Part shown: piece by piece, positions 1 to 64,000 of the stretch
How the letters are laid out: every line of letters starts with the position of its first letter
How positions within the stretch are numbered: position 1 is the first letter of the stretch
Source: Longimicrobiales bacterium
Lineage (GTDB): Bacteria; Gemmatimonadota; Gemmatimonadetes; Longimicrobiales; Gaopeijiaceae
Length of the DNA: 64,000 nucleotides
Direction of reading: 5' to 3'
Assembly: GCA_963664435.2 (NCBI GenBank)
Contig: CAXXKM010000003.1
Span: 1,600,001 to 1,664,000, forward strand
The notes under the pieces: generated by a model
The model's database searches: none
What the model was told of the DNA's origin: nothing
The model's input: only the letters and a program-made list of their open reading frames with translations
Position numbers and translations under genes: made by a program

Positions 1-236
1 CGGTGGCCCGCCGGTACCCGTACTCCGGGTGCGCCTCGGCGATCGCCTTCAGCGGCGCCTCCAGGTGCGCGTACTTCTCGGCGTAGGTCACACGGGTCCG
101 GGTGTGGTAGTACCATGTCGAGCGCGCCAGCCCGGCCGCCCGCAGTGCCGCCGTCAGGCCGTGTGTCCGTCTCGCTTCCGACACGAGCGCCACCCTCGCC
201 TTCACGCTCAGCCGCTCCCGCCCAAGAAATTTTTTA
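1..236 (-). CDS. IS3-family transposase OrfB N-terminus (-1 frame relative to orfA; truncated by window)
   Basis: -1 frame reads KKFLGRERLSVKARVALV...GLARSTWYYH...IAEAHPEYGYRRAT with no stop. Confidence 0.85.
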
Positions 237-486
237 GAAGCGCGATCTCGACCTCCTTCCTGCCCAGCAGCTGTTCGAGATCCCGGATGCGACGCTCGTA
301 CTCGTTGACCGTCGTCTCATCCGCGAAGATCTCCGGAGCCCGCTCGACGAAACGCCGCTTCCAGAGCCCGACCGAGTTCGGGTGCACCCCGTACGCCTTC
401 GCCACCTGGCCGGGCGTCTTGTCCCCAGCCAGCACCTCCAGCACCACCTGCGCCTTCAGCTTCGGCGTGTACCTCCGTCTCGCCAT
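208..486 (-). CDS. IS3-family transposase OrfA (HTH)
   Basis: MARRRYTPKLKAQVVLEVL...VAKAYGVHPNSVGLWKRRF HTH_Tnp_1 pattern, C-terminal zipper; SD GGAGG upstream of ATG 486. Confidence 0.9.
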   Translation of the reverse strand: MARRRYTPKLKAQVVLEVLAGDKTPGQVAKAYGVHPNSVGLWKRRFVERAPEIFADETTVNEYERRIRDLEQLLGRKEVEIALLKNFLGGSG

Positions 487-1326
487 GACAACCTCCTTCC
501 GGTCTGCCAGGTCTACCCTGCGCAGCACCCTTCCAGAGGTCAACTTCACAAACGTGGCATGTCCAGGATTCGGGGGTCATATCCATTCGCAACCTTCCGA
601 ACCTTCCTCCTGTGGCTTATCACCGACCCCTCGTTTGTAGATCCGGTCGGATCTGCCAATTCCGTTTGCCGTCATCAGCTTACCCAAGTCGGGCGCGGGC
701 GGACAAGTATCAAGAACGCGCACCTCAGCGCAAGTTCGCGCAGAATGAGTCCCCAAGGGCCTTAGCGAAGCGCTCGAGCAGTCGTTCGACACCGTTGGAC
801 GCCAGAGAACCAAGCGTTTCGCCCGCGCAACGGTCGGATACGCGTCTCAGCGTACTCTCGTGTGTTCCGATGCTCCTCGCCACACACCGCCAGTTAAGAC
901 CCGAGCGCTCGCCGCCACCGGGGCTGAGAGTCCCTGGGACCTGTCGTCGAAAACCTGCAAGCTCACGGGCACCGAGCGCTCGTTCCTGACTAACTCCCGG
1001 CCGAGCAGGCGTCCATGGCATCCCGGTCATCCTCCCGTCGCGTTTCCGTTCAAGGCACATTCCATCATCCACAACAACGTTTGAGCACCTCGAATCCTGA
1101 CAGCAGCGGGGCCGCGAAGGATGTCGGGTGGCGAGTCCTTGGGGGTAGTGGACCTCGCGTCAATGACCGGGCGGGCGGTTGGGAGGGATCGATAGCGGGC
1201 CGCCACCCCGCCCACGTCTGGACAGCGCGGCGAAGGCGCCGCCATTATTCAGCCCCCGCGGTTCGACAGCCTAAACGTCAGCCCCGGCATCCCCTTATCG
1301 AGAACCGATTCCGAAGAGCCCAGCCG

Positions 1327-2535
1327 GTGCCGAGACTCACCACGGAGTTGCGCGCACTCCATGACATCATGCGCGTGCGCGGGCTCGACCAGCGACGCTT
1401 TGCGCCCGACGCCTACTGGACCATCCTCGACCCCATCCTGAACGGCAGCGCGGCGCTGGCGTGCGAGAGGGTGGGCGAGAGCGCCGAGGGTCGGCCCATC
1501 CGCATGGTGTCGTTCGGCGAGGGTGAAGCAGGGGTGCTGGCCTGGTCCCAGATGCACGGGGACGAGAGCACGGCGAGCATGGCGCTGGCGGACATCTTCT
1601 CGTTTCTGGCCCGGCACCCGGAACACGCTCTGGTTCGGGCGCTGTCCCGCCGCCTGAGCCTCCATTTCGTTCCCATGCTCAACCCGGACGGGGCGGTCCG
1701 CTTTCAGCGCCACAACGCGGCCGGGATCGACGTGAACCGGGATGCCCGACGCCTTGCCACCCCCGAAGGGCGCGCGCTCAAGTCGGTCCACGACCGGATA
1801 CGGCCCGCCTTCGGCTTCAACCTGCACGACCAGAGCCCGCGTTTTCGCGTCGGGGACTCCGACCGCATGGCGGCCATCGCGCTCCTGGCGCCGGCCCACA
1901 ACAACGAAGCCGAGGTCAGCGAGCGGCGGCGCGCGGCGATGCGCGTGTGCGGGGTGGTGCGCACGGCGGTCGAGCCGCTGGTGGGCGAGCACGTCACCCG
2001 CTACGACGACGCCTTCAACCGACGGGCCTTCGGCGACCTTATGGGAGCCTGGGGCGCGAGCACGATTCTGATCGAGTCCGGAGGATGGCCGGACGATCCG
2101 CAGAAGCAGCATCTGCGCATGGTGAATTTCGTCGGCATCCTGTCCGCGCTCGGGTCGATCGCCGACGGCAGCTTCGCGGAGGTCGACCTCGCCCTTTACG
2201 ACGAGCTGCCTCCGAACGGGCGCATGGTGAGCGACCTCCTGCTGGCCGGGGGTACGCTGATCGCGCCGGGTCTTCCGCCGATGGTGGCCGACGTGCTCAT
2301 CGAGTACGACGACCCCCTTACGCGGTCGGGTCCGACCATCGTGGAGGTCGGCGACCTGGCGGACCGGGAGGCCCATGAAACGGTCGCGGCCGGCGGATTC
2401 TTCGTGGTCGCCGGCGAGGAGCATCGCGCCGCGGACGGGAGCGCGCGGATCGGGCCGGGCGTACCCGCGGACCTGGTCGTGGCGCGGGACCCGACCGGCG
2501 AGGTGGTGGTGAGGAGGATCGGCCGGGACCGTTAG
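1327..2535 (+). CDS. M14 family zinc carboxypeptidase (start uncertain: GTG 1327 or ATG 1369)
   Basis: MHGDE (HxxE), MLNPDG, NRD, FNLHDQ and LIESGG motifs. Confidence 0.88.
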   Translation: MPRLTTELRALHDIMRVRGLDQRRFAPDAYWTILDPILNGSAALACERVGESAEGRPIRMVSFGEGEAGVLAWSQMHGDESTASMALADIFSFLARHPEHALVRALSRRLSLHFVPMLNPDGAVRFQRHNAAGIDVNRDARRLATPEGRALKSVHDRIRPAFGFNLHDQSPRFRVGDSDRMAAIALLAPAHNNEAEVSERRRAAMRVCGVVRTAVEPLVGEHVTRYDDAFNRRAFGDLMGAWGASTILIESGGWPDDPQKQHLRMVNFVGILSALGSIADGSFAEVDLALYDELPPNGRMVSDLLLAGGTLIAPGLPPMVADVLIEYDDPLTRSGPTIVEVGDLADREAHETVAAGGFFVVAGEEHRAADGSARIGPGVPADLVVARDPTGEVVVRRIGRDR

Positions 2536-2550
2536 CGTTCAACATTCACG
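2142..2550 (+). repeat. 409-bp direct repeat, copy 1 (3' end of M14 peptidase plus 15 bp downstream)
   Basis: Aligns without gaps to 4910-5318, 9 substitutions counted by eye. Confidence 0.95.
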
Positions 2551-2565
2551 GGGTACGCTGCAGGG

Positions 2566-2589
2566 TGTTGCATACTTGCAGATGCAACA
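2566..2589. promoter_or_regulatory. Perfect inverted repeat TGTTGCAT-N8-ATGCAACA (possible operator or recombination site)
   Basis: Visible directly; lies 15 bp inside the islet boundary; TGcGATAAT extended -10-like motif just downstream. Confidence 0.45.
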
Positions 2590-2839
2590 TGGCACGCCTG
2601 CGATAATACAACACTGCGCAGTCGGGTCGGAGCCGCGATGACCAGAGCCTACGCGCTTCCGTTCCTCAGACAGGGTCCATAATGGAGTGGATTACAGTAG
2701 AGTCAGGGGCTGGCTGGTCCGGCCCCCTCCTGGACTCTTTGGCCTTGCGGGCTGACCCGCAGCGAATGACGACAACGGTTCAAGCCCAAGCCGTCTGTCT
2801 AGAGGGCGCTCGTCCCGTTCACAAGCTTCCAACGTCACA

Positions 2840-4120
2840 CTAGCCGGGCGAAGGCCATTCAACTTCGAACCTTACTATGTAGCGGACATCCAGCTCTTCC
2901 TTAACCACTGCCCAGAGCGTGTCGCCTTTGAAGTACGGATCGATGATTCCGGGGTAGGGGTCTGCGTCCCAGGTCTCCGGTGTGTTCACGTGACCAAGCC
3001 ACCGACCGTTCGCATCGAAGACATCGAAGCCATCCGTTGCATGCCAGTACTCCCAGATCACGCGTGGTAGTGACGGCGATTGCTGCCGTTCCTCCTCGGT
3101 AGTAGCGCGGCTCCAGCCTACGGCTCCTCGCCACACCCACATGCGACCTTCTTCCGAAAACCAGAGTCGAAGGAAAGCCGGACGCTCCCGCGGAAAGTTC
3201 GGAATCGGTGGCGGCCTGGCGAGCTCGGTTCCGGGTGGGCGTGGGATCGGACGACGGAACACCTCGGAGTAGTACTCGGTCTCCTCGCTTGTCCTCATCG
3301 GTGGATCCCATGCCCTCGACACCCGCGTCACCCCCTCCTCCGGCTCTGCGATGTCTATCACATAGCTGGCCGAGCACCCGAAGGCTAGTGTACCTGTTCG
3401 GCTCCGCGTCCAATGCGCGAAGGGCATGTGGGGGATGCGCGTGTCCTCGAAGAACCCTCCAGCGTAAACCGGGAGTCGCCGCTCACAGCCCTCCCAGGCG
3501 CGAGTGGGCAGGAAAACGGTATCCCCTACTTCTTCGTGGTCGATCAGTCGGCCGAACAACGGTCTTTGCCGCACCTCTAACGTGTCCGGACCGGTTCGAG
3601 GTGGGTTGAGTGCAATCCAGAGTTGACCTTGGGCGTCCCATCGGATGACATCCCGTCCGTATCCGGGTCTTCCGAGCGACGGATACCTGATCTCCCGGAC
3701 GAGATTGCCATCGTAGGAAAAGACACTGACCCGGCGATTGCCGAAGTCTAGCACGGCCAGCAGTCCGTCAGCGGAGATGTCCATGCCGGCCACCGCCCTA
3801 ACCTCCCCGGGCCCTGCGCCGCGGCGTGCGATCGTCCTGACATATCTACCGTCGGTATCATACTGTCGTAGCTCACCATCAGCTACGAAGAGATCACCGC
3901 CTGGGCCGACCGTGAACATCGGGAACATGCCAAGCAAATACTCTGGTGGACCGTCCATCATGCCCAATCGCGAAATCTCCCGAAGAGACGCCGCACCTCG
4001 CCGGGGTGACGACGAGAAAACGAACGTCGTGTCACCCAGCCGCCGCGATGAGTCCAGAGTCTCCTCATCGCACCCGCCGAGCACAAGTGTCGATAGAGCC
4101 ACCACCAACGCGCTACGCAT
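2840..4120 (-). CDS. Six-bladed beta-propeller (NHL-like) lipoprotein
   Basis: Lipobox LGGC; ARRGAGPGEV and LAVLDFGNRRVSVFSYDG blades; FDVFDANGRWLG tail; more A/T-rich than flanks. Confidence 0.8.
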   Translation of the reverse strand: MRSALVVALSTLVLGGCDEETLDSSRRLGDTTFVFSSSPRRGAASLREISRLGMMDGPPEYLLGMFPMFTVGPGGDLFVADGELRQYDTDGRYVRTIARRGAGPGEVRAVAGMDISADGLLAVLDFGNRRVSVFSYDGNLVREIRYPSLGRPGYGRDVIRWDAQGQLWIALNPPRTGPDTLEVRQRPLFGRLIDHEEVGDTVFLPTRAWEGCERRLPVYAGGFFEDTRIPHMPFAHWTRSRTGTLAFGCSASYVIDIAEPEEGVTRVSRAWDPPMRTSEETEYYSEVFRRPIPRPPGTELARPPPIPNFPRERPAFLRLWFSEEGRMWVWRGAVGWSRATTEEERQQSPSLPRVIWEYWHATDGFDVFDANGRWLGHVNTPETWDADPYPGIIDPYFKGDTLWAVVKEELDVRYIVRFEVEWPSPG

Positions 4121-4147
4121 GAGTCCTATTCCTTTTCTCGGGTTAGG

Positions 4148-4834
4148 TTAGGCCATCTCGCTGTTGAAAGTATGACGTGTCTCCCCAGTAAGAGGCAACT
4201 CCAATTGCACCGTCACGAACTGTTCGTCGTTCACTTCGTATGTCACTGGAATTGCGGGCCCAGGGCCAACGTCATAGCTCCACATGCTTTCACCGTTGGT
4301 TGCATGAAACGCCGTAAAACGCGCCAGTGTAGTCGGCAGCGGGGACAAGACCTCCCCCAGTCGACAACCTGCCTCCATTGTGCGTGGTCTCGAAACCCGT
4401 GGCTGATAAGAATCCGAGGTGATGGAGCGAACAAGACTGTCGTCCGCCGTCAAGTACGATAGTCGGCTATCGTTGTTCAGATCGGAAACGAGCAGGGTAT
4501 CGTTCGGCAGGAGCTGAAGCCGATGGATCGACCTGAACTCGCCGATGCCGCTACCTCTCCTACCAAACGTCTGCAAATGGCTCCCCTGCTCGTCAGAAAC
4601 GAGGAGGCAACGCTCGAAGCTCAAAGGCCCTTCCGGCAGATCTTTCCAGTAAGGCCGGGAGACGCGCGGCGATCTGTTGTTGCAAGATGACAGCCTCGAC
4701 GGAAACGGATGCGAGCGCTTGAAGGTCGTTGAGCCTTGCTCGACGATAAGGATGAGAGCGAGGCACGGATGCTGCCGCGTGATGTCTCCTATGACGGCGA
4801 GAACGGACGAGAGATCGGGAGCTTCGAGTACCAC
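4148..4834 (-). pseudogene. Degenerate mosaic ORF: beta-propeller fragment plus PQQ-dehydrogenase-like C-terminal fragment
   Basis: FGRRGSGIGEFRSIHRLQLLPNDTLLVSD (propeller blade), then FTAFHATNGESMWSYDVG...PVTYEVNDEQFVTV (PQQ-enzyme C-terminal pattern); no signal peptide. Confidence 0.55.
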
Positions 4835-4909
4835 GGTGTCCGCGACACCAGAAAACCCGCGATCATCAGGGGCTGAAAGGCTGCGAGTCCTTACTGCCTG
4901 TTGCTAGCG

Positions 4910-5318
4910 GTCCGCGCTCGGGTCGTTCGCCGACGGCAGCTTCGCGGAGGTCGACCTCGCCCTTTACGACGAGCTGCCTCCGAACGGGCGCATGGTGAGC
5001 GACCTCCTGCTGGCCGGGGGCACGCTGATCGCGCCGGGTCTTCCGCCGATGGTGGCCGACGTGCTCATCGAGTACGACGACCCCCTTACGCGGTCGGGTC
5101 CGACCATCGTGGAGGTGGGCGACCTGGCGGACGGGGAGGCCCATGAAACGGTCGCGGCCGACGGACTCTTCGTGATCGCCGGCGAGGAGCATCGCGCCGC
5201 GGACGGGAGCGCGCGGATCGGGCCGGGCGTACCCGCGGACCTGGTCGTGGCGCGGGACCCGACCGGGGAGGTGGTGGTGAGGAGGATCGGCCGGGACCGT
5301 TAGCGTTCAACGTTCACG
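4910..5318 (+). repeat. 409-bp direct repeat, copy 2 (5'-truncated duplicate of the peptidase; contains ORF 4992-5303)
   Basis: Near-identical to 2142-2550; lacks the catalytic motifs, so the 103-aa ORF is a gene remnant. Confidence 0.95.
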
Positions 5319-5335
5319 AGTCCGTTGCCCGGGGA

Positions 5336-6352
5336 CTAGGAACCTTCGTTCGCCCCCGTCGCCTCAACCAGCGAGTGGTCCGACACGTTGACCCTTCCCT
5401 CCACACCCCGCACCACCGCTCCCGCGCCGACCAGCGACCCGTCCAGGCGCGCTCCCTCCACGCGCGCTCCCGCGCCCACGATGGTGTTTGCCAGCCGGCT
5501 GCCGACCACTCGCGCGCCCCGCTCGAGCGCGACGTTGGGACCGATGACGCTCCCCTCGCCAACCACATCCTCCTCCACCAGCACCGGCCCGGCGAGCGAG
5601 CAGTCTCTCAACCGGGCGCTGGGCGAGACCGCCGCGCCCCCGGTCTCCAGCAGATGGCGGTTGGTGCCGAGCAACCCCTCGGGACTGCCGCAGTCGTGCC
5701 AGGAGTCCACCGGCGCCGTGCGGATGCGCGCGCCGCGGTCCACCATGTACTGGAAGGCGTCCGTCAGGTAGTACTCCCCCGATGAGCTCTTCGGCGAAGC
5801 CAGCACGTGATCTATGCCCTCGAAGAGCAGGGCGGAATCGCGGATGTGGTAGAGGCCGATGTTGGCGAGGCGGGAGACGGGTTGCTCCGGTTTCTCGACG
5901 ATCCGCGTCATGGCGCCGTCCCGGTCGGTTACGACGACGCCGTACTTCCAGTAGTCCTCGACCTCCTTCGTCCAGATGACCGCGCTCCACTCCGGCGAGA
6001 GCGTTCGCGCCGGCGACAGGTCGGCTTCGAACAGGGTATCGGCGAACAGGATCAGCAACTCGTCAGCCGCGAACGGCTGCGCCAGCTTGACCGCGCCCGC
6101 GGTCCCGTCCTGCACGGCCTGGACGACGTAGTGGACGGGCAGGTCCGGATACGCCTCCTCCATGTACCGGCGGATGACTTCGTCGAGATGGCCGACGATG
6201 AACACCATCTCCGTGACCCCGAAGCGCAAAAGGCCATCAAGCAGATGGGCGAGAACCGGTCTCCCGGCCACGCGCACCAGCGCCTTGGGCAGGTGATGGG
6301 TGTGGGGCCGCAGCCTCGTTCCCTTGCCCGCAAGCGGGATGACGGCTTTCAT
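5336..6352 (-). CDS. Sugar-phosphate nucleotidyltransferase (long RmlA/GlmU-like, C-terminal hexapeptide repeats)
   Basis: MKAVIPLAGKGTRLRPHT..PK, IVEKP, GEYYLTDA, WHDCG. Confidence 0.9.
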   Translation of the reverse strand: MKAVIPLAGKGTRLRPHTHHLPKALVRVAGRPVLAHLLDGLLRFGVTEMVFIVGHLDEVIRRYMEEAYPDLPVHYVVQAVQDGTAGAVKLAQPFAADELLILFADTLFEADLSPARTLSPEWSAVIWTKEVEDYWKYGVVVTDRDGAMTRIVEKPEQPVSRLANIGLYHIRDSALLFEGIDHVLASPKSSSGEYYLTDAFQYMVDRGARIRTAPVDSWHDCGSPEGLLGTNRHLLETGGAAVSPSARLRDCSLAGPVLVEEDVVGEGSVIGPNVALERGARVVGSRLANTIVGAGARVEGARLDGSLVGAGAVVRGVEGRVNVSDHSLVEATGANEGS

Positions 6353-6486
6353 GCAGTAATCCGGTGAGAAATCTGCCGCATTCCGTGGAACCGGCCGGTG
6401 GAATGGAATTCGTACGCGCGCCAACGTAAGATTATGCGTTGCGAGTTGCCTCTGTTTCGCGAACGGGGCCTCCCAGGAGGGAAAGG

Positions 6487-7302
6487 CTGAGCCAGGAACT
6501 CTCTTTTGCCGGTCGTCTGAAGCGCGCGCTTGTGGCGGCTTCCGCCCGCACATCGGCCGACGCCGCCGATCGGCGTCTCGTGGGCCGCACCTATGCCATC
6601 CCCTTCGCTCACGTCTGGGATGCCGCCCTCGACCTCGTTCGAGGTGAGCTGCCGCGCTGGCATGCCCGCTGGTGGGACGAGGAGGAAGGCGTGATCCAGG
6701 CCCTTACGCGGGGGCACCTTTCCCGCCGCGCGAGCGACGTGGTGATCCGCATCGGACTCGATGAGCTGGCGCAGACGCGGGTGGATCTCCGTTCGACTTC
6801 GCGCTCCAGGCAGCTGGGGGACTTCGGCAGCAACACGCGGCTCATCGGCGCGTTCATCGCCGCGTTGGACCGGAAACTCACCAGGCCCCGGACGCCCTCG
6901 GCTCCGGTCCGCGAAGAATCTCTCCCCGAGGAGGCCGGCGGGGACCCCGAGCCCCCGGCGGATTACTCCGCGCCGGTGGAAGTCGGTGGATCCGCCGTTG
7001 AAAGCGATCGCGATCGGACCGGGTTCGGCCGACGGAGTTCCCACGCGCCAGGGCGAAACGCCGGCCGGCGAGGACTCCGTTCTCGACGCGCTCATGCGCG
7101 GCGGGGAGGCCGCGGTTCGAGCCGGCGTCCCGGCTACCGCCGAAAGGGCCGCTCGGACGCCGAGGCGCCCGCCGCCGAAGGCACCGCGCCCGATGCCGGA
7201 CCGCCCGCCGCCGAAGGGAGCCGGGCATCCGGCCGCCACGGCAGCGGACGGGGATCCCGTTCACGGGGTCGACGCGGCGGAAGACGGGGAGAGCGGCGCT
7301 AG
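6487..7302 (+). CDS. DUF1499-like protein with disordered Arg/Gly-rich C-terminal tail (possible CTG start)
   Basis: DVVIRI...TRVDLRSTSR...GDFGSNTRLI pattern; AGGAGG 6 nt before CTG 6487. Confidence 0.7.
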   Translation: MSQELSFAGRLKRALVAASARTSADAADRRLVGRTYAIPFAHVWDAALDLVRGELPRWHARWWDEEEGVIQALTRGHLSRRASDVVIRIGLDELAQTRVDLRSTSRSRQLGDFGSNTRLIGAFIAALDRKLTRPRTPSAPVREESLPEEAGGDPEPPADYSAPVEVGGSAVESDRDRTGFGRRSSHAPGRNAGRRGLRSRRAHARRGGRGSSRRPGYRRKGRSDAEAPAAEGTAPDAGPPAAEGSRASGRHGSGRGSRSRGRRGGRRGERR

Positions 7303-7317
7303 CCCGTCCCCCCGGCA

Positions 7318-8598
7318 TCATCCGACGGCGACCTGGGCATCTACGTGTTCTTCGCCCTCCGAGCGCGCGATGATGGCGGCGCCGCACGAATCGCTGTAGA
7401 CGTTGACCGCCGTACGCGCCATGTCCAGCGGGCGGTCGATCGCGAGCATGGCCCCGACGATCAGGGCGGCGTCGGCGTTCCCGCCAAGCCCGATGGCCTC
7501 GAGAACGATGAAGATGACCACAAGGCCAGCCGAAGGCACCGCAGCCGCTCCGATCGACGCGAGAAGCGCGGTCAGTACAACCGTGGCCTGCGTCATGAAG
7601 CTGAGGTCGGCGCCCAGAGCCTGGGCGATGAAGAGCGCCCCGACGCATTCGAAGACCGCCGTTCCGTCCATGTTCACCGTGGCGCCCATGGGCAGCACGA
7701 AGGACGACACCTTGTTGGAAACGCCCACCTTCTCCCGCACGGTCTTGATGGTGACCGGAAGCGTCGCGCCCGAGGAACTGGTCGAGAAGGCCACCAGGAG
7801 CGGCTCGAGCATGTTGCGGAAGTGGACGATCGGTGAGATCGGGCGCCCGGACGCCAGCCGCCCTCCGAAGTACAGCACCAGCGGCAAGGTGATGAAGAGG
7901 TGAATCGTCAACCCCGACGCGAGCGTCGCGACGTACTTGGCCAGGGTTCCGAACGCTTCGAATCCGGTCGTGCCCACCATCCTCGTGATGAGGGCCAGGA
8001 CACCGATGGGCAGCAGCTTGATGATGCCGGACGTGAGGGCCATCATCGCCTTGAAGAAGGCGTCGAAGATGTCGGTAACGATGACGCGGGGGCGTTCCGG
8101 CAGGGTCGTGATGGCGGCGCCGAAGACGATGCAGAAGAAGATGATCGCCAGCATGTCCCCGGTTCCGGCCGCATCCACGAAATTGATGGGCACGATGTCG
8201 AGGATCAGCTGGATGAACGAGTCCGGCGTGTCGACCAGCATGGGATCGGTGGAGGCCTCGACGATGGTGGATCCCACGCCCGGCCGGATCAGGTTGACCA
8301 TCATGAGCCCCACCGAAGCGGCGAGGAAGCTCGACACGACGTAGTATCCCAGCGTCTTGCCGAACAGGCGGCCCACGGCCCGGCCTCCTCCCACCGACGC
8401 CACTCCGGACACGATCGAGGTGAGCACCAGCGGCACGATGATCATCCTCAGCAGCCGCATGAACAGTTCGCCGATCCAGCCGATCGCCTGGGCGCCGGCT
8501 TCGCCGAAGGTGACTCCGGCGATCGAACCCAGGATCATCGCGGCAAGAACCTGCCAGTGCAGCCGCCGGTAGAAGGGGAGGTCGGGATTGTATTCCAT
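7318..8598 (-). CDS. Dicarboxylate/amino acid:cation symporter (GltP/DAACS family)
   Basis: FSTSSSGATLP, GATVNMDGT, AIDRPLDMARTAVNV motifs. Confidence 0.95.
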   Translation of the reverse strand: MEYNPDLPFYRRLHWQVLAAMILGSIAGVTFGEAGAQAIGWIGELFMRLLRMIIVPLVLTSIVSGVASVGGGRAVGRLFGKTLGYYVVSSFLAASVGLMMVNLIRPGVGSTIVEASTDPMLVDTPDSFIQLILDIVPINFVDAAGTGDMLAIIFFCIVFGAAITTLPERPRVIVTDIFDAFFKAMMALTSGIIKLLPIGVLALITRMVGTTGFEAFGTLAKYVATLASGLTIHLFITLPLVLYFGGRLASGRPISPIVHFRNMLEPLLVAFSTSSSGATLPVTIKTVREKVGVSNKVSSFVLPMGATVNMDGTAVFECVGALFIAQALGADLSFMTQATVVLTALLASIGAAAVPSAGLVVIFIVLEAIGLGGNADAALIVGAMLAIDRPLDMARTAVNVYSDSCGAAIIARSEGEEHVDAQVAVG

Positions 8599-8704
8599 GG
8601 GTAGCTACTCTGAGGAGGGGATGGATGGGCGTCCTGAAGGGGTTCGTCCCGGGCGGCAACGTGGTGGTCGAGACCGCGTTTCGTCAAGCTCCGGTCCCGG
8701 CCCG

Positions 8705-9643
8705 ATGAGGGCGGCGCGGATGCTGCTGTCGGCGGCGCTCATGGTGACCGTCGCATGCGCCGCCGAGCCCGGGAGCCCCGGCAGCGCGCGCGTCGAAGAC
8801 CCGGCCCTCGCGCCGCTGGACTCGCTCGCCGGCAACCGGTACGAGCGCCATCTGGCCTTCTTTGCGTTGGAGGACGAAAATCCGCTGGTGGTTGCCTGGT
8901 CGTTTTCGGCGGACACCGGCGCGGACGCCATCGACAGGGAGGCGCGCATCTGGCTGGCGCGCGGAGGAGTGTGGGACGCTTTCTTCCGGTCCTCCTGGGA
9001 GACCCCCCCGGTCCGGGCTCCATGGCGCATCATCCCGCACGAGGGCATCCGCATCATCGTTGCGGAACGGGATGCGCTGACCGCCCTCCTCTACCGCAGC
9101 GCGGGCCGGGAGCTGGAGATGTGGCTCGGGGACGCGCTGGCGGGATGGAGCAGTCGTCCCGGCGAACTGATCCAGGTGAGAGGCGCCTCGACGGTTCTGT
9201 CCGAGAACGCCGTCGCGGGAACGCTGGTCGACATTTCCTTTGCCCGGCAGGCCTCGGACGCGACACCCGGGAGCTGGGCGCTTCTCATCTCCGAGGACAT
9301 CCATGTGTTTCTGCGAGGACCGTTCGATGCGGCCGCCGACTCCACCTTCCAGGGTTGGGGTACGCTGCGCGCGCGCAATTTCGACTGGCCGGACGTGGTC
9401 GTGACGGCGACCCGCTCGAGGGCATTCGAACCGGCCCGCCGCGACGTTCCGGTTGCGTGGCGCTTCCAGTCGCCCGACGCCGACCTGACGGGTAGAATCG
9501 AGGCCATGAGCACGCACATGGAGGCCGGGGAGGGGCCGGGTCCGCAGTTGCCCGTAATCGCCATCTCCGAAGTGGAAGGCTCGATCACGATCGAGACCAT
9601 CCCGCATCGGGTGCGCGGCATCCTCTACCATCGCACACCCTGA
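8705..9643 (+). CDS. Hypothetical lipoprotein
   Basis: Signal peptide ending TVAC; beta-rich ORF with host-like codon usage. Confidence 0.7.
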   Translation: MRAARMLLSAALMVTVACAAEPGSPGSARVEDPALAPLDSLAGNRYERHLAFFALEDENPLVVAWSFSADTGADAIDREARIWLARGGVWDAFFRSSWETPPVRAPWRIIPHEGIRIIVAERDALTALLYRSAGRELEMWLGDALAGWSSRPGELIQVRGASTVLSENAVAGTLVDISFARQASDATPGSWALLISEDIHVFLRGPFDAAADSTFQGWGTLRARNFDWPDVVVTATRSRAFEPARRDVPVAWRFQSPDADLTGRIEAMSTHMEAGEGPGPQLPVIAISEVEGSITIETIPHRVRGILYHRTP

Positions 9644-9656
9644 GCCGCATCACCCC

Positions 9657-11225
9657 TTGTTCGAGAACCTGATCGCCCCGTTGCTCACCATCGCCTTCGG
9701 TGCGTTGGCGGGCGGGCTGACCAACTCGATCGCGATCTGGATGCTCTTCCACCCGTACGAGCCGTTGCGCGTGCGTGGCCGGAAGATCGGTTTCCTGCAG
9801 GGCGCGGTCCCCAAGAACCAGCCGCGCCTGGCCGCGGCCGTCGGCCGGACGGTCGGAAACCGCCTGCTCACCGAATCCGACCTGGAGCGGACGTTCGCCG
9901 ATGAAGAGTTCCGGCGCGCCTTCGATCGGCGCCTGGGCGCGTTCGTGGACGTGCTGCTCCTGGAGGAGCGCGGTTCCCTCCGGGAGATCCTGCCCGCGTC
10001 GATCCTGCCCGAGGTGGAATCGGCGCTGCACCACTCGGCGGTCAGGGTCCGCGAGCAGATCGCGTCCTGGCTCGACTCGGTGGAGTTCGAACGGGCGGTC
10101 GAGGACCGCGCCGGGTCGATTGTGGAAGCACTCTCGGACGTGCCCATCGGCGGGGCGCTCACGCCTGCCCGCAGCGCCGCGCTGGCATCCGCGCTCGACG
10201 GATGGATGGAGGGCACGCTGGGCAGCGACGGCTTCTACCGGGCGGTGGACGACTACCTGTCCTCGGCGGCCCGCTCGCTGCTCTCTCCCGAAAAGACCTT
10301 CGAGCAGACGATTCCGCCCGGAATGGTGGCCGCGTTCGAACGGGGGCTCGCGGACTACCTGCCGCTGGCGATCGCCCGGCTCGGCTCCCTGCTCGAGGAC
10401 GATGGGGCGCGCGCCCGCTTCGAACGGGGCATCAACGACCTGCTGCAGCGCTTCATGCGCGACCTGCGTTTCCACCAGCGGGTGGTGGCGCGCCTGGTCA
10501 TCACCGAGGACACCGTCGAACGGGTCCTGGACGCGATCCGGGAGGAAGGGGCGGAACAGATCGCGCGCATGCTGAAGGATCCCGCGGTCCAGGCGGCCAT
10601 GTCGCGCGGCATCAACGACGCGGTCGTCGATTTCCTGCGCCGTCCCGTCCACCTGGTGCTGGGCGAAGCCGACAGCGAGAGCGTGGTGGCGGCGCGCCAG
10701 ACTGTGGCCAATTGGGTGACCTCGACGGCGCGCGATCCCGCCACACGCAGATTCCTGGTGGGCAAGCTCGAGACGGCGCTGCACGAAGCCGGTGCGCGCA
10801 GCTGGGGCGAGGTGCTGGAGCGCGTCCCTCCCGCTTCGATCGCCGGCGGGCTGGTCTCGCTCGCCAGCAGCGACGCCGCCGCCCGCCTGATCGACGGCGC
10901 GGGCCGCCAGCTCGTCGACACCGTCCTCGACCGCCCCATCGGAGTACCCGCGCGCTGGCTCCCCGACGGTGCAGCCGATCGCCTCAAGCAGGGACTGGGC
11001 GCACCGGTCTGGGAATGGCTGCAGGCCCAGGTGCCCGCGGTGGTTCGGCAGATCGACGTGGCGCGGCGCGTCGAGGAGAAGGTGCTGGCGTTCCCCGCTT
11101 CGCGCATGGAAGAGATCGTGCGCCGGGTGACCGAGCGGGAACTGAAGCTGATCGTGCGCCTGGGCTACGTGCTCGGGGGCATCATCGGCACCGTGCTGGT
11201 GCTCGTGACCCGGCTGGTGGGTTAG
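9657..11225 (+). CDS. DUF445 family membrane-anchored protein
   Basis: GGLTNSIAIWMLFHPY N-terminus; ELKLIVRLGYVLGGIIG C-terminus. Confidence 0.9.
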   Translation: MFENLIAPLLTIAFGALAGGLTNSIAIWMLFHPYEPLRVRGRKIGFLQGAVPKNQPRLAAAVGRTVGNRLLTESDLERTFADEEFRRAFDRRLGAFVDVLLLEERGSLREILPASILPEVESALHHSAVRVREQIASWLDSVEFERAVEDRAGSIVEALSDVPIGGALTPARSAALASALDGWMEGTLGSDGFYRAVDDYLSSAARSLLSPEKTFEQTIPPGMVAAFERGLADYLPLAIARLGSLLEDDGARARFERGINDLLQRFMRDLRFHQRVVARLVITEDTVERVLDAIREEGAEQIARMLKDPAVQAAMSRGINDAVVDFLRRPVHLVLGEADSESVVAARQTVANWVTSTARDPATRRFLVGKLETALHEAGARSWGEVLERVPPASIAGGLVSLASSDAAARLIDGAGRQLVDTVLDRPIGVPARWLPDGAADRLKQGLGAPVWEWLQAQVPAVVRQIDVARRVEEKVLAFPASRMEEIVRRVTERELKLIVRLGYVLGGIIGTVLVLVTRLVG

Positions 11226-11286
11226 GCGGTCGCGAAGGCGGTCGCCATGCTTGATGGCTGATGGGCCACGGGGGGGGAAGCCTGGC

Positions 11287-11523
11287 CTACCTGGACAGGT
11301 CGAACGGCCCCCGGCTCTGCTGACGGCGTCGGTGCGACGCCCGCTCCTGCTTCTTCTGCATCAGGCCGAGGAAGGTGAAGTGGCGCGTGGCCCGCTCCCG
11401 CGGGAGGTTCTTGCCCATCCGCTCTTCGACTTCTTCCACGGTGGGGCCGCGTCCGAAGGAGAGTCCCAGGAAAACCCCGAGCGCGAGCGCGAGGACGCCG
11501 CCCAGTATCTTCAGGAGCAGCAT
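11287..11523 (-). CDS. Small single-TM hypothetical protein
   Basis: SD GGAGG before ATG; N-terminal TM helix, basic tail. Confidence 0.7.
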   Translation of the reverse strand: MLLLKILGGVLALALGVFLGLSFGRGPTVEEVEERMGKNLPRERATRHFTFLGLMQKKQERASHRRRQQSRGPFDLSR

Positions 11524-11545
11524 TCGTTTCTCCTCCGGGGAGTTC

Positions 11546-11692
11546 TCAGCGCCTGAGCGACTCGGGCACCAGAAGGAGCATCAGACCGGTGACCATCATG
11601 ATCGCGACCGCGTTGGTCCCCACCGCGACCAGCGCCACCACGCCCCAGAAGACCACGTGGGTGAAGATGTAGCCGCCAGGCACCCAGCTCAT
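11546..11692 (-). CDS. Possible 48-aa hydrophobic small membrane protein
   Basis: MSWVPGGYIFTHVVFWGVVALVAVGTNAVAIMMVTGLMLLLVPESLRR; GAGGGG upstream; co-oriented with neighbours. Confidence 0.5.
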   Translation of the reverse strand: MSWVPGGYIFTHVVFWGVVALVAVGTNAVAIMMVTGLMLLLVPESLRR

Positions 11693-11788
11693 GTTGCCCC
11701 TCGCGCGAGCGGTTCGAAGTTCGTGAACAGGGGCGTCGAATCCCCCGTTTGCCGGCATCAATATGGGCCCCGCGGGGAAGCCTGTCCA

Positions 11789-12142
11789 TCAGGTCTGCGC
11801 TTCGGCGCCCCGGGACGGTCTGGCGCGCGTCTCCTCGATCACCCATTCCAGGTACGCGGGATTGCCGGCCGAGACGGGAAGAGCGAGGATCTCGGGGACG
11901 TCGTAGGGATGCAGTTCGCGCGTCCGCCGCGTGAGCGCTTCGACCCGGTCGGCCGCCGTCTTGAGCACCACCAGCGCTTCTTCCTCCTCCTCCACCGCGC
12001 CCTGCCAACGGTACACCGACGTCACCGCCGGCACCACGCTCCCGCATGCCGCCAGCCGTTCCTCGACCAGGACTCGGGCCAACTGCCGTCCGGCTTCGGC
12101 TCCCGGCGTGGAAACCAGCACCACCCGGTGCGCATCCGACAC
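11789..12142 (-). CDS. cutA: Divalent-cation tolerance protein CutA
   Basis: LVEERLAAC, SVYRWQG, HPYDVPEI, YLEW. Confidence 0.93.
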   Translation of the reverse strand: MSDAHRVVLVSTPGAEAGRQLARVLVEERLAACGSVVPAVTSVYRWQGAVEEEEEALVVLKTAADRVEALTRRTRELHPYDVPEILALPVSAGNPAYLEWVIEETRARPSRGAEAQT

Positions 12143-12173
12143 CCGACGCTCTCCCGGCTCGAGAAAGGCCCGC

Positions 12174-13979
12174 TCAGCCCGCGAAGTAGTCGCGGTCGAC
12201 GTTCGCTTCGTCGTACAGCGACTCGATGAGCGCACCGTAGCGCTCCTCCACGCTACGTCGCCGGACCTTCTGGGTCGGTGTCAGCGTCCCGTCCTCGATC
12301 GTGAACGCCGTCGCCAGGAAGGCCGTCTTCTTGGGCGTCTCGAAACTGGCCAGGTCCGCCAGCGATGCCTTGACCCTGCCCCCCAGAAACTCCTGGCACC
12401 TCGCATCCCGGAGCAGCGCCCCGAGGTCCGAGGCGTCGATCTCGCCGGCGGCCGCCCAACGGTTCAGCTGCTCGAAGTCGGGCACCACGAGAAGAGCGGG
12501 AAAACGGCGCCGGTCGCCCACCATGACCGCCTGGTCGATGTACGGGTCGAGCTTGAGCCGGTTCTCGATCGGCTGTGGCGCGATGTTCTTGCCGCCGGCG
12601 GTGACGATGATGTCCTTCTTGCGGTCGGTAATGCGGAGATAGCCGTCCTCGTCGAACTCGCCGATGTCGCCGGTCTTGAACCACCCTTCCTCGTCGATGG
12701 CTTCGGCGGTGTCCTCGGGGCGGTTGAAGTATCCCTTCATGACCTGCGGCCCGCGAATGCAGATCTCCCCGTCGGAGGCGATGCGGATCTCCGTGCCCGG
12801 AACTGCCTTGCCGACGGTCCCGATGCGGAAGTTCTCGAAGGTGTTCACGTTGGTGACCGGGCTGGTCTCGGTCAGCCCGTATCCTTCGAGGATCTGAAGC
12901 CCGGCGGCGAAGAAGAACCTGTTGATGCCGGGCGAAAGCGGTGCGCCGCCGCTTACGAAGAAACGCAGCCGTCCGCCGACTGCCGCGCGCAGCTTGCTGA
13001 ACACCAGCTTGTCGGCCAGGGACTTGCGGACCCGCGTCCACCACCCCGGATCGCGGCCTTCCAGCACCGCGTCGGCGTGCGCGAGCCCCACCGACGACGC
13101 CCAGCCCACCAGCAGCCCCTTCACGCCCGTCGCTCCGGTTACCGTGTTGTATACCCGCTCGTACAGCCGGGGAACCGAGACGGCCACGGTCGGTCGCACG
13201 ATCTTCAGGTCCTCGGCCACGGTCGTCATGTCGCGCCCGTACGCGATGGTGCACCCCACGCTGAAGAAGACGTAGTCCACCATGCGCTGGAAGACGTGCG
13301 ACAGGGGCAGGAAACTGAGCGTGGTGTCGGTGTCCGAAATGTCGAGCAGCGTCCGGGACACGTGCACGTTCGAGCCGATGTTGGCATGGGTGAGCAATAC
13401 GCCCTTCGGATGGCCTGTCGTGCCCGAGGTATAGAGGATGGTGGCGACCGCCTCGGGCCGCGCGGCGAGCGCCTCCTCCCGAAACGCCTCTTCGCTAAGG
13501 CCGACGGGATCGAGTTGCACGAAGTCGCGCCATGCCATGGTGCCTTCGGGCATCTCGCCGGGGGCATCGAAAACGATGATGTGGCGGAGTTCGGGGCACT
13601 GGTCCCGAACCTCCATGAGCTTCGCGAGCTGTACATCGTCCTCGGCGAAAACGGCCCGGGCGCCCGAGTCTCGCAGAATGTAGGCGATCTGGGGCGCGGT
13701 CAGGCTGGGATAGATCGGGACGTCGCGGACGCCGGCGCACAGGCAGGCGTAGTCGGCGAGCGCCCACTCGGGGCGGTTGGCGGAAAGGATGGCCGCCGCC
13801 TCCCCGCGCCCGATCCCGAGTGCGCGCAGCCCGCTCGCGGCCATCCGGGTGGTGCGGAACACTTCATCGTAGGAGATCCGCGACCAGGTCAGGTCGGCAG
13901 TCGGAGCCCTCAGCGCGGTTGCGCTGCCGAATCGCTCGACCGCCTCCAGAAACAGGCTGGTGAGCGTGGCGGAGCTCAC
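12174..13979 (-). CDS. fadD: Long-chain fatty acid--CoA ligase (AMP-binding)
   Basis: YTSGTTGHPKG, EGYGLTET, GWFKTGDIG, ITDRKKD; GTGA overlap with the OsmC stop. Confidence 0.93.
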   Translation of the reverse strand: MSSATLTSLFLEAVERFGSATALRAPTADLTWSRISYDEVFRTTRMAASGLRALGIGRGEAAAILSANRPEWALADYACLCAGVRDVPIYPSLTAPQIAYILRDSGARAVFAEDDVQLAKLMEVRDQCPELRHIIVFDAPGEMPEGTMAWRDFVQLDPVGLSEEAFREEALAARPEAVATILYTSGTTGHPKGVLLTHANIGSNVHVSRTLLDISDTDTTLSFLPLSHVFQRMVDYVFFSVGCTIAYGRDMTTVAEDLKIVRPTVAVSVPRLYERVYNTVTGATGVKGLLVGWASSVGLAHADAVLEGRDPGWWTRVRKSLADKLVFSKLRAAVGGRLRFFVSGGAPLSPGINRFFFAAGLQILEGYGLTETSPVTNVNTFENFRIGTVGKAVPGTEIRIASDGEICIRGPQVMKGYFNRPEDTAEAIDEEGWFKTGDIGEFDEDGYLRITDRKKDIIVTAGGKNIAPQPIENRLKLDPYIDQAVMVGDRRRFPALLVVPDFEQLNRWAAAGEIDASDLGALLRDARCQEFLGGRVKASLADLASFETPKKTAFLATAFTIEDGTLTPTQKVRRRSVEERYGALIESLYDEANVDRDYFAG

Positions 13980-14413
13980 GGCGCCCCCGGCGCGGCAGCC
14001 GGCGTCCGATACCGGATGCGGGTCGTGATCCGGATGTCGCTGCGCAGCGAGTTGAGGGCGCTGCAATACTTGTCGCGCGACAGCTCGACCGCGCGCTCGA
14101 CCCGCGCGGAGTCCTCGGGTCGGGGTCCGGAGAGGACGACGTCGAGGCCGATGCGGGTGTAGCGGCGGGGATGATCTTCGGCGCGCGAACCCCGGACGAC
14201 GAAATCCAGTTCCTCGAGCGGCACCCGCGACTTGCGCAGAATCTCCTGGATGTCGATCCCCATGCACGCGGCGACGCCCAGCAGCAGCGTGTCCATGGGA
14301 GAGGGCCCGCGCGCGCCGTCCCCATCGATGGTCATGGCCGGATCGCCAGCCCCGGACCGACCCTCGTAGGCCCGCCCCGTGCCCAGCCAGGAGAGGCGGA
14401 CCTCCCTATCCAT
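13976..14413 (-). CDS. OsmC family (YhfA-like) protein
   Basis: GPSPMDTLLLGVAAC and SRDKYCSA with two conserved Cys. Confidence 0.9.
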   Translation of the reverse strand: MDREVRLSWLGTGRAYEGRSGAGDPAMTIDGDGARGPSPMDTLLLGVAACMGIDIQEILRKSRVPLEELDFVVRGSRAEDHPRRYTRIGLDVVLSGPRPEDSARVERAVELSRDKYCSALNSLRSDIRITTRIRYRTPAAAPGAP

Positions 14414-14846
14414 CCCCATCTGCAGCCCCCTGCTCCAGTTCACGCTTCAAAGTCGCCAGTGTGCTGCGCGCATGGGAGATGTGCTGCTCGTACTCGGGAC
14501 CCCGGGGAGGGTTGGCGAGGAACGTGCTGAGGTGATCGACGGCCGCCCTCTTCTGTCCGGCACGCCGCAGCAGAAACCCGAGCCCGTAGTGGGCCCCGGC
14601 CGTATCCGGATGCTTGCGCAATACGTGGCGATAGGTCTTCGCCGCCTCGTCCGACATCCCGATCCGGGTGTAGACCATGGCGATTTCCTGCAGGATGACG
14701 GGGTCTCCGGGAGACTCCTTCAAGGCGAGATTGAAGGAGTTCAGCGCGTCCTGGTACTTGCCCTCCTCGACGAGGGCACGCGCATCCTCATGGTAGTCTG
14801 TCTTGTCCGGGCCGGAGCCCCGGAAAAGACCTTTAATCCAACCCAT
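14406..14846 (-). CDS. Tetratricopeptide repeat protein
   Basis: TPR-like helices (AHYGLGFLL, YQDALNSF); overlaps the OsmC start. Confidence 0.85.
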   Translation of the reverse strand: MGWIKGLFRGSGPDKTDYHEDARALVEEGKYQDALNSFNLALKESPGDPVILQEIAMVYTRIGMSDEAAKTYRHVLRKHPDTAGAHYGLGFLLRRAGQKRAAVDHLSTFLANPPRGPEYEQHISHARSTLATLKRELEQGAADGDG

Positions 14847-14945
14847 TTGGTACGTCGGTGCGGGGGATGGAGGATGGGGATCGGAAAGTGCGAGTGGCTG
14901 CGAAAACTATCCGCAGCCGAGGTGCGAAGCAAACACCGTCGGCCG

Positions 14946-15581
14946 CTAGTCGAGGCGCCCCACCAGCACGCCCTCCTCGCTCGCCAGCACCTTGAGGTCC
15001 CGGCTGCGAAAGGCCTGCTCGCCATCGGCGGAGGCACCCAGGAGGACGATGCGCCCGGCTGGCGCCAGGCATCGCGCAGCGTCGTCGAGCAGAGGTTCGG
15101 CCCACGACCCCGCCAGGGCGATGCCGGCCAGCGATCCGTCGCGCAGCGGCAGCCTTTGGGATGCCATGAGCCAGCTCGCGCCGCCAGGCGGCCGGAAGTC
15201 GCACCGCGGGGCCAGCGCAACCACCTCCACGTCGGGAAGCAGGGACGCAAGCCCGGACGCCCGGCCGGCCAGGTTCCCGGCGACCGCGATCAGCGCGGGA
15301 CCCCGGGCCACGCCGATCAGCGCGGCAAGGCGCAGCGTCTCGGGTGCGGAGGCGTCTGCCGTCGGCGGAGGGACGCCGCGCGCGCGTCGATGGGTCCGGG
15401 AGCGCGGAGGATGACGAAGATCCGCGACGCCGCGCGCGACCGGATAGAGCACGCGGCAGTTGGAGCAGCCCAGAAAGCCGTCGACCACGCTTCCCTCCTC
15501 CACCTGGTCCGCACGCAGAACCAGGCCGAAGCCCGGGCCGCAACGCGGACAGATCAGACGCTCGGTGAGCTGCGGATTCAC
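14946..15581 (-). CDS. Trm112-like zinc-knuckle protein with degenerate methyltransferase-like C-terminal domain
   Basis: LICPRCG...LGCSNC..YPVARGVADL; LPLRDGSLAGI...ARCLAPAGRIV. Confidence 0.7.
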   Translation of the reverse strand: MNPQLTERLICPRCGPGFGLVLRADQVEEGSVVDGFLGCSNCRVLYPVARGVADLRHPPRSRTHRRARGVPPPTADASAPETLRLAALIGVARGPALIAVAGNLAGRASGLASLLPDVEVVALAPRCDFRPPGGASWLMASQRLPLRDGSLAGIALAGSWAEPLLDDAARCLAPAGRIVLLGASADGEQAFRSRDLKVLASEEGVLVGRLD

Positions 15582-15617
15582 GTCTTCAGCGGCGGCGCCG
15601 GACGAGGTTCGCCCACG

Positions 15618-16349
15618 TCACGCGCGTTCGATCTGCAGAAGGGGGATCTGGACGGTGGGGGGGCGGGTGGCCAGAAACAGGATGGCCTCGGCTACCTGCC
15701 GTGCTTCGAGCATGGCGTCGCGCGGCGGAAGCCCGGGGTGCAGCTCCGGGTCGATGGCATCCCAGAGCGGAGTGTCGCACGCCCCCGGCTCGACCAGCGA
15801 GGTCCGCACGCCCGTTCCGCGGGTTTCCTCCCGCAGAACCTCGTGCATGCCGCGCAGCCCGAACTTGGAGGCGGAGTAGGCGCTGTTGTCGGGAAACGCG
15901 GTACGTCCCGCCACCGAACCCACCAGCACGATCTGCCCTCGGTTCCGCCGCAGCATGTCGGGGAGGAAGGCCCGTGCCAGGAGAAAGGCGCTTCGCAGGT
16001 TGACGCTCAGGCTGCGGTCCAGATCCGCCACGCCCGTCTGGTGAAGGGGGGCGAGGGAAAACACCCCTGCCGCGTGGACGAAGATGTCGGGGGAGCCGCC
16101 CAGGCGCGCCGACACCTCCGCCGACATGGCCTCCAGCTGGCGAGCGTCGGCGAGATCCGCCGGAAGGTCGTGCGCGCCGGTCTCGCCTGCGATGCGGGCG
16201 AGCAGGTCGCGCCGCCGCGCCACCAGAAAGACCTCCGCCCCGGCCGACGCCAGCAGGCGCGCGCATGCGGCGCCGATCCCGCTGGTCGCGCCCGTCACCA
16301 GCGCGGAGCAGCCGGCCAGGACGGCCGATCGCCCGCGGGGTTCTCCCAT
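15618..16349 (-). CDS. Short-chain dehydrogenase/reductase (sepiapterin reductase candidate)
   Basis: TGATSGIG, VGSVAG, YSASK; TGATG coupling to the folE stop. Confidence 0.88.
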   Translation of the reverse strand: MGEPRGRSAVLAGCSALVTGATSGIGAACARLLASAGAEVFLVARRRDLLARIAGETGAHDLPADLADARQLEAMSAEVSARLGGSPDIFVHAAGVFSLAPLHQTGVADLDRSLSVNLRSAFLLARAFLPDMLRRNRGQIVLVGSVAGRTAFPDNSAYSASKFGLRGMHEVLREETRGTGVRTSLVEPGACDTPLWDAIDPELHPGLPPRDAMLEARQVAEAILFLATRPPTVQIPLLQIERA

Positions 16350-17005
16350 CAGTCCAGTTTCCCCGACTTCAGCGCCAGGGCGAGGAACTCCTCGCGGGTC
16401 CGTGGATCCTCCAGAAACAACCCCCGCATCGCCGACGTGAGGGTCGAGGAGTTCTGCTGTTCGACGCCCCGCATCATCATGCACAGGTGGTGCGCCTCGA
16501 CGATCACGCCCACGCCCTGCGGGCGCACCACATCCCACAGCCCCTGGGCGATCTGCTCCGTCAGCCTCTCCTGCACCTGGAGCCGGCGGGCGAAGACGTT
16601 CACGATGCGCGCCGTCTTGGAAAGTCCGACGATGCGCCCGTTCGGGATGTAGGCCACGTGGACCTTGCCGAAGAATGGCAGGAGGTGGTGTTCGCACAGG
16701 GAATACATCTCGATGTTGCGCACGAGCACCATGTTCTGGTGGCTCTCCTGGAAGAGAGCTCCGGTCATCACCTCTTCGGGCGTCTGCGCGTACCCGCTGG
16801 TGAACAGTTCCATCGAGCGCGCGACCCGGGTCGGCGTGCGCACCAGCCCCTGCCTGTCGGGATCCTCGCCGAGTCGGCGGATGATCTCGGCCACCAGCTC
16901 CTCGAACGAGGCCTGTGCCAGCGAAGCCGGGCGGGACCCGGATGCTCCCTCGCGATCCGGGCCGGGGCCGTTCCCCCGCAGGAGTTCCACTTCGCGGCTA
17001 CTCAC
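16349..17005 (-). CDS. folE: GTP cyclohydrolase I (type IA)
   Basis: [34 protein letters not shown]. Confidence 0.97.
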
Positions 17006-17414
17006 CCGAGTACTCCGCGCGGTTCCTCGGCGTCTCCCACAGGACCAGCTTCACCAGCTCCACCTCCGGGGGCATCCGTTCGCGCAGCCTGTGCCACATC
17101 GCCACGACCACGTTCTCCGTGGTGGGAATCGTCCCCTCCAGCCAGTCGACATCCAGGTTCAGGTTGGCGTGGTCCACCTCGGCGACCACCCGTTCCTGCA
17201 CCAGATCGCGCAACCGCTTCAGGTCCAGGACGTAACCCGTGTCAGGGTCGACCGGTCCCTCCACGGTCACGTCCAGCTCGTAGTTGTGGCCGTGCCAGTT
17301 GGGATTGGCGCAACTGCGGAACACCTCCTGGTTGCGCTCGTCGGACCACTCGGGCCGGTGCAGCCGGTGGGCGGCGCAGAAGTGCATCCTCCGCGTGATC
17401 CTTACCCGCGGCAT
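16998..17414 (-). CDS. 6-pyruvoyl-tetrahydropterin synthase, CX5HGH (PTPS-II) type
   Basis: [34 protein letters not shown]. Confidence 0.92.
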
Positions 17415-17450
17415 CTTTCCCTTCCCGCTGCGGACACGAGGACGGCCATC

Positions 17451-17491
17451 AGAAAAACAGGAGACCGGCGCCCCGTCGGACGCCAGCCTCC
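17451..17491 (-). terminator. Intrinsic terminator between the 6S-like RNA and PTPS
   Basis: GGAGGCTGGCGTCC-GACG-GGGCGCCGGTCTCC hairpin followed by TGTTTTTCT. Confidence 0.75.
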
Positions 17492-17493
17492 CG

Positions 17494-17646
17494 ACATTTC
17501 GGAGGAGATATTTGAAGCCCGGGTACGAATCCTTGGCGACCTCCCCGCGAGTTCCGCAGTCCCCGGTTCCGGGGCATTGCGTCCGGCGCGAGAGCCAGTC
17601 CCGGCCTCATTGTGTTGGCTCAATTATCGATTGGCCTCCGAAACGC
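17494..17646 (-). ncRNA. 6S (SsrS)-like RNA candidate
   Basis: 5' GCGTTTCGGAGG..GATAATTGAGCC pairs with 3' GGCTTCAAATATC.CCTCCGAAATGT; central unpaired bubble (AACACAATGAG / AAGGATTCGTA); apical irregular hairpin; own promoter and terminator. Confidence 0.65.
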
Positions 17647-17652
17647 AAGGCA

Positions 17653-17681
17653 AAAGTAGCGATGCCGATCATGTTTGTCCA
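17653..17681 (-). promoter_or_regulatory. Sigma70-type promoter for the 6S-like RNA
   Basis: TGGACA-N17-TACTTT ending 7 nt before the predicted RNA 5' end. Confidence 0.6.
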
Positions 17682-17707
17682 ACAGCCGCCGACTCGCGTC
17701 CTCGCGC

Positions 17708-17756
17708 CTGCGGTCGCGGAACCGTTCGACTGCGGTCGCGGAGCCGTTCGACTGCG
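17708..17756. repeat. Tandem repeat, 22-bp unit CTGCGGTCGCGGA(A/G)CCGTTCGA x2.2
   Basis: Visible directly. Confidence 0.85.
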
Positions 17757-17761
17757 AAGGC

Positions 17762-18880
17762 TCAGCCGCCGGCCCTCGATTCGCCGCGCTCGAGCAGCCC
17801 GTGGGCGACACACAGCTCGGCGTTGGCCAGGCACGCCCCGGCGGCGCCACGCACCCCGTTGTGCACCACGGTGACGAGAGCCAGATCGTGCGGGGGCGCG
17901 GAACGAACGCGGCCGACGCTGACCGCCATGCCGCGCGAGGCGCCGATGTCGAGGCGAGACTGGGGCCGGTCGGGCTCGGAGCGCACCGCGATGGGGCGTT
18001 CCGGGAGCGTCGGCAACTCGGGAAGGGGCGGGCAGGGGCGGTAGTCGAGCAGGCTGCGCTCGACCTCCTCCGGTCGTGCCGGCGTCCGCAGCTTCAGGAA
18101 GACATGAGCCATGTGACCATCGAGCACGGGCACCCGATTCGTGCTGGCGGCGACCCGGATTCGGGTGCCGAGGATCTTGTTGAGTTCGGGCCCGATCTTT
18201 TCCTCTTCGCCCGAGATCCAGGGAACGACGTTTCCGGACATCTGCACCGCGGCCGTGCCGCGTAGCCCGGCACCGGTGAGCGCCTGCAGGGTGACCACCG
18301 TCGCCTCCTCGATCCCGAAGCTCCCTTCGATCGGAGCGAGCGCCAGCGCAACTCCGACCACGACGCAGTTCGGGTTGGTCACCAGCGCGCCTCCCGCGGC
18401 GACCCACGGCTGGGACCTGGTCCGTGCCAGATCGCCAGCGTTGATTTCCGGCACGATCAGGGGCACGTCCACGCGCTGACGGTGCGCGGAGGCGTTGCTG
18501 CAAACGACGTGGCCGCCGCGGGCGAGATCGAGTTCCAGGTCGGTTGCGACGGCGCGCGGCAGCGCCGAAAGAACCAGCCGGCTGCGCAGTGGGTCGCCAA
18601 CGGCGCGTACGGGCAGCCCTGCGGCCCCGTCCGGGATGCGGCCGGTCAGGCTCCAGGGCACCACGTCCGCATAGCGCCGGCCGGCACTCCGCGACGACGC
18701 GGCGACTTCGGCCAGCCGCAGCGAAGGATGCCCGGAAAGCATGCGAACCAGGCGCTGGCCGACGATTCCCGTGGCCCCCAGCACGGCCACCGGCAGGCGT
18801 GGGTTCAATGGGTGAGCGCTCACTTCAGTCTCCGGGGCGAACAGGCCATCCGTCGGCTCGGGCATTGGGGAGAATCCCAC
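17762..18880 (-). CDS. asd: Aspartate-semialdehyde dehydrogenase (archaeal/fungal-type clade)
   Basis: LGATGIVGQR, SNASAHR, VPLIVPEIN, NPNC, RVPVLDGH, HNGVRGAAG. Confidence 0.9.
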   Translation of the reverse strand: MGFSPMPEPTDGLFAPETEVSAHPLNPRLPVAVLGATGIVGQRLVRMLSGHPSLRLAEVAASSRSAGRRYADVVPWSLTGRIPDGAAGLPVRAVGDPLRSRLVLSALPRAVATDLELDLARGGHVVCSNASAHRQRVDVPLIVPEINAGDLARTRSQPWVAAGGALVTNPNCVVVGVALALAPIEGSFGIEEATVVTLQALTGAGLRGTAAVQMSGNVVPWISGEEEKIGPELNKILGTRIRVAASTNRVPVLDGHMAHVFLKLRTPARPEEVERSLLDYRPCPPLPELPTLPERPIAVRSEPDRPQSRLDIGASRGMAVSVGRVRSAPPHDLALVTVVHNGVRGAAGACLANAELCVAHGLLERGESRAGG

Positions 18881-18948
18881 TGGCGGGCGTCCGGGAACGC
18901 CCCCGGCGTCTGCGGGCCCGTCGCTCGACCGGCCTCGATGAATCGCGG

Positions 18949-18977
18949 AGGGTACAGGAATGCGGTAGTCGAGTCAA
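18949..18977 (-). promoter_or_regulatory. Sigma70-type promoter for asd
   Basis: TTGACT-N17-TACCCT. Confidence 0.55.
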
Positions 18978-19018
18978 CGGTGACGATGTTCCAACCGTCG
19001 GGGGTAGCCGTCGCCGCG

Positions 19019-19732
19019 CTATTCTCCGGGATACGGCAGCTCGACGGGAAGATCCACGGCCGTCAGGTAGAGGGACCGAAGCGTGCTTCGATCCCGCGCG
19101 GTGGGCGCCGGAGGAAGGTCCGGGCCCGCCCACATGATGTCGGACGGATCCGGCGAATGGCTGAGTATGCCCAGCACGTGTCCCATCTCGTGGATCACCA
19201 GCCGCTCGAGCAACTCCTGGTCGTCGGTTCGGCGGATGACCACGCGGTAGATGACCTGCGAGGGTTCGCCGTCGCGGCGAGGCCAGGTGCGCAGCGCGTC
19301 GCGGGGGTCGTTCAGGCACCCGAGAGTGGAGGCGGCACCCGTCACCGGCCCCACGCACGTCATGGGGGTCGAGAGCACGCCCGCCGCATCGTGCCAGCGC
19401 AGCACCGCGCGCGCCTCGCCCAGGTCGGTGGTCTCCCGCAACCGCACTTCGCCGAACACCGCGGCCGACCGCCAGGCCCGCGCGGCCCGCCGGAAGGCCT
19501 GCCGCAGGTCGCCGGCGCCCGACTGTTCGTGCACCACGTACACCGGCACCACGGCGCCCCGGTCCCAGTGAAAGGTTCGCGGGCGCGCGCGGCCGTCGGT
19601 GCCGTAGACGGCCAGGCGGAAGTCGTAGGGGCCCGGAAGGGCCGGGATGATGGCGCTGTCGCAGGCGGTGGCGAACGCCGCGCCGACCAATGCCATCCGC
19701 AACGTCGATCCGGTTCCCCGCCGCGGGTTCAT
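19019..19732 (-). CDS. Matrixin-family (M10-like) zinc metalloprotease lipoprotein
   Basis: HEMGHVLGILSH zinc motif plus Met-turn SDIM; lipobox ATAC. Confidence 0.85.
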   Translation of the reverse strand: MNPRRGTGSTLRMALVGAAFATACDSAIIPALPGPYDFRLAVYGTDGRARPRTFHWDRGAVVPVYVVHEQSGAGDLRQAFRRAARAWRSAAVFGEVRLRETTDLGEARAVLRWHDAAGVLSTPMTCVGPVTGAASTLGCLNDPRDALRTWPRRDGEPSQVIYRVVIRRTDDQELLERLVIHEMGHVLGILSHSPDPSDIMWAGPDLPPAPTARDRSTLRSLYLTAVDLPVELPYPGE

Positions 19733-20391
19733 GGCGTCCCCCACGCCGGCACGGCCAGGTAGGCGAGGAATCGAGTTACCGCGCCCGCCGCCGCGCCCGC
19801 TTCGGCCAGCGGAGCAGCATCGAACTCGTGCCACTGCGCCTCGGCCACCCCGAACGCGGGGAAGGGGCCGGGAAGGCGAACCCCGAATCCGCCGGACAGC
19901 AGCACGCCCGTCTGTCCGCTCCCCTCCAGCAGATTCACGTCGTTGCTCAGGTACAGCACCTTGCCCGCGCCTGCACGCACGTCCACGCCCGGTAGCGGCG
20001 ACAGCGGAAACCGAAGCCCGCCGACGATGTGGACCGCGGTCATCCGGCCTGCGGGCCAGGCGTTCCCCCCACCCTCCCCGGCCACGTCGGCAATGCTCAC
20101 GGCGGAACGGATTTCGAGCACGAGCGACGGGCGTGGCCGGCCCACCAGGGCCAGCTCCACGACCGGCGCGGGCCGCGGGCCCACCTCCAGGTCGCGCGCC
20201 ACCGCCTCGAGTTCGGCCGGCACCACGGCCCTGCCCCGGGCGAACGGGGTCGAATACACCCCGCCCCCTCGCACCTCCACGGCAAGCGGAATCTGCGCCG
20301 CGGCCTGCGCCGGCGGCGCCATCAGCACCAGATGAAGAAGCCCGGCATGCACGGGCCCGCGAGCCAGGGCCTTCAAGCGCGCTCCCTTCAC
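19729..20391 (-). CDS. Hypothetical exported protein, possible small outer-membrane beta-barrel
   Basis: Signal peptide ending AAAQ; alternating beta-strand pattern; 4-bp overlaps with both neighbours. Confidence 0.6.
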   Translation of the reverse strand: MKGARLKALARGPVHAGLLHLVLMAPPAQAAAQIPLAVEVRGGGVYSTPFARGRAVVPAELEAVARDLEVGPRPAPVVELALVGRPRPSLVLEIRSAVSIADVAGEGGGNAWPAGRMTAVHIVGGLRFPLSPLPGVDVRAGAGKVLYLSNDVNLLEGSGQTGVLLSGGFGVRLPGPFPAFGVAEAQWHEFDAAPLAEAGAAAGAVTRFLAYLAVPAWGTP

Positions 20392-21257
20392 GTGCGCCAG
20401 GAACGCAGGAGCGCCAGGTTGCGCCGGTCGTTCGAAACCACGTCGTCGCCCTTGGGCGTCTCCAGCAGCTTGGGCACGTCCTGGAAACGAGCGTCCCTCA
20501 TGATGCGGCGGAAGGGGGCCTCGCCCAGCGTTCCCCGGCCGATCATCTCGTGCTGGTCGCGGCGGGACGCAAAGGGGTGCTTCGAGTCGTTCAGATGGAA
20601 GAGCTCCAACAACTCCAGGCCCAGTTCGCCGTCGAAGGCCCGCCAGACGCCCTCGTAGTCACCGACCAGATCGTACCCGGCGGAAAACGCGTGACAGGTG
20701 TCGACGCATACGCCCACGCGCTGGTCGAGCGGCGCGCCCACGCCCTCCCGGATGGCGGCGAGGTGCTCGAACCGTCCTCCGACCGACGTGCCCGCCCCCG
20801 CGGTCAGCTCCAGCAGCACGGGCGGTCCGTCCGGACACCCGTCCAGCGCCTCCGCCAGAGCCGCGGCATTGCGGGCGATGCCGCTCGTGATGTCGCCGTC
20901 GGTGGCGTTCCCCGGATGCGTGACGAGAAAGTCCAGACCCAGCTCACGCCCGCGCCCCAACTCCGCCCGGAAGCTGTCCAGGGACCGGCGCCAGAGGCCC
21001 GGATCGGGGGACGCCAGGTTGATGAGATAGGAATCGTGGGCGACGGCACACCGAATGCCGGCGTCGGCGCGGGCCCGCCTGAAGGCGCGAATCCGCTCGC
21101 CGGGGAGCGCGGGCTCGGCCCAGCGGTTCGGTTGCTTGGTGAAGAGCTGCAGGTTGAGCGCGGTGATGTCCCGCGCACGTCCAGGCGCGTGCTCGACGCC
21201 TCCGGCTACCGAGACGTGGGCGCCGAGTTCGTCGGCGATGACGGCGGGAGATGCCAC
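20388..21257 (-). CDS. nfo: Endonuclease IV (start approximate)
   Basis: LGAHVSVAGG, HDSYLINL, HPG, LELTAG, DTCHAF, HLNDSK, DQH, LETP. Confidence 0.95.
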   Translation of the reverse strand: MASPAVIADELGAHVSVAGGVEHAPGRARDITALNLQLFTKQPNRWAEPALPGERIRAFRRARADAGIRCAVAHDSYLINLASPDPGLWRRSLDSFRAELGRGRELGLDFLVTHPGNATDGDITSGIARNAAALAEALDGCPDGPPVLLELTAGAGTSVGGRFEHLAAIREGVGAPLDQRVGVCVDTCHAFSAGYDLVGDYEGVWRAFDGELGLELLELFHLNDSKHPFASRRDQHEMIGRGTLGEAPFRRIMRDARFQDVPKLLETPKGDDVVSNDRRNLALLRSWRT

Positions 21258-21282
21258 CGCCGCTGGCTGCCCGGACCCGGCG

Positions 21283-21588
21283 TTACCAGCTGGACTTGCG
21301 GACCCCGGGAATCTTCCCCTCCAGGGACCACTCGCGGAATGCGATGCGGGAGAGCCCGAACTTCTGGATATGGCCGCGCGGACGCCCCGTGGTGCCGCAG
21401 CGGTTGCGATACCGGGTCGCGCTGGAATCGCGCGGCAGCTTCCGCAGCGCCCACTGGGCCTCGCGCTTCTCCTCCGTTGACTTGTCGGGGTCGGCAATGA
21501 TCTGCCGAAGCTCGCGACGGCGCTCCGCGTAGCGCTCGATCAGCTTTGCGCGCTTCAGGTTCTGTTCGATCTTTCCTCTTTTTGCCAC
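21283..21588 (-). CDS. rpsN: 30S ribosomal protein S14, long zinc-independent form
   Basis: [44 protein letters not shown]; 101 aa, single Cys. Confidence 0.97.
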
Positions 21589-21666
21589 CTTGCCGCCTTC
21601 CTTGAGTCGCCTCTCCTTCGCGCGAGAGTTGAGAAAGCTACACCCTCTTGGGGTCGTTCTCCAGTG

Positions 21667-22038
21667 CTAGTGGGCGGGCGAGCCCCGGGAACCCGTGAGC
21701 ATCGGCCCCAGCGGGCGCCCCCCGATCAGGTGCATGTGGAGGTGGTAGACCTCCTGGCACCCGTCCTCGCCGCAGTTCACGATCAACCGGTAGCCGGTTT
21801 CCGCGATACCCTGCTCCCGGGCGATGCGCGCCGCGACCGCGAACATGCGGCCCAGCACCGGCTCGTCGTCGCCGGTGACGTCGCGCGCGCTGGCGATGAT
21901 GCTGTTGGGCACCACCAGCACGTGCGTGGGCGCGGCTGGCGCGACATCGCGAAATGCCGTCACCAGGTCGTCCTGGTAGACGATGTCGGCCGGAATCTCC
22001 CGTCGGACGATCCGGGAGAAGATGGTGTCTCCTGCCAT
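21667..22038 (-). CDS. hinT: Histidine triad nucleotide-binding protein
   Basis: [27 protein letters not shown]. Confidence 0.93.
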
Positions 22039-22048
22039 CGCCGGCCGG

Positions 22049-22333
22049 CTACTTCGCGTCCGACTCGCCGGCGCCGGACTTCTTGCGCATCTGACGCGCA
22101 TAGCGCTGCTGGAAGCGCTCGACGCGGCCCGCCGTGTCCACCATGCGCTGGGTGCCCGTGTAGAACGGGTGCGACGAACTCGAGATCTCCAGGCTGACCA
22201 GGGGATACTCGTTGCCGTCTTCCCACTTGATGGTCTTGTCGCTCTTGACGGTCGATCGGGTCAGGAACGCGTAACCGTTGGATGCGTCCTGAAACACCAC
22301 CGGGTGATACTCCGGGTGAATTCCTTCTTTCAT
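22049..22333 (-). CDS. rpmE2: 50S ribosomal protein L31 type B (zinc-independent)
   Basis: [34 protein letters not shown]; no Cys. Confidence 0.96.
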
Positions 22334-22404
22334 TCCGTGGGCTCCGAAGACTCTGGTCCGGGTGCGGCCACCGCCATTCCCGGGCGAAGGGCCGACAGCC
22401 GAGA

Positions 22405-22434
22405 AGTTTACCGAAACAGGGGACGACCGGTCAA
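22405..22434 (-). promoter_or_regulatory. Sigma70-type promoter for rpmE2
   Basis: TTGACC-N18-TAAACT. Confidence 0.5.
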
Positions 22435-22985
22435 CGCCCGGGACCCTGTCCCACCGGCGGCGTCAGCCTGAAGCCGCCCAGGACTTCATCATCGGGGGGG
22501 AGCTCGTCGGGACCGGCGGGATAGCCGTTCAACTCCAGGATGTACGCCATGACGTCCACGTAGGTCTGGCGCGGCAGCCCTCCGGGGTTGTCGTCGGGCA
22601 TCGTGCGGCGCAGCTCCCGGTACAGATCGCGGGCGGTGCGGCGCGCCCAGACGTCCGTGAATACCGGGCCCTTGAACTCGCTCGTATAGTGGCAATCCGA
22701 GCACACCTGGCGAAACGCGCGCTGGCCGCGGCGCGCCTGCGGCTCCGTGTAGAAGGCGGCCGGAGCCGGAGCTGCGTCGCGGGACGCCGCCCCTTCCGGC
22801 ACTGCCGCGTCGTTGGCAGCAGTCTGCGTCGCCGGTACGCCTTGCGCGGCCGGAGGTGCGTCGCCCGGGGCCGGCGTCCCGGCCGTCGCGGACCCGGGAA
22901 CCGGAGGCGAGGGCGGCGTTGCCGCCGGTGCTGCACACCCCACGATCAGCCATGCGACGGCGGCGAACGACATGCGTGATGACAT
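22431..22985 (-). CDS. Monoheme cytochrome c lipoprotein
   Basis: Lipobox IVGC, Pro/Ala linker, YTEPQARRG...CSDCH, distal TMP motif, [11 protein letters not shown]. Confidence 0.88.
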
Positions 22986-22993
22986 CGGCGGCA

Positions 22994-24736
22994 CTACTCC
23001 TCCGTAACCTCGAAGACGAACATCATTCCCGCGTGCAGGTGCTCCGCGATGTGACAATGAAGCATCCACGATCCCGGATTGGACATCTCCACCAGCAGAT
23101 CCATGGTGGAGCCGACCGGAAGGATGGTGGTGTCCTTCCACACCAGGTTGGTGTTGGGGATGCCGTCGCGCTCGGTCACCAGGAAGCGCTGCCCGTGAAT
23201 GTGGATGGGATGGTTCATGGGATGAAACGACTCGGGGTCGTTGAACACCCGGATCTTCACTACGTCGCCCACGCGAAAGCGCCAGTCGATGTCCCCGTTC
23301 TCCCGCCCGCTGGCCGGTTCCCGCAGGATCCAGGTCACCTGGGTGCCGGTCGAGAGCCAGTTCATCATCGGCATGCCGTCGTTCCACTCGACCGGCGGCA
23401 CGTAGAAGGTGTCCGCCTCCATCGACGCCACGATCGGCACCGGAAGATCCCGTACCCGGACCGTGGTCACCAGCTCAAGGTCCACCGGCTTGCCCAGCAG
23501 GGCGCGGAAGGGCTCGATGTCCTCGATCACGTCGCGGTTCTCGCGCAGTTCATCGAAGGCCTGCGCGACCTCATCGTCGATTTCGGGACCGTTCACGCTC
23601 ACGACCGCGAGCGTGTCCTCGTGCGGGTAGAAGGTGCCGCGGAAATGGTTCACGGCCTGGATCGTGTTGGTGATGCCGACCTCGCCGGCCTCCGGGAAGC
23701 GCACGTCCACCACATAGCGTTCGGCGGGCGCGATGACCACGCTCTCCACCCAGGTCTCACGCTCGAACTTGCCCACGTCGGACGCGATCAGCTTCACGCG
23801 CGCGCTCCCGAAGCGGACGTTGAAGGTGCGGGTGTTGGCGACGTTGGTCAGGTAGAAGCGGACCACCTCGCCGGTGCGCGCCTCGATGCGGTGGTCGTCG
23901 ACCCCGTTGGTCAGCATCACGGTGCCGAAGCGTCCCATGAGCGCGTGCGTCGGCGCTTCCTCGCCCCAGGGGATGAGGCCCTGGTCGTCGATGAGGATGT
24001 CGTCGAGCAGGAGCAGCTCTTCGCGGTGGGAGGGGCCGTAGTAGTCCGGGTTCGGCGGCACGACCAGCAGGTTCCCGTAGAGACCCAGGTCCTGCTGGAC
24101 ATCCTCGCGCATGTGCGGATGGTACCAGAACATGCCGGCGTCGGGAACGTCGATCTCGTAGGTGAAGGTCTCGCCTTCGGCGATGGGGTCCTGGGTGAGC
24201 CCGGCGACGCCGTCGAAGCGGTTCTCCAGCCGTATCCCGTGCCAGTGGACCGTCGTGGGCAGCTGAATGCGGTTGGTCACACGCACCATGATGCGCGAGC
24301 CCCGGTCCGCCTGGATGAGAGGACCCGGATACTGGCCGTCATATCCGAGCATGGCGTAGTCGCGCCCGCCGATCGTGCGCCGGACCACGGACACGTCCAT
24401 GTCGAGGGTGTCCCCATCGGCCACCACGACCCGCCGGCCGGGTTCGGCCGCCGGAAACATCGCCGGATCCATGCCGTCGCCGATCAGGAAGGGACGCACG
24501 GGCGGGAGCGCGTTCTCGAGCCCCGGGACCATCGGCATGCTCATGGACATCGGCGGCATGCGCCATCCAGCGGCCTCGCCGTGATCGCCATGGCCCATCA
24601 TCCGGTGTTCCTGGGCCGCGAGGGCACCCGGCAGGGCGGCGACCACGCCCGGCAGAGCGGTCCCGAAGCCCGGAAGGGCAGCGACGAGAAGGATTCGCAG
24701 TCCGTGGAGAGGGCGCACCGGCGTCGGCTGTCTCAA
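22994..24736 (-). CDS. Three-domain multicopper oxidase MCO1 (start TTG 24736 or GTG 24718)
   Basis: HWHG, WYHPH, HPIHIHG, HCHIAEHLHAGM; signal peptide and His/Met-rich N-terminus. Confidence 0.95.
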   Translation of the reverse strand: MRQPTPVRPLHGLRILLVAALPGFGTALPGVVAALPGALAAQEHRMMGHGDHGEAAGWRMPPMSMSMPMVPGLENALPPVRPFLIGDGMDPAMFPAAEPGRRVVVADGDTLDMDVSVVRRTIGGRDYAMLGYDGQYPGPLIQADRGSRIMVRVTNRIQLPTTVHWHGIRLENRFDGVAGLTQDPIAEGETFTYEIDVPDAGMFWYHPHMREDVQQDLGLYGNLLVVPPNPDYYGPSHREELLLLDDILIDDQGLIPWGEEAPTHALMGRFGTVMLTNGVDDHRIEARTGEVVRFYLTNVANTRTFNVRFGSARVKLIASDVGKFERETWVESVVIAPAERYVVDVRFPEAGEVGITNTIQAVNHFRGTFYPHEDTLAVVSVNGPEIDDEVAQAFDELRENRDVIEDIEPFRALLGKPVDLELVTTVRVRDLPVPIVASMEADTFYVPPVEWNDGMPMMNWLSTGTQVTWILREPASGRENGDIDWRFRVGDVVKIRVFNDPESFHPMNHPIHIHGQRFLVTERDGIPNTNLVWKDTTILPVGSTMDLLVEMSNPGSWMLHCHIAEHLHAGMMFVFEVTEE

Positions 24737-25341
24737 TCGTAGCCGTAGGCGGCGCAGTTCTCCTGTTCGAAGGCGCCGTGCCCCGCCATGGTGTGCATCT
24801 GCCCGCTGCGGGACATGCCGCGCAACGCGACGGGGCCCGTCCACATGGCCGCCTCGGGATCGTCCGCGGGTTCGAGCGTGACCACGAGCAGGAACTTGTT
24901 CCAGCGGGCCCGGCCACGAAGCGGCCCGCCGTCCGCAAGCGGACCGATGCGCTCGACCTGGTCCAGGTCCGGCGTCGTCAGCCATCCCACATAGACGCCT
25001 TCGCGGGGCGCCATCAGGCGCTCCACCGAGAGCCACACGTCGAGAAGGTAGCTGCCGTCCTCCGCCAGGGTGACTCCGAACGGCGAGTCCGCGAAGGTCA
25101 CTTCGCCCAGGCCCGCCGCGAGCCCGGTGCCCGGGAGCCTGCGGGTGCTCACTACGGGGAAGGCGTAGTAGGCGGGCGCCTCGACCGGGGCGGCGGATGC
25201 GGGCAGTGGCGCGTGGACCGCGTTGCCCGGCCCGAAGGCCTCCGGCAACGCGCATGTCCCCGGAGGAATCCCCGGTGAGGGATCCCCGCTGCCCGGGGCC
25301 AGGCCTGCCAGCAGCGCGAGGGTCAGCATCTCGCCCGTCAT
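24733..25341 (-). CDS. Exported hypothetical protein homologous to the N-terminal domain of MCO2
   Basis: Shares PFGVT, YVxWxTTPxLD, R(I/L)GP, NKFL and RGxSxSxxM motifs with 28570-29200. Confidence 0.8.
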   Translation of the reverse strand: MTGEMLTLALLAGLAPGSGDPSPGIPPGTCALPEAFGPGNAVHAPLPASAAPVEAPAYYAFPVVSTRRLPGTGLAAGLGEVTFADSPFGVTLAEDGSYLLDVWLSVERLMAPREGVYVGWLTTPDLDQVERIGPLADGGPLRGRARWNKFLLVVTLEPADDPEAAMWTGPVALRGMSRSGQMHTMAGHGAFEQENCAAYGYD

Positions 25342-25345
25342 CGGA

Positions 25346-26710
25346 TCACGGCTCCTGACTTACCGGGCGCGGACGGACCTCGTCCCACTTCTGGACGCTG
25401 GAGATGTCCGGCATGCCCCAGTCCTCGCCGTTCCAGCCGTTGAACCCCTCCATGCGGAAGGTCCAGAAACCGGTGCTCATGTCGCTCACGACGATGAGCC
25501 CGTCCTCGTTGCGCACGTCCACCCCGAACGCCCCGTTGAACACCGGATTGCGGAAGTCGCGGTCGTTCGGCGAGCCGACGTACGTGTCGTAGTAGCCCAC
25601 GGTGACCGGGTTGGTTGGATCCATGAGGCTGAAGATCTGGAGCCCGTCGAGATACCCGGAGACGAAGACGTAGGGCCAGCGCACCTCGTGGTTGTGCACC
25701 AGGTTCTGCCAGTCCGCGGTCCAGGCCGAGATGGGCCGGCTGATGTTCGTCTGCGTGCCCTCGAGCGCGGGCTGGAGGTCGAAGATGCGCAGGGGCGCGT
25801 ACTGGTACTCGGTCTCGGCGATCACGTAACGCCCGTCCGGGCTGGGCGTGAAGGTGTGGCCCGAGCGGACGCCGCTGATGCCCGTCATCGTGACCACGAG
25901 CTCCGGGTTGTCCAGGTCGCTGATGTTGTAGACGTAGTAGCCGCCGGTGCCGCCGCCGTAGAAGCGGTCCTGCCCGGTGTCGGGATGATACGCGGCGTAG
26001 AAGTCGTGATAGCCGCGCCCGCTGCCCTGCCCGAGCGGGGACTCGGGAACCGGAATCCGTCCCGCCAGGGCATCCGAGGGATCGCCGTCGACGGCCTTCG
26101 CCATGTCGTAGGCGTGGGCGAACGGGCCGCGCACCGTGCTCAGGAGCAGCACGCGGCCGTCGGAATGCTTGTAGATGAAGATGTTGTGGAAGCCCCCCGG
26201 CAACTCGGGCTCCCGGATGCGCGCCACCTCGCGCACGGTGGTGGGATCGGGAAGCCCGGTGACATCCAGGATGACCGCGCCCAGGTCGGGGTTTGGGCCG
26301 CCCTGGCCGAACTGGAGGGACTGCACCACGTAGTAGCGCCCGTCGAGCTTGAAGTACTTGACGTCCATTCCGCCGGTGCGCTGGTGCAGGTCCTGGTTCT
26401 CGATGCGCCAGCGGTAGATCACCTCCGGCTTCTCGGGATCCTCCAGGTTGATGATGTCGGTGCCCTTGGGACCGACCTCGCCGTAGACCATGCGCGCGAC
26501 GTACGCGTAGGGACGGTGCATTTCCTGCTCGAGCTCGATGTCGGCGATGCTGAGCTGCGGGCCGAGGGGAACGTGGCCGAGCACGTCCATGTTGTCGCTG
26601 CCCGGTTTCATCGGCGTCCACTGGCCGGCTGCGGGCGCGACCGCCAGGGCGAGCGCCAGAGCGGCGGCACCGGTCTTCAGGATGGTCGAATGGACGACGC
26701 TGGCTCGCAT
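25346..26710 (-). CDS. Secreted LVIVD-repeat beta-propeller with His motifs
   Basis: Signal peptide ending AAGQ; repeats VILDVTGLPDP, VYNISDLDNP, IFSLMDPTNPVTVGYYDT; His motifs FHN, YHD, GHT, VHNH. Confidence 0.82.
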   Translation of the reverse strand: MRASVVHSTILKTGAAALALALAVAPAAGQWTPMKPGSDNMDVLGHVPLGPQLSIADIELEQEMHRPYAYVARMVYGEVGPKGTDIINLEDPEKPEVIYRWRIENQDLHQRTGGMDVKYFKLDGRYYVVQSLQFGQGGPNPDLGAVILDVTGLPDPTTVREVARIREPELPGGFHNIFIYKHSDGRVLLLSTVRGPFAHAYDMAKAVDGDPSDALAGRIPVPESPLGQGSGRGYHDFYAAYHPDTGQDRFYGGGTGGYYVYNISDLDNPELVVTMTGISGVRSGHTFTPSPDGRYVIAETEYQYAPLRIFDLQPALEGTQTNISRPISAWTADWQNLVHNHEVRWPYVFVSGYLDGLQIFSLMDPTNPVTVGYYDTYVGSPNDRDFRNPVFNGAFGVDVRNEDGLIVVSDMSTGFWTFRMEGFNGWNGEDWGMPDISSVQKWDEVRPRPVSQEP

Positions 26711-26868
26711 GGCGAACTCCTTCGGCAAGATGGAACAGGTCTCTCCGGGCCGCGCGGTGCCCGACCGGTCATTGTAACGTGATTCGGACCTCGCGCGCAC
26801 GGGCTGGTGACATATGCCCTCGCCCGCGGCGTGAAGGCGGTGGCCCGGGGCTCGGGTTCGCAACCGAT

Positions 26869-28449
26869 TCACGCCGGCAGGAGGCCCGGCCGGCCGGCTT
26901 CGACCACGAAGGAAGCGCGCGTCTCGACCGGGGCCCCGGGCTCGGTGACGTAGGGGACGATCCGGTAGTCCGCGACCATGCGATCCGGGGTCGCGGCGCA
27001 GCGAACGTAGCCCCGCTGGGCATTGAAGAAGTGGATGTGCGGGTTGCGGGCAAGCGTGTCGCCGGTCCCGGGACGCGTGTCCTGCCCGTCTCCGCCGGAG
27101 CTGATGGACGTGCCTACCAGCTCGGCACCCACGATGCCGGACGACGGGTTGCGCGGGTCCGCCTTAAGGTCCGCCGCCCAGTTGCTGTGGATGTCGCCGG
27201 TGAGGACCACCGGGTTCGCCGGCCGGGTCCGGTCCAGGAAGGAGAGCAGCCGGTCCTGCGCTTCCGGGTAGCCGTCCCAGCGGTCCATCGACACGGTGGG
27301 TTCACCGTCCCGGGAGCCCTCCAGCCGGGCGATCATGACCTGGTTGGCGAGCACGTTCCAGCGGCTCTCCGACTCCGCCAGGCCGCCGAACAGCCAATCC
27401 TCCTGCTCCGTCCCCAGCATGGTGCGGCCGGGCTGGAGCGCCTCCGGGCACAGCGGCCCATTGGTGTCGCCGCACGCCTGGTCGGAGCGGTACTGGCGGC
27501 TGTCCAGCACGTGGAGGTCGGCCAGGCCGCCGAAGCGCAGCCGCCGGTAGACCTGGATGTCCGGCCCGCTGGGCATCGATGAACGCCGCACGGGCATGAA
27601 CTCGTAGAAGGCCTGGAAGGCGGCCGTGCGGCGCAGCCGGAGTTGCGCGGGCGACTGGTCGTCCTCGGCCACGTCGGACGCCCAGTTGTTGTCCACCTCG
27701 TGGTCGTCGAAAGTAGTCACCCACGGGAACGCCGCGTGGGCGGCCTGCAGGTCGGGGTCGGACCTGTAGAGGAGATAGCGGGCGCGGTAGTCGTCGAGCG
27801 TGAGCACTTCGCCCGCTTCGTGGGCGCGCACCAGGTTGTCGCCGTATCCCACCTCGTAGATGTAGTCGCCGAGGTGGAAGACCAGATCCAGTTCCTCGTC
27901 GGCCATGTGGCGGTAGGCCGTGTAATAGCCGTGCTCGTAGTTCTGACACGATGCGAAGGCGAAGCGCAGCCGGTCGGCGGGCGTGCCGGGCGCGGGCAGG
28001 GTGCGGGTGCGGCCGACCGGGCTCTGGTCGCCTCCCGTCATGAAGCGATACCAGTACGGCCGGTCAGGCTCGAGTCCCTCCACCTCCACGTGGACCGAGT
28101 GGCCCAGTTCGGGGACCGCCAGCTGGGTGCCCTGGCGAACCACGCGCGAGAAGCTCTCGTCGGCCGCCACCTCCCAGCGCACCGCAACCGGTTCGGCCGC
28201 CAGACCCGCGTCGCGCATCCCTTCCGCCGACAGGCGCGTCCACAGTACCACCCCCCCGGCGTCCGGATCGCCGGACGCGACCCCCGACGGGAAGGGAGAG
28301 ACGGCCAGGCGTGCCGTGCGGTCGCCCCGGCAGGCGCCCAGCGAGCCCAGCGCGACGATGCCGGCCACATCGCGGCCGATCCTCACGAAGTCGCGCCGCG
28401 ACATGCGGGCGGCGGTCAGGTCGTACCAGTGCGCTTCCCCAATCTTCAC
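26869..28449 (-). CDS. phoD: Alkaline phosphatase D family, Tat lipoprotein (alternative start ATG 28404)
   Basis: SRRDF Tat motif, LGAC, GVASGDP, GDYIYE, DDHEV, WDGY, TGDIH. Confidence 0.95.
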   Translation of the reverse strand: MKIGEAHWYDLTAARMSRRDFVRIGRDVAGIVALGSLGACRGDRTARLAVSPFPSGVASGDPDAGGVVLWTRLSAEGMRDAGLAAEPVAVRWEVAADESFSRVVRQGTQLAVPELGHSVHVEVEGLEPDRPYWYRFMTGGDQSPVGRTRTLPAPGTPADRLRFAFASCQNYEHGYYTAYRHMADEELDLVFHLGDYIYEVGYGDNLVRAHEAGEVLTLDDYRARYLLYRSDPDLQAAHAAFPWVTTFDDHEVDNNWASDVAEDDQSPAQLRLRRTAAFQAFYEFMPVRRSSMPSGPDIQVYRRLRFGGLADLHVLDSRQYRSDQACGDTNGPLCPEALQPGRTMLGTEQEDWLFGGLAESESRWNVLANQVMIARLEGSRDGEPTVSMDRWDGYPEAQDRLLSFLDRTRPANPVVLTGDIHSNWAADLKADPRNPSSGIVGAELVGTSISSGGDGQDTRPGTGDTLARNPHIHFFNAQRGYVRCAATPDRMVADYRIVPYVTEPGAPVETRASFVVEAGRPGLLPA

Positions 28450-28569
28450 GGCCGTCTCCCGGGGCGTGGGTCGTCATCCGTTCGCGTGCGCGGCGGGCGC
28501 CCATATTATGGAACATTCGCCCGGGAACCCAAACCGGAACTACGAGTGCACCTGGAGGCGCGGGACAAG

Positions 28570-30822
28570 ATGCGCGACCTGTTGCAGGCGGCGGTGACCA
28601 CGGTGGCTCTGGCCGGCTTCCTGCCGGGATGCGCCGCGGCGCTCGCGCCCCAGCAGGCCGACCTCTCCAGCCTCTGTTCCGCGGGAGCCCGCGGCGCCCG
28701 GCTGGCCGGCGGCGCTGCCTCGCCCGTGGGACAGACGCCCACGGATCTCTTCTGCTTCGACCTGCACGCTACCTCCGCCGCGCGGGAGGCGTGGGGCGTG
28801 ATGGAACTGGGCAGGGTGCCCGGCCCCTTCGGGGTGACCGTGACCGCAGAGGGACGTCACGTCCACAACCTGACCGCATGGCTCCGCGGGCTTCCGGACC
28901 CGGCAGACCTCGGCCCCTACGAGTCGTACGTCGCCTGGGCCACCACGCCCACGCTGGATCCGGTGATCCGCCTCGGACCGGTGGGCAACGGTCGCAATCG
29001 CCTCGGCCGCATCTCCTTCAACAAGTTCCTGATCCTGATCACCGCGGAGACCTCCGCCGACGCCACGGAGCGCGAGGGGCGCCTGGTGATGCGCGGCCGC
29101 TCCCCCAGCAGCCTGATGGAGGCCCACGACCTGCTGGCCCAGGCTCCCGAGGCACTCCGCGCTCCGGCTGGAATGTCCCATGACCACGCCGGCGCCACGG
29201 ACGGATCCGGTTGGAGCCTGCCCCCCATGTACCCCGGCCTGCCGATGCTGCCGGGCATCATGGCGCTCCGCCCGCGGGTGGACGCCTACCTGCCCGAAGC
29301 TCCGGCGCCGGAGGACCTCCCGCCGGTCCGGCCGCGCCAGCTGGTGCGGCTGGGCGACGGCGGCACACTCGACCTCGAGGCCGGTTTCGTCCGCCGCGAC
29401 ATCGGCGGCCGCGCGGTGGTCATGCTGGCCTTCAACGGGCAGCAGCCGGGCCCTCTCCTCCAGGTGCCCGAGAGCGCGACCATCTTCGTCAACTTCACCA
29501 ACCGCACCCCGCTGCCGACGGCCATCCACTGGCACGGCATCCGCCTTGACAACCGCTTCGACGGCGTGCCGGGAGTCACCCAGGACCCGGTTCAGCCCGG
29601 CGAGACCTTCCGCTACCAGATCCATTTCCCGGACGCCGGCATCTACTGGTACCACCCCCATCACCGCGAGGACATCCAGCAGGAGCTGGGCCTCTACGGA
29701 AACCTGCTGGTTGACTCGCCGCGCCCCGACTACTACGGCCCGGCGAACCAGGAAGAGGTGCTGATGCTGGACGACCTCCTGCTGGGAGAGGACGGCGTCG
29801 TGCCCTTCGGCGACAGCTCGAGCAACTACGCGCTCATGGGTCGCTTCGGGAACATCCTGCTGATCAACGGCGAGCCGGATTACACGCTGCGCGCCCGCCG
29901 GGGCGAGGTTGTGCGCTTCTTCCTCACCAACGTGTCCAACACCCGCACCTTCAACCTGTCGTTCTCACGGGCGGATCAGGCCGACGTGGCCGGCCTCGAC
30001 GCTCCGGTTCGCACCCTGCCCGTCAAGGTGGTGGCCTCCGACGTGGGCAGGTTCGAACGGGAGGTGATGGCCGAGAGCGTCGTCATCTCCCCGGCCGAGC
30101 GCTACGTCGTCGAGGTGCGCTTCGACGAGGCCGGCGAGTTCGTGCTCTCCAACCGGGTGCAGGCCATCAGTCACCGCGAAGGCGTCTTCTTCAGCGAGTC
30201 GCGGGTGATGGGCAGGGTCGTCGTCGACCCCGAGCCCACCCCGCTCGATCACGCGCACGCCTTCGCGACCATGCGCGAGAACGCGGATGTCACGCGGGAC
30301 ATCGACGCCTACCGCGAGCACTTCGACCGCCCCGTCGACCATTCGCTCGACCTCACCCTCGAAGTCGAGGACCTGCCGCGCCCCGTCGAGCAGTCGATGC
30401 TCTACGACTGGGCATACTTCAACCCGGTGGAGTGGAGCGGCACGATGCCGGTCATGAACTGGGCGAGCGACGGCGGCCAGGCGCGCTGGATCCTGCGCGA
30501 TCCCGGGAGCGGACGCGAGAACATGGATATCCGCTGGCGCTTCCGCGTGGGAGACGTGGTCAGGATCCGGCTGCACAACGACCGCAATGCCTTCCACGCC
30601 ATGCAGCACCCGCTCCACATCCACGGCCAGCGCTTCCTGGTGCTCTCGCAGAACGGCGTCCCGAACGACAACCTCGTGTGGAAGGACACCGTGCTGCTAC
30701 CGACCGGCTCAACCACCGACATCCTGCTCGAGCTCTCCAACCCCGGGCGCTGGATGGTGCACTGCCACATCGCGGAGCACCTCGAGACGGGGATGAAGTT
30801 CGTCTTCGAGGTCGAGCCGTGA
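28570..30822 (+). CDS. Multicopper oxidase MCO2 lipoprotein with fused N-terminal accessory domain
   Basis: Lipobox LPGC; HWHG, WYHPH, HPLHIHG, HCHIAEHLETGM. Confidence 0.95.
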   Translation: MRDLLQAAVTTVALAGFLPGCAAALAPQQADLSSLCSAGARGARLAGGAASPVGQTPTDLFCFDLHATSAAREAWGVMELGRVPGPFGVTVTAEGRHVHNLTAWLRGLPDPADLGPYESYVAWATTPTLDPVIRLGPVGNGRNRLGRISFNKFLILITAETSADATEREGRLVMRGRSPSSLMEAHDLLAQAPEALRAPAGMSHDHAGATDGSGWSLPPMYPGLPMLPGIMALRPRVDAYLPEAPAPEDLPPVRPRQLVRLGDGGTLDLEAGFVRRDIGGRAVVMLAFNGQQPGPLLQVPESATIFVNFTNRTPLPTAIHWHGIRLDNRFDGVPGVTQDPVQPGETFRYQIHFPDAGIYWYHPHHREDIQQELGLYGNLLVDSPRPDYYGPANQEEVLMLDDLLLGEDGVVPFGDSSSNYALMGRFGNILLINGEPDYTLRARRGEVVRFFLTNVSNTRTFNLSFSRADQADVAGLDAPVRTLPVKVVASDVGRFEREVMAESVVISPAERYVVEVRFDEAGEFVLSNRVQAISHREGVFFSESRVMGRVVVDPEPTPLDHAHAFATMRENADVTRDIDAYREHFDRPVDHSLDLTLEVEDLPRPVEQSMLYDWAYFNPVEWSGTMPVMNWASDGGQARWILRDPGSGRENMDIRWRFRVGDVVRIRLHNDRNAFHAMQHPLHIHGQRFLVLSQNGVPNDNLVWKDTVLLPTGSTTDILLELSNPGRWMVHCHIAEHLETGMKFVFEVEP

Positions 30823-30957
30823 TCCCCGGGCCGGGGGCCTCGTTTCGCGCCAGCGCCGACCCTGCGCCGCCGCCATTCCGAACACCTGCCATTGTGCGGA
30901 GGCTGCCAGCCCCGCCTTTTTGATCCTCTGGAACGACATCATGTGGGAGGAGGACCC

Positions 30958-32463
30958 ATGAGAGATCCACACGAGCGGCATGTCCCATTCGCGAACACGC
31001 TTCTGCCCGTCGCCCTCGTGGCGCTGGCCGCGGCGTGCGAGGCGCCCGCACAGCAGGAGCCGGAAGCACCGGCGCCGGAATCCCCCGCAGCCCAACCGGC
31101 AGCGGATGTCGCCGGGCAGTTCCCCGACCTGGTCGCCGTGGACGCCGATCCGGTCGCGCTCACGGGAGTGAAGCTGATCGACGGCACCGGGGAGCCGGCG
31201 CGCGACGGGCAGACCGTGGTGATCGCGGACGGACGCGTCGCGGCGGTCGGGAACGACGGGGAGGTCGAGGTGCCCGACGGCGCGGAGGTTCTCGACCTGT
31301 CCGGGCACACGGTGATGCCCGCGCTCATCGGTCTGCACAACCACAGCTTCTACACGGCGGCCGGCGGCCGGTCGGCCCAGCTCTCCTTCAGCGCGCCCCG
31401 CCTTTACCTGGCCTCCGGACTGACCACCATCCGCACCACGGGTGCCCGCTCGCCCTACGAGGAGATCAATCTTCGTGACGAAATCGACGCCGGGCTTGCC
31501 GTCGGACCGACCATCTTCGTGACCGGACCCTACCTGACCGGGCAGCAGGGGAGCCGGACCATGGCGCAGCTGGACGGGCCGGAGTCGGCGCGTCGGGTGG
31601 TGCGCTACTGGTCGGAGGAGGGCGTGAGCTGGTTCAAGGCGTACACCTGGATCAGCAGGGCCGAGTTGGGCGCGGCGATCGAGGAAGCCCACGCCCACGG
31701 CATAAACGTCACTGCGCATCTTTGCTCAGTGGGTTACAGAGAGGCGGTGGCGCTCGGGATCGACAATCTGGAGCACGGCCTCTTCGCCAACAGCGAATAC
31801 GATCCCTCCAAGCAGCCGGACGAGTGTCCGCCCGGGTTCCGCAACACCTATGGGGACCTGGACGTCAACGGTCCGGAGGTGCAGCAGACCTTCCGCGACA
31901 TGGTCGACAACGATGTGTCGATGACCTCGACGCTCGCGGTCTACGAGATCTCCGTTCCGGGCCGCGGCCCTCTCGATCCGCGGGTCTGGGAGGTACTGGC
32001 GCCCGAGGTGGCCGCCGACGTCCGGGCGCAGTTCGACCGGATCCGCGCCGCCGATCCCGGGTCCGGGATGGGCCTCTCCCCGGAGCTGCTGCGGGTGGCG
32101 ATGGACTACGAGTACGCCTTCGTGCAGGCGGGAGGCCTGCTGGCGGCGGGCGTCGATCCGACCGGCTACGGCGCGGCGCCTCCGGGGTTGGGCGACCAGC
32201 GCAACTTCGAACTGCTGCTGGAGGCCGGCTTCACCGCACCCGAGGTGGTGGAGATCATGAGCGCGAACGGCGCCCGCGTGCTGGAGATCTACGACGACGT
32301 GGGAAGCGTCGAGCCCGGCAAGCGCGCGGATCTCGTGGTCGTGGAGGGCGATGTGGAAGCGGACGGGCACATCCGCAACACGAGCATCGTCTTCCGGCAC
32401 GGCATCGGCTGGGACAGCGATGCGCTCATTGAATCGGTGCGAGGCCTGATAGGGGTCCGCTGA
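30958..32463 (+). CDS. Amidohydrolase family lipoprotein
   Basis: SD GGAGGAGG; AAAC; GLHNH, FKAY, AHL, EHG, GVD, GSVEPGKRADLV. Confidence 0.9.
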   Translation: MRDPHERHVPFANTLLPVALVALAAACEAPAQQEPEAPAPESPAAQPAADVAGQFPDLVAVDADPVALTGVKLIDGTGEPARDGQTVVIADGRVAAVGNDGEVEVPDGAEVLDLSGHTVMPALIGLHNHSFYTAAGGRSAQLSFSAPRLYLASGLTTIRTTGARSPYEEINLRDEIDAGLAVGPTIFVTGPYLTGQQGSRTMAQLDGPESARRVVRYWSEEGVSWFKAYTWISRAELGAAIEEAHAHGINVTAHLCSVGYREAVALGIDNLEHGLFANSEYDPSKQPDECPPGFRNTYGDLDVNGPEVQQTFRDMVDNDVSMTSTLAVYEISVPGRGPLDPRVWEVLAPEVAADVRAQFDRIRAADPGSGMGLSPELLRVAMDYEYAFVQAGGLLAAGVDPTGYGAAPPGLGDQRNFELLLEAGFTAPEVVEIMSANGARVLEIYDDVGSVEPGKRADLVVVEGDVEADGHIRNTSIVFRHGIGWDSDALIESVRGLIGVR

Positions 32464-32485
32464 CACACCCGAAACCCATGGAGGC

Positions 32486-33607
32486 ATGCCCGTGAAGCTC
32501 GACCGATTCGAGATGGAGCGCTGGCAGTCCGTCTTCGAGCACCGCGTTCGCTACAACCTTTCCGAGAGCGGCGTGGACCCGCTCTCGCTGGACGAACTGC
32601 TCGAATTCACCGGCATGGAGAACCTGGGAGCGTCGAGCCTGGGGTACGGGCAGTCGAACGGATCGGACGAGTTGCGGAAGCGCATCGCCGCCCTCTACGA
32701 CAACGTCGCGCCCGACGAGGTGGTGGTCACCACGGGGGGCGCGGAGGCCAACATGGCCGCCTGCTGGCAGCTCATGGAGCCGGGCGCCCCCGCCGCCGTC
32801 ATGGTCCCGAACTACATGCAGGTGCCCGGGCTGGTGCGCAACTTCGGCGGGCTGGTGCGCCCCTTCGAACTGCTTGAAGAGACCGGCTGGCAACCCGACC
32901 TCGACCAGTTGCGCGCCATCCTCGACGACGACGTGCGCTTCATCCTGATCACCAACCCCAACAACCCGACCGGCGCGTGCCTCACCCCCGAGTCGCGGCG
33001 GGGCATCGTCGAAGCCGCCGAACGGGCGGGCGCCTGGATCCTCTGCGACGAGGTCTACCAGGGCGCGGAAATCTCCGGCGTCACCACGCCCTCCATGTGG
33101 GGCGAGTACGAGCGCACCATCGTGACCAACTCGCTCTCCAAGGCGTACGGGATGCCCGGGCTGCGCATCGGCTGGATCGTCGCCCCGGCCGACATCACCG
33201 AGACCCTGTGGGCGCGCACCGACTTCACCACCATCACCCCCGCGACCCTGTCGGACGTCCTGGCGACCGCCACCCTCGCGCCGGAAGCCCGCGCCCGCAT
33301 CCTGGCGCGCACCCGCGCCATCCTGCGGCGCAACCTGCCGCTGGTAACCGAGTGGATGGAGTCGTACAACGGCCTCTTCCGCTACCACCCCCCCGACGCG
33401 GGCGCCATCTGCTACGTCCGCTACGACGCCCCCGTCAACTCGAGCGAGCTGGCCGAGAAGCTGCGTGCCGACAAGTCCGTGCTGGTGGTGCCCGGCGACC
33501 ACTTCGGCATGGACCACTACCTGCGCCTGGGCTTCGGCCCGCCCGCGCACGAGCTGCAGGAAGCGCTGCAGAAGATGGGGGACGCGTTCGCGGAGGTGGC
33601 AGGGTAG
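32486..33607 (+). CDS. PLP-dependent aminotransferase class I/II
   Basis: NPNNPTG, DEVY, SLSKAYGMPGLRIGW. Confidence 0.93.
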   Translation: MPVKLDRFEMERWQSVFEHRVRYNLSESGVDPLSLDELLEFTGMENLGASSLGYGQSNGSDELRKRIAALYDNVAPDEVVVTTGGAEANMAACWQLMEPGAPAAVMVPNYMQVPGLVRNFGGLVRPFELLEETGWQPDLDQLRAILDDDVRFILITNPNNPTGACLTPESRRGIVEAAERAGAWILCDEVYQGAEISGVTTPSMWGEYERTIVTNSLSKAYGMPGLRIGWIVAPADITETLWARTDFTTITPATLSDVLATATLAPEARARILARTRAILRRNLPLVTEWMESYNGLFRYHPPDAGAICYVRYDAPVNSSELAEKLRADKSVLVVPGDHFGMDHYLRLGFGPPAHELQEALQKMGDAFAEVAG

Positions 33608-33618
33608 CACGGCCACAC

Positions 33619-34737
33619 ATGCCCGACGCCAGCTCCCCCTCCGGCCGCCTCCTCTCCCTGGACGCGTTCCGGGGCCTGACCATCGCGGCAATGGTGCTGG
33701 TCAACAACCCGGGAAGCTGGGCCTACGTGTATGCGCCGCTCGCCCACGCCGAGTGGCACGGCTGGACCCCCACGGACCTCATCTTCCCGTACTTCCTGTT
33801 CATCGTCGGCGTCGCGATCCCGTTCTCCTTCCGGCGCCGCCTTGCGCAAGGAGCCGCGCGGCCGGGGCTGTTCCGGCACGTGGCCCGCCGTTCGCTGATC
33901 CTGATCGCGATCGGTCTCGCCATGCGCGCGATCCCGGATTTCGACTTCGGCGAGATGCGCCTGTACGGCGTCCTCCAGCGCATCGGCCTCGTGTACTTCG
34001 CGGCGGCCGGGCTGTACCTGTGGACTTCCGCCCGCGGGAGGGCGGCCGCGACAGCCGCGCTCCTCCTGGGCTACTGGGCCGTGCTGATGCTCGTGCCGGT
34101 CCCCGGGTCCGCACCGGGCGACCTCTCGCCGGACGGCAACCTGGCCGCCCATATCGACCGCATCCTCATGCCCGGACGGCTGTGGTCGGGCACCTGGGAC
34201 CCGGAAGGGCTGCTCTCGACCTTCCCCGCCATCGCCACCTGCCTCCTCGGCATCTTCTGCGGGGAACGGCTCCGATGCGGACGCCCCGGCCGCCAACTCG
34301 CCGGGGAGATGTGGATTGCGGGCGCGGCGATGGTCGCGCTGGGTCTCGCCTGGGACGTCGTCTTCCCCATCAACAAGAACCTGTGGACCAGCTCCTACGT
34401 GGTCTTCACCGCCGGAACCGCGCTCCTCGTGCTGGGCACGATGTACTGGATCCTCGACGTCGCAAGGTGGCGGGGGGCGTGGAGCGCGCCGCTGGCGGCC
34501 TGCGGCATGAACTCCATCGCCATCTTCGTCGCGTCCGGCATGGCCGCCAAGACGATGGCCCGGCTACCCGCGCCCGGCACCGACGCCTCATCCCTCTACG
34601 ACTGGATCTTCCGCAACGGGTTCCAGTCCTGGGCGGGCGACTACAATGGCTCGCTCGCCCTTGCCCTCGCGCAGGTTGCGTTCTGGCTCACCGTGGCCTG
34701 GCTGCTGCACCGGCGCCGGATCTACATCAGGATCTGA
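33619..34737 (+). CDS. HGSNAT/NagX-like membrane acyltransferase (DUF5009/DUF1624)
   Basis: RLLSLDAFRG, HAEWHG.TPTDLIFPYFLF, GVLQRI, DPEG, PINKNLWTSSY. Confidence 0.9.
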   Translation: MPDASSPSGRLLSLDAFRGLTIAAMVLVNNPGSWAYVYAPLAHAEWHGWTPTDLIFPYFLFIVGVAIPFSFRRRLAQGAARPGLFRHVARRSLILIAIGLAMRAIPDFDFGEMRLYGVLQRIGLVYFAAAGLYLWTSARGRAAATAALLLGYWAVLMLVPVPGSAPGDLSPDGNLAAHIDRILMPGRLWSGTWDPEGLLSTFPAIATCLLGIFCGERLRCGRPGRQLAGEMWIAGAAMVALGLAWDVVFPINKNLWTSSYVVFTAGTALLVLGTMYWILDVARWRGAWSAPLAACGMNSIAIFVASGMAAKTMARLPAPGTDASSLYDWIFRNGFQSWAGDYNGSLALALAQVAFWLTVAWLLHRRRIYIRI

Positions 34738-34789
34738 GGTTGCGGTAGAGGGTCCGGAATCGCGGATGGCCACCCCGCCCGCGCTCGCA

Positions 34790-35215
34790 TCACGCACCAT
34801 GCTCCCAGGGGTCGAGGACGCGGATGCCGGCTCCATCGAAGTCCCGGACATTCCTCGTCGCTACCGACGCGCGCATGGAACGGGCGACCGCCGCGATCTG
34901 ACAATCGATCTGGGAGATCGGGCGGCCCGCATTGCGGCGCTCCGCGGCGATGCTTGCGCAGGCGCGCGCGGCTTCACGGCCAAACGGCAGCACGCGGTCC
35001 TCGAACAGCTCCCCGAAGGCGCGATCGGCAGCTTCGAGGAGCCCCCTGCGGCGCTTCCCCCGAGGAAGGAAGGCGATGCCCGCTCGAACCTCTGCCTCCG
35101 TCACTGAAGTAACGAAGAGATCGCGGGGCGGGCGGGCGTTCAACCAGGCGACGACGGCGGGTTCGGGGCTGGGACGCATGAGTTCAGAGACGACGTTCGT
35201 ATCGAGAATCACCAT
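34790..35215 (-). CDS. vapC: PIN-domain toxin (VapC/FitB-like)
   Basis: ILDTNVVSE, TEAE, IDCQIAA, ATRNVRDF. Confidence 0.93.
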   Translation of the reverse strand: MVILDTNVVSELMRPSPEPAVVAWLNARPPRDLFVTSVTEAEVRAGIAFLPRGKRRRGLLEAADRAFGELFEDRVLPFGREAARACASIAAERRNAGRPISQIDCQIAAVARSMRASVATRNVRDFDGAGIRVLDPWEHGA

Positions 35216-35228
35216 CGCTGCGGCGGTC

Positions 35229-35474
35229 TCAGTCGAATCGAGGCGGCTCGCGCATCGGCTCGCGTGGCGGGACACCCAGGTCCGCGCCACCCAGTGGCGC
35301 AAACAGTTCCACGAGCGCGCTGCCCAACCCATTCGCCGGTGACGGCGAGCGAGCGACCGCTCTGCCCAGGATGATGCGTGCTTCCGCCTCCATCGAACGT
35401 CCGTTCTCGGCCGCCCTTACCCGAAGTCGTGTCTTCACTCCTTCCTCCAGATTCCGGATGGTAATGCTCGCCAC
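35229..35474 (-). CDS. FitA-like ribbon-helix-helix antitoxin
   Basis: ASITIRNLEEGVKTRLRVRAAENGRSMEAEARIIL. Confidence 0.9.
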   Translation of the reverse strand: MASITIRNLEEGVKTRLRVRAAENGRSMEAEARIILGRAVARSPSPANGLGSALVELFAPLGGADLGVPPREPMREPPRFD

Positions 35475-35552
35475 GGGTGCCTCGCCCAATTACCGGTAGG
35501 TGCCTTGATTCACTGCGGATGGATGACCTGATGTAACGAAGCTTTTCGCTCA

Positions 35553-35587
35553 AGGTATAGAGTGATTGCGTTGATTGCAATGCAATC
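35553..35587 (-). promoter_or_regulatory. TA promoter overlapped by a palindromic operator
   Basis: TTGCAA-N17-TACCTT; palindrome GATTGCA-A-TGCAATC at 35573-35587 plus an extra GATTGC half-site. Confidence 0.6.
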
Positions 35588-35603
35588 CCCAAACCCCAAG
35601 CCC

Positions 35604-37523
35604 TCAGACCTCCTCCAGCTTCTCCTCCAGCAGCTGATAGGCGATGGGCAGGAAGTCGCGCTCGCTGATGATTCCGATCAGCTTGCCGTTCTTTTCCACC
35701 GGGAGGGCGGAGACGCGCTTCTCGCGCATGATCCCGATCGCTTCCAGGGTCGATGTCTCGGGTTCCACGGTGACCACGTCGGAGGCCATGATGGTCCGGA
35801 TCGGATCGGACTCCGTAGTGCCCGGGGCTCCGGACGCGGCGACCATGCGCAGGATCGCCCGGTACGACACCAGGCCCACCAGCGTGTGGTCGTCGTTCTC
35901 CACCAGCACGTGGCGGATGTTCTGCTTGTCCATCAGGAAGGCGGCCAGCTCGATGGGCTCGTCCTCGTGCACGGTGAAGAGGTCGGTCACCATGTACTGC
36001 TCGACCTTCAGGTAGTTGTAGCGCCAACCGCCCGCCTCCCAGATCTCGGCCGGCTCCCAGGTGTGCGCGGGACGCGGATCCCGCTGGCGATGGGCCATGC
36101 CGGAGGTGAGCGCGGTCATGCGCTCGGCAACCGATCCTTTCCCCGTCATGCTGCGCAGAGACTTCAGCTGCCACGTCGCACCCGTCATGCCGGACTCGAC
36201 GCGACCCTGGACAATGCCCAGATAGTGGTCGATCTCGGTCTGCTCGATCCCGAGTTCCTCGAGCCCGCTCCGCGACAGTGGAAGCAGTTCGCCGAGCAGG
36301 AGATCGCGGGCGCTCACGGCCTCTCCGGCGAGCCAGTGGAAACCCGCATCCAGGCCCCTGCGGCTCGCGGCCACGAAGTTGGACTTGGCGTAGTCGAAGT
36401 CGACCCGGCTGGCGACGTCCCCGTATTCCCGGGCGCCCCCGAGCACCAGACCGATCCAGAAGGCCGAGTTGGCCACCTCGTCCATGATCGTCGGACCGGA
36501 GGGCAGCACTCGACACTCGATGCGCAGGTGCGGCTTGCCCTCGCTGATCCCGTAGCAGGGGCGATTCCAGCGGTACACCGTGCCGTTGTGCAGCTGCAGC
36601 GCGGGGAGCCGGGGCACGCCGCCCCGCGCAAGCACCTCGAAGGGATCCTCCGTCACCTCTCCGGTGAGGAGCACGCGGAAGCGGGCGATGTCGTCCTCGA
36701 AGAGCTCGGTCACCGACTTGTTGATCCAGCGCTCGCCGAAGCGCACGCGCGTGCTGGTCTGACGCAGGTGGGGCGTCGCGCTGCGCGTGTCCATCGACTG
36801 CTCGAAGAGCGCGATGCGGGTCTCGTTCCAGAGGCGCTTGCCGAAGAGAAGCGGGGAATTGACGCACGCCGCCAGTACGGGCGGGGTCACCAGCTGGGCC
36901 ACGTTGTAGAAGCTCGGGAACTCCTCCGCGGAAACCTGAAGATGCACCTGGTAGCTGGTGTTGCACGCCTCCACCATCACCGAGTCGTGCTCGACGAAGA
37001 TCTCGTCGGTCCCCTCGATGCGCAGCCGGTACGACGATCCGCCGCGGATACGGTTGAGCGCATCGTTGAGGGCGTAGTAGCGGGGCATGGGCGTGATGCT
37101 GTCCATGGACAGGTCGGACTTGCCCAGGGTAGGCAGGATGCCGCACAGCACGACGTCCGCCCCCTGCCGTTGCGCGGCGGCGCGCGCCTGTGCGATGCGC
37201 TCCTCGATCTCGACCTCCATGGCCGAGAAGCAGCGGCCGGTGAGCAGCTTGGGCTGGAGGTTGGCCTCCAGGTTGAAGAGCGCCAGCTCGGTGGTGAACG
37301 TGTCCGCCGGAAGATGCTCGAGCACGTCGAGCGCGACGGTGGCCGGGCGCCAGCCCTGGTCCACCAGGAAGAACTCCTGCTCCACGCCGAAGCGGCGCAC
37401 CCCGGACTCGATCATGCCCTGGGAGAGCATTCTCTCGAGGGCCTTGAGGTCCCTCAGAATCGCCTTGGTGAAGGCGCGGATCTCCGCCGAGTCCCGTCCT
37501 GTGTCTGCATCCAGGCGTCCCAT
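35604..37523 (-). CDS. Glutamate-cysteine ligase family 2 (GCS2) protein with C-terminal CBS pair
   Basis: FGVEQEFFLVD, TELALFNLE, SYQVHLQ, YRWNR, RIECR; CBS motifs IRHVLV, LVGLVS, IGIISERD. Confidence 0.9.
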   Translation of the reverse strand: MGRLDADTGRDSAEIRAFTKAILRDLKALERMLSQGMIESGVRRFGVEQEFFLVDQGWRPATVALDVLEHLPADTFTTELALFNLEANLQPKLLTGRCFSAMEVEIEERIAQARAAAQRQGADVVLCGILPTLGKSDLSMDSITPMPRYYALNDALNRIRGGSSYRLRIEGTDEIFVEHDSVMVEACNTSYQVHLQVSAEEFPSFYNVAQLVTPPVLAACVNSPLLFGKRLWNETRIALFEQSMDTRSATPHLRQTSTRVRFGERWINKSVTELFEDDIARFRVLLTGEVTEDPFEVLARGGVPRLPALQLHNGTVYRWNRPCYGISEGKPHLRIECRVLPSGPTIMDEVANSAFWIGLVLGGAREYGDVASRVDFDYAKSNFVAASRRGLDAGFHWLAGEAVSARDLLLGELLPLSRSGLEELGIEQTEIDHYLGIVQGRVESGMTGATWQLKSLRSMTGKGSVAERMTALTSGMAHRQRDPRPAHTWEPAEIWEAGGWRYNYLKVEQYMVTDLFTVHEDEPIELAAFLMDKQNIRHVLVENDDHTLVGLVSYRAILRMVAASGAPGTTESDPIRTIMASDVVTVEPETSTLEAIGIMREKRVSALPVEKNGKLIGIISERDFLPIAYQLLEEKLEEV

Positions 37524-37741
37524 TGTGCCTCGTCCGGTTGGGCGGGTGGAACCGTTGACGGGCGTCCGCGCCGGGCGGGCGCCCATGGGCGGAGTTTATC
37601 CAAGACCGTCCTGCAAAGCGAGTGGCCGGACCACCGACCTGCCACGCGGCTTCGTTCAGCCGAACCCGAGCCTTTGCCGGAGGCCGGGACAGGTGTGGCC
37701 GAGCCCCCGCCGGGGTCGGTCGCCGCCTGGTGGTTCGTTCG

Positions 37742-38410
37742 CTACCCGCTGAAGGTCGCGATCTCCCGGAGGGGCTTCTTGTCGATGACGGGCACCCTGG
37801 CGTCGTCCGCCGGATACCCTGCCACCAGCAGCAGGAACGGGCGCTCGTTCTTCGGCCGGCCCAGGATGCGGTTCAGGAAGCCCATGGGGCTGGGCGTGTG
37901 GGTGAGCGAGGCCAGTCCGGCGTGGTGGAGGGCCGTGATGAGCAGGCCCGTGGCGATGCCGACCGACTCGGTGACGTAGTAGTTCTTGCGGCGGGTGCCG
38001 TCGGGCAGCAGCGCGTAGCTCTCGGCAAAGATCACGATCAGGTAGGGCGCGACCTCCAGGAAGGGCTTGTGCTCGTCGGTGCCCAGGGGTGCGAGCGCCC
38101 GCAGCCAGTCCTCCGGCGCCCGTTCCCGGTAGAAGGCCCGCTCCTCCTCTTCCGCGGCCTCGCGGATATGCTTCTTCACCTCGGGGTCGCTCACCACGAC
38201 GAAATGCCAGGGCTGGTGGTTGGCGCCGTTGGGGGCGGAACCGGCGGCCAGCAGGCAATCCTCGATGATCCCGCGCGGCACGGGGCGCGGCGAGAAGTCG
38301 CGCACGGTGCGCCGGCGGCGGATCTCCTCCCGGAAGGCGCGTGCACGGGCGCGCATCTCCCGGACGGGGTACTCCCGATAGTCTTCCAGCGCCATCAGCC
38401 TGACGCTCAT
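37742..38410 (-). CDS. Iodotyrosine deiodinase-like flavoprotein (nitroreductase superfamily)
   Basis: [18 protein letters not shown], lid [10 protein letters not shown]...[33 protein letters not shown]. Confidence 0.88.
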
Positions 38411-39501
38411 TGCCGGCTCTCGATCATCTCGACGATCATCCGCCGGCTCTCGGGATTCCATTGCGGCGGTTCGGGAGCGCTTGCGATCTCGAGCCCCAGG
38501 TAGAAGACGAGCCGGGCCAGCCGCGCGCCCTTTTCGGCGTCGATCAGCTCCACCTCGTCGCTCGGCCTGTGGTAGTCCTCGTGGGTTCCGTTGAAGAAGA
38601 AGAGGACCGGGACGCCGTTGCGCGCGAAGTTGTAGTGGTCCGAGCGGAAGTAGAAGTTCTCGTCCGGCCACAGGTCGTCGATGGCGGTCATGCCGAGCTC
38701 CGGATGCGCCGCGTTCACCCGTTCCAGGGTCGCCCCCAGGTCCGAGTGCTCCTTGCCGATGGCCACGATGGTGTCGGGCCAGTTGCGCCCCACCATGTCC
38801 ATGTTGAGGTTGGCCACCATGCGCCCCGAGGCGACCGGTTCCGGCGGCTCGTCGGCGTAGGCGCGGCTTCCGTGCAGGCCCCGCTCCTCCCCGCTCACCA
38901 GCAGGAACACCGTCGACCGCCGTGGCGGCTCTTCGAGCGCGGCGAACGCCTCGGCGATCTCGATCACCGCGGCCGTCCCGGAGGCGTCGTCGTCGGCGCC
39001 GTTGTAGATGCTGTCCCCGCTCGCGTCCGGCTCCCGCACCCCCACGTGGTCCATGTGGGCGCTGAACACGACGTACTCGCCGCGCAGTTCCGGGTCGCTG
39101 CCCGTCAGCACGGCGGCCACGTTGGGCGCGTCGACCGGCGCGACGTCGACATCAACTCGCCCCGGCCGGAAGGAGTAGCGGTGGATGAACCCGCCGCCGC
39201 CCCCGCCGGGTTCGAGCCCCATCGCGGCGAATTCTCCCGCGATCCAGCGGGCGGCCTCCTCGATCTCCGGGCTGGGCGTGGCCCGGCCCCGCATGGAGTC
39301 GTGGGCCAGGATCGCCACCCGCTCCAGGAAGTCGCCTTCGGTGATGGTCGCCGCGGCCGACCCCGCGGCCATGGACGAGCCGGACAGGGGCTCCCCTGCC
39401 TCGTCGTCGCCCCCGCACGCGCCGACCGCCAGACCGGCCAGCACCCCTCCGACCACGCGCCAATCTCCCGTCCTCGATCTCACGGCCTTGCTCCTTGCCA
39501 C
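38407..39501 (-). CDS. M28 family metallopeptidase lipoprotein
   Basis: [41 protein letters not shown]; lipobox VGAC. Confidence 0.92.
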
Positions 39502-39582
39502 GGCGATTCTAGCTTTGCGGCCAGGGGCCGCCCCGAAACCTTCGTCCCCTCAAGATAAACGCCCCCTCGCCGGATTGCTCCC

Positions 39583-40362
39583 ATGGAATGGATCGCCTCT
39601 CCCGAAGCCTGGATCGCGCTGGGAACGCTGACGGTTCTGGAAATCGTCCTCGGCATCGACAACATCGTGTTCATCACCATTCTCTCGGCCAAGCTGCCTC
39701 CCGAGAAGCAGCCCTTCGCGCGCCAGCTCGGTCTGGGGCTCGCGATGCTCACCAGAATACTGCTCCTCTTCTCCCTGGTGTGGATCATGCGCCTGACCGT
39801 GCCCCTCTTCTCGGTATTCGGCCACGCCGTTTCCGGGCGCGACCTGATCCTGGTCGCCGGCGGGATGTTCCTGCTGATGAAGGCAACGACGGAAATCCAT
39901 CATCGGCTCGAGGGAACCGAGGGAAAAACCGAGGACGCCGGCAAGGCGCGCTGGGGTTCCTCGTTCGCGGGAGTCATCACGCAGATCATACTGCTGGACG
40001 TCGTCTTTTCGCTCGACTCGGTCATCACCGCGGTGGGCGTGGCCGAGCATGTGCCGGTCATGGTGATCGCGATCGTGATCGCCGTAGGGGTGATGATGCT
40101 CTCGGCCGAGCCGCTCGGTGCGTTCGTGCTGCGTCACCCGACGGTCAAGATGCTGGCGCTCAGCTTCCTCCTGCTGATCGGCATGTCGCTCGTTGCCGAA
40201 GGCGTCGGCCACCATGTGCCCAAGGGATACATCTACTTCGCCATGGGCTTCTCGGTGCTGGTGGAGATGCTGAACCTGAGGGCGAAAAAGAAGGGCGAGA
40301 CCCCGTTGGCGCTGCGCGCGCCCTATCATCCGGCCGATCAGCCCGGATCCGGGGAGAGCTGA
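39583..40362 (+). CDS. TerC family membrane protein
   Basis: LEIVLGIDN, DVVFSLDSVITAVG, KGYIYFAMGFS. Confidence 0.95.
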   Translation: MEWIASPEAWIALGTLTVLEIVLGIDNIVFITILSAKLPPEKQPFARQLGLGLAMLTRILLLFSLVWIMRLTVPLFSVFGHAVSGRDLILVAGGMFLLMKATTEIHHRLEGTEGKTEDAGKARWGSSFAGVITQIILLDVVFSLDSVITAVGVAEHVPVMVIAIVIAVGVMMLSAEPLGAFVLRHPTVKMLALSFLLLIGMSLVAEGVGHHVPKGYIYFAMGFSVLVEMLNLRAKKKGETPLALRAPYHPADQPGSGES

Positions 40363-40412
40363 CCACCCCGCCGGCCCTGAATCGGCCTCCGGCGACCCCT
40401 CCGACAACGCCA

Positions 40413-40447
40413 GAGCCCCCGAACCCGTGCAAACGGGCCGGGGGCTC
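40413..40447. terminator. Strong hairpin between terC and the convergent small ORF
   Basis: GAGCCCCCG-AACCCGT-GCAA-ACGGGC-CGGGGGCTC; no clear U-tract. Confidence 0.55.
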
Positions 40448-40481
40448 ACCACCCCACCCCACATCGCGACTCAGCCGATAC

Positions 40482-40649
40482 TCATTCCCTCGAACCGGCC
40501 AGGGAAATGTTCGGAACGTCCTTCAAGGAAGAGATGGGCCGAGCGTCACGCGCCAGAAGCCGCAGATTGCGGGCTTCCCGGTACCTCCCCTCGTCCTCCG
40601 CCCTCGATGCCGCCCTGCCCAGATGCCTGATTCGTTCTTCCGCACTCAT
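40482..40649 (-). CDS. 55-aa small protein (absent from the ORF track)
   Basis: MSAEERIRHLGRAASRAEDEGRYREARNLRLLARDARPISSLKDVPNISLAGSRE; SD GGGGGAG; sigma54 promoter upstream, hairpin downstream. Confidence 0.7.
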   Translation of the reverse strand: MSAEERIRHLGRAASRAEDEGRYREARNLRLLARDARPISSLKDVPNISLAGSRE

Positions 40650-40727
40650 CCCACTCCCCCTGTCTCCCGTGGTCTACGCGACTACCGCGCGCCCGGTTTC
40701 AGCCAGGTCCGGTTGATGAAACGTTTA

Positions 40728-40744
40728 AAGCAAGAGTCATGCCA
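40728..40744 (-). promoter_or_regulatory. Sigma54 (-24/-12) promoter
   Basis: TGGCATG-ACTC-TTGCTT with exact GG-N10-GC spacing. Confidence 0.75.
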
Positions 40745-40868
40745 TGTTTGATGGCGAACCGCCCGGCGCGCCCGTTCCGGTTTGCCCTGCGGACCCGGCC
40801 CCGGTAGGCTCAGGGCTCGCACTGCCGCCCGCGTGGCCCCGCAGGCCTTCGCCCCGGAGAACCAGATC

Positions 40869-42008
40869 GTGAGCACCCCCAGCCAGCGCTCCTTCTTCCG
40901 CCGCTACCTGCTCCCGGGGTTCGTTGTCCAGTCGGTGGTGATCGCCGGAGGCTACGGCACGGGACGCGAACTCGTGGAGTTCTTCCTGACGCAGGGTCCC
41001 CGCGGCGGGCTCATGGCCATGCTGCTGGTGTCCACGGTGATCTGGAGCCTGACCTGCGCGGTGACCTTCGACTTCGCCCGCCGCTTCTCCACCTATGACT
41101 ACCGCACCTTCTTCCGCCGTCTCCTGGGCGGGCGCTGGTGGGTGGCCTACGAAGCGGCGTACCTGGCCTTCCTGATGCTGGTGCTCGCGGTCATCGCGGC
41201 GGCGGCCGGCAGCATCCTCGAAGAAACCTTCGGCATCAGTTACGCCGCGGGGGTTCTCGGCATGATCGCCGCCATCGGGTACCTGGTCTTCCGCGGCTCG
41301 AGGACCATCGAGCGTTTCTTCGCCGGCTGGTCCTTCGTGCTCTACGCCGTCTTCATCCTCTTCTTCATCCTCTGTTTCGTCTCCTTCGGAGGCGAGATCT
41401 CGGCAAGCTTCGCCAGCGTGCCGGCAGGCCGAGGCTGGTTGGTCGCCGGAGTGCGCTACGCCGCCTACAACCTCGCCACCATACCCGGCCTGCTCTTCGT
41501 GATGCGGCACGTCGGCACCCGCCGCGAGGCGGTCTCCGCGGGCCTGCTTGCCGGCCCGATCGCCATCATCCCCGGTCTCCTCTTCTATCTCGCCATGGCG
41601 GGACAGTATCCGGATATCCTGGACCGCACGGTCCCCGCGAACGCGCTGCTCGAGACGCTCGGCATGCGCTGGTTTCAGCTCGCCTTCCAGCTGGCGCTCT
41701 TCGGAACCCTGATCGAAACCGGGGCGGGGATGATCCACGCGGTGAACGAGCGCGTCGCGGCAGTCTACGCCCGTGGCCAGGAGAAGATGCCCGCAGGCCT
41801 GCGCACCGGAATCGGGGTGAGCCTGCTTGCCGGCGGCGCCCTCATCGCCCAGTTCGGCCTGATCGACCTGATCGCGCGCGGCTACGGGACCATGACCTGG
41901 GTCTTCCTGGCCGTCTACGTGCTGCCGGTGCTGACGATAGGCGTGTGGAGGCTGGTGCGCGCGGGGCCGACCTCGCCCTCGACGCCCCGGCAGGCAACAC
42001 TTTCGTAA
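40869..42008 (+). CDS. YkvI-like membrane transporter
   Basis: QSVVIAGGYGTGRELVEFF; about 10 TM helices. Confidence 0.85.
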   Translation: MSTPSQRSFFRRYLLPGFVVQSVVIAGGYGTGRELVEFFLTQGPRGGLMAMLLVSTVIWSLTCAVTFDFARRFSTYDYRTFFRRLLGGRWWVAYEAAYLAFLMLVLAVIAAAAGSILEETFGISYAAGVLGMIAAIGYLVFRGSRTIERFFAGWSFVLYAVFILFFILCFVSFGGEISASFASVPAGRGWLVAGVRYAAYNLATIPGLLFVMRHVGTRREAVSAGLLAGPIAIIPGLLFYLAMAGQYPDILDRTVPANALLETLGMRWFQLAFQLALFGTLIETGAGMIHAVNERVAAVYARGQEKMPAGLRTGIGVSLLAGGALIAQFGLIDLIARGYGTMTWVFLAVYVLPVLTIGVWRLVRAGPTSPSTPRQATLS

Positions 42009-42010
42009 CA
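41994..42010 (+). promoter_or_regulatory. Possible PHO box
   Basis: GCAACA-N5-GTAACA direct repeat with 11-bp period, about 150 bp upstream of pstS. Confidence 0.35.
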
Positions 42011-42158
42011 GTCGCGTCCCGCGTTCCGCTGGGCGGTACCGGTCCGCCCTCCCCTCGTGATAGGTTACTCTTGTCCAACTTCCCGGCTTGCGGGAACCGG
42101 CCTGTCCGGACCCGGCGATCATCCGCAACGGGAGCATCATCCTCAGGGGGAACCGAGA

Positions 42159-43034
42159 ATGAGACGTAGCATGTCCACACTGGTGTCGGTCCTTGTCATC
42201 GCATGCGGCGGCAACGCCGGGAACAACGCCCGCGCGGTCATCCAGAACAAGGGATCCGATACGCTGATCACCGTCGCCCAGGCGTGGGCGGAAGCGTACA
42301 GCACCGTCGACGGGCAAGTCGCCGTGGCCGTCTCGGGAGGCGGCTCCGGAACCGGCATCTCGGCGATGATCAACGGCACGGTGGACATTGCCAACTCAAG
42401 CCGCAAGATGACCGAGCGGGAGATCGAGGCGGCCCGTGCGAACGGGAACGACCCCATCGAGCACCTGGTCGGGCACGACGCGCTGGCGGTGTACGTTCAT
42501 GCGGATAATCCGGTCGGTCAGCTCACCCTGCAGCAGTTGGCGGGCATCTACGGAGCGAGCGGCCCACTCGAGCGCTGGAGTCAGCTCGACGTCACCATAC
42601 CGGGGTGCGACTCGGACGAAATCGTGCGCGTGAGCCGTCAGAACAACTCCGGCACCTTCGCCTACTTCCGGGAAGCGGTCCTGGAAAACGAGGATTTCAA
42701 GCTCGGATCCCACGACATGCACGGCTCGAAGGACGTGGTGCACCTGGTCGCGCAGACGCCCTGCGCGATCGGCTACAGCGGGATGGCCTACGCGATCCCC
42801 GAGGTCAGGATGCCCTGCGTGATGGGCAGCCCCGGCGACGCCTGCGTCACTCCCTCCATCGAGAGCGCGCTCGACGGCAGCTACCCGATCTCACGGCCCC
42901 TGCTCATGTACACCTCCGGCGATCCCGCGGGCCAGGTGAAGGCATACCTCGACTGGGTGCTGGGCGAAACCGGCCAGTGCATCATGCTGGAGTTGGGATA
43001 CACCCCTGCGATACCCACCCAGTGCGTGGAGTAG
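42159..43034 (+). CDS. pstS: Phosphate ABC transporter substrate-binding lipoprotein
   Basis: KGSDT, GGGSGTG, SSR, RQNNSGT, YPISRPL. Confidence 0.93.
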   Translation: MRRSMSTLVSVLVIACGGNAGNNARAVIQNKGSDTLITVAQAWAEAYSTVDGQVAVAVSGGGSGTGISAMINGTVDIANSSRKMTEREIEAARANGNDPIEHLVGHDALAVYVHADNPVGQLTLQQLAGIYGASGPLERWSQLDVTIPGCDSDEIVRVSRQNNSGTFAYFREAVLENEDFKLGSHDMHGSKDVVHLVAQTPCAIGYSGMAYAIPEVRMPCVMGSPGDACVTPSIESALDGSYPISRPLLMYTSGDPAGQVKAYLDWVLGETGQCIMLELGYTPAIPTQCVE

Positions 43035-43064
43035 CCAGGCACACGGTCAATTGATCAACGCTCA

Positions 43065-44003
43065 ATGAACCAGGCGCTCGACCGCTCGCGCGACTTCGAC
43101 CACCGAGGCCGCGCCTGGTACCTCGACCGCGCCGTAACGGTGTTCGTCTTCATCGGCGGCACTTCGGCGATCCTCTTCATCGGCGGAATCTTCGTCTTCA
43201 TTGCGCGCGAGGGGCTCGGATTCGTGTTCTCCGAATTCGATGCGGGCGAGTTCTTCGGGTCCATCGCGTGGCGGCCTACATCGGTGCTGGATGCCACCTA
43301 CGGCGCGCTGGCTCTCATCGTGGGAACGGCCAGCATCACGGGGCTGGCGATGGTGGTGTCGATCCCGTTCTCGCTGGCGGCCGCCATTTTCATCGGTGAA
43401 TTCGCGCGCGGCCGGGTGCGCGAGTTGCTCAAGGTGCTGGTCGAGTTGCTCGCGGCCATCCCTTCGGTGGTGTGGGGGTTCATCGGCTTCAGCATCATGA
43501 ACTCGCTCATCATCGACATCTTCGAAGTGCCCATCGGGCTGAACGTCCTCAACGCGGGGGTCATTCTGGGACTCATGGCGGCGCCCATCATGACCACCAT
43601 CGCCGAGGACGCGCTCAAGGCGGTTCCGGACGGCTTTCGCGAGGCGGCCGAAGCGCTGGGCGCCACACGCTGGCAGGTGATCCGCAAGGTCGTAATTCCG
43701 GCGGCAAAGAACGGCCTGGTGGCGGCGGTATTGCTGGGCGTGGGGCGCGGATTCGGCGAGACCATGGTCGTGCTCATGGCGAGCGGTCACTCCATCAACA
43801 TCCCCGACAGCGTGTTCGACTCCGTGCGCGCCCTGACGGCCACCATCGCGGCGGAACTGGGCGAGACGGCCGTCGGCTCCGATCACTTCAGGGCGCTCTT
43901 CACGCTGGGCATCCTGCTCTTCCTGGTGACCTTCGCGATCAACCTGACCGCCGACACGATCATGCGCGGGATCCGCAGGAAGGGCCAGCGGGCGAATCCA
44001 TGA
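43065..44003 (+). CDS. pstC: Phosphate ABC transporter permease
   Basis: ELLAAIPSVVWG, EAAEALGATRWQ, GRGFGETM. Confidence 0.95.
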   Translation: MNQALDRSRDFDHRGRAWYLDRAVTVFVFIGGTSAILFIGGIFVFIAREGLGFVFSEFDAGEFFGSIAWRPTSVLDATYGALALIVGTASITGLAMVVSIPFSLAAAIFIGEFARGRVRELLKVLVELLAAIPSVVWGFIGFSIMNSLIIDIFEVPIGLNVLNAGVILGLMAAPIMTTIAEDALKAVPDGFREAAEALGATRWQVIRKVVIPAAKNGLVAAVLLGVGRGFGETMVVLMASGHSINIPDSVFDSVRALTATIAAELGETAVGSDHFRALFTLGILLFLVTFAINLTADTIMRGIRRKGQRANP

Positions 44004-44890
44004 CGAGCGCCTCGGAGCAACTGTTCGCGGGCACCTCCCTGAACGCGCGCGACCGCAGGGTCGAGTGGCTCGTGCGCAATCTGCTCGGGTTGATGACGGC
44101 GCTGCTCATCCTCCCGGTGGTGATCATCATGACCCTGCTCGTGGTCAGGGGCGGCCCCGTGATCTCGTGGGAGTTCCTCACCACCGCGCCGGTCGACGGC
44201 ATGACCGCCGGCGGCATCTTTCCTGCCCTGGTCGGGACCGTGTGGCTGGTGGCGGTCGCGCTGGTCGCTTCGGTACCGGTGGGCGTGGCGGCGGCGGTCT
44301 ACCTCAGCGAGTACGCGCCCGACAACTGGCTCACGCGCGCCATTAACCTCGCCATCATCAATCTGGCGGGGGTTCCGTCGATCGTGCACGCTCTCTTCGG
44401 GGTGGGAGCGTTCGTGCTCTTCTTCCGCTTCGGGACCAGCATTCTGGCCGCGAGCCTCACCCTGGCGGTGATGACTCTGCCGGTCGTCATCGTGTCCACG
44501 CGGGAGGCGCTGCAGGCGGTGCCGCGGGCCTTTCGGGAGGCCTGCTGGAACATGGGCGCGACGCGCTGGCAGACGATCCGCCGCATCGTCCTGCCCAACG
44601 CCGTGAGCGGCATCCTCACGGGAGTCATCCTCGAGGTGTCCCGAACCTCGGGAGAGACCGCGCCCATAATGTTCACGGGCGCGGCCTTCTTCCTTCCCTT
44701 CCTGCCCCAGGGCGTCCTGGACCAGACCATGGCCATGTCGCTGCACCTGTTCGTGATCGCCACCCAGGTGCCGGACGCGCCGGACGCGCTGCCCTTCGGC
44801 GTGGCGCTGGTTCTGATCTCCATGGTGCTGGCGATGAACGCGCTCTCCATCGGCTTTCGCGTCTACGTGCGCGGGAGAAAGAAGTGGTAG
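44000..44890 (+). CDS. pstA: Phosphate ABC transporter permease
   Basis: GGIFPALVGT, YLSEYA, NLAGVPSIV, SRTSGETAP. Confidence 0.95.
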   Translation: MTSASEQLFAGTSLNARDRRVEWLVRNLLGLMTALLILPVVIIMTLLVVRGGPVISWEFLTTAPVDGMTAGGIFPALVGTVWLVAVALVASVPVGVAAAVYLSEYAPDNWLTRAINLAIINLAGVPSIVHALFGVGAFVLFFRFGTSILAASLTLAVMTLPVVIVSTREALQAVPRAFREACWNMGATRWQTIRRIVLPNAVSGILTGVILEVSRTSGETAPIMFTGAAFFLPFLPQGVLDQTMAMSLHLFVIATQVPDAPDALPFGVALVLISMVLAMNALSIGFRVYVRGRKKW

Positions 44891-45684
44891 AGGGCCCGGC
44901 GCCGAACGGAAACGCAGCCCCGGCCGACGCGCTCCCGAAGGTGGTCGTGCAAAACCTCAGGATTCGCTACGGGAACCACGTGGCGCTGCGGGGACTGGAT
45001 CTCTCCGTTCGCCGGAACGAGATCCTGGGGATCATCGGTCCCGCGGGCTCGGGAAAGACTTCGTTCCTGCGCGCCCTCAACCGCATGGATGAGTTCATTC
45101 CCGGGATGGAGGTCGAGGGCCGGATCACCTTCGATGGCCGCGACATCCGCCGCGTGCGCAACGTCTACGCCCTGCGCAGCCGCATCGGCGTGGTCTTTCC
45201 GCTCCCGGTGGGGCTCCCGCTGACGGTCTACGAGAACGTGGCCCTGGCTCCGAGGCTGCGGGGCGTGCGCAAGGCGAGCGAGCTCGATGTGATCGTCGAA
45301 CGATGTCTGCGGCGCGCCGCCCTCTGGGAGGAAGTGAAGGACCGCCTGGGCTCGCTCGGAAGCCTGCTCTCCGGAGGCCAGCAGCAGCGCCTCACCATCG
45401 CGCGGGCCTTATCGCAGGAACCCGATCTTCTGCTCCTGGACGAATTCTCGATCGCCGTCGATCCGGTCACCACGATGCGCATCGAGGACGTGCTCAAGGA
45501 GTTGAAGAACGAGATGTCGATCGTGCTGGTGACCAATCTGGTGCAGCAGGCGAGGCGCCTGGCAGACCGAACCGCGTTCTTCCTGACCGGCGAGCACGTC
45601 GAAACCAGCGACACCGCGCGCATCTTCAGCGGCATCGTCAAGGATCCGCGCACGCACGACTACATCGAGGGACGCTTTGGCTGA
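44884..45684 (+). CDS. pstB: Phosphate ABC ATPase PstB1 (degenerate Q-loop and H-switch)
   Basis: GPAGSGKTS, LSGGQQQR, LLLDE, DYIEGRFG; VFPLP and VTNL substitutions. Confidence 0.9.
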   Translation: MVEGPAPNGNAAPADALPKVVVQNLRIRYGNHVALRGLDLSVRRNEILGIIGPAGSGKTSFLRALNRMDEFIPGMEVEGRITFDGRDIRRVRNVYALRSRIGVVFPLPVGLPLTVYENVALAPRLRGVRKASELDVIVERCLRRAALWEEVKDRLGSLGSLLSGGQQQRLTIARALSQEPDLLLLDEFSIAVDPVTTMRIEDVLKELKNEMSIVLVTNLVQQARRLADRTAFFLTGEHVETSDTARIFSGIVKDPRTHDYIEGRFG

Positions 45685-46465
45685 GTCGGTTGCTGCTTCC
45701 GCGCCTCCCGCGATCGCGACCCGCGGTCTCAACCTCTGGTATGGAGACTTCCAGGCCCTTTTCGAGGTGAACCTGGACATCCGGCAGGGCATTATCACCT
45801 CTCTCATCGGCCCGTCCGGCTGCGGCAAATCCACCCTGCTGCGGAGCTGCAACCGCATGACCGAGCGGCTCGGATACGTGCGTACCACCGGAAGCATCGA
45901 GATCCTGGGCCAGGACATCTATGCGCCGGAGGTCGAGCTGGTCCAGGTGCGCAAGCAGGTGGGCATGGTGTTCCAGCGCCCCAATCCCCTGCCGCTCTCC
46001 ATCCGCGACAACATCAGCTTCGGCCACCGCCTGCACGCCCGCGGCCAGCGCGTCTCGCGCTCCGGCAGAGAGGAACTGGTGGAGGAAGCCCTGCGCAAGG
46101 TGCTGCTCTGGGACACGGTCAAGGATCGGCTCGACGCCCTGGCCACCGAGCTTTCGCTGGAGGAGCAGCAGAAGCTCTGCATCGCGCGGCTGCTCCCGGT
46201 GAAACCGGCAGTGCTGCTCATGGACGAGCCCTGCTCCGCACTCGATCCGAAGGGAACCGAGGCGGTGGAGGAGCTGATCCGGGAGCTGAGGGGCGAGTTC
46301 ACGATCCTGATCGTGACCCACAACATGGCCCAGGCCCGGCGTACCAGCGAGGAGACCGTGTTCATGCTGATCGGCAAGGTGATCGAGCACGGCCCCACCG
46401 ACGACGTTTTCCTGAATCCGCAGCACCGGCAGACCGCCGACTACATCGAGGGGCGCTACGGCTGA
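45677..46465 (+). CDS. pstB: Phosphate ABC ATPase PstB2 (degenerate signature motif)
   Basis: GPSGCGKST, VFQRPNP, LMDEPCSALDP, VTHN; signature LSLEEQQK. Confidence 0.92.
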   Translation: MAESVAASAPPAIATRGLNLWYGDFQALFEVNLDIRQGIITSLIGPSGCGKSTLLRSCNRMTERLGYVRTTGSIEILGQDIYAPEVELVQVRKQVGMVFQRPNPLPLSIRDNISFGHRLHARGQRVSRSGREELVEEALRKVLLWDTVKDRLDALATELSLEEQQKLCIARLLPVKPAVLLMDEPCSALDPKGTEAVEELIRELRGEFTILIVTHNMAQARRTSEETVFMLIGKVIEHGPTDDVFLNPQHRQTADYIEGRYG

Positions 46466-46496
46466 TCCCGGGGCCGGGATGGCCCGGGAGGAAGGA

Positions 46497-46570
<74 letters not shown>

Positions 46571-46603
46571 ATGTCGCGGCCATGACCGCTGCTCCCCCGC
46601 GGC

Positions 46604-46970
<367 letters not shown>

Positions 46971-47016
46971 GCGCTCTCCGGGGTTTCAACTGAAACGCCG
47001 GAGGCGGGGAGCAAGA

Positions 47017-47045
47017 AAGCTACAGGCGCGGGCGGCCGGAGTAAA
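47017..47045 (-). promoter_or_regulatory. Sigma70-type promoter for rnpB-tRNA
   Basis: TTTACT-N17-TAGCTT followed by a GC-rich stretch. Confidence 0.55.
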
Positions 47046-47084
47046 GAAACGCACGAATCGAATCGGGTGCACGGCGTGGACGCC

Positions 47085-47155
47085 CTCCGGCTTCGTCGCT
47101 ACTCCGGCTTCGTCGCTCTCCGGCTTCGTCGCTCTCCGGCTTCGTCGCTCTCCGG
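47085..47155. repeat. Tandem repeat, 16-bp unit CTCCGGCTTCGTCGCT x4 plus partial copy
   Basis: Four exact copies, with one extra A between copies 1 and 2. Confidence 0.95.
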
Positions 47156-47246
47156 TCGCGTCGCGCTCTGGTCCGGAATCGGAAGATCGGTACATTGAGA
47201 TCGACCGGGCAGGGAGGCACCGGCGAATACCCGGAGGAGAGAACGA

Positions 47247-49157
47247 ATGAGAGCTCCGCCGTTCGACAGGCCCCGGTCCCGCATCCCCCAGGGAGCGCGG
47301 AGTCCCGCAGCCGTCGCCGGTTACGCACAGGACGGCGACGCGCACGGCCGCGGTGGTCCTCGACGCCCTCCGGCGCGACCGCCGCTGCTGTTGCACGCGG
47401 TGCTCGGCCTGGCGCTCGCGGCCTGCGTCGGCTGCGGCGACCCCTCGCCGGCGGCCGGGCCCGCGTTTCCGGAGTCTTGGCGGTACCGGGATACACCTCC
47501 TCCGGTCACCGCGACCAGCGGGATGGTCGTCTCGACCGACGAACTCGCCAGCCAGGTCGGTGTCGACGTCCTTCGGTCCGGCGGGAACGCGATGGACGCC
47601 GCCGTCGCGGTGATGTTCGCGCTGGCAGTGGTCAACCCGGAAGCAGGGAACCTCGGAGGTGACGGGTTTCTGGTGCTTCGGACGGCGGACGGCGAAACGG
47701 CGGCTCTCGACTTCCGGGCCCGCGCGCCCTTCGCGTCGACGCGGGACATGTACCTGGACGACGACGGCGAGGTCACGGACGATGTCGTCGTCGGCCACCT
47801 CTCCGTCGGCGTGCCCGGAACCGTCGACGGCATGTGGGAAGTCCATCGGCGCTTCGGCCGCCTGGAATGGGCCACGCTCCTGGATCCCGCGATCGAGCTT
47901 GCCGGAGGCTTCCCGGTGCGGCCCCGCTTCCTGAACTCTCTGGGCGACGCGATGGTGGCGGCCCTTCAGGCTTTTCCGGCCTCGGCGGAGCAGTTCCTGC
48001 CCCGCGGGGGCCAGCCGCCCGCCGTCGGGGACACGCTCCGCCAGCCGGACCTGGCCCGGACTCTGAAGCGCCTCCGCGATCTCGGCCGCGACGACTTCTA
48101 CCGCGGGGAAACGGCCGACTTCATCCTCGCCGAGATGGAACGCGGCGGCGGCATCCTCACCCGCCGGGACCTCGCCGAATACCGGGCGGTCTGGCGCGAG
48201 CCCGTCGCGTTCGAGTACCGGGGCCACACGGTCATCTCGATGCCGCCGCCGTCATCCGGGGGCGTCACGATGGCGCAGACCGCCGGGATCCTGGAGCGTC
48301 ACGATCTTGCCTCCCTGGGCTGGCAGTCGCCGCAGACGATCCATCTGCACGCCGAGGCCTGGCGTCGAGGCTACGCCGACCGCAACCACTACCTGGCGGA
48401 TCCCGACTTCGTGGAAATGCCGCTGGAGCGCCTGACGTCGGCGGCATATGCGAGGGAGCGGGGAGCGACCATTTCTCTGGACGCGGCCACTCCATCTTCC
48501 GAGGTCGGCCCCGGACTGGAGGGTGCGCCGGCGGCAACCGGGACGTCTCCGAGCGCTACGGTCCCCGAGGAGGGCGAAAACACGACCCACTACTCGATCG
48601 TCGATGCCGATGGCAACGCCGTGTCGGTCACCACGACCGTGAACTCCTGGTACGGAAGCAAAGTCACCGTCACCGGGGCGGGCTTCATTCTGAACAACGA
48701 CATGGACGACCTCGCCGCCAGGCCCGGCTCCGCCAACCAGTTCGGCCTGGTGCAAGGCGAAAACAACGCCATCGAGCCCGGGAAGCGGATGCTGTCTTCC
48801 ATGTCGCCGACCATCGTCCTGGGGCCGGACGGCGAACTGGGAATGGTCACCGGCACCCCGGGTGGCGCGACCATCATCACCACGGTATTCCAGACGATCT
48901 CCAACGTCGTGGACTTCGGGATGGATGTCGTCGAGGCCGTCCAGGCGCCGCGGGTCCACCACCAGCACCTGCCCGACCAGATCTTCTACGAGGCGGGAGC
49001 GCTCCCGCCGGAGACCGTCTCGCGGTTGGAGGCGCTCGGTCACGTCGTAGTCGAACGAGGGGGGCTCTCCGGCGACGTCCAGATGATCGTCGTCGTGGAC
49101 GACCTGCTCACCGCGTGGTCCGATCCCCGGCGCGGGGGAAGGGCTCTGGGGTACTGA
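47247..49157 (+). CDS. ggt: Gamma-glutamyltransferase
   Basis: GGNAMDAA, ENTTHYSIVD (catalytic Thr), LNNDMDD, MLSSMSPT, GTPGG, SDPR. Confidence 0.95.
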   Translation: MRAPPFDRPRSRIPQGARSPAAVAGYAQDGDAHGRGGPRRPPARPPLLLHAVLGLALAACVGCGDPSPAAGPAFPESWRYRDTPPPVTATSGMVVSTDELASQVGVDVLRSGGNAMDAAVAVMFALAVVNPEAGNLGGDGFLVLRTADGETAALDFRARAPFASTRDMYLDDDGEVTDDVVVGHLSVGVPGTVDGMWEVHRRFGRLEWATLLDPAIELAGGFPVRPRFLNSLGDAMVAALQAFPASAEQFLPRGGQPPAVGDTLRQPDLARTLKRLRDLGRDDFYRGETADFILAEMERGGGILTRRDLAEYRAVWREPVAFEYRGHTVISMPPPSSGGVTMAQTAGILERHDLASLGWQSPQTIHLHAEAWRRGYADRNHYLADPDFVEMPLERLTSAAYARERGATISLDAATPSSEVGPGLEGAPAATGTSPSATVPEEGENTTHYSIVDADGNAVSVTTTVNSWYGSKVTVTGAGFILNNDMDDLAARPGSANQFGLVQGENNAIEPGKRMLSSMSPTIVLGPDGELGMVTGTPGGATIITTVFQTISNVVDFGMDVVEAVQAPRVHHQHLPDQIFYEAGALPPETVSRLEALGHVVVERGGLSGDVQMIVVVDDLLTAWSDPRRGGRALGY

Positions 49158-49203
49158 ACACGCGGAACAAGCCTTCTTCACCAACCCACGGGACACAACG
49201 CAG

Positions 49204-49707
49204 ATGATTGGAGACAGAATTGAGGCGGCGCTCAACGAGCAGATCACGCACGAGTTCTTCGCGAGCCAGTACTACCTTTCCATGAGTGCGCATTTCGAGC
49301 GGGCCGGATTCCCGGGCTTCGCACGCTGGATGCGAGTGCAATCGGATGAGGAACGGGAGCACGCGCTACGCATCTTCGATTTCGTGAACGATCGCGAGGG
49401 ACGGGTCACGGTGGACCGAATCGACGCTCCCCCATCCGAGTTCGGTTCACCCCTGGAGGTGTTCCAGGCGGCGCTGGCCCATGAACGCAAGGTGACCGCG
49501 CTCATCGGCGATCTTTACCGCCTCGCGGCGGAGGAGGCCGACTATCCCACCCAGGTGATGCTGCAGTGGTTCGTCAACGAGCAGGTGCAGGAGGAGAAGA
49601 TCGCCTCCGACATCGTCGACAGGCTGCGCCTGGCGGGAGACAACAAGTCGGCGCTGCTGCTCCTGGAGACGGAACTCGGCCAGCGGCAAGGGGAGGACGC
49701 GGGCTGA
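49204..49707 (+). CDS. ftnA: Non-heme ferritin
   Basis: LNEQITHE..YYLSM, QSDEEREHA, HERKVT, LQWFVNEQVQEE. Confidence 0.95.
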   Translation: MIGDRIEAALNEQITHEFFASQYYLSMSAHFERAGFPGFARWMRVQSDEEREHALRIFDFVNDREGRVTVDRIDAPPSEFGSPLEVFQAALAHERKVTALIGDLYRLAAEEADYPTQVMLQWFVNEQVQEEKIASDIVDRLRLAGDNKSALLLLETELGQRQGEDAG

Positions 49708-49848
49708 TGGTGCGCTGACCGGCCGGGGCGTGTCGAGGAGGGGCAGGCCCCCGGACTCACCACCTCGATCGCACGCGGCGCCTAGCCGGGGTCGGCGTCC
49801 GCCTGCACCGGTGTCCCCCACCGGGCTTGATGAACTCACGTCGCGAGT

Positions 49849-49868
49849 TGTACATATTATTATGTACA
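49849..49868. promoter_or_regulatory. Palindromic operator of the Phd/YefM TA pair
   Basis: TGTACATA-TTAT-TATGTACA; two TGTACA cores in an AT-rich patch. Confidence 0.7.
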
Positions 49869-49893
49869 TTTATGAGAGCGGAGGGCACCCCCG

Positions 49894-50133
49894 ATGAAGA
49901 CCGTTGGCGCAGCCGATTTCAAAGCCCGCTGCCTGCGATTGATCAAGCAGATGAATCAGGACCGTGAGTCCGTGACCATCACGAACCGCGGCCGTCCCGT
50001 CGCGATCCTGTCGCCCTTGCCCGAACAGGCTCGATCCTCTTCCATCATCGGCGCGATGCGGGGTACCGTGCTGGCCTACGACGATCCCTTCACGCCGGCC
50101 GCCGATCCGTCCGACTGGGCCTCCTTGCGTTGA
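49894..50133 (+). CDS. Phd/YefM family antitoxin
   Basis: MKTVGAADFKARCLRLI...ITNRGRPVAIL. Confidence 0.92.
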   Translation: MKTVGAADFKARCLRLIKQMNQDRESVTITNRGRPVAILSPLPEQARSSSIIGAMRGTVLAYDDPFTPAADPSDWASLR

Positions 50134-50445
50134 TCGTACTCGATACCCACGCGCTCATCTGGGCCGTGGAAGACGATGGGCGGCTCGGGGCGGCTGCGGC
50201 TCGGACGCGAGTTGAGCGGCTGGATCGAGGACGTGCTCGCCCTGCCGGGCGTCAGCCTGGTGGCCATCGAGCCCGCGATTGCCATCGACAGCGTCCGGTT
50301 GCCGGGTGATTTCCACGCCGACCCCGCCGATCGCTTCATCGTGGCCACGGCGCGGCACCTGGACGCACCACTGTTGACCGCCGACCGACAGATTCTCTCC
50401 TACTCCGCGGCCGGGCACGTCCAGACCGTGGACGCCGCGGAGTGA
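50130..50445 (+). pseudogene. vapC: VapC PIN toxin with internal deletion and frameshift
   Basis: TTG 50130 frame gives IVLDTHALIW; FHADPADRFIVATA..LLTAD is in a different frame; the central W-E helix is missing. Confidence 0.85.
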
Positions 50446-50487
50446 AGTCGGCGCCGGCACGACGCCGGCGCCTCTCTCAGCGATCGA

Positions 50488-52947
50488 TCAGCTTCCGCTC
50501 TGCGCGTCCTCCGCCGTGGCGGCGCTCTTCATCTGGAACGCCTCGCTCTCGACCACGCCCACGATGAAGGCCGTCATGCGGTTGCCCTCGACTGCGGCCT
50601 TGCGCGCGATCTCGCGGATCTCGGGCTGATCGTAGTACTCCATCCGGCGACCCAGGGCGTACGCCATCAGGTTCGCGGTGAAGTGGCGGATCAGCGGTTC
50701 GGGGCGCTCCAGCAGCACCGCGAGCAACTCCTGCGGGCTGGTCACGTCGCTTCCGTCGTAGAAGGTCCCGCGCGTGTCGAGCGGGATGCCGTTCTCGCGG
50801 ATGCGCCACTTCCCGGTCACGTCGAAGTTGTCCAGCGCCAGGCCGATCGGATCCATGAACTGGTGGCAGGCGTTGCACACGGGGCTGGCCCGGTGCTTCT
50901 CCATGCGCTCGCGCGTCGTCAGGATGGTCGTGCCCTCGATCGCCTCCGTCTCCTCGAGGTCCGGCACGCCCGGCGGGGGAGGCGGGGGAGGCGTCCCCAG
51001 AATCACCTCCATCACCCACTTGCCGCGCAGCACGGGGGAGGTGCGGTTGGCCACCGACGTCAGGGTAAGCACGCTGCCGTGGCCGAAGATGCCGGAGCGG
51101 CGATCGTCCGGGTACTCGACGCGCTGGAATGCCTCGCCGACGACGCCGGGAATGCCGTAGTGCTTTGCCAGCCGCTCGTTCACGAAGGTGTAGTCGGCGG
51201 TGTACAGCTCGAGGAAGTTGCGGTCCTCGCGCACCAGGTTCATGAAGAGGAGTTCCGTTTCCCGCGTCATGGCGTCGGCGAGCTGCTGATGATAGTCGGG
51301 GAACATCAGGCGGTCCGGATGCACCAGATCCAGGTCCTGGAGGCGCAGCCACTGGTTGGCGAAACGGGTGCCGAGCGCATCGGAGCGCGGATCGGCAAGC
51401 ATGCGCCGGACCTGATCACGCAGGTTGGCGGAAAGCTGGCCGCGCTCGGCCAGCGAGACCAGTTCCGCGTCGGGAGGCGTGCCCCAGAGGAAGTACGAGA
51501 GCCGGCTGGCGAGGGCCAGTTCGCTGATGCGGTAGCTGCCATCGCGCTCGCTGCCCGTCACCGGTTCGAAGCGGAAGACGAAGTCCGGGCTCGCCAGGAT
51601 CGCCTGCAGCGCGAGGCGCACGCCGGTCTCGAAGCCGCCCGCCTCCTCGCCCTGGCGGTAGAACTCCATGAGTTCCGTCGCATCGAGCTCCGTGAGCGAG
51701 CGCCGGAAGGCGGTGGAGCCGAGCCGGGTCACGATGTCGCGCGCGCACGCCTCCGCTTCTTCGGGGGCAGTGGGCCGGCAGGTGAAGATGCGGCGCCGAA
51801 CCGGGTTCTCGGAAACGCCGGTCACCTGGAACGGGCCCGCGATGGTCAGGTCCTTGATGTGCGGGAGGGCGGTGATGCCGTACCCGTCCGCGCCGATGCG
51901 GCGGTCGGCCAGCGACCAGTCGTGGCGTGACATGAGGTCGGGGACCGGCCCTTCGAACTGCTTGAGGAAGACCGCCGATACCTGGTGCGGTCCGGCGGTG
52001 ACGAAGAAGGACCGGCTCTCCTGGTTCGCTCCGTTGGGGTCGGCCACGTGCATGAACTGGTCGACGTTCAGCAGCGCGACGCGTTCCCCGTCGATGGCGA
52101 TCTCGATCTGTTCGCCCTGGGTGACGTTGCCGAAGAACTCCCCCGTGGTCGTGTGGTCGAAGGCCATCTTCACGCGGTACTCGCCGTCGGCGGGGAAGTT
52201 GTGCAGGGCCGAGATGCCGCCGCGGGTGCCGAAGGGCGCCCCGTCGATGCGCTCCCACTGGGAGAAGTAACCGGACTTGGAGTACGTGGTCTCGCTCGGG
52301 AGCACCTCCAGGTTGCCGACCGCCAGCCGGCTGACCTCGGCGGCCGCGTTCAGATAGGCGTCCATGAGCGTGGGAGAGAGCAGCTGGACGTCGGCGATGT
52401 TGTCGAAGTTGGCGCTCTTGGTGTCGAGAGGCAGGTAGAGGCCGGCGTCGATCCTGAGCCCGAGCAGGTCTTCCACGGATGCCTCGTACTCGGCGCGGTT
52501 GAGGCGCTGGAAGGTGCGGCTGCCGGGGTTGGGGTTGCGTGCCGCGGCCTCGTCCAGGGTGGACTCGAGGGTCTCCACCAGGGCCAGGAGCGAGTCGCCG
52601 GCCGGCCGGGGGAATCCCGGGGGCGGCATCATGCCGGCACGCAGCTTCATGATCATGCGTTCGGCGACCTGGGCATTGTCGGGCGCGTTTTCGACCTCGA
52701 AGCCCTGCAGCGTGGTGTTGCCGGTCAGGAGAACGTCGTTGTGGCACACAACGCAGTAGGTCTGCACGACGTTGGTGAGGCTCTCCGGCGCGGGATGCGG
52801 CGCGCGCTCAAGGGTTGTCGGGAGCGCCAGCGAAACCTCGCCCGCGGGTTTCACGCCCTCGGGCCCCAGGTGGGAACCGAAGGTTCCGGGCTCGAAGCCC
52901 GCCATGGTCACGCCAACCGCCATCAGCCCGGCGACAAGTATCCTCAT
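50488..52947 (-). CDS. DUF1592/1588/1587/1585/1595 (PSD) protein with two CxxCH motifs
   Basis: CVVCH, RLNRAEYE, LASRLSYFLW, RTSPVLRGKWV, CNACH..MDPIG. Confidence 0.92.
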   Translation of the reverse strand: MRILVAGLMAVGVTMAGFEPGTFGSHLGPEGVKPAGEVSLALPTTLERAPHPAPESLTNVVQTYCVVCHNDVLLTGNTTLQGFEVENAPDNAQVAERMIMKLRAGMMPPPGFPRPAGDSLLALVETLESTLDEAAARNPNPGSRTFQRLNRAEYEASVEDLLGLRIDAGLYLPLDTKSANFDNIADVQLLSPTLMDAYLNAAAEVSRLAVGNLEVLPSETTYSKSGYFSQWERIDGAPFGTRGGISALHNFPADGEYRVKMAFDHTTTGEFFGNVTQGEQIEIAIDGERVALLNVDQFMHVADPNGANQESRSFFVTAGPHQVSAVFLKQFEGPVPDLMSRHDWSLADRRIGADGYGITALPHIKDLTIAGPFQVTGVSENPVRRRIFTCRPTAPEEAEACARDIVTRLGSTAFRRSLTELDATELMEFYRQGEEAGGFETGVRLALQAILASPDFVFRFEPVTGSERDGSYRISELALASRLSYFLWGTPPDAELVSLAERGQLSANLRDQVRRMLADPRSDALGTRFANQWLRLQDLDLVHPDRLMFPDYHQQLADAMTRETELLFMNLVREDRNFLELYTADYTFVNERLAKHYGIPGVVGEAFQRVEYPDDRRSGIFGHGSVLTLTSVANRTSPVLRGKWVMEVILGTPPPPPPPGVPDLEETEAIEGTTILTTRERMEKHRASPVCNACHQFMDPIGLALDNFDVTGKWRIRENGIPLDTRGTFYDGSDVTSPQELLAVLLERPEPLIRHFTANLMAYALGRRMEYYDQPEIREIARKAAVEGNRMTAFIVGVVESEAFQMKSAATAEDAQSGS

Positions 52948-53215
52948 CGTGCCTCCCCTCGATGGAAAACGCATCGAATCATGCGCGGCGCCGGCGCGAG
53001 AATCAGACGCACCGACACAAGCTTGAATAGCGGGGGAAGAGGGGGCCTTGTCAAGCATGATTAACGCTGCGCGGCCCAGGGAACGCACCCCGCCCACCCG
53101 CCGGGTTGGTCGGCTGGCTCGACGCCGCCGGATTCTGCTTGCGCGGGGGTCGCGCGGAACGGCACTATCGACCTCTGGGCGAACGCCCACCCACCCCTGG
53201 TCCCGGAGGCCTCCG

Positions 53216-56200
53216 ATGCACGCCACGACCACCCCACCCCTTGGGCGGCGACCCCTCTGCGCGCCCCATTCCCGTGCCGTCGCGACGGCCGCGACCGGTC
53301 TCCTGGCCTGCTCCCTCGCGGCTTCCCCCTTCCCCGCGTCGGCGCAGGACGGCTGGGACGTGCGCCTGCCCCGCGGCCAGACCAGCGAGATCGACTTCAC
53401 CGCCACCGAGGGGACGCGCATGTCGGTGGACCTGGCGCCCGACGGCTCCTGGGTCGTGTTCGACCTGCTGGGTCACGTCTACCGGGTTCCGGCGGAGGGC
53501 GGGGCGGCGGAGTCGCTCACCCAGGAGAGCGGGGTGGCCGTCAACTACCATCCGCGCGTTTCGCCGGACGGGGCGAGCATCGCCTTCATCTCGGACCGTG
53601 GAGGCCAGGACAACCTGTGGGTCATGGACGCGGACGGGTCGAACGCGAGGGCCGTTTTCCACGACCTGAACTCGCGCGCGGTCACCCCGGCGTGGACGCC
53701 GGACGGCGAGTTCATCGTGGTGCGCCGCGACCCGATCGGGCGCGGCGGGGTGGGCGAGAACGGCCTGGGCCTGTGGATGCACCACCGGGACGGGGGCGAA
53801 GGAACGCGGCTGGTGGACGACGGCGGGGCGCACTGGCCGTCGGTGTCGCCCGACGGGCGCTACGTCTACTACCACGACGCCGAAGGGGGCCGCGACCGGG
53901 ACGCGCTCGACGGCGCCTACCAGATCCGCCGGTTCGACCTGCGGACGGGGCACATCATCGACATTACGAGCGGGACCTCGTACAGCACCGGGGCGGGCCG
54001 ACGTTCGAGCGGCGGCGCCTTCGCGCCCGAGGCCTCTCCGGACGGACGCTGGCTCGCCTTCGCCCGCCACCTGCCGGCCGCCACGGTGTCGTTCAAGGGC
54101 CACCGCTTCGGCCCGCGTACCGCCCTCTGGCTCTTCGACCTCGAGACCGGGGCGGAGCGCAAGCTGGTCGACCCGATCAACATCGCGGTGGAGAGCGGCG
54201 ACAAGAGCCTGCGGGTTCTGCCCGGGTATGCGTGGTCCGCCGACGGGGGCACCATCGTGATCTCCGGGGGCGGGGCCATCGGGCTGGTGGACGTGGCATC
54301 CGGCGACGTGCGCCGGGTTCCGTTCGAGGCACGGGTCCAGCGCACCATCTCGGAGCGCGCCAGGCTCCGGTTCCGCATCGAGGACGGACCCTTCGAGGCC
54401 GAGTTCCTGCGCTGGCACACGGCTTCGCCGGACGGCTCCACCGTGGCGTTCCAGGCCATCGGGCGGGTCTGGGTGGCCGACCTGCCTTCGGGCACGCCGC
54501 GCCGCGCCACACCCGAGGATTTCGCGCCCGTGCAGGAGTTCGGGCCGGCGTGGTCGCCGGACGGGGAGTGGATCGCCTTCACCACCCTCGACGATACCGG
54601 GGGCGGGCATCTCTGGAAGGTGCGCGCGGGGGGCGGCACGCCCGTCCAGGTCAGCGCCGCGCGCGGCGAATACGTGCACCCGGCGTGGAGCCCGGACGGC
54701 GGCGAGATCGTGGTGGCGCGCGGGGCCGGCGCCACCCTGCGCGGACGGACGGTCACGCACAACCCGTGGTGGGATCTGCAGCGCTTCCCGGCCGACGGGG
54801 GGGAGGGGACGCACGTGGTGCGCGTGGCGCTCCCCACCGGCAGCGGCCCGGAGCGGGTGCAGCGAACCGCGATCGTGGCCCCGTCGTGGGGTCCGGACGG
54901 GCGCATCTTCTATCCGGAGATCACGAACGCGGGGGTGGAGGTCGCCTCGGTCGAACGGGAAGGAGGGGATCGTCGCGTGCACATGATCCTCGAGTCAGCC
55001 GAGGAGGTCGCGCCTTCGCCGGACGGCCGCTGGCTGGCGTTCCAGGAGGCCAACGACATCTGGGTGACCCCGCTCGCGCCCATCGAAGGCGCCGGCGGCC
55101 CGGTAGCGCTCAGCCGCCGCGACAGCTCCCTGCCGCTCGAGCGCCTGAGCCGCACCGGGGGCCTGTTCGTGCGCTGGCGCGATGCTTCCACGGTCGAGTT
55201 CGGGAGCGCCGCGCGCTATTACCGGCACGACGTGGTCGCCGGGCGCGCCGACACCTTCGACATCCGGCTGGAGGTGCCGCGGCGCGAGGTCGCCGGGCGG
55301 GTGGCGCTCACCAACGCGCGCCTGGTCACGCTGGCGGGGCCGGGCCAGGACGAGGTGCTGGAGCGCGGCACGGTGGTGGTGGACGGCCGCCGCATCGTCT
55401 GCGTCGGCGAATGCGACACGGAGGACGCGGACCGGGTCATCGACGCATCCGGACGCACCATCGTCCCCGGGTTCGTCGACATGCATTCGCACAGCAACCG
55501 CGAGCACCGGGGCCACCGGCCTCTGCGCGACTACGAGGCCGGCATCTACCTGGCCTACGGCGTCACCACCCGCCTCGACAACTCCCTCTGGCACCAGAAC
55601 GCCTTCCCCACCGCCGAACTCATCCGCGCCGGGCGGATGATCGGCCCGCGCAGCTTCAGCACCGGCGATCCCCTGCCCTACGAAGAGCTCTCGGACTACG
55701 CAGCCACCGACGACGCTATCGAACGACTCAAGACCTGGGGCGCGGTGTCGCTCAAACAGCACTCCCATCCCCGCCGCGACCGGCGCCAGTGGATCGCGGA
55801 CGTGGCCCGGGACAAGAATCTGAACCTCACGGCCGAGGGCTACGAACTCGAGTACAACCTCGGCCAGGCGATGGACGGCTACACCGGGCAGGAACACCCG
55901 ATGAGCGTCATTCCGCTCTATTCGGACGCCGTGCAGTTCTTCGCGCAGGCCGGAACCGTCTACTCGAATCCATTCATGTTCGACAGCCCGACGGCGGCGA
56001 ACATCGAATACTGGTACTCGGAATCGGATGTCTGGCTGCACGAGAAGCAGCGGCGCTGGATGCCCTGGCGCATGACCGCCTTCCTGCGCCGCCGCATGCT
56101 GCGCCCGGAGACCGACTACAGCTTCCCGCTCATCGCGCAGGGGCTGGCGGACATCGTGGCGGCGGGCGGCAACGGCGCGCTGGGCGGACACGGCGAGCAC

Positions 56201-56557
56201 CACGGCACCAGCATGCACTGGGAGATCTGGATGGCGGCTTCCGGCCTGGGTCCCCTCGGAGCCCTGCGCCTGGCGTCCTGGGGCGGAGCGTACTTCCTGG
56301 GCGCCGAACAGGACATCGGCTCACTGGAGGCCGGCAAGCTGGCGGACCTGCTGGTGCTGCGCTCGAACCCCCTGGACGACATCCGCAACACCATGGACAT
56401 CGAGTACGTGATGCAGCACGGTGTGCTGTACGAAGCCGATACCCTCGACGAGGCGTGGCCCGAGACGCGCCCCTTCGGCCCGTACTACTGGGTTGACGAA
56501 GACGCCCAGACCACCGGCGACCTGCCCGTGGACGCGTGGCTCGGACGGGGAGGGTAA
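53216..56557 (+). CDS. TolB-like (PD40) beta-propeller fused to an amidohydrolase
   Basis: Multiple SPDG/TPDG repeats; PGFVDMHSH, GGHGE, GSLEAGKLADL. Confidence 0.9.
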   Translation: MHATTTPPLGRRPLCAPHSRAVATAATGLLACSLAASPFPASAQDGWDVRLPRGQTSEIDFTATEGTRMSVDLAPDGSWVVFDLLGHVYRVPAEGGAAESLTQESGVAVNYHPRVSPDGASIAFISDRGGQDNLWVMDADGSNARAVFHDLNSRAVTPAWTPDGEFIVVRRDPIGRGGVGENGLGLWMHHRDGGEGTRLVDDGGAHWPSVSPDGRYVYYHDAEGGRDRDALDGAYQIRRFDLRTGHIIDITSGTSYSTGAGRRSSGGAFAPEASPDGRWLAFARHLPAATVSFKGHRFGPRTALWLFDLETGAERKLVDPINIAVESGDKSLRVLPGYAWSADGGTIVISGGGAIGLVDVASGDVRRVPFEARVQRTISERARLRFRIEDGPFEAEFLRWHTASPDGSTVAFQAIGRVWVADLPSGTPRRATPEDFAPVQEFGPAWSPDGEWIAFTTLDDTGGGHLWKVRAGGGTPVQVSAARGEYVHPAWSPDGGEIVVARGAGATLRGRTVTHNPWWDLQRFPADGGEGTHVVRVALPTGSGPERVQRTAIVAPSWGPDGRIFYPEITNAGVEVASVEREGGDRRVHMILESAEEVAPSPDGRWLAFQEANDIWVTPLAPIEGAGGPVALSRRDSSLPLERLSRTGGLFVRWRDASTVEFGSAARYYRHDVVAGRADTFDIRLEVPRREVAGRVALTNARLVTLAGPGQDEVLERGTVVVDGRRIVCVGECDTEDADRVIDASGRTIVPGFVDMHSHSNREHRGHRPLRDYEAGIYLAYGVTTRLDNSLWHQNAFPTAELIRAGRMIGPRSFSTGDPLPYEELSDYAATDDAIERLKTWGAVSLKQHSHPRRDRRQWIADVARDKNLNLTAEGYELEYNLGQAMDGYTGQEHPMSVIPLYSDAVQFFAQAGTVYSNPFMFDSPTAANIEYWYSESDVWLHEKQRRWMPWRMTAFLRRRMLRPETDYSFPLIAQGLADIVAAGGNGALGGHGEHHGTSMHWEIWMAASGLGPLGALRLASWGGAYFLGAEQDIGSLEAGKLADLLVLRSNPLDDIRNTMDIEYVMQHGVLYEADTLDEAWPETRPFGPYYWVDEDAQTTGDLPVDAWLGRGG

Positions 56558-56675
56558 CCGTGATCCGCTCGCTCACCGGATAGGACTGCGGCGCGGGGCA
56601 CACGATCCACCCGTTTTCAGGTCACCAGCGGGCCAAGCACGTTTCCGAGGGCTCAGACCGCAGCCCGTCGTCCGG

Positions 56676-58517
56676 TCAGCAGGAAACGCAGTTGTGGTTG
56701 TTGATGGCGCCCATGCCCTCGAGCAGCGCGATGGTCTCCGGGAAGGGCTGGATGCGCTGTACCGGGCCGTTGGCCATGTCGACCACGGTCTGGCCGCGCC
56801 GGCTCACCGCCATCACGTCGGCGCCCTTCTCCACCAGGTAGAGGATCAGATCGTTGTCGCCGCGCGCCGCCGCGAAGTGCAGCGGCGTGTACCCGTTGTG
56901 GTCGCGCGCGTTCACGTCGGCGCCGAGTTCCTCGACCAGCAGCTTCACCGAGGGCATCCAGCCGTTCGGGACGTGGATGTGCGACACGCCCGCGCGCCCC
57001 GCTCCGTCACCCCCGCTGTACCCCACCCCGGAGGCCGCGTGGATGGGGAACACGCCCGGACCGCCGGTGGGCACCGGGGGCAGACCCGACGGGTCGACGC
57101 GGTCGCCGCCTCCGCCGCCGTAGCCTCCGCGCCTGCGCGAGGGGGGCCGGCGGGTGGGAATGCCGGAATCCGCCCCGTACTGGAGCAGCAGCCGCATCGC
57201 CTTCTCGTCGGTGCCGTGGGCCGCCCGCCAGAAGGGGGTCGCGCCCCACATGTTCACGCTCAGCTGGGCGAAGTTGTACTCCAGGTACCAGAGGTGACGG
57301 TCCAGCTGGACGTTGGGATCGGCGCCCGCGTCGAGCAGCGCCTCCATCACCTCCAGGTGAGAAACCTCCTGCTGCTTGAATGCCTGCTGCTGGGGATAGC
57401 GCGTCTTGGGCGCGTACTGGGTGTTGACGACGGCGAAGAGGGGGGTCGCTCCGGAGAGGTCGGCCAGCCTGGGGTCGGCACCGCGCTCGAGCAGCTCGAG
57501 CATCAGGTCGAAATGTCCGTTGATGGCCGCGATCAGGAGCGGGCTGTTCTTCTCGCCCGCGCTCACCTGGTTGACGTCTGCGCCCGCGTCGAGCAGGGTG
57601 TGCACCACCTCCCGGTAGCCGTCGCGGCTGGCGTGCAGCAGCGCCGTGAGCCCGCCCTGGTTCCCCACCATCTCGTGGTACGAGAGGGCGTTGGTCTCGA
57701 GCAGCGCGAGCTGGTTCTCGGTCATCTGCTGCTCGGTGGCCTTGCCGATGATCTCCTCGGGAGAAAGCGCCTGCACCCGCCACGCCGCCTCCGAGGCCGC
57801 CTGTACCTGCTGCGGGGTGGGAGCCCACAGGCCCGGGTTGTCGGACTGCGCCCGGAACGACTCCAGCACCTCGTTGCGCGCCGCCCTGGCCGCCCTGTCC
57901 ACCGCGTAGCGGGTGGGCATGTGGAGCACGTTCTCGGTCAGCGAGACGTCCGCGCCCAGCTCGATCAGGGTGTTGACGGCAACCAGCCGGTTGAACCCGG
58001 CCGCGAAGATCAGCGGCGTCTGTCCCCACTGGTGGTCGCGCGCGTCGACCTCCGCTCCCGCGGCAGCCAGCGCCCGGAGCGACTCTCCGCTCCCGGCCTT
58101 GGCGGCCAGGTGCATTGCGGTGACCCCGGAGCGGGAGGTCGCCACGGCCGGATCGGCTCCCGCTTCCAGTAGCAGCGCGAGCACCTCGGCGTGCCCGCCG
58201 CGGGCCGCCATGTGCAGCGGGGTGTATGCGTCGTTGCGGGTCAGCGGAGCCAGGTTGGCCCCCGCGTAGATCAGCACCCTGGCCAACGCGGCGTCGCCGT
58301 TGTCCGCGGCCCAGTGAATGGCGGTCAGGCCGTCGCTCTGGGGGGCGTTCACATCGGCGCCGCTCCGGAGCAGCCCCCTCACCTCGTCCAGGTCGCCGCG
58401 CATGGCCGCGTCGGCCACGGGGGAGTCCGGGGGGGGGGCGGCGGTCGCAACCAGCAGCACCAGCAGCGCCGCAACCGCGTCAAGGCGGGGGCGCGCACTT
58501 CCTCGTACATCCTTCAT
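56676..58517 (-). CDS. Exported ankyrin-repeat protein with C-terminal CxxC
   Basis: GLTAIHWAA, TPLHMAA, TPLIFAA, TPLHFAA repeats; ends NNHNCVSC. Confidence 0.92.
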   Translation of the reverse strand: MKDVRGSARPRLDAVAALLVLLVATAAPPPDSPVADAAMRGDLDEVRGLLRSGADVNAPQSDGLTAIHWAADNGDAALARVLIYAGANLAPLTRNDAYTPLHMAARGGHAEVLALLLEAGADPAVATSRSGVTAMHLAAKAGSGESLRALAAAGAEVDARDHQWGQTPLIFAAGFNRLVAVNTLIELGADVSLTENVLHMPTRYAVDRAARAARNEVLESFRAQSDNPGLWAPTPQQVQAASEAAWRVQALSPEEIIGKATEQQMTENQLALLETNALSYHEMVGNQGGLTALLHASRDGYREVVHTLLDAGADVNQVSAGEKNSPLLIAAINGHFDLMLELLERGADPRLADLSGATPLFAVVNTQYAPKTRYPQQQAFKQQEVSHLEVMEALLDAGADPNVQLDRHLWYLEYNFAQLSVNMWGATPFWRAAHGTDEKAMRLLLQYGADSGIPTRRPPSRRRGGYGGGGGDRVDPSGLPPVPTGGPGVFPIHAASGVGYSGGDGAGRAGVSHIHVPNGWMPSVKLLVEELGADVNARDHNGYTPLHFAAARGDNDLILYLVEKGADVMAVSRRGQTVVDMANGPVQRIQPFPETIALLEGMGAINNHNCVSC

Positions 58518-58576
58518 CTCGCCTCCGGCGGTTTTCCTGATCGGCCCCTCGGCGAAGAGGGGCCGATCCGGGTTCG

Positions 58577-60001
58577 TCAGCTGCTGCTGGCCTGCGCCGC
58601 CAACGACGACGGCAAAGACAGGGCGAACTCTCCGGTGCTGTTCCCGAAGCCGTCCATGTCCTCGTGCCCCAGGGCGTGCAGCAGCGTAAGCATCGCGTTG
58701 GCCAGCGGGGTGCCGTCCGGCGCCTTCAGGTGCAGGCCGCCCTCCAGCTGTCCGTTGGCTCCGCCCAGCACGATGAAGGGCACCCGCTTGTGGTTGTGCA
58801 GGTTCGGGTCGCCCATCGCGGATCCGTAGAGGATCATGCTCTTGTCGAGCAGGTTCGAGTCGCCCTCCTCGATGCCCTTCAGCTTCTCCAGGAAGTAGGG
58901 AAGCGTGCTCACGTGGTAGCGGTTGATCAGGTTGAATTCCGAAACCGCCTCCGGGTTGCCCCCGTGGTGGGACGCCGGGTGGAAGGGCTTGTCGGTGCCG
59001 CTCTCCGGGAAGACCCGGGCCGAGGAGTCGCGCCCCATCTTGAAGGAGAAGACGCGCGTCATGTCGGACTGGAAGGCGAGCGCCTGCACGTCCCACATCT
59101 GCTCGACATGCTCACGGAAGGAATCCGGCACCCCGGCCGGCGCCTCGGGCAGCTCGCGGGACTCGCCGGTCCGGTTCTGCGCCTCGGTCATCTCGATGCG
59201 CCGCTCGAGCTCGCGGATGTTCTCCATGTAGCGCTCAAGGCGCGCCTGGTCCTCGAGCCCCAGCTCCGTCTTGAGGCGCGCGGCTCGCTCGGCCACCCAG
59301 TCCAGAATGCTCCGGTTCTCACGCCGCCGCGACACGCGCTCCTCCGGGGTGCCGCCCGCTCCGAAAAGCTGGTCGAAGGCAACCCGCGGGTCGCGGATGA
59401 CGGGCAGCGGCTCGGTGGGTGAGGCCCAACTGATCGAGTCGGTGTACACGCAGGTATAGCCGTACGCGCACCCGCCCGACTGATCCACGTTCTCGATGCA
59501 CAGCTGCATCGATGGAATGGGGGTGTCCTGGCCGAAACGCTGCGCGTACAACTGGTCCATCGACGCGCCGATGTACACGTCCGAGCCCTCGGTCTGCCTG
59601 GGGTGCGCCTGGGTCAGGTAGACGGCGCTGGTGCGGAAGTGGTCGCCCCCGATCTCCTTGGGCTGAAACGCCTCCGCCATCTGACAGTCCGTGTTGGACA
59701 CGATGGTGAGGTAGTCGCGGTAGGGCTCGAGCGAACTCAGCGCGCTCGCGCTCAGGTCGAAGCTGCGGCCCAACTCCGCGGGCGACCAAAGGTGCTGGGT
59801 CGCGCCCCAGTCGTTGGAGCCCGCCGCCCCGTGCACCATCTCGATGGCGACCAGGCGCGTCTTGTCGACCGCCGCCTTCACCTCCCTCCAGCGGCCGCCC
59901 GCCGGGACCATGGCGTCCAGAAGCGGCAGTCCCACCGCCACGCCCGCGGCTCCGCGCAGGAATGTTCGCCTGGGGATGTGCTTGCCCGTGATAAAGTTCA
60001 T
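58577..60001 (-). CDS. DUF1552 family Tat-exported protein
   Basis: PRRTFLRG...LPLLDAM, GDH, CAYGYTCVY, FHPASHH, GDPNLHNH. Confidence 0.92.
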   Translation of the reverse strand: MNFITGKHIPRRTFLRGAAGVAVGLPLLDAMVPAGGRWREVKAAVDKTRLVAIEMVHGAAGSNDWGATQHLWSPAELGRSFDLSASALSSLEPYRDYLTIVSNTDCQMAEAFQPKEIGGDHFRTSAVYLTQAHPRQTEGSDVYIGASMDQLYAQRFGQDTPIPSMQLCIENVDQSGGCAYGYTCVYTDSISWASPTEPLPVIRDPRVAFDQLFGAGGTPEERVSRRRENRSILDWVAERAARLKTELGLEDQARLERYMENIRELERRIEMTEAQNRTGESRELPEAPAGVPDSFREHVEQMWDVQALAFQSDMTRVFSFKMGRDSSARVFPESGTDKPFHPASHHGGNPEAVSEFNLINRYHVSTLPYFLEKLKGIEEGDSNLLDKSMILYGSAMGDPNLHNHKRVPFIVLGGANGQLEGGLHLKAPDGTPLANAMLTLLHALGHEDMDGFGNSTGEFALSLPSSLAAQASSS

Positions 60002-60190
60002 CGTCCAGCCCTCCAGAGGGAGTCAGTCCATGCCAACCATGCATAATAACCAGCGCGGGCTCCCGGCACCATCAAGCCGGGAGCCGCGCCGCAGTGCTCT
60101 CACACGAGCCCCGCCTTCGCCTCCGCGTGCCGGCTCCGGCGCACGAAGATCACTCTTTACCTAGACACCCGAGTCGTTCTCCGCGTTCGC

Positions 60191-61513
60191 TCAGCCGCCC
60201 AGGTTGGGGTTGCGGTTCACCTCGTTCTCGGCGATGGGGAAACAGGTCGCCGTCGGGGCCTCCGCGAAGAGGGGAGACAGCTCCTCCCACGCCGGGAAAG
60301 GTGCCTTGCCCGGCGAACCGTCGGCGGCCCAGCGGCGAAGGTCCACCAGACGGCGGCCCTCGAGCAGGCCTTCGATCATGCGCTCGGTCTTCAGGGCTGT
60401 CCACGCCGCTTCGAGACTCATGGCGTCCCACGGCGCCAGCGGCTCCCCGGTGTGATCGCTGATGTACATCGAGCGCACCTGGTTGATGAGCTCCATGCCG
60501 CCCGGGTAGTTGCCGTCGCGCAGCATTCCCTCCGCCCGGTAAAGAAGCATTTCGGTCCCGGTGCCGAGGTGGATCGGGGTTTCCGGATCCAGCCAGGTGA
60601 AGTTGCTCCACGGGACCTGGCCGAAACCCTGCAGCGACGCGTTGGCGAAGGGCTGGTCGGGGATCGTATGCCAGGCCACTCGGGGATCCCCGGATTCCGC
60701 GTAGTAGCCTGTGCCCGGGATGGTCACCGGAAGATCGCTGGCTTCGAGGGGCAGCAGCGAGCGGATGTTGGGCGGGGCCTGTTCACCGAAGAAGGTGAAG
60801 AGGAGCGTGAACTGCCGGTAGGGCTCGTCGGCGTTGGCCCAGCCGACCCTGCTGCGGGTCGCCTCGAAATCGGGATCCGGCCGCACCTCGAAGACGAAGT
60901 TGGGCGGCACCTGGGCGGCGTCGCTGAGCGCGCCTCCCCAGTCACCCTTCGCCACCCGAACCTGCGCGCGTCCCGCGTAGGCGGCGTTGCTCTGAGTGGT
61001 ATTCGCGGCTGCGCCCAGCGCCGCCGTGAAGTGCTGCTCCGCGGCGTCGAGCGCCGCGCCGGGGGGCTGGGGCGCGCCCGCGTCCTCCAGCCACTGGCAC
61101 CAGTTCTCGCCCAGAATTCGGTAGGTGTAGCCGGCCCAGATGTGCGCCTGGGCCAGGTTCTCGCCGGTCACACCCCTCTCCAGTGCGCTCTTCGCGATGA
61201 AGAGTGCCTGCTGCACGTTGTTCCAGTCCCCGTTCACGTCTTCGGGCGGGAGCGAGCCTCCCTGAATGCGCGGGCTGTGAGAGTTGGTGTCACCTCCGGG
61301 GAAGAGCACCCGCGTGATAACGGAGGTGGTGTAGAAGACGAAATTTGCGGTTTCGAGCACCATGCGCTCGGCTCCGCGAACCACCGCCGCGTGCGAGGTT
61401 TCGTCGTCGAGGAACTTGTCCTGCACCGGGCCGGGATTGGTCACTTCGCATGCTCCCGCAAACGCCACCAGCAGGAGCGCGGCCGCCATCAGTCGTCGGT
61501 TTGTCCTGGTCAT
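60191..61513 (-). CDS. RagB/SusD-like outer-membrane lipoprotein
   Basis: Lipobox AGAC; LYRAE, INQVR, ERMIEGLLEGRRLVDLRR, FPIAENEVNRNPN. Confidence 0.88.
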   Translation of the reverse strand: MTRTNRRLMAAALLLVAFAGACEVTNPGPVQDKFLDDETSHAAVVRGAERMVLETANFVFYTTSVITRVLFPGGDTNSHSPRIQGGSLPPEDVNGDWNNVQQALFIAKSALERGVTGENLAQAHIWAGYTYRILGENWCQWLEDAGAPQPPGAALDAAEQHFTAALGAAANTTQSNAAYAGRAQVRVAKGDWGGALSDAAQVPPNFVFEVRPDPDFEATRSRVGWANADEPYRQFTLLFTFFGEQAPPNIRSLLPLEASDLPVTIPGTGYYAESGDPRVAWHTIPDQPFANASLQGFGQVPWSNFTWLDPETPIHLGTGTEMLLYRAEGMLRDGNYPGGMELINQVRSMYISDHTGEPLAPWDAMSLEAAWTALKTERMIEGLLEGRRLVDLRRWAADGSPGKAPFPAWEELSPLFAEAPTATCFPIAENEVNRNPNLGG

Positions 61514-61527
61514 CGTCCGCCCTCCTC

Positions 61528-64000
61528 TTAGAACTGGATCCGGAGCGAGGCCCGGAAGCTGATGGGGATCGGGTTACGGGCCGCGATGGCCTGCGCGAGA
61601 TCCTGTCCTCCCTGGTTGCCGCGCATCTCCGGATCGAGGTAGGGCATCCTCTTCCACGTATAGGAGTTGTTGAGCGCGAGCGTGAGCAGCGCGCTGCTGA
61701 TCCGCTCGGGGAAGGCGAAGTCCACCGGCACCTGGGCACTCAGGCTGCGCAGTCTGAAGAAGTCCGCGTCCCAGGTCAGGTAGCCGGAGTCGATCAGGCT
61801 CGGCGTGCACCGGGCCCGCCAGAGTGCGGGCGTGCTGTCAAGGAGCGTGATGTTGGTGTTGTTTGCCTTGTCTTCGTAGTAGGGCCAGCAGAGCGGCATC
61901 TTGCCGCCCCGGCTGATGCCGCCCGGGTGCACGTTGGAGTCGCGCAGGAAGTGGCCGCCCTTGAACTCGCCGCTTGCGGAGATGAAGATCCCGCCCGGGA
62001 GACGCAGGCTCGTGCTGGGACCGATGTTGTGGGTCGGGAAGTTGGGGCCGTAGATGTGGTTCCGCTCACGGACCGGGTCCGCGATCTCGTCCGGATTGGC
62101 GACATAGTCGTCACGCACCACCGGAACCGGCTCTCCCTCGATGATCCAGGTTCCCTGGCTTGCCTGGAAGGACTGGGCACCCCCCAGATCGAGCACTTCG
62201 GACTTGTTGGTGGAGATGTTCAGGCCGAGGTTCCACTCGTAGTTGGCGCTCCGGTAGGGCGTGGTGTTGATCGCCACCTCGAAGCCCTCGTTCTTCAGTT
62301 CGCCGATGTTCTGCAGCTGGCTCGACTGGAAGCCGTTGGACGGGATCTGCAGCACCGGGAAGAGCGCGTCGGTCGTGAGCTGGCGGTAGAAGGTGAAGTC
62401 CACCGCCACACGATCGTCGATGAAGGACGCGTCGAAGCCCACCTCGGTCTCGGTGGTGACTTCGGGACCCAGGTCCGCATTGCCCAGGTTCTGCGGGAGG
62501 AAGGCGGGCCGGTCGTTCAGTCCCGCGGCCTCCCAGGTGCGCACGGCGTCGAACGCGCCCGGCGCGCGTCCCGACCTCCCCCAGGCGGCGCGCAGCTTCA
62601 GCGAACCCATTCCGGGGTCCCAGAAGTTCTCGTCGGAGAGCACCCAGGAACCGCTGATCTTGGGATAGACCTGAAGCCCGAAGCCCTCGCCGAAGGCGCT
62701 GTTGCCGTCGACGCGCACGCCGCCGGTGATGAAGTACTTGTTGTTGATGTCGAAGACGTTCTGGAAGAAGAAGCCCGCGTTCCAGACCTTCTCGCGCTGT
62801 TCGAACCCCTGCGTTGCGGCCGCAGAGTTGACGGTGGGTTCCTCCGCGCCCGGGAAGCCCTCGCCCCAGGCCTCTACCGTGTGTTCGTCGTCGCCCACGG
62901 CCTGACCGCCCCAGGAGAAGTTGGAGCGGATTCCCTCCATCAGGTTGAAGCTGTAGGTGCCGACATAGTCGAAGGTGATCAGGCGGTTCTGCCAGTGGTG
63001 GTTGAGCAGTGCGCCCCTGGGTCGGAAGCGGAACCCGAAGGGACGCAGGTTGCGCGAGTCCTGCTGCAGCCAGTCATAGCCGATGGTGAAGCGGTTGGTC
63101 AGGTCCGCCATCGGCGTGTAGGTGAAGGTGCCGCCGGTGGTGAAGCGGTCGATGGTGTGGCGGATGTCGAAGGCCAGCACGCTCGCCGCGATCACGTCCG
63201 GCGAGTCGTCGGTGAAGTAGTTGGCCTTGCCCCGGTAGACGTTGTGGCCGAGCCCCTGCGCGTTGCTCTGGGAGAGCTGCTGCGCGGACTCGCTCGAGTA
63301 CGCTGTGTTCCACTGGATCTGGAAGTTGGGAAGCGGCGTGAAGGTGAAGTTGCCGCGCGTGACCCACTCGTCGCTGAACTCGTTGGGCAGGTAGCCCTCC
63401 TGGTCGGAAAAGGCGCCGGAGACGAAGTACTGCAGGTTCTCAAGGCCGCCGCGCACCGAAGCGATGTAGTACTGGTTGTGTCCGGTCTTGATAAAGGGCT
63501 CCATGCGCAGATACGGGAAAGGCGAGTCCGGGTAGTTCCCGAACTTGCGGCTCCACACCGCGCCCTGCTGGCTCTCGAGCGTCCACTGGGGCGCGCCCAC
63601 GGACCCGCGCTTGGTGAAGATCTGGATCACGCCCGCCGAGGCCTCGGTGCCGTACAGCGTCGTCGCCGCAGAGCCCTTGATGATCTCTATGCGCTCGATG
63701 TCGTTGGGGTTGATGGAGTTGAGCGGCGTCTTGGAGGTGTTCGATCCGCGGATGCCGCGGTTGTCGGGGGCCGCCACGTGTGCCAGCGGCTCGCTCCGCA
63801 TGCGCACCCCGTCGATGTAGATGATGGGGTTGTTGCTCATCGAGACGCTCGAGTTGCCCCGCAGGCGAATCGCGGGCGCGACCCCCAGCTCACCGCCCGT
63901 CGCGCTCAGGTCGAGGCCCGGCGCCGCGCCCTGGAGCAGATCCACCATCTGCACGGGCTTGTCGGGCAGCTCGGTGACGTTGATCTGGGCGATGGAGTTG
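61528..64000 (-). CDS. SusC/RagA TonB-dependent receptor (5' end outside window)
   Basis: IRLRG, PIIYIDGV, NPNDIERIEIIKGSAATTLYG..ASAGVIQIFTK; C-terminal Phe. Confidence 0.95.
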   Translation of the reverse strand, partial: NSIAQINVTELPDKPVQMVDLLQGAAPGLDLSATGGELGVAPAIRLRGNSSVSMSNNPIIYIDGVRMRSEPLAHVAAPDNRGIRGSNTSKTPLNSINPNDIERIEIIKGSAATTLYGTEASAGVIQIFTKRGSVGAPQWTLESQQGAVWSRKFGNYPDSPFPYLRMEPFIKTGHNQYYIASVRGGLENLQYFVSGAFSDQEGYLPNEFSDEWVTRGNFTFTPLPNFQIQWNTAYSSESAQQLSQSNAQGLGHNVYRGKANYFTDDSPDVIAASVLAFDIRHTIDRFTTGGTFTYTPMADLTNRFTIGYDWLQQDSRNLRPFGFRFRPRGALLNHHWQNRLITFDYVGTYSFNLMEGIRSNFSWGGQAVGDDEHTVEAWGEGFPGAEEPTVNSAAATQGFEQREKVWNAGFFFQNVFDINNKYFITGGVRVDGNSAFGEGFGLQVYPKISGSWVLSDENFWDPGMGSLKLRAAWGRSGRAPGAFDAVRTWEAAGLNDRPAFLPQNLGNADLGPEVTTETEVGFDASFIDDRVAVDFTFYRQLTTDALFPVLQIPSNGFQSSQLQNIGELKNEGFEVAINTTPYRSANYEWNLGLNISTNKSEVLDLGGAQSFQASQGTWIIEGEPVPVVRDDYVANPDEIADPVRERNHIYGPNFPTHNIGPSTSLRLPGGIFISASGEFKGGHFLRDSNVHPGGISRGGKMPLCWPYYEDKANNTNITLLDSTPALWRARCTPSLIDSGYLTWDADFFRLRSLSAQVPVDFAFPERISSALLTLALNNSYTWKRMPYLDPEMRGNQGGQDLAQAIAARNPIPISFRASLRIQF

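Follow-up and report, generated by a model that had tools for sequence, protein, structure and literature searches.

Multicopper oxidases hand electrons to O2, and those that depend on a partner protein are rare in the literature covered, Mnx and Iox being the examples. MnxG (139 kDa, with an E3F3 hexamer) from Bacillus sp. PL-12 needs the small accessory proteins MnxE/F (PMC5622069). IOX of Iodidimonas, a Cu- and Zn-binding enzyme, contains the oxidase IoxA together with a second protein, the 71 kDa IoxC, whose function is unclear (PMC9415286). CueO and the Pp4816-type enzymes are three-domain oxidases with four Cu motifs and a Met axial ligand (PMC11494321, PMC12723717); the Cu(I) site of CueO (Cu5) comprises M355, D360, D439 and M441 (PMC11494321), and the equivalent Met of Pp4816 is required for cuprous oxidase activity, which is itself needed for oxidation of 2,6-DMP (PMC12723717). 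Cu(I) sites are common among ordinary detoxifying oxidases. Also among the closest known systems is Sb-PTE from Sphingobium sp. TCM1, a haloalkylphosphorus hydrolase with a seven-bladed propeller fold (PDB entries 5HRM and 5IOJ). The literature on LVIVD proteins and on multicopper oxidases of sponge Gemmatimonadota, available in part and with subscription journals outside the coverage, yielded nothing on this system and no paper joining LVIVD to a multicopper oxidase.

The window, the whole stretch of DNA that was analysed, comprises 64 000 nucleotides from a Longimicrobiales bacterium (Gemmatimonadota). Four minus-strand genes were confirmed in it: a secreted seven-bladed β-propeller of 454 aa (26710–25346), the core of module 1; an exported protein of 202 aa termed ACC (25341–24733); the three-domain multicopper oxidase MCO1 (24736–22994), with a Sec-type signal and belonging to the 'split' subfamily; and a mono-heme cytochrome c lipoprotein (22985–22431; PF13442, E 6e-9) with one CxxCH and an I-V-G-C lipobox. 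The tight packing described by an earlier sequence-only reading is borne out by the gene coordinates, with 4 bp between propeller and ACC, a 4 bp overlap of ACC with MCO1 [TTG start at 24736; a 14 bp gap if the alternative GTG at 24718 is used] and 8 bp between MCO1 and the cytochrome, as are the CxxCH lipoprotein and, read by eye, the export signals on all four genes. The second oxidase, MCO2 (28570–30822, plus strand), is the core of module 2 and represents the 'fused' subfamily. A phoD gene (28404–26869, minus strand; PF09423, E 7e-117; twin-arginine signal), absent from the earlier reading, sits between the two modules. Directly after MCO2, beyond the region covered by that reading and likewise absent from it, lies a gene for an exported amidohydrolase-superfamily protein (30958–32463, plus strand). 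A scan for promoters and terminators gave results at chance level. The RNA evidence consisted of one run holding 5% of the words, in which the contigs came mostly from relatives and intergenic DNA was also covered, and it was discarded as uninformative on expression or habitat.

Conservation of module 1 was assessed at the best 80 of 610 propeller matches, relatives that are not independent samples. ACC and an oxidase are present at 74 of these best 80 loci, among them 16 of 17 from Rhodothermales/Bacteroidota and all five from Acidobacteriota, and the trio was found in Gemmatimonadota, Rhodothermales and Acidobacteriota. Gene order varies (ACC–MCO–propeller in G042, G047 and L157/L158), and the unit is often interrupted by unrelated genes (toxin–antitoxin pairs and a methyltransferase among the inserted genes read by eye). 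Beyond the genus, the close propeller family and the split-type oxidase occur in the same 17 of 42 genomes. The exceptions are G035, in which the oxidase is on a different contig from propeller–ACC despite 7 kb of room, G041, in which no propeller adjoins ACC–oxidase, L109 and L135, in which the propeller stands alone with 7 kb of room each, and L118, in which the oxidase is missing, again with 7 kb of room.

The cytochrome behaves differently. A system of four subunits with the cytochrome as dedicated electron carrier would account for the 8 bp gap and shared strand with MCO1 and for the position of the cytochrome directly 3′ of MCO1 in all 17 same-genus genomes with the module. However, at the best 80 of 610 matches its homologue adjoins the trio in seven of the eight closest loci and in none of the 72 others. 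In other trio-bearing genomes the cytochrome homologues either sit on separate contigs or were not detected, and with this query none turned up in six genomes where a single contig holds the whole trio (G019, G031, G032, G047, G050 and G060; four of them at least 92% complete); two further cytochrome paralogues are encoded elsewhere in this genome. We consider the four-subunit system very improbable, and as a general feature it is largely refuted. The cytochrome was accordingly rejected as a module member and treated as a genus-level neighbour: the 'own electron carrier' of the sequence-only reading is not supported, while the propeller, ACC and MCO1 of its four-gene module are co-conserved. 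The conserved unit is thus three genes, not four. PhoD is also a genus-level neighbour, adjoining the trio in six of the 80 loci (best 80 of 610 matches), all among the closest, and in none of the 72 others. A pairing of PhoD with the propeller is attractive given the link to Sb-PTE, but as a phosphate-scavenging pair it was rejected on this distribution.

Both oxidases score above the Pfam cut-offs for PF07732, PF00394 and PF07731 and carry all four Cu motifs (HWHG, WYHPH, HPxHIHG and HCHxxEHxxxGM), as had been read for MCO1, with Met as the axial ligand. MCO2 had been described as a divergently oriented, fused paralogue, and rightly so: it is 53% identical to MCO1, its start lies 1.86 kb from that of the propeller, and the fusion is real because its N-terminal domain (about 28741–29127) shares 36% identity with ACC (E 6e-14). 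In a quick tree search a single branch separates 29 split from 18 fused oxidases (SH-aLRT 99), which rules out, at the level of this quick tree, that MCO2 is a recent duplicate; by these comparisons it is ACC fused to an oxidase of an old separate subfamily. In MCO1 the candidate site for Cu(I) entry (23195–23389, minus strand) consists of E450, M455, M458, H505 and M507, beside the type-1 ligand H509; these residues (MCO1 numbering) are invariant in 56/56 split and 17/17 fused oxidases. We assume that the entrance residues of MCO1 and MCO2 are correctly placed relative to H443 of CueO. As in CueO and Pp4816 (PMC11494321, PMC12723717), the type-1 His is preceded by a Met at position −2 and by a further ligand at position −4. 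A CueO-like Cu(I) site with invariant His/Met at the type-1 copper entrance is likely in both enzymes, and Cu(I)-site chemistry appears fairly probable for the ACC-linked oxidases in general.

The oxidases nevertheless differ from CueO. The CueO equivalog NF008205 scores 140 and 130 bits against a cut-off of 525 and TIGR01480 (CopA/PcoA) 143 bits against 479, all family scores being below cut-off (25–35%); neither MCO1 nor MCO2 has a long Met-rich insert or carries a twin-arginine motif, an ACC subunit or domain is added, and the linkage is to hydrolases rather than to efflux genes. CopA, CopC and CusA were searched for and, as the earlier reading had noted for copper-resistance genes, none is in the window; all three are present elsewhere in the genome, on another contig. 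Among 69 neighbouring genes scanned (of 126 cluster representatives) there was no member of the CopA, Cus or CueR families and no cop gene. It is therefore supported that this oxidase system is not a CueO within a copper-efflux island. The wider contrast with a plain CueO had been overstated, since the positions of the CueO Cu(I) site are invariant here.

ACC has no Pfam family and is predicted to form a β-sandwich with a C-terminal helix and tail. Its domain family comprises 886 cluster representatives at E ≤ 0.001; of 222 longer homologues, 120 were listed, 119 of which contain Cu-oxidase Pfam domains. A regular expression found a Tat-like motif in none of the same 120, so copper is likely to be loaded in the periplasm. 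A metagenome scan for distant ACCs returned two near-identical loci and nothing else, and an apparent propeller–ACC fusion (P0246) was set aside as what appears to be a frameshift artefact. No homologue was found among solved structures by profile, Foldseek (nothing at E ≤ 0.001) or structure searches; the PDB profile matches to 1L0Q cover a short hairpin motif alone and were rejected, and no MnxE/F chain was matched. Structurally, Cu/Zn-SOD and CCS domain II come closest (Z 8.0, r.m.s.d. 3.5, 105 aligned), within a range of Z 8.0–6.2 that also includes the RskA C-terminal domain; the likeness is at fold level, and Z 8 is middling given that Ig-like folds reach 6.7. The sandwich contains no His, so ACC is not an SOD enzyme: the metal ligands are missing. 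An RskA-like anti-sigma domain was likewise discarded on weak scores (PF10099 in 3/49 members, best E 0.057, below cut-off; atlas score 0.86). H183 and H188 are invariant in 56/56 propeller-linked ACCs, and the tail motif MHTMxGH becomes LQSFxxH in distant ACCs and EAHD in fused forms, which removes the tail as a universal copper site.

These features bear on whether the locus performs ordinary CueO-like detoxification, with ACC as a Met-rich domain in trans or a copper chaperone and the hydrolases as co-regulated passengers. The invariant His/Met entry site, the Met/His-rich oxidase N-termini, the status of MCO1 and MCO2 as the only multicopper oxidases found in the genome, the likely periplasmic loading of copper, the SOD- and CCS-like fold matches and the Met/His tail of ACC with its two invariant His residues would all suit such a function. 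It is nonetheless unlikely in our judgement: efflux genes are not among the neighbours scanned, passengers would not have persisted in three phyla and through two gene orders, the tail motif is replaced in distant and fused forms, and the fold match is middling.

That the oxidase is multi-subunit, as had been proposed, is supported by the fusion of ACC to the oxidase across a whole subfamily and by a complex prediction of the kind the earlier reading had called for. The ACC–MCO1 pair gave a median score of 0.87 compared with 0.00 for the best of three controls; the score mark was reached by 116/157 solved complexes and 2/215 mismatched pairs, counts that are only rough because our own alignments were used. 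At least 78% of contacts were common to the runs, partner pLDDT was at least 77, and recall of a like complex is improbable since ACC has no homologue among solved structures. In the model ACC sits between domains 2 and 3 of the oxidase, docking through its SPFG…DGxY hairpin and C-terminal helix, and is predicted to touch P448 and P501, flanking the type-1 entrance loops. Interface residues of ACC show higher conservation than randomly drawn sets (0.81 versus 0.66; 3/5000), and P87, F88, G89, G96 and K149 are kept in 16–17 of 17 fused domains. On the oxidase side, conservation between split and fused forms is no better than average (0.49 versus 0.52; 3718/5000) and within the split subfamily only slightly above it (155/5000, burial not controlled). 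ACC very probably binds the oxidase, a secreted copper enzyme, and we predict that it serves as its dedicated subunit.

Partner dependence recalls inorganic oxidases of the Mnx or Iox type acting on Mn(II), iodide or bromide, for which the need of MnxG for MnxE/F and the composition of IOX offer precedent. The dimensions and gene content do not agree: MCO1 (580 aa, about 60 kDa) with one ACC, sometimes fused, and a hydrolase contrasts with the much larger MnxG and its hexamer, the mature propeller is about 47 kDa, and the three SCO1/SenC genes of the iox cluster have no counterpart in the window unit or among the 69 scanned neighbours. We regard an inorganic oxidase as improbable.

The propeller, called a His-rich LVIVD protein in the sequence-only reading, is not His-rich (12 of 454 residues, 2.6%) and instead has a few invariant His. 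Its LVIVD label is partly sustained: there is no Pfam match at E ≤ 0.1, but the source names of two relatives and a weak choice-of-anchor-B match (TIGR04312, 47 bits, cut-off 100) place it as a distant member of the choice-of-anchor-B/LVIVD type. The binuclear site of Sb-PTE is formed by four His and two Glu; to our knowledge that enzyme has no oxidase partner. With the AlphaFold2 model (pLDDT 92) 5HRM was the top Foldseek match (E 1.5e-11), and profile comparison gave E 2.7e-10. By VIA Z Sb-PTE was missing from the top 50, which was headed by WD40 propellers (Z 30–31), so the propeller fold alone is uninformative on function. H175, H235, H285, E299, E301 and H339 (25694–26188, minus strand) occupy equivalent inner-strand positions in successive blades, with H109 and D116 as further candidate ligands nearer the N-terminus; the candidates are invariant in 62/62 aligned sequences (H285 in 61), and conservation of the four His and of E301 extends to most of the 16 distant relatives (24–28% identity). 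Sb-PTE shares the repeat family and has His at blade starts, where E201 and H258 fall in the alignment, at about 15% identity and with repeats that align in several registers. Homology of the propeller to Sb-PTE, a two-metal hydrolase, is significant by profile comparison, and the propeller is likely to be a two-metal hydrolase itself.

MCO2 has a partner of another fold. The amidohydrolase (PF01979, 70 bits, cut-off 25) has its two-metal ligands intact (H127, H129, K227, H254, H273 and D400), conforming to the HxH, carboxylated Lys, His, His, Asp pattern and invariant in 15/15. Outside the genus, its gene is next to that of the fused oxidase in 15 of 16 genomes, and at E ≤ 1.5e-150, a cut-off picked after the data had been seen, the two occur in the same 16 of 42. 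Eleven further genomes hold amidohydrolase relatives (43–52% identical) in which the fused oxidase was not seen. The amidohydrolase is a conserved partner inherited together with MCO2, and the ACC-linked oxidases are thus co-inherited with two unrelated folds.

ACC–oxidase might instead act as a maturase or service enzyme that oxidizes a metal or residue of its partner or keeps Cu(I) from partner sites, in which case the propeller could be a redox enzyme. One ACC–oxidase accompanies up to six tandem propellers (L156; three to four in nine other loci), solo propellers occur elsewhere in the genomes, and the propeller tail is Trp-rich and invariant. Yet the partner ligands fit hydrolase two-metal sites, such an oxidase is not seen with many amidohydrolase relatives, and the ligands at the entry site are soft ones, His and Met, whereas the entry sites of ferroxidases use carboxylates. 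This explanation seems quite unlikely.

We favour a periplasmic pathway in which the ACC–oxidase subunit pair, likely to be Cu(I)-oxidizing, works with a co-inherited, likely two-metal, hydrolase, a reading to which we give about an even chance as a whole. Functional coupling of ACC–oxidase to the hydrolase is probable; the order, hydrolysis before oxidation, is close to evenly balanced. The hydrolase, which would be the propeller in the case of MCO1 and the amidohydrolase in that of MCO2, would cleave an amide or ester bond of a compound that is imported, perhaps a chelate of copper or an aromatic conjugate, and the released product or Cu(I) would then be oxidized by the secreted oxidase, with electrons passing to O2. 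The oxidase would act on Cu(I), or on substrates relayed via bound copper, at its CueO-like entry site, which ACC may cap or gate as the Met-rich insert of CueO does. That each oxidase copy is inherited with a different, likely metal-dependent hydrolase is likely the sign of a periplasmic pathway not yet described, as opposed to copper detoxification of the ordinary kind.

The unnamed ACC domain family is tied to one oxidase clade, split or fused, in poorly studied phyla, and the two versions stand side by side in the window and can therefore be compared from one 10 kb clone. The two hydrolase-fold pairings give a concrete handle on a very conserved, unannotated family of His-ring propellers. 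We predict that the oxidases of this clade, which metagenome annotation treats as ordinary laccases, may depend on ACC for proper expression or function. More tentatively, and less likely than not, ACC could represent a class of adaptor for multicopper oxidases that has yet to be described: it would make a pathway enzyme of a CueO-like oxidase, which could have been coupled independently to two unrelated binuclear hydrolase folds as a periplasmic hydrolyse-and-oxidize system; if true, this would span Gemmatimonadota, Rhodothermales and Acidobacteriota and might serve, for example, in unloading and oxidizing copper from imported chelates or in maturing arrays of propeller enzymes.

Re-reading of the sequence bore out four closely packed minus-strand genes with the spacing and copper motifs first described: a propeller (25346..26710), the 202-aa protein ACC (24733..25341), the multicopper oxidase MCO1 (22994..24736) and a cytochrome c (22431..22985). 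The most probable MCO1 start is a TTG that overlaps the stop codon of ACC, and the oxidase has a signal peptide of its own; ACC and MCO1 are therefore separate genes (a split oxidase). The fused paralogue claimed nearby was also recovered: MCO2 (28570..30822, plus strand) comprises an in-frame ACC-like domain (36% identity to ACC, E = 6e-14) and an oxidase part 53% identical to MCO1, and is followed by an amidohydrolase (30958..32463, plus strand). MCO1 and MCO2 were the only multicopper oxidases found in the genome, and GC content was even across both modules. By eye, folE-, queD- and asd-like genes (16349-18880, minus strand) and rpsN, HIT and rpmE (21283-22333) form a housekeeping flank, and a 660-aa protein (35604-37586) seems to join a glutamate-cysteine-ligase-type domain to CBS domains at its C-terminus.

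The genome collection gave 610 propeller matches, and synteny of module 1 was assessed in the best 80 of them. ACC lay near the propeller in 76 of these 80 loci and ACC plus oxidase in 74; of the six loci lacking the full unit, three were at contig ends, and at the other three (L109, L118 and L135) 7 kb was available. The unit was present in 16/17 Rhodothermales/Bacteroidota and 5/5 Acidobacteriota loci of this sample. Propeller, ACC and oxidase were thus co-conserved, as the sequence-only reading required of all four genes, but the cytochrome c was not: a homologue adjoined the trio in seven of the eight closest loci and in none of the other 72, which makes a four-subunit system including the cytochrome very improbable. 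PhoD (26869..28404, minus strand), which separates the two modules, was adjacent in 6/8 and 0/72 of the same loci, and is missing in a same-genus genome (G006), where the modules lie within ~1 kb of each other.

Of 61 genomes searched, 42 lay beyond the genus; 17 of these encoded the close propeller family, and the identical 17 had a split-type oxidase (13 called by tree placement, four by ≥65% identity). All three genes were on one contig in 11 of the 17; G035 and G041 showed real separations and the remaining non-linked genomes were broken assemblies. The usual order was propeller-ACC-oxidase, ACC-oxidase-propeller was also found, and three to six tandem propeller copies occurred around a single ACC-oxidase pair; at L156 (61-8239), L113 and L124 up to six paralogues precede the pair. 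In one lineage (L085-L102) unrelated genes (toxin-antitoxin pairs, a methyltransferase) have repeatedly been inserted between ACC and oxidase, which suggests that this gap is an insertion hotspot. At a single locus (L033:8641-12977, genome G047) ACC-oxidase-propeller is immediately preceded, on the same strand, by genes whose N-termini look SusC/SusD-like by eye, an arrangement that would be consistent with uptake of the module substrate.

The fused ACC-oxidase of module 2 was found in 16 genomes beyond the genus, and the best orthologues of the amidohydrolase occurred in the identical 16 at E ≤ 1.5e-150, a cutoff picked after inspection of the data; weaker relatives were present in 11 further genomes, with no fused oxidase shown there. 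The amidohydrolase lay downstream on the same strand within ~2 kb in 15/16 and on a separate contig in G052. Its six metal ligands were invariant in 15/15 aligned sequences, and its nearest solved relatives were carboxypeptidase/dipeptidase-type amidohydrolases (E = 1e-21), too distant for naming a substrate. One branch (SH-aLRT 99; quick tree, 47 rows) divided split from fused oxidases, so both modules are old; among the genomes examined they adjoin each other only in this genus. At L034 (2303-3769, G052) a split ACC-oxidase is directly followed by another amidohydrolase, 29% identical to that of the window with ligands intact, a possible third pairing.

ACC matched no Pfam or NCBIfam family. 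Searches returned 618 near-length homologues and 886 cluster representatives, and 119 of the 120 longer homologues listed carried oxidase domains. The ACC model (pLDDT 85) was a beta-sandwich whose best fold matches, of middling quality, were Cu/Zn-SOD and CCS domain II (Z = 8.0, r.m.s.d. 3.5, 105 aligned), with Ig-like folds at ≤6.7. The predicted complex of MCO1 56-580 with ACC 56-202 scored 0.87 (best of three controls, 0.00), with contact agreement of at least 78% and partner pLDDT of at least 77; the benchmark mark, reached by 116/157 solved and 2/215 mismatched pairs, is only roughly applicable because our own alignments were used. As a prediction, the model supports binding of ACC to MCO1. 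The predicted interface comprised a conserved hairpin (82-98), N148/K149 and 178-186 of ACC, and the domain 2-3 loops flanking the type-1 entrance of the oxidase. Its conservation was matched by 3/5000 random sets for ACC and by 155/5000 for the oxidase, which showed no excess between subfamilies (3718/5000), and supports the ACC side more than the oxidase side. The MHTMxGH tail was almost invariant among the 56 ACCs linked to propellers, but distant and fused forms do not keep it; a docking helix is therefore a better reading of it than a universal copper site.

The propeller had no Pfam match and, at 2.6% His overall, is not His-rich as had been stated. Its model was seven-bladed (pLDDT 92). 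The haloalkylphosphorus hydrolase Sb-PTE (PDB 5HRM) was the top Foldseek match (E = 1.5e-11, TM 0.58) and, with a deeper profile, the only significant PDB sequence match (E = 2.7e-10); by Z, WD40 propellers rank ahead. H175, H235, H285, H339, E299, E301 and D116, located at blade starts, were invariant or nearly so, and the four His plus E301 were kept in most relatives at 24-28% identity. Of the presumed metal ligands of Sb-PTE, E201 and H258 were visible in the profile alignment. The propeller is best read as a putative two-metal hydrolase. Choice-of-anchor-B-like proteins of relatives (~800-900 aa; L159-L175) have the same His/Glu ring, which raises the possibility that the entire family consists of metalloenzymes and not of surface scaffolds.

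In the oxidases, H505-x-M507-x-H509 and M455/M458/E450 did not vary across the 56 split and 17 fused sequences; in CueO, H443 is the type-1 ligand. The sole Cu(I) site of CueO consists of M355, D360, D439 and M441 (PMC11494321). M507 aligns with the Met of the GMVHPFHVHG motif in PDB 9RC5, which from the numbering we infer to be Pp4816 M389, a residue needed for cuprous oxidase activity (PMC12723717). These invariant residues and parallels make it likely that the enzymes oxidize Cu(I), or phenols via a copper relay. Mn or iodide oxidation is decidedly improbable. CueO-like detoxification with ACC as chaperone would share the cuprous chemistry and is unlikely: the genetic surroundings do not resemble a copper-resistance locus, as the sequence-only reading had held, with no copper-efflux families among the 69 neighbours scanned (of 126 representatives), and CopA, CopC and CusA are on contig C1 of the genome. 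The sole copper-type neighbour among those scanned was a DUF305 gene directly downstream of the oxidase at one locus (L112:10651-11265), from a CopM-like, copper-binding family.

Across both modules ACC plus oxidase is the constant element. What varies is the secreted, probably two-metal, enzyme, which has either the propeller or the amidohydrolase fold. A maturase role of the ACC-oxidase is rather improbable as an account of this linkage. A shared substrate is the simplest cause, to which we give about an even chance: the propeller or amidohydrolase would hydrolyse it, and the ACC-oxidase would then oxidize the product or released Cu(I) with O2 as the electron acceptor. A literature search found no description of such a system.

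Follow-up and report, generated by a model that had tools for sequence, protein, structure and literature searches.

A small domain found beside or fused to one clade of bacterial multicopper oxidases is predicted to dock on them and occurs with type-specific partner enzymes

To our knowledge, bacterial multicopper oxidases (MCOs) have mostly been treated as single-chain enzymes, and few accessory proteins are known, e.g. MnxEF and CutF. The CueO-type cuprous oxidases (E. coli CueO; Thermus thermophilus MCO, 2xu9) have three cupredoxin domains and complete T1/T2/T3 ligands, and the MCOs described here share these features, together with a motif that, by its position shortly ahead of the T1 His, may correspond to the Cu5 ligands, and with Met/His-rich stretches nearby. 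They differ from the CueO type in that the Met-rich insertion is missing and a domain with a fold of its own is predicted to sit at that site, in having no Tat motif (0/39 by a crude regular expression), and in being linked to genes for a propeller or an amidohydrolase rather than to copper export genes. In the Mnx complex of Bacillus sp. PL-12 (MnxG with MnxE and MnxF), an MCO likewise works with small accessory subunits, which are described as showing no similarity to characterised proteins (PMC5622069); compared by description, our domain differs in being one predicted SOD-type barrel that is often fused to its MCO. A further likeness, again by description, is found in cutFOG of Rhodobacter capsulatus, where CutF is a small gene upstream of the MCO that is reported to be needed for MCO activity (PMC8456105), although the barrel of our domain lacks a conserved Cu-binding motif.

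In the window, the whole 64,000-nucleotide stretch analysed here, a domain that we call X is encoded by a stand-alone gene next to MCO1 and, on the other strand, as the N-terminal part of MCO2 (Table 1). An earlier note had proposed such a split/fused pair; the motifs it quoted are present in the 202-aa ORF at 24733-25341 (minus strand), and pairwise alignment bears the claim out, since X and MCO2 residues 74-183 share 36% identity (41/113, BLASTP E 6e-14), with a local score of 161, whereas 1000 shuffles averaged 36 and reached at most 72. The range given in the note, 24733..29200, ends inside MCO2, which extends to 30822. MCO1 and MCO2 share 53% identity across 562 aa, and the TTG with which MCO1 starts overlaps the TGA of X. 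A sequencing error does not account for the stop after X, because 36/36 aligned homologues stop 1-3 residues from the same C..xGY tail and stand-alone X is found in 41 genomes. We collected 618 homologues of X, and no Pfam or NCBIfam family was matched at cut-off. A word-index search for longer homologues returned none; fused forms are common, so this blank marks the sensitivity limit of that search. The column of C36 is Cys in 18/20 fused copies.

Table 1. Features of the locus (positions within the window)
Feature	Position	Strand	Remarks
Monoheme cytochrome c	22431..22985	-	After MCO1; 2/120 loci (BLAST with the window protein)
MCO1	22994..24736	-	580 aa, TTG start; three-domain multicopper oxidase
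Met/His-poor segment, MCO1 domain 3	23390..23458	-	Residues 427-449; 444-449 predicted to touch X
Putative docking hairpin of MCO1	23606..23686	-	27 residues, 351-377, with H364, G367, F369; predicted main X site
Stand-alone X	24733..25341	-	202 aa; GC3 0.88; likely secreted (hydrophobic N-terminus, by eye)
Tail of stand-alone X	24736..24798	-	Residues 182-202; M182, H183, M185, H188, C196; split type only
X barrel	24793..25176	-	Residues 56-183; predicted SOD-type Greek-key barrel; AlphaFold2 pLDDT 88.6
Beta-propeller, LVIVD/choice-of-anchor-B-like	25346..26710	-	454 aa, secreted; invariant His/Asp/Glu; split-type partner
PhoD-like phosphatase	26869..28449	-	Pfam; between the two modules; in 3/120 loci
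MCO2, fused X-MCO	28570 (ATG)..30822	+	750 aa
X domain of MCO2	28675..29127	+	Residues 36-186; Cys pair C36, C62, typical of fused copies
Putative docking hairpin of MCO2	30136..30216	+	27 residues; counterpart of the MCO1 hairpin
Amidohydrolase	30958..32463	+	501 aa, secreted; PF01979 over cut-off; fused-type partner

Both oxidases match PF07732, PF00394 and PF07731 over cut-off and are the only MCOs of the genome by motif. Their T1/T2/T3 motifs (HWHG, WYHPH, HPxHxH and HCHxxxHxxxxM) are complete and are invariant, or nearly so, in 40 X-linked MCOs, and the T1 site of MCO1 is complete (H509, C561, H566, M571). Against the CueO family NF008205, MCO1 and MCO2 score 140 and 130 bits, below the cut-off of 525. 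Four further residues (H505, M507, M455 and M458, MCO1 numbering) are invariant in 40/40 X-linked MCOs and, judged by motif position, may form a fifth metal site like Cu5 of CueO, with His replacing Asp; the equivalence of H505/M507 to D439/M441 is one of position relative to the CueO T1 His. The Cu5 ligands of CueO are M355, D360, D439 and M441, and loss of D439 plus M441 is reported to abolish cuprous oxidase activity (PMC11494321). According to the same account, the Cu5 site also speeds the oxidation of an organic substrate and, therefore, the retained site is no proof of a metal substrate.

The co-occurrence data strongly support X as the dedicated partner of a single MCO clade, encoded as an adjacent gene or as a fusion. 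X and the clade occur in the same 69/151 genomes of the phylum, and 45 other genomes of the 151 have distant MCOs only and no X. When loci were picked on the MCO alone, 79/80 carried X, the single miss lying at a contig end; in two other phyla, X was present at 28/30 and 30/30 loci of the clade. The clade with X occurs in 17/251 genomes around an Acidobacteriota genome and in 36/151 around a Rhodothermales genome; it should be noted that all these counts are drawn from related genomes and are not independent samples. Among 80 metagenome loci, X was found in 14/16 of those with a 27-aa hairpin in the MCO, the other two being cut at the contig start, and in 0/64 of the others. The sister clade (Natrinema, Thermoplasmatota, DPANN archaea and Patescibacteria (CPR); e.g. 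WP_226778714.1) is 39% identical over full length and shares the HPMxH and WxDxM motifs with the X-linked MCOs; HxMxH is found in 103/104 of its members and in 39/40 X-linked MCOs, and the CueO-like fifth site would be retained in both clades. X, propeller and amidohydrolase are absent at 64/64 sister-clade loci, and X is absent from a Natrinema plasmid, the one sister-clade record checked whole.

This view is supported by a docking prediction. The X-MCO1 complex scored 0.88, the best control 0.00, and the runs share at least 84% of contacts with a partner pLDDT of at least 79; the mark for a complex was passed by 116/157 solved complexes and 2/215 mismatched pairs, rates that are only rough for the alignments used here. 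To the predicted contact, X contributes residues 52-59, 82-83, 85-92, 94-98 (the SPFG hairpin), 148-149 as well as 178-183. X is predicted to bind MCO1 via its conserved SPFG hairpin, on the 27-residue hairpin of the MCO and the segment that replaces the loop, and the dock would lie next to the H505/M507/M455/M458 site in sequence. The predicted docking site coincides with where the clade departs from its sister clade: the hairpin is 27 aa long in 40/40 X-linked MCOs, whereas it is 16-20 aa in 104 sister-clade MCOs, and the Met/His-rich loop present in the sister clade is lost, the domain 3 segment having on average 1.5 Met plus His residues in the split type, 1.8 in the fused type and 7.6 in the sister clade. 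The interface residues of X are conserved no more than the rest (0.56 vs 0.50, p 0.16). Co-occurrence, the predicted complex and the matching clade-specific surface together give strong support to the idea, raised in the earlier note, of an MCO partner domain.

The model of X is a Greek-key barrel of the Cu/Zn-SOD type without conserved metal ligands. Cu/Zn SOD folds are its best VIA matches (Z 8.6 with rmsd 3.0 over 101 aligned residues, 8.3 and 8.2), and the first 12 matches include 10 SOD1-type chains and CCS domain II; identity to SOD-type folds is 10-16%, and Z is just about 1.6 above that of unrelated beta-sandwiches. Foldseek gave nothing significant for X, and its top rows (P19/Tp34/FtrA) were discarded (E about 0.02, TM about 0.3). 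Sequence searches found no solved relative, and 1l0q, matched in the PDB by the X profile, was rejected as a short repeat match. Among 131 homologues, the barrel has no conserved His, Met or Cys column, none being rich in these residues before residue 176, and the SOD Cu and Zn histidine ligands are absent. CHRD domains are also described as SOD-like barrels that lack metal ligands (PMC13382577), and X shares the Greek-key barrel with these, with Cu/Zn SOD and with CCS domain II, but it lacks the SOD ligands and its predicted partner is an MCO.

The resemblance of X to RskA_C (PF10099) that had been suggested appears to be real but remote. It concerns the C-terminal half of X (YxxW ... VTxE ... 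GP): hhalign gives a probability of 45% (E 2.2e-4, 68 columns), the Atlas TM-score between predicted models is 0.45, and 12/131 X homologues match with a best E of 1.6e-4, 119/131 having no match at E 0.1; in Pfam, neither X nor the MCO2 domain matches over the gathering score. That X is an RskA-type sensor domain signalling to an ECF sigma factor would fit this remote similarity, but it is highly improbable and already disfavoured, since X has no conserved cytoplasmic anti-sigma N-terminal domain and no recurrent sigma factor among its neighbours, and is fused to an enzyme; moreover, where RskA_C does match over cut-off in these genomes, it is at sites other than X. Compared with RskA_C, X has an additional N-terminal SPFG hairpin, which is predicted to contact the MCO.

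The earlier note also suggested that His/Met residues after both copies of X could handle Cu, for which the support is weak. In the split type, the tail is conserved (n=131 homologues: H188 in 126, C196 in 102, M182 in 90, H183 in 79), but the fused copies lack the tail motif, their single aligned His column being His in 10/20. The stretch seen after the MCO2 domain (MSHDH...) is outside X: it is the MCO's own N-terminal arm, which MCO1 has as well and which is His/Met-rich (mean Met plus His 9.4 in the split type, 6.0 in the fused type and 5.2 in the sister clade). Developed further, the copper idea would make X a chaperone comparable to CCS (of SOD1) or CutF (of CutO), whose tail binds copper, loads the MCO during maturation and leaves. 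The place of CCS domain II among the fold matches (Z 7.1 and 6.7), the conserved H188 and C196, the presence of X residues 178-183 in the predicted interface and the requirement of CutO activity for a small upstream gene, as described in Rhodobacter (PMC8456105), agree with this. We nevertheless consider it quite unlikely: the tail motif is missing from fused copies, the barrel has no conserved ligand, a permanent fusion in about half of X cases fits a transient role poorly, and the sister clade matures without X. In addition, CCS has an Atx1-like domain I and a CxC motif in domain III, and X has no CxC and no HMA domain but a single conserved tail Cys. Sec export as the reason for X was rejected, as the sister clade is also mostly without the Tat motif (2/104 vs 0/39, by the crude expression).

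The picture of an X/MCO pair stood, but it had missed a third component, a partner enzyme that is specific to the type. The histidine-rich propeller is present in 41/41 split-type genomes, 1/26 fused-only genomes and 0/82 others, and X adjoins it even where the MCO lies 8-11 kb off or on another contig (L033, L037, L042, L043). The linked amidohydrolase is present in 51/51 fused-type genomes; 20 genomes without sign of a fused MCO also have members of its family, though with lower scores. In the amidohydrolase, the invariant H127, H129, K227, H254, H273 and D400 form the binuclear-site pattern (HxH/K/H/H/D); binuclear amidohydrolases usually hold Zn, Mn or Co, metals that need no oxidase. The PhoD-like phosphatase and the cytochrome c were rejected as conserved parts on the counts in Table 1. 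Surveys of neighbours that depend on ORF calling give lower bounds, as the calling misses some genes, e.g. PhoD. A promoter/terminator scan remained at chance level. Most of the region is covered by contigs of relatives, assembled in three studies from four RNA libraries, and some of these contigs span gene junctions; as contigs cannot show transcription, they were not counted as evidence.

The explanation that we put forward, tentatively and with confidence just short of even, is that X is a docked SOD-fold subunit that would couple a metal-oxidising MCO to a partner metalloenzyme, replacing a free copper-collecting loop. At the retained CueO-like fifth site, the MCO would oxidise a metal ion in its reduced state, Cu(I) being the likeliest, and the electrons would pass through T1 to O2. 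X would occupy the place of the loop and, hence, the oxidase might no longer scavenge metal broadly but serve its partner, a secreted enzyme with a His-rich metal site whose metal would be supplied or kept oxidised by the MCO-X unit. The type-specific C-terminal part of X (the His188 tail in the split type) may be the point of contact or hand-over. Some genomes have 7-10 paralogues of one partner and only 1-3 MCOs of the clade, and such numbers would fit clients of one service enzyme.

A different division of labour can be read from the partners, both of which are hydrolase-like, the amidohydrolase having the full binuclear ligand set. The partner would cleave an ester, amide or phosphoester by hydrolysis, leaving the freed phenol, arylamine or thiol to be oxidised by the X-capped MCO in a laccase-like manner, with the docked X shaping the substrate entrance. 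The propeller's best Foldseek match is Sb-PTE (5hrm; E 7e-11), also its best sequence match, and phosphotriesterases are described on TIM-barrel and propeller folds alike (PMC11277490), so that propeller and amidohydrolase could be non-homologous stand-ins. In CueO, removal of the Met-rich domain is reported to raise ABTS oxidation about tenfold (PMC11494321), and no recurrent copper-homeostasis genes were found at X loci. Still, we judge this reading unlikely, since the fifth-site residues are invariant in 40/40 X-linked MCOs, the resemblance to Sb-PTE is remote (14% identity, TM 0.6), the best 50 rows of a wide VIA search with the propeller held only generic propellers, and no transporter, regulator or catabolic gene is recurrent at X loci.

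The MCO could also be an ordinary CueO-like copper-detoxifying oxidase, X being a mere stabilising cap and the partner enzymes operon passengers. The Cu5-like site is kept, the N-terminal arm is His/Met-rich, MCO1 and MCO2 are the genome's only MCOs by motif, and genes for HMA-DsbD-cupredoxin, DUF302 and DUF305 proteins recur at sister-clade loci. However, across three phyla each type is strictly linked to an enzyme of its own, the Met-rich loop is lost and copper genes are lacking at X loci, which makes this distinctly improbable.

It is possible, though rather unlikely, that MCO-X is a new periplasmic metal-loading machine, in which a CueO-derived oxidase has traded its loop for a SOD-fold adaptor that hands oxidised metal directly to clients. 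If true, both the histidine-ring propeller and the amidohydrolase subfamily would use a redox metal (copper) for a chemistry that is new, and a single MCO-X would have up to ten client paralogues to serve. The family of X, which has no name, seems to provide a fixed subunit for an MCO clade that is widespread, and by replacing a Met-rich loop with a folded domain nature has in effect run an experiment on the role of the Met-rich domain of CueO. Split-type MCOs that are produced from metagenomic genes as 'laccases' may be incomplete if X is left out, and the function of two uncharacterised families of secreted enzymes could be approached directly through the type-specific partners. In literature consisting mostly of papers outside subscription, without supplements, we found no paper on the X domain or on the trio of X, MCO and partner.

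As to the order in which split and fused forms arose, FastTree places the split form inside the fused one, and IQ-TREE, run without the trait columns, places the fused form inside the split one; the AU test does not reject a split clade (p 0.31).

The two three-domain multicopper oxidases encoded in the window, MCO1 and MCO2, lie in two gene modules, one on each strand, and each is accompanied by a copy of a small, probably secreted protein, X, which stands alone beside MCO1 (split type) and forms the N-terminal part of MCO2 (fused type). The stop codon of the stand-alone X gene overlaps the TTG start of MCO1. The earlier note had proposed that the two are split and fused versions of the same domain, and sequence alignment bears this out: X is 36% identical to residues 74-183 of MCO2 over 113 aa (E 6e-14), and the alignment score of 161 lies above those of all 1000 shuffles (maximum 72). 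These are the sole X-like sequences in the genome, and MCO1 and MCO2 are its sole MCOs of their type. Relatives of the MCO1 locus at 93-94% identity are labelled Longimicrobiales or Gemmatimonadetes; some close X homologues carry the NCBI name Gammaproteobacteria. The signal region of MCO2 (28570-28635) ends in LPGC, which we take to be a possible lipoprotein signal, and this ending is not general in fused copies.

Genes of the two X-MCO modules of the window
Feature	Position	Strand	Module
PhoD phosphatase		-	minus-strand
beta-propeller	25346-26710	-	minus-strand
X, stand-alone	24733-25341	-	minus-strand
MCO1	22994-24736	-	minus-strand
cytochrome c		-	minus-strand
MCO2	28570-30822	+	plus-strand
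amidohydrolase	30958-32463	+	plus-strand

The proposal that X is a partner domain of MCOs is strongly supported beyond this locus. X was found at 104 places in 69 of the 151 genomes searched in the phylum, and MCOs close to MCO1 at 103 places in the identical 69 genomes, using a cut of E 1e-60 that was chosen after a gap between 1e-65 and 1e-47 was seen; the MCOs of 45 further genomes are all distant ones, and these genomes lack X. The X places comprise 54 in the reading frame of the MCO, 38 directly upstream (two of them fusions on inspection, one frameshifted), nine within 15 kb and three on another contig, two of which are likely to be fusions broken by contig ends. In an unbiased check set selected solely by the MCO (80 genome loci, the best of 578 candidates; a few of the 80 overlap the 151 genomes), X is present in 79 loci (36 fused, 41 separate, 2 both), and the one exception begins 178 bases from the edge of its locus. 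Outside this phylum, 17 of 251 genomes in the phylum to which an Acidobacteriota record belongs have the MCO clade, as do 36 of 151 in the class that includes a Rhodothermales record. Among the loci fetched from these two sets, X lies within 1.5 kb of the MCO in 28 of 30 (two of these 30 loci being one gene) and 30 of 30, respectively. Because related genomes are not independent, we give this linkage as counts, without p-values. A physical partnership between X and the MCO is very probable, and much safer than any reading of its function.

Some loci depart from the usual arrangement. In two loci (L031:6691-7331, L033:4544-15208), X is separated from the MCO by a PIN-like gene pair of the toxin-antitoxin type; in L033, X and the MCO are about 8 kb apart, and the X tail is present a second time, as a short copy close to the MCO. 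Overlapping or frameshift-joined X and MCO frames in L046, L133 and L136, and in proteins P0169 and P0226, are suggestive of sequencing errors or of disrupted fusions.

Structure modelling supports binding of X to MCO1. The modelled complex scored 0.88 versus 0.00 for the best control, with a contact agreement between runs of at least 84% and a partner pLDDT of at least 79; in calibration, 116 of the 157 complexes with a solved structure reached the score mark, as did 2 of 215 mismatched pairs, and these counts apply only roughly to the alignments used here. The predicted interface involves residues 52-59, part of 82-98, 148-149 and 178-183 of X, and on MCO1 it includes 330-335, 358-360, 367-371, 444-449, 501-502 and 537-545. 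The SPFG, NK and G-x-S-x-S motifs of X are retained by the fused copies; conservation of the X interface as a whole is no higher than that of the remaining residues (p 0.16).

The same region of the oxidase separates the X-linked MCOs from their X-less sister clade, exemplified by a Natrinema plasmid MCO (39% identical) whose locus and record lack X. All 40 X-linked MCOs have a 27-residue hairpin and a Met/His-poor segment (mean Met+His 1.5 in the split and 1.8 in the fused type), both coinciding with the predicted docking site. Among the 120 best relatives listed for the Natrinema MCO, the named ones being haloarchaea, Thermoplasmatota, DPANN and Patescibacteria, 104 have a hairpin of 16-20 residues and a Met/His-rich domain 3 loop (mean 7.6 Met+His); the other 16 have the 27-residue hairpin and are nested among the X-linked enzymes. 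The X-linked MCOs, with a long hairpin and no such loop, form one branch (support 1.0; 97 in a tree with the hairpin and segment columns removed). Of 80 metagenome loci that a sister-clade alignment retrieved, 16 have a 27-residue hairpin; X accompanies 14 of these, the other two being cut at the contig start, and X, propeller and amidohydrolase are absent from all remaining 64, 41 of which include at least 1.5 kb of upstream sequence. The CueO-like MCOs of Patescibacteria and DPANN archaea (P0278-P0397, L212-L291) belong to this clade with the Met/His-rich loop, and their genes often lie amid others of the copper-resistance type.

X itself, with 618 homologues in a 90% set and 297 representatives at 50% identity, matched no Pfam or NCBIfam family. 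AlphaFold2, given 131 sequences, predicted a confident beta-barrel (pLDDT 88.6). A wide structural search with this model was headed by Cu/Zn SOD-type chains (Z 8.6, with rmsd 3.0 over 101 aligned residues, 8.3 and 8.2), followed by CCS domain II at 7.1 and 6.7, with unrelated sandwiches at 7.0 or below. X is therefore likely to have a Cu/Zn SOD-type barrel, a fold that we regard as likely rather than certain because Foldseek gave no significant match. No conserved metal ligand was found in the barrel, a feature shared with CHRD domains, which PMC13382577 describes as SOD barrels lacking ligands too. Copper-handling His/Met residues had been suggested to follow both copies; a conserved His188/Cys196 tail exists in the split type only. 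A role for X as a copper chaperone, which the tail and the CCS hits favour and the ligand-free barrel speaks against, is unlikely. The suggested resemblance to RskA_C is present but remote, and the true RskA_C genes of the searched genomes are located elsewhere than X; sensing of the RskA type is barely credible. Judged by the tested features, X does not belong to the RskA, SOD or CCS families. In one X-like Atlas cluster, 20% of members carry PF26349 (YoqH), a lead towards a named family.

Each type of X has its own partner enzyme. The propeller is present in all 41 genomes with a stand-alone X, in 1 of 26 fused-only genomes and in none of 82 X-less genomes; in the MCO-picked loci (best 80 of 578) it adjoins 35 of 41 separate and none of 36 fused X copies, and X remains beside it where the MCO is displaced. 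The amidohydrolase is found at 31 of those 36 fused loci, at 13 of 13 in the Acidobacteriota set, and in 51 of 51 fused genomes at E 1e-190 or better; with a profile that favours fusion-linked copies, having been made from them, its family appears in 22 further genomes, two of which hold contig-broken fusions and 20 of which match at 1e-187 or weaker. The amidohydrolase retains a full binuclear ligand set, and the propeller has invariant His, Asp and Glu residues; the best Foldseek match of the latter is Sb-PTE (14% identity), and its VIA list is filled by generic propellers. With such partners, a channel from hydrolase to laccase can be envisaged, which we consider rather unlikely.

Paralogues of both partners occur: G125 and G041 have 10 propeller copies each, and G124, G145 and G146 have 7-8 amidohydrolase copies, with only 1-3 clade MCOs per genome. 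A HupE/UreJ-like gene and a gene of about 450 aa without Pfam match recur upstream of the propeller in the window's own family (L032, L033, L034, L035), possibly a link to metal uptake. In L036 (1977-2663) and L038, the gene next after the MCO encodes a cupredoxin-like protein that includes a carboxypeptidase-regulatory-like domain.

As to the substrate, the window oxidases are MCOs, yet fall below the CueO cut-off. An HxMxH motif ahead of the T1 histidine is retained in 39 of 40 X-linked and 103 of 104 sister MCOs, and an MxxM pair mostly in both clades. From its place in the sequence, HxMxH would correspond to D439/M441 of CueO, which are among the Cu5 ligands and whose loss abolishes cuprous oxidation, according to PMC11494321. 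The reading we favour, which falls just short of an even chance, is that the MCO would oxidise a metal, most likely Cu(I), that X would act as a docked adaptor in place of the free collecting loop, and that the MCO-X unit would serve a partner metalloenzyme. Plain detoxification appears improbable: HMA-DsbD-cupredoxin (5 of 64), DUF302 (5 of 64) and DUF305 (3 of 64) genes recur at sister loci, and no such genes recur at X loci. MCOs with accessory proteins are known, such as Mnx (PMC5622069) and the one that works with CutF (PMC8456105); the literature searched held no account of the X domain or the gene module.

Elsewhere in the window, a cluster of ORFs read by eye on the minus strand (14946-17414) comprises 6-pyruvoyl-tetrahydropterin-synthase-like, GTP cyclohydrolase I-like, short-chain dehydrogenase and Trm112-like/methyltransferase frames. 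An ORF of 660 aa on the same strand (35604-37586), also read by eye, is presumably glutamate-cysteine-ligase-like and seemingly ends in a pair of CBS domains.
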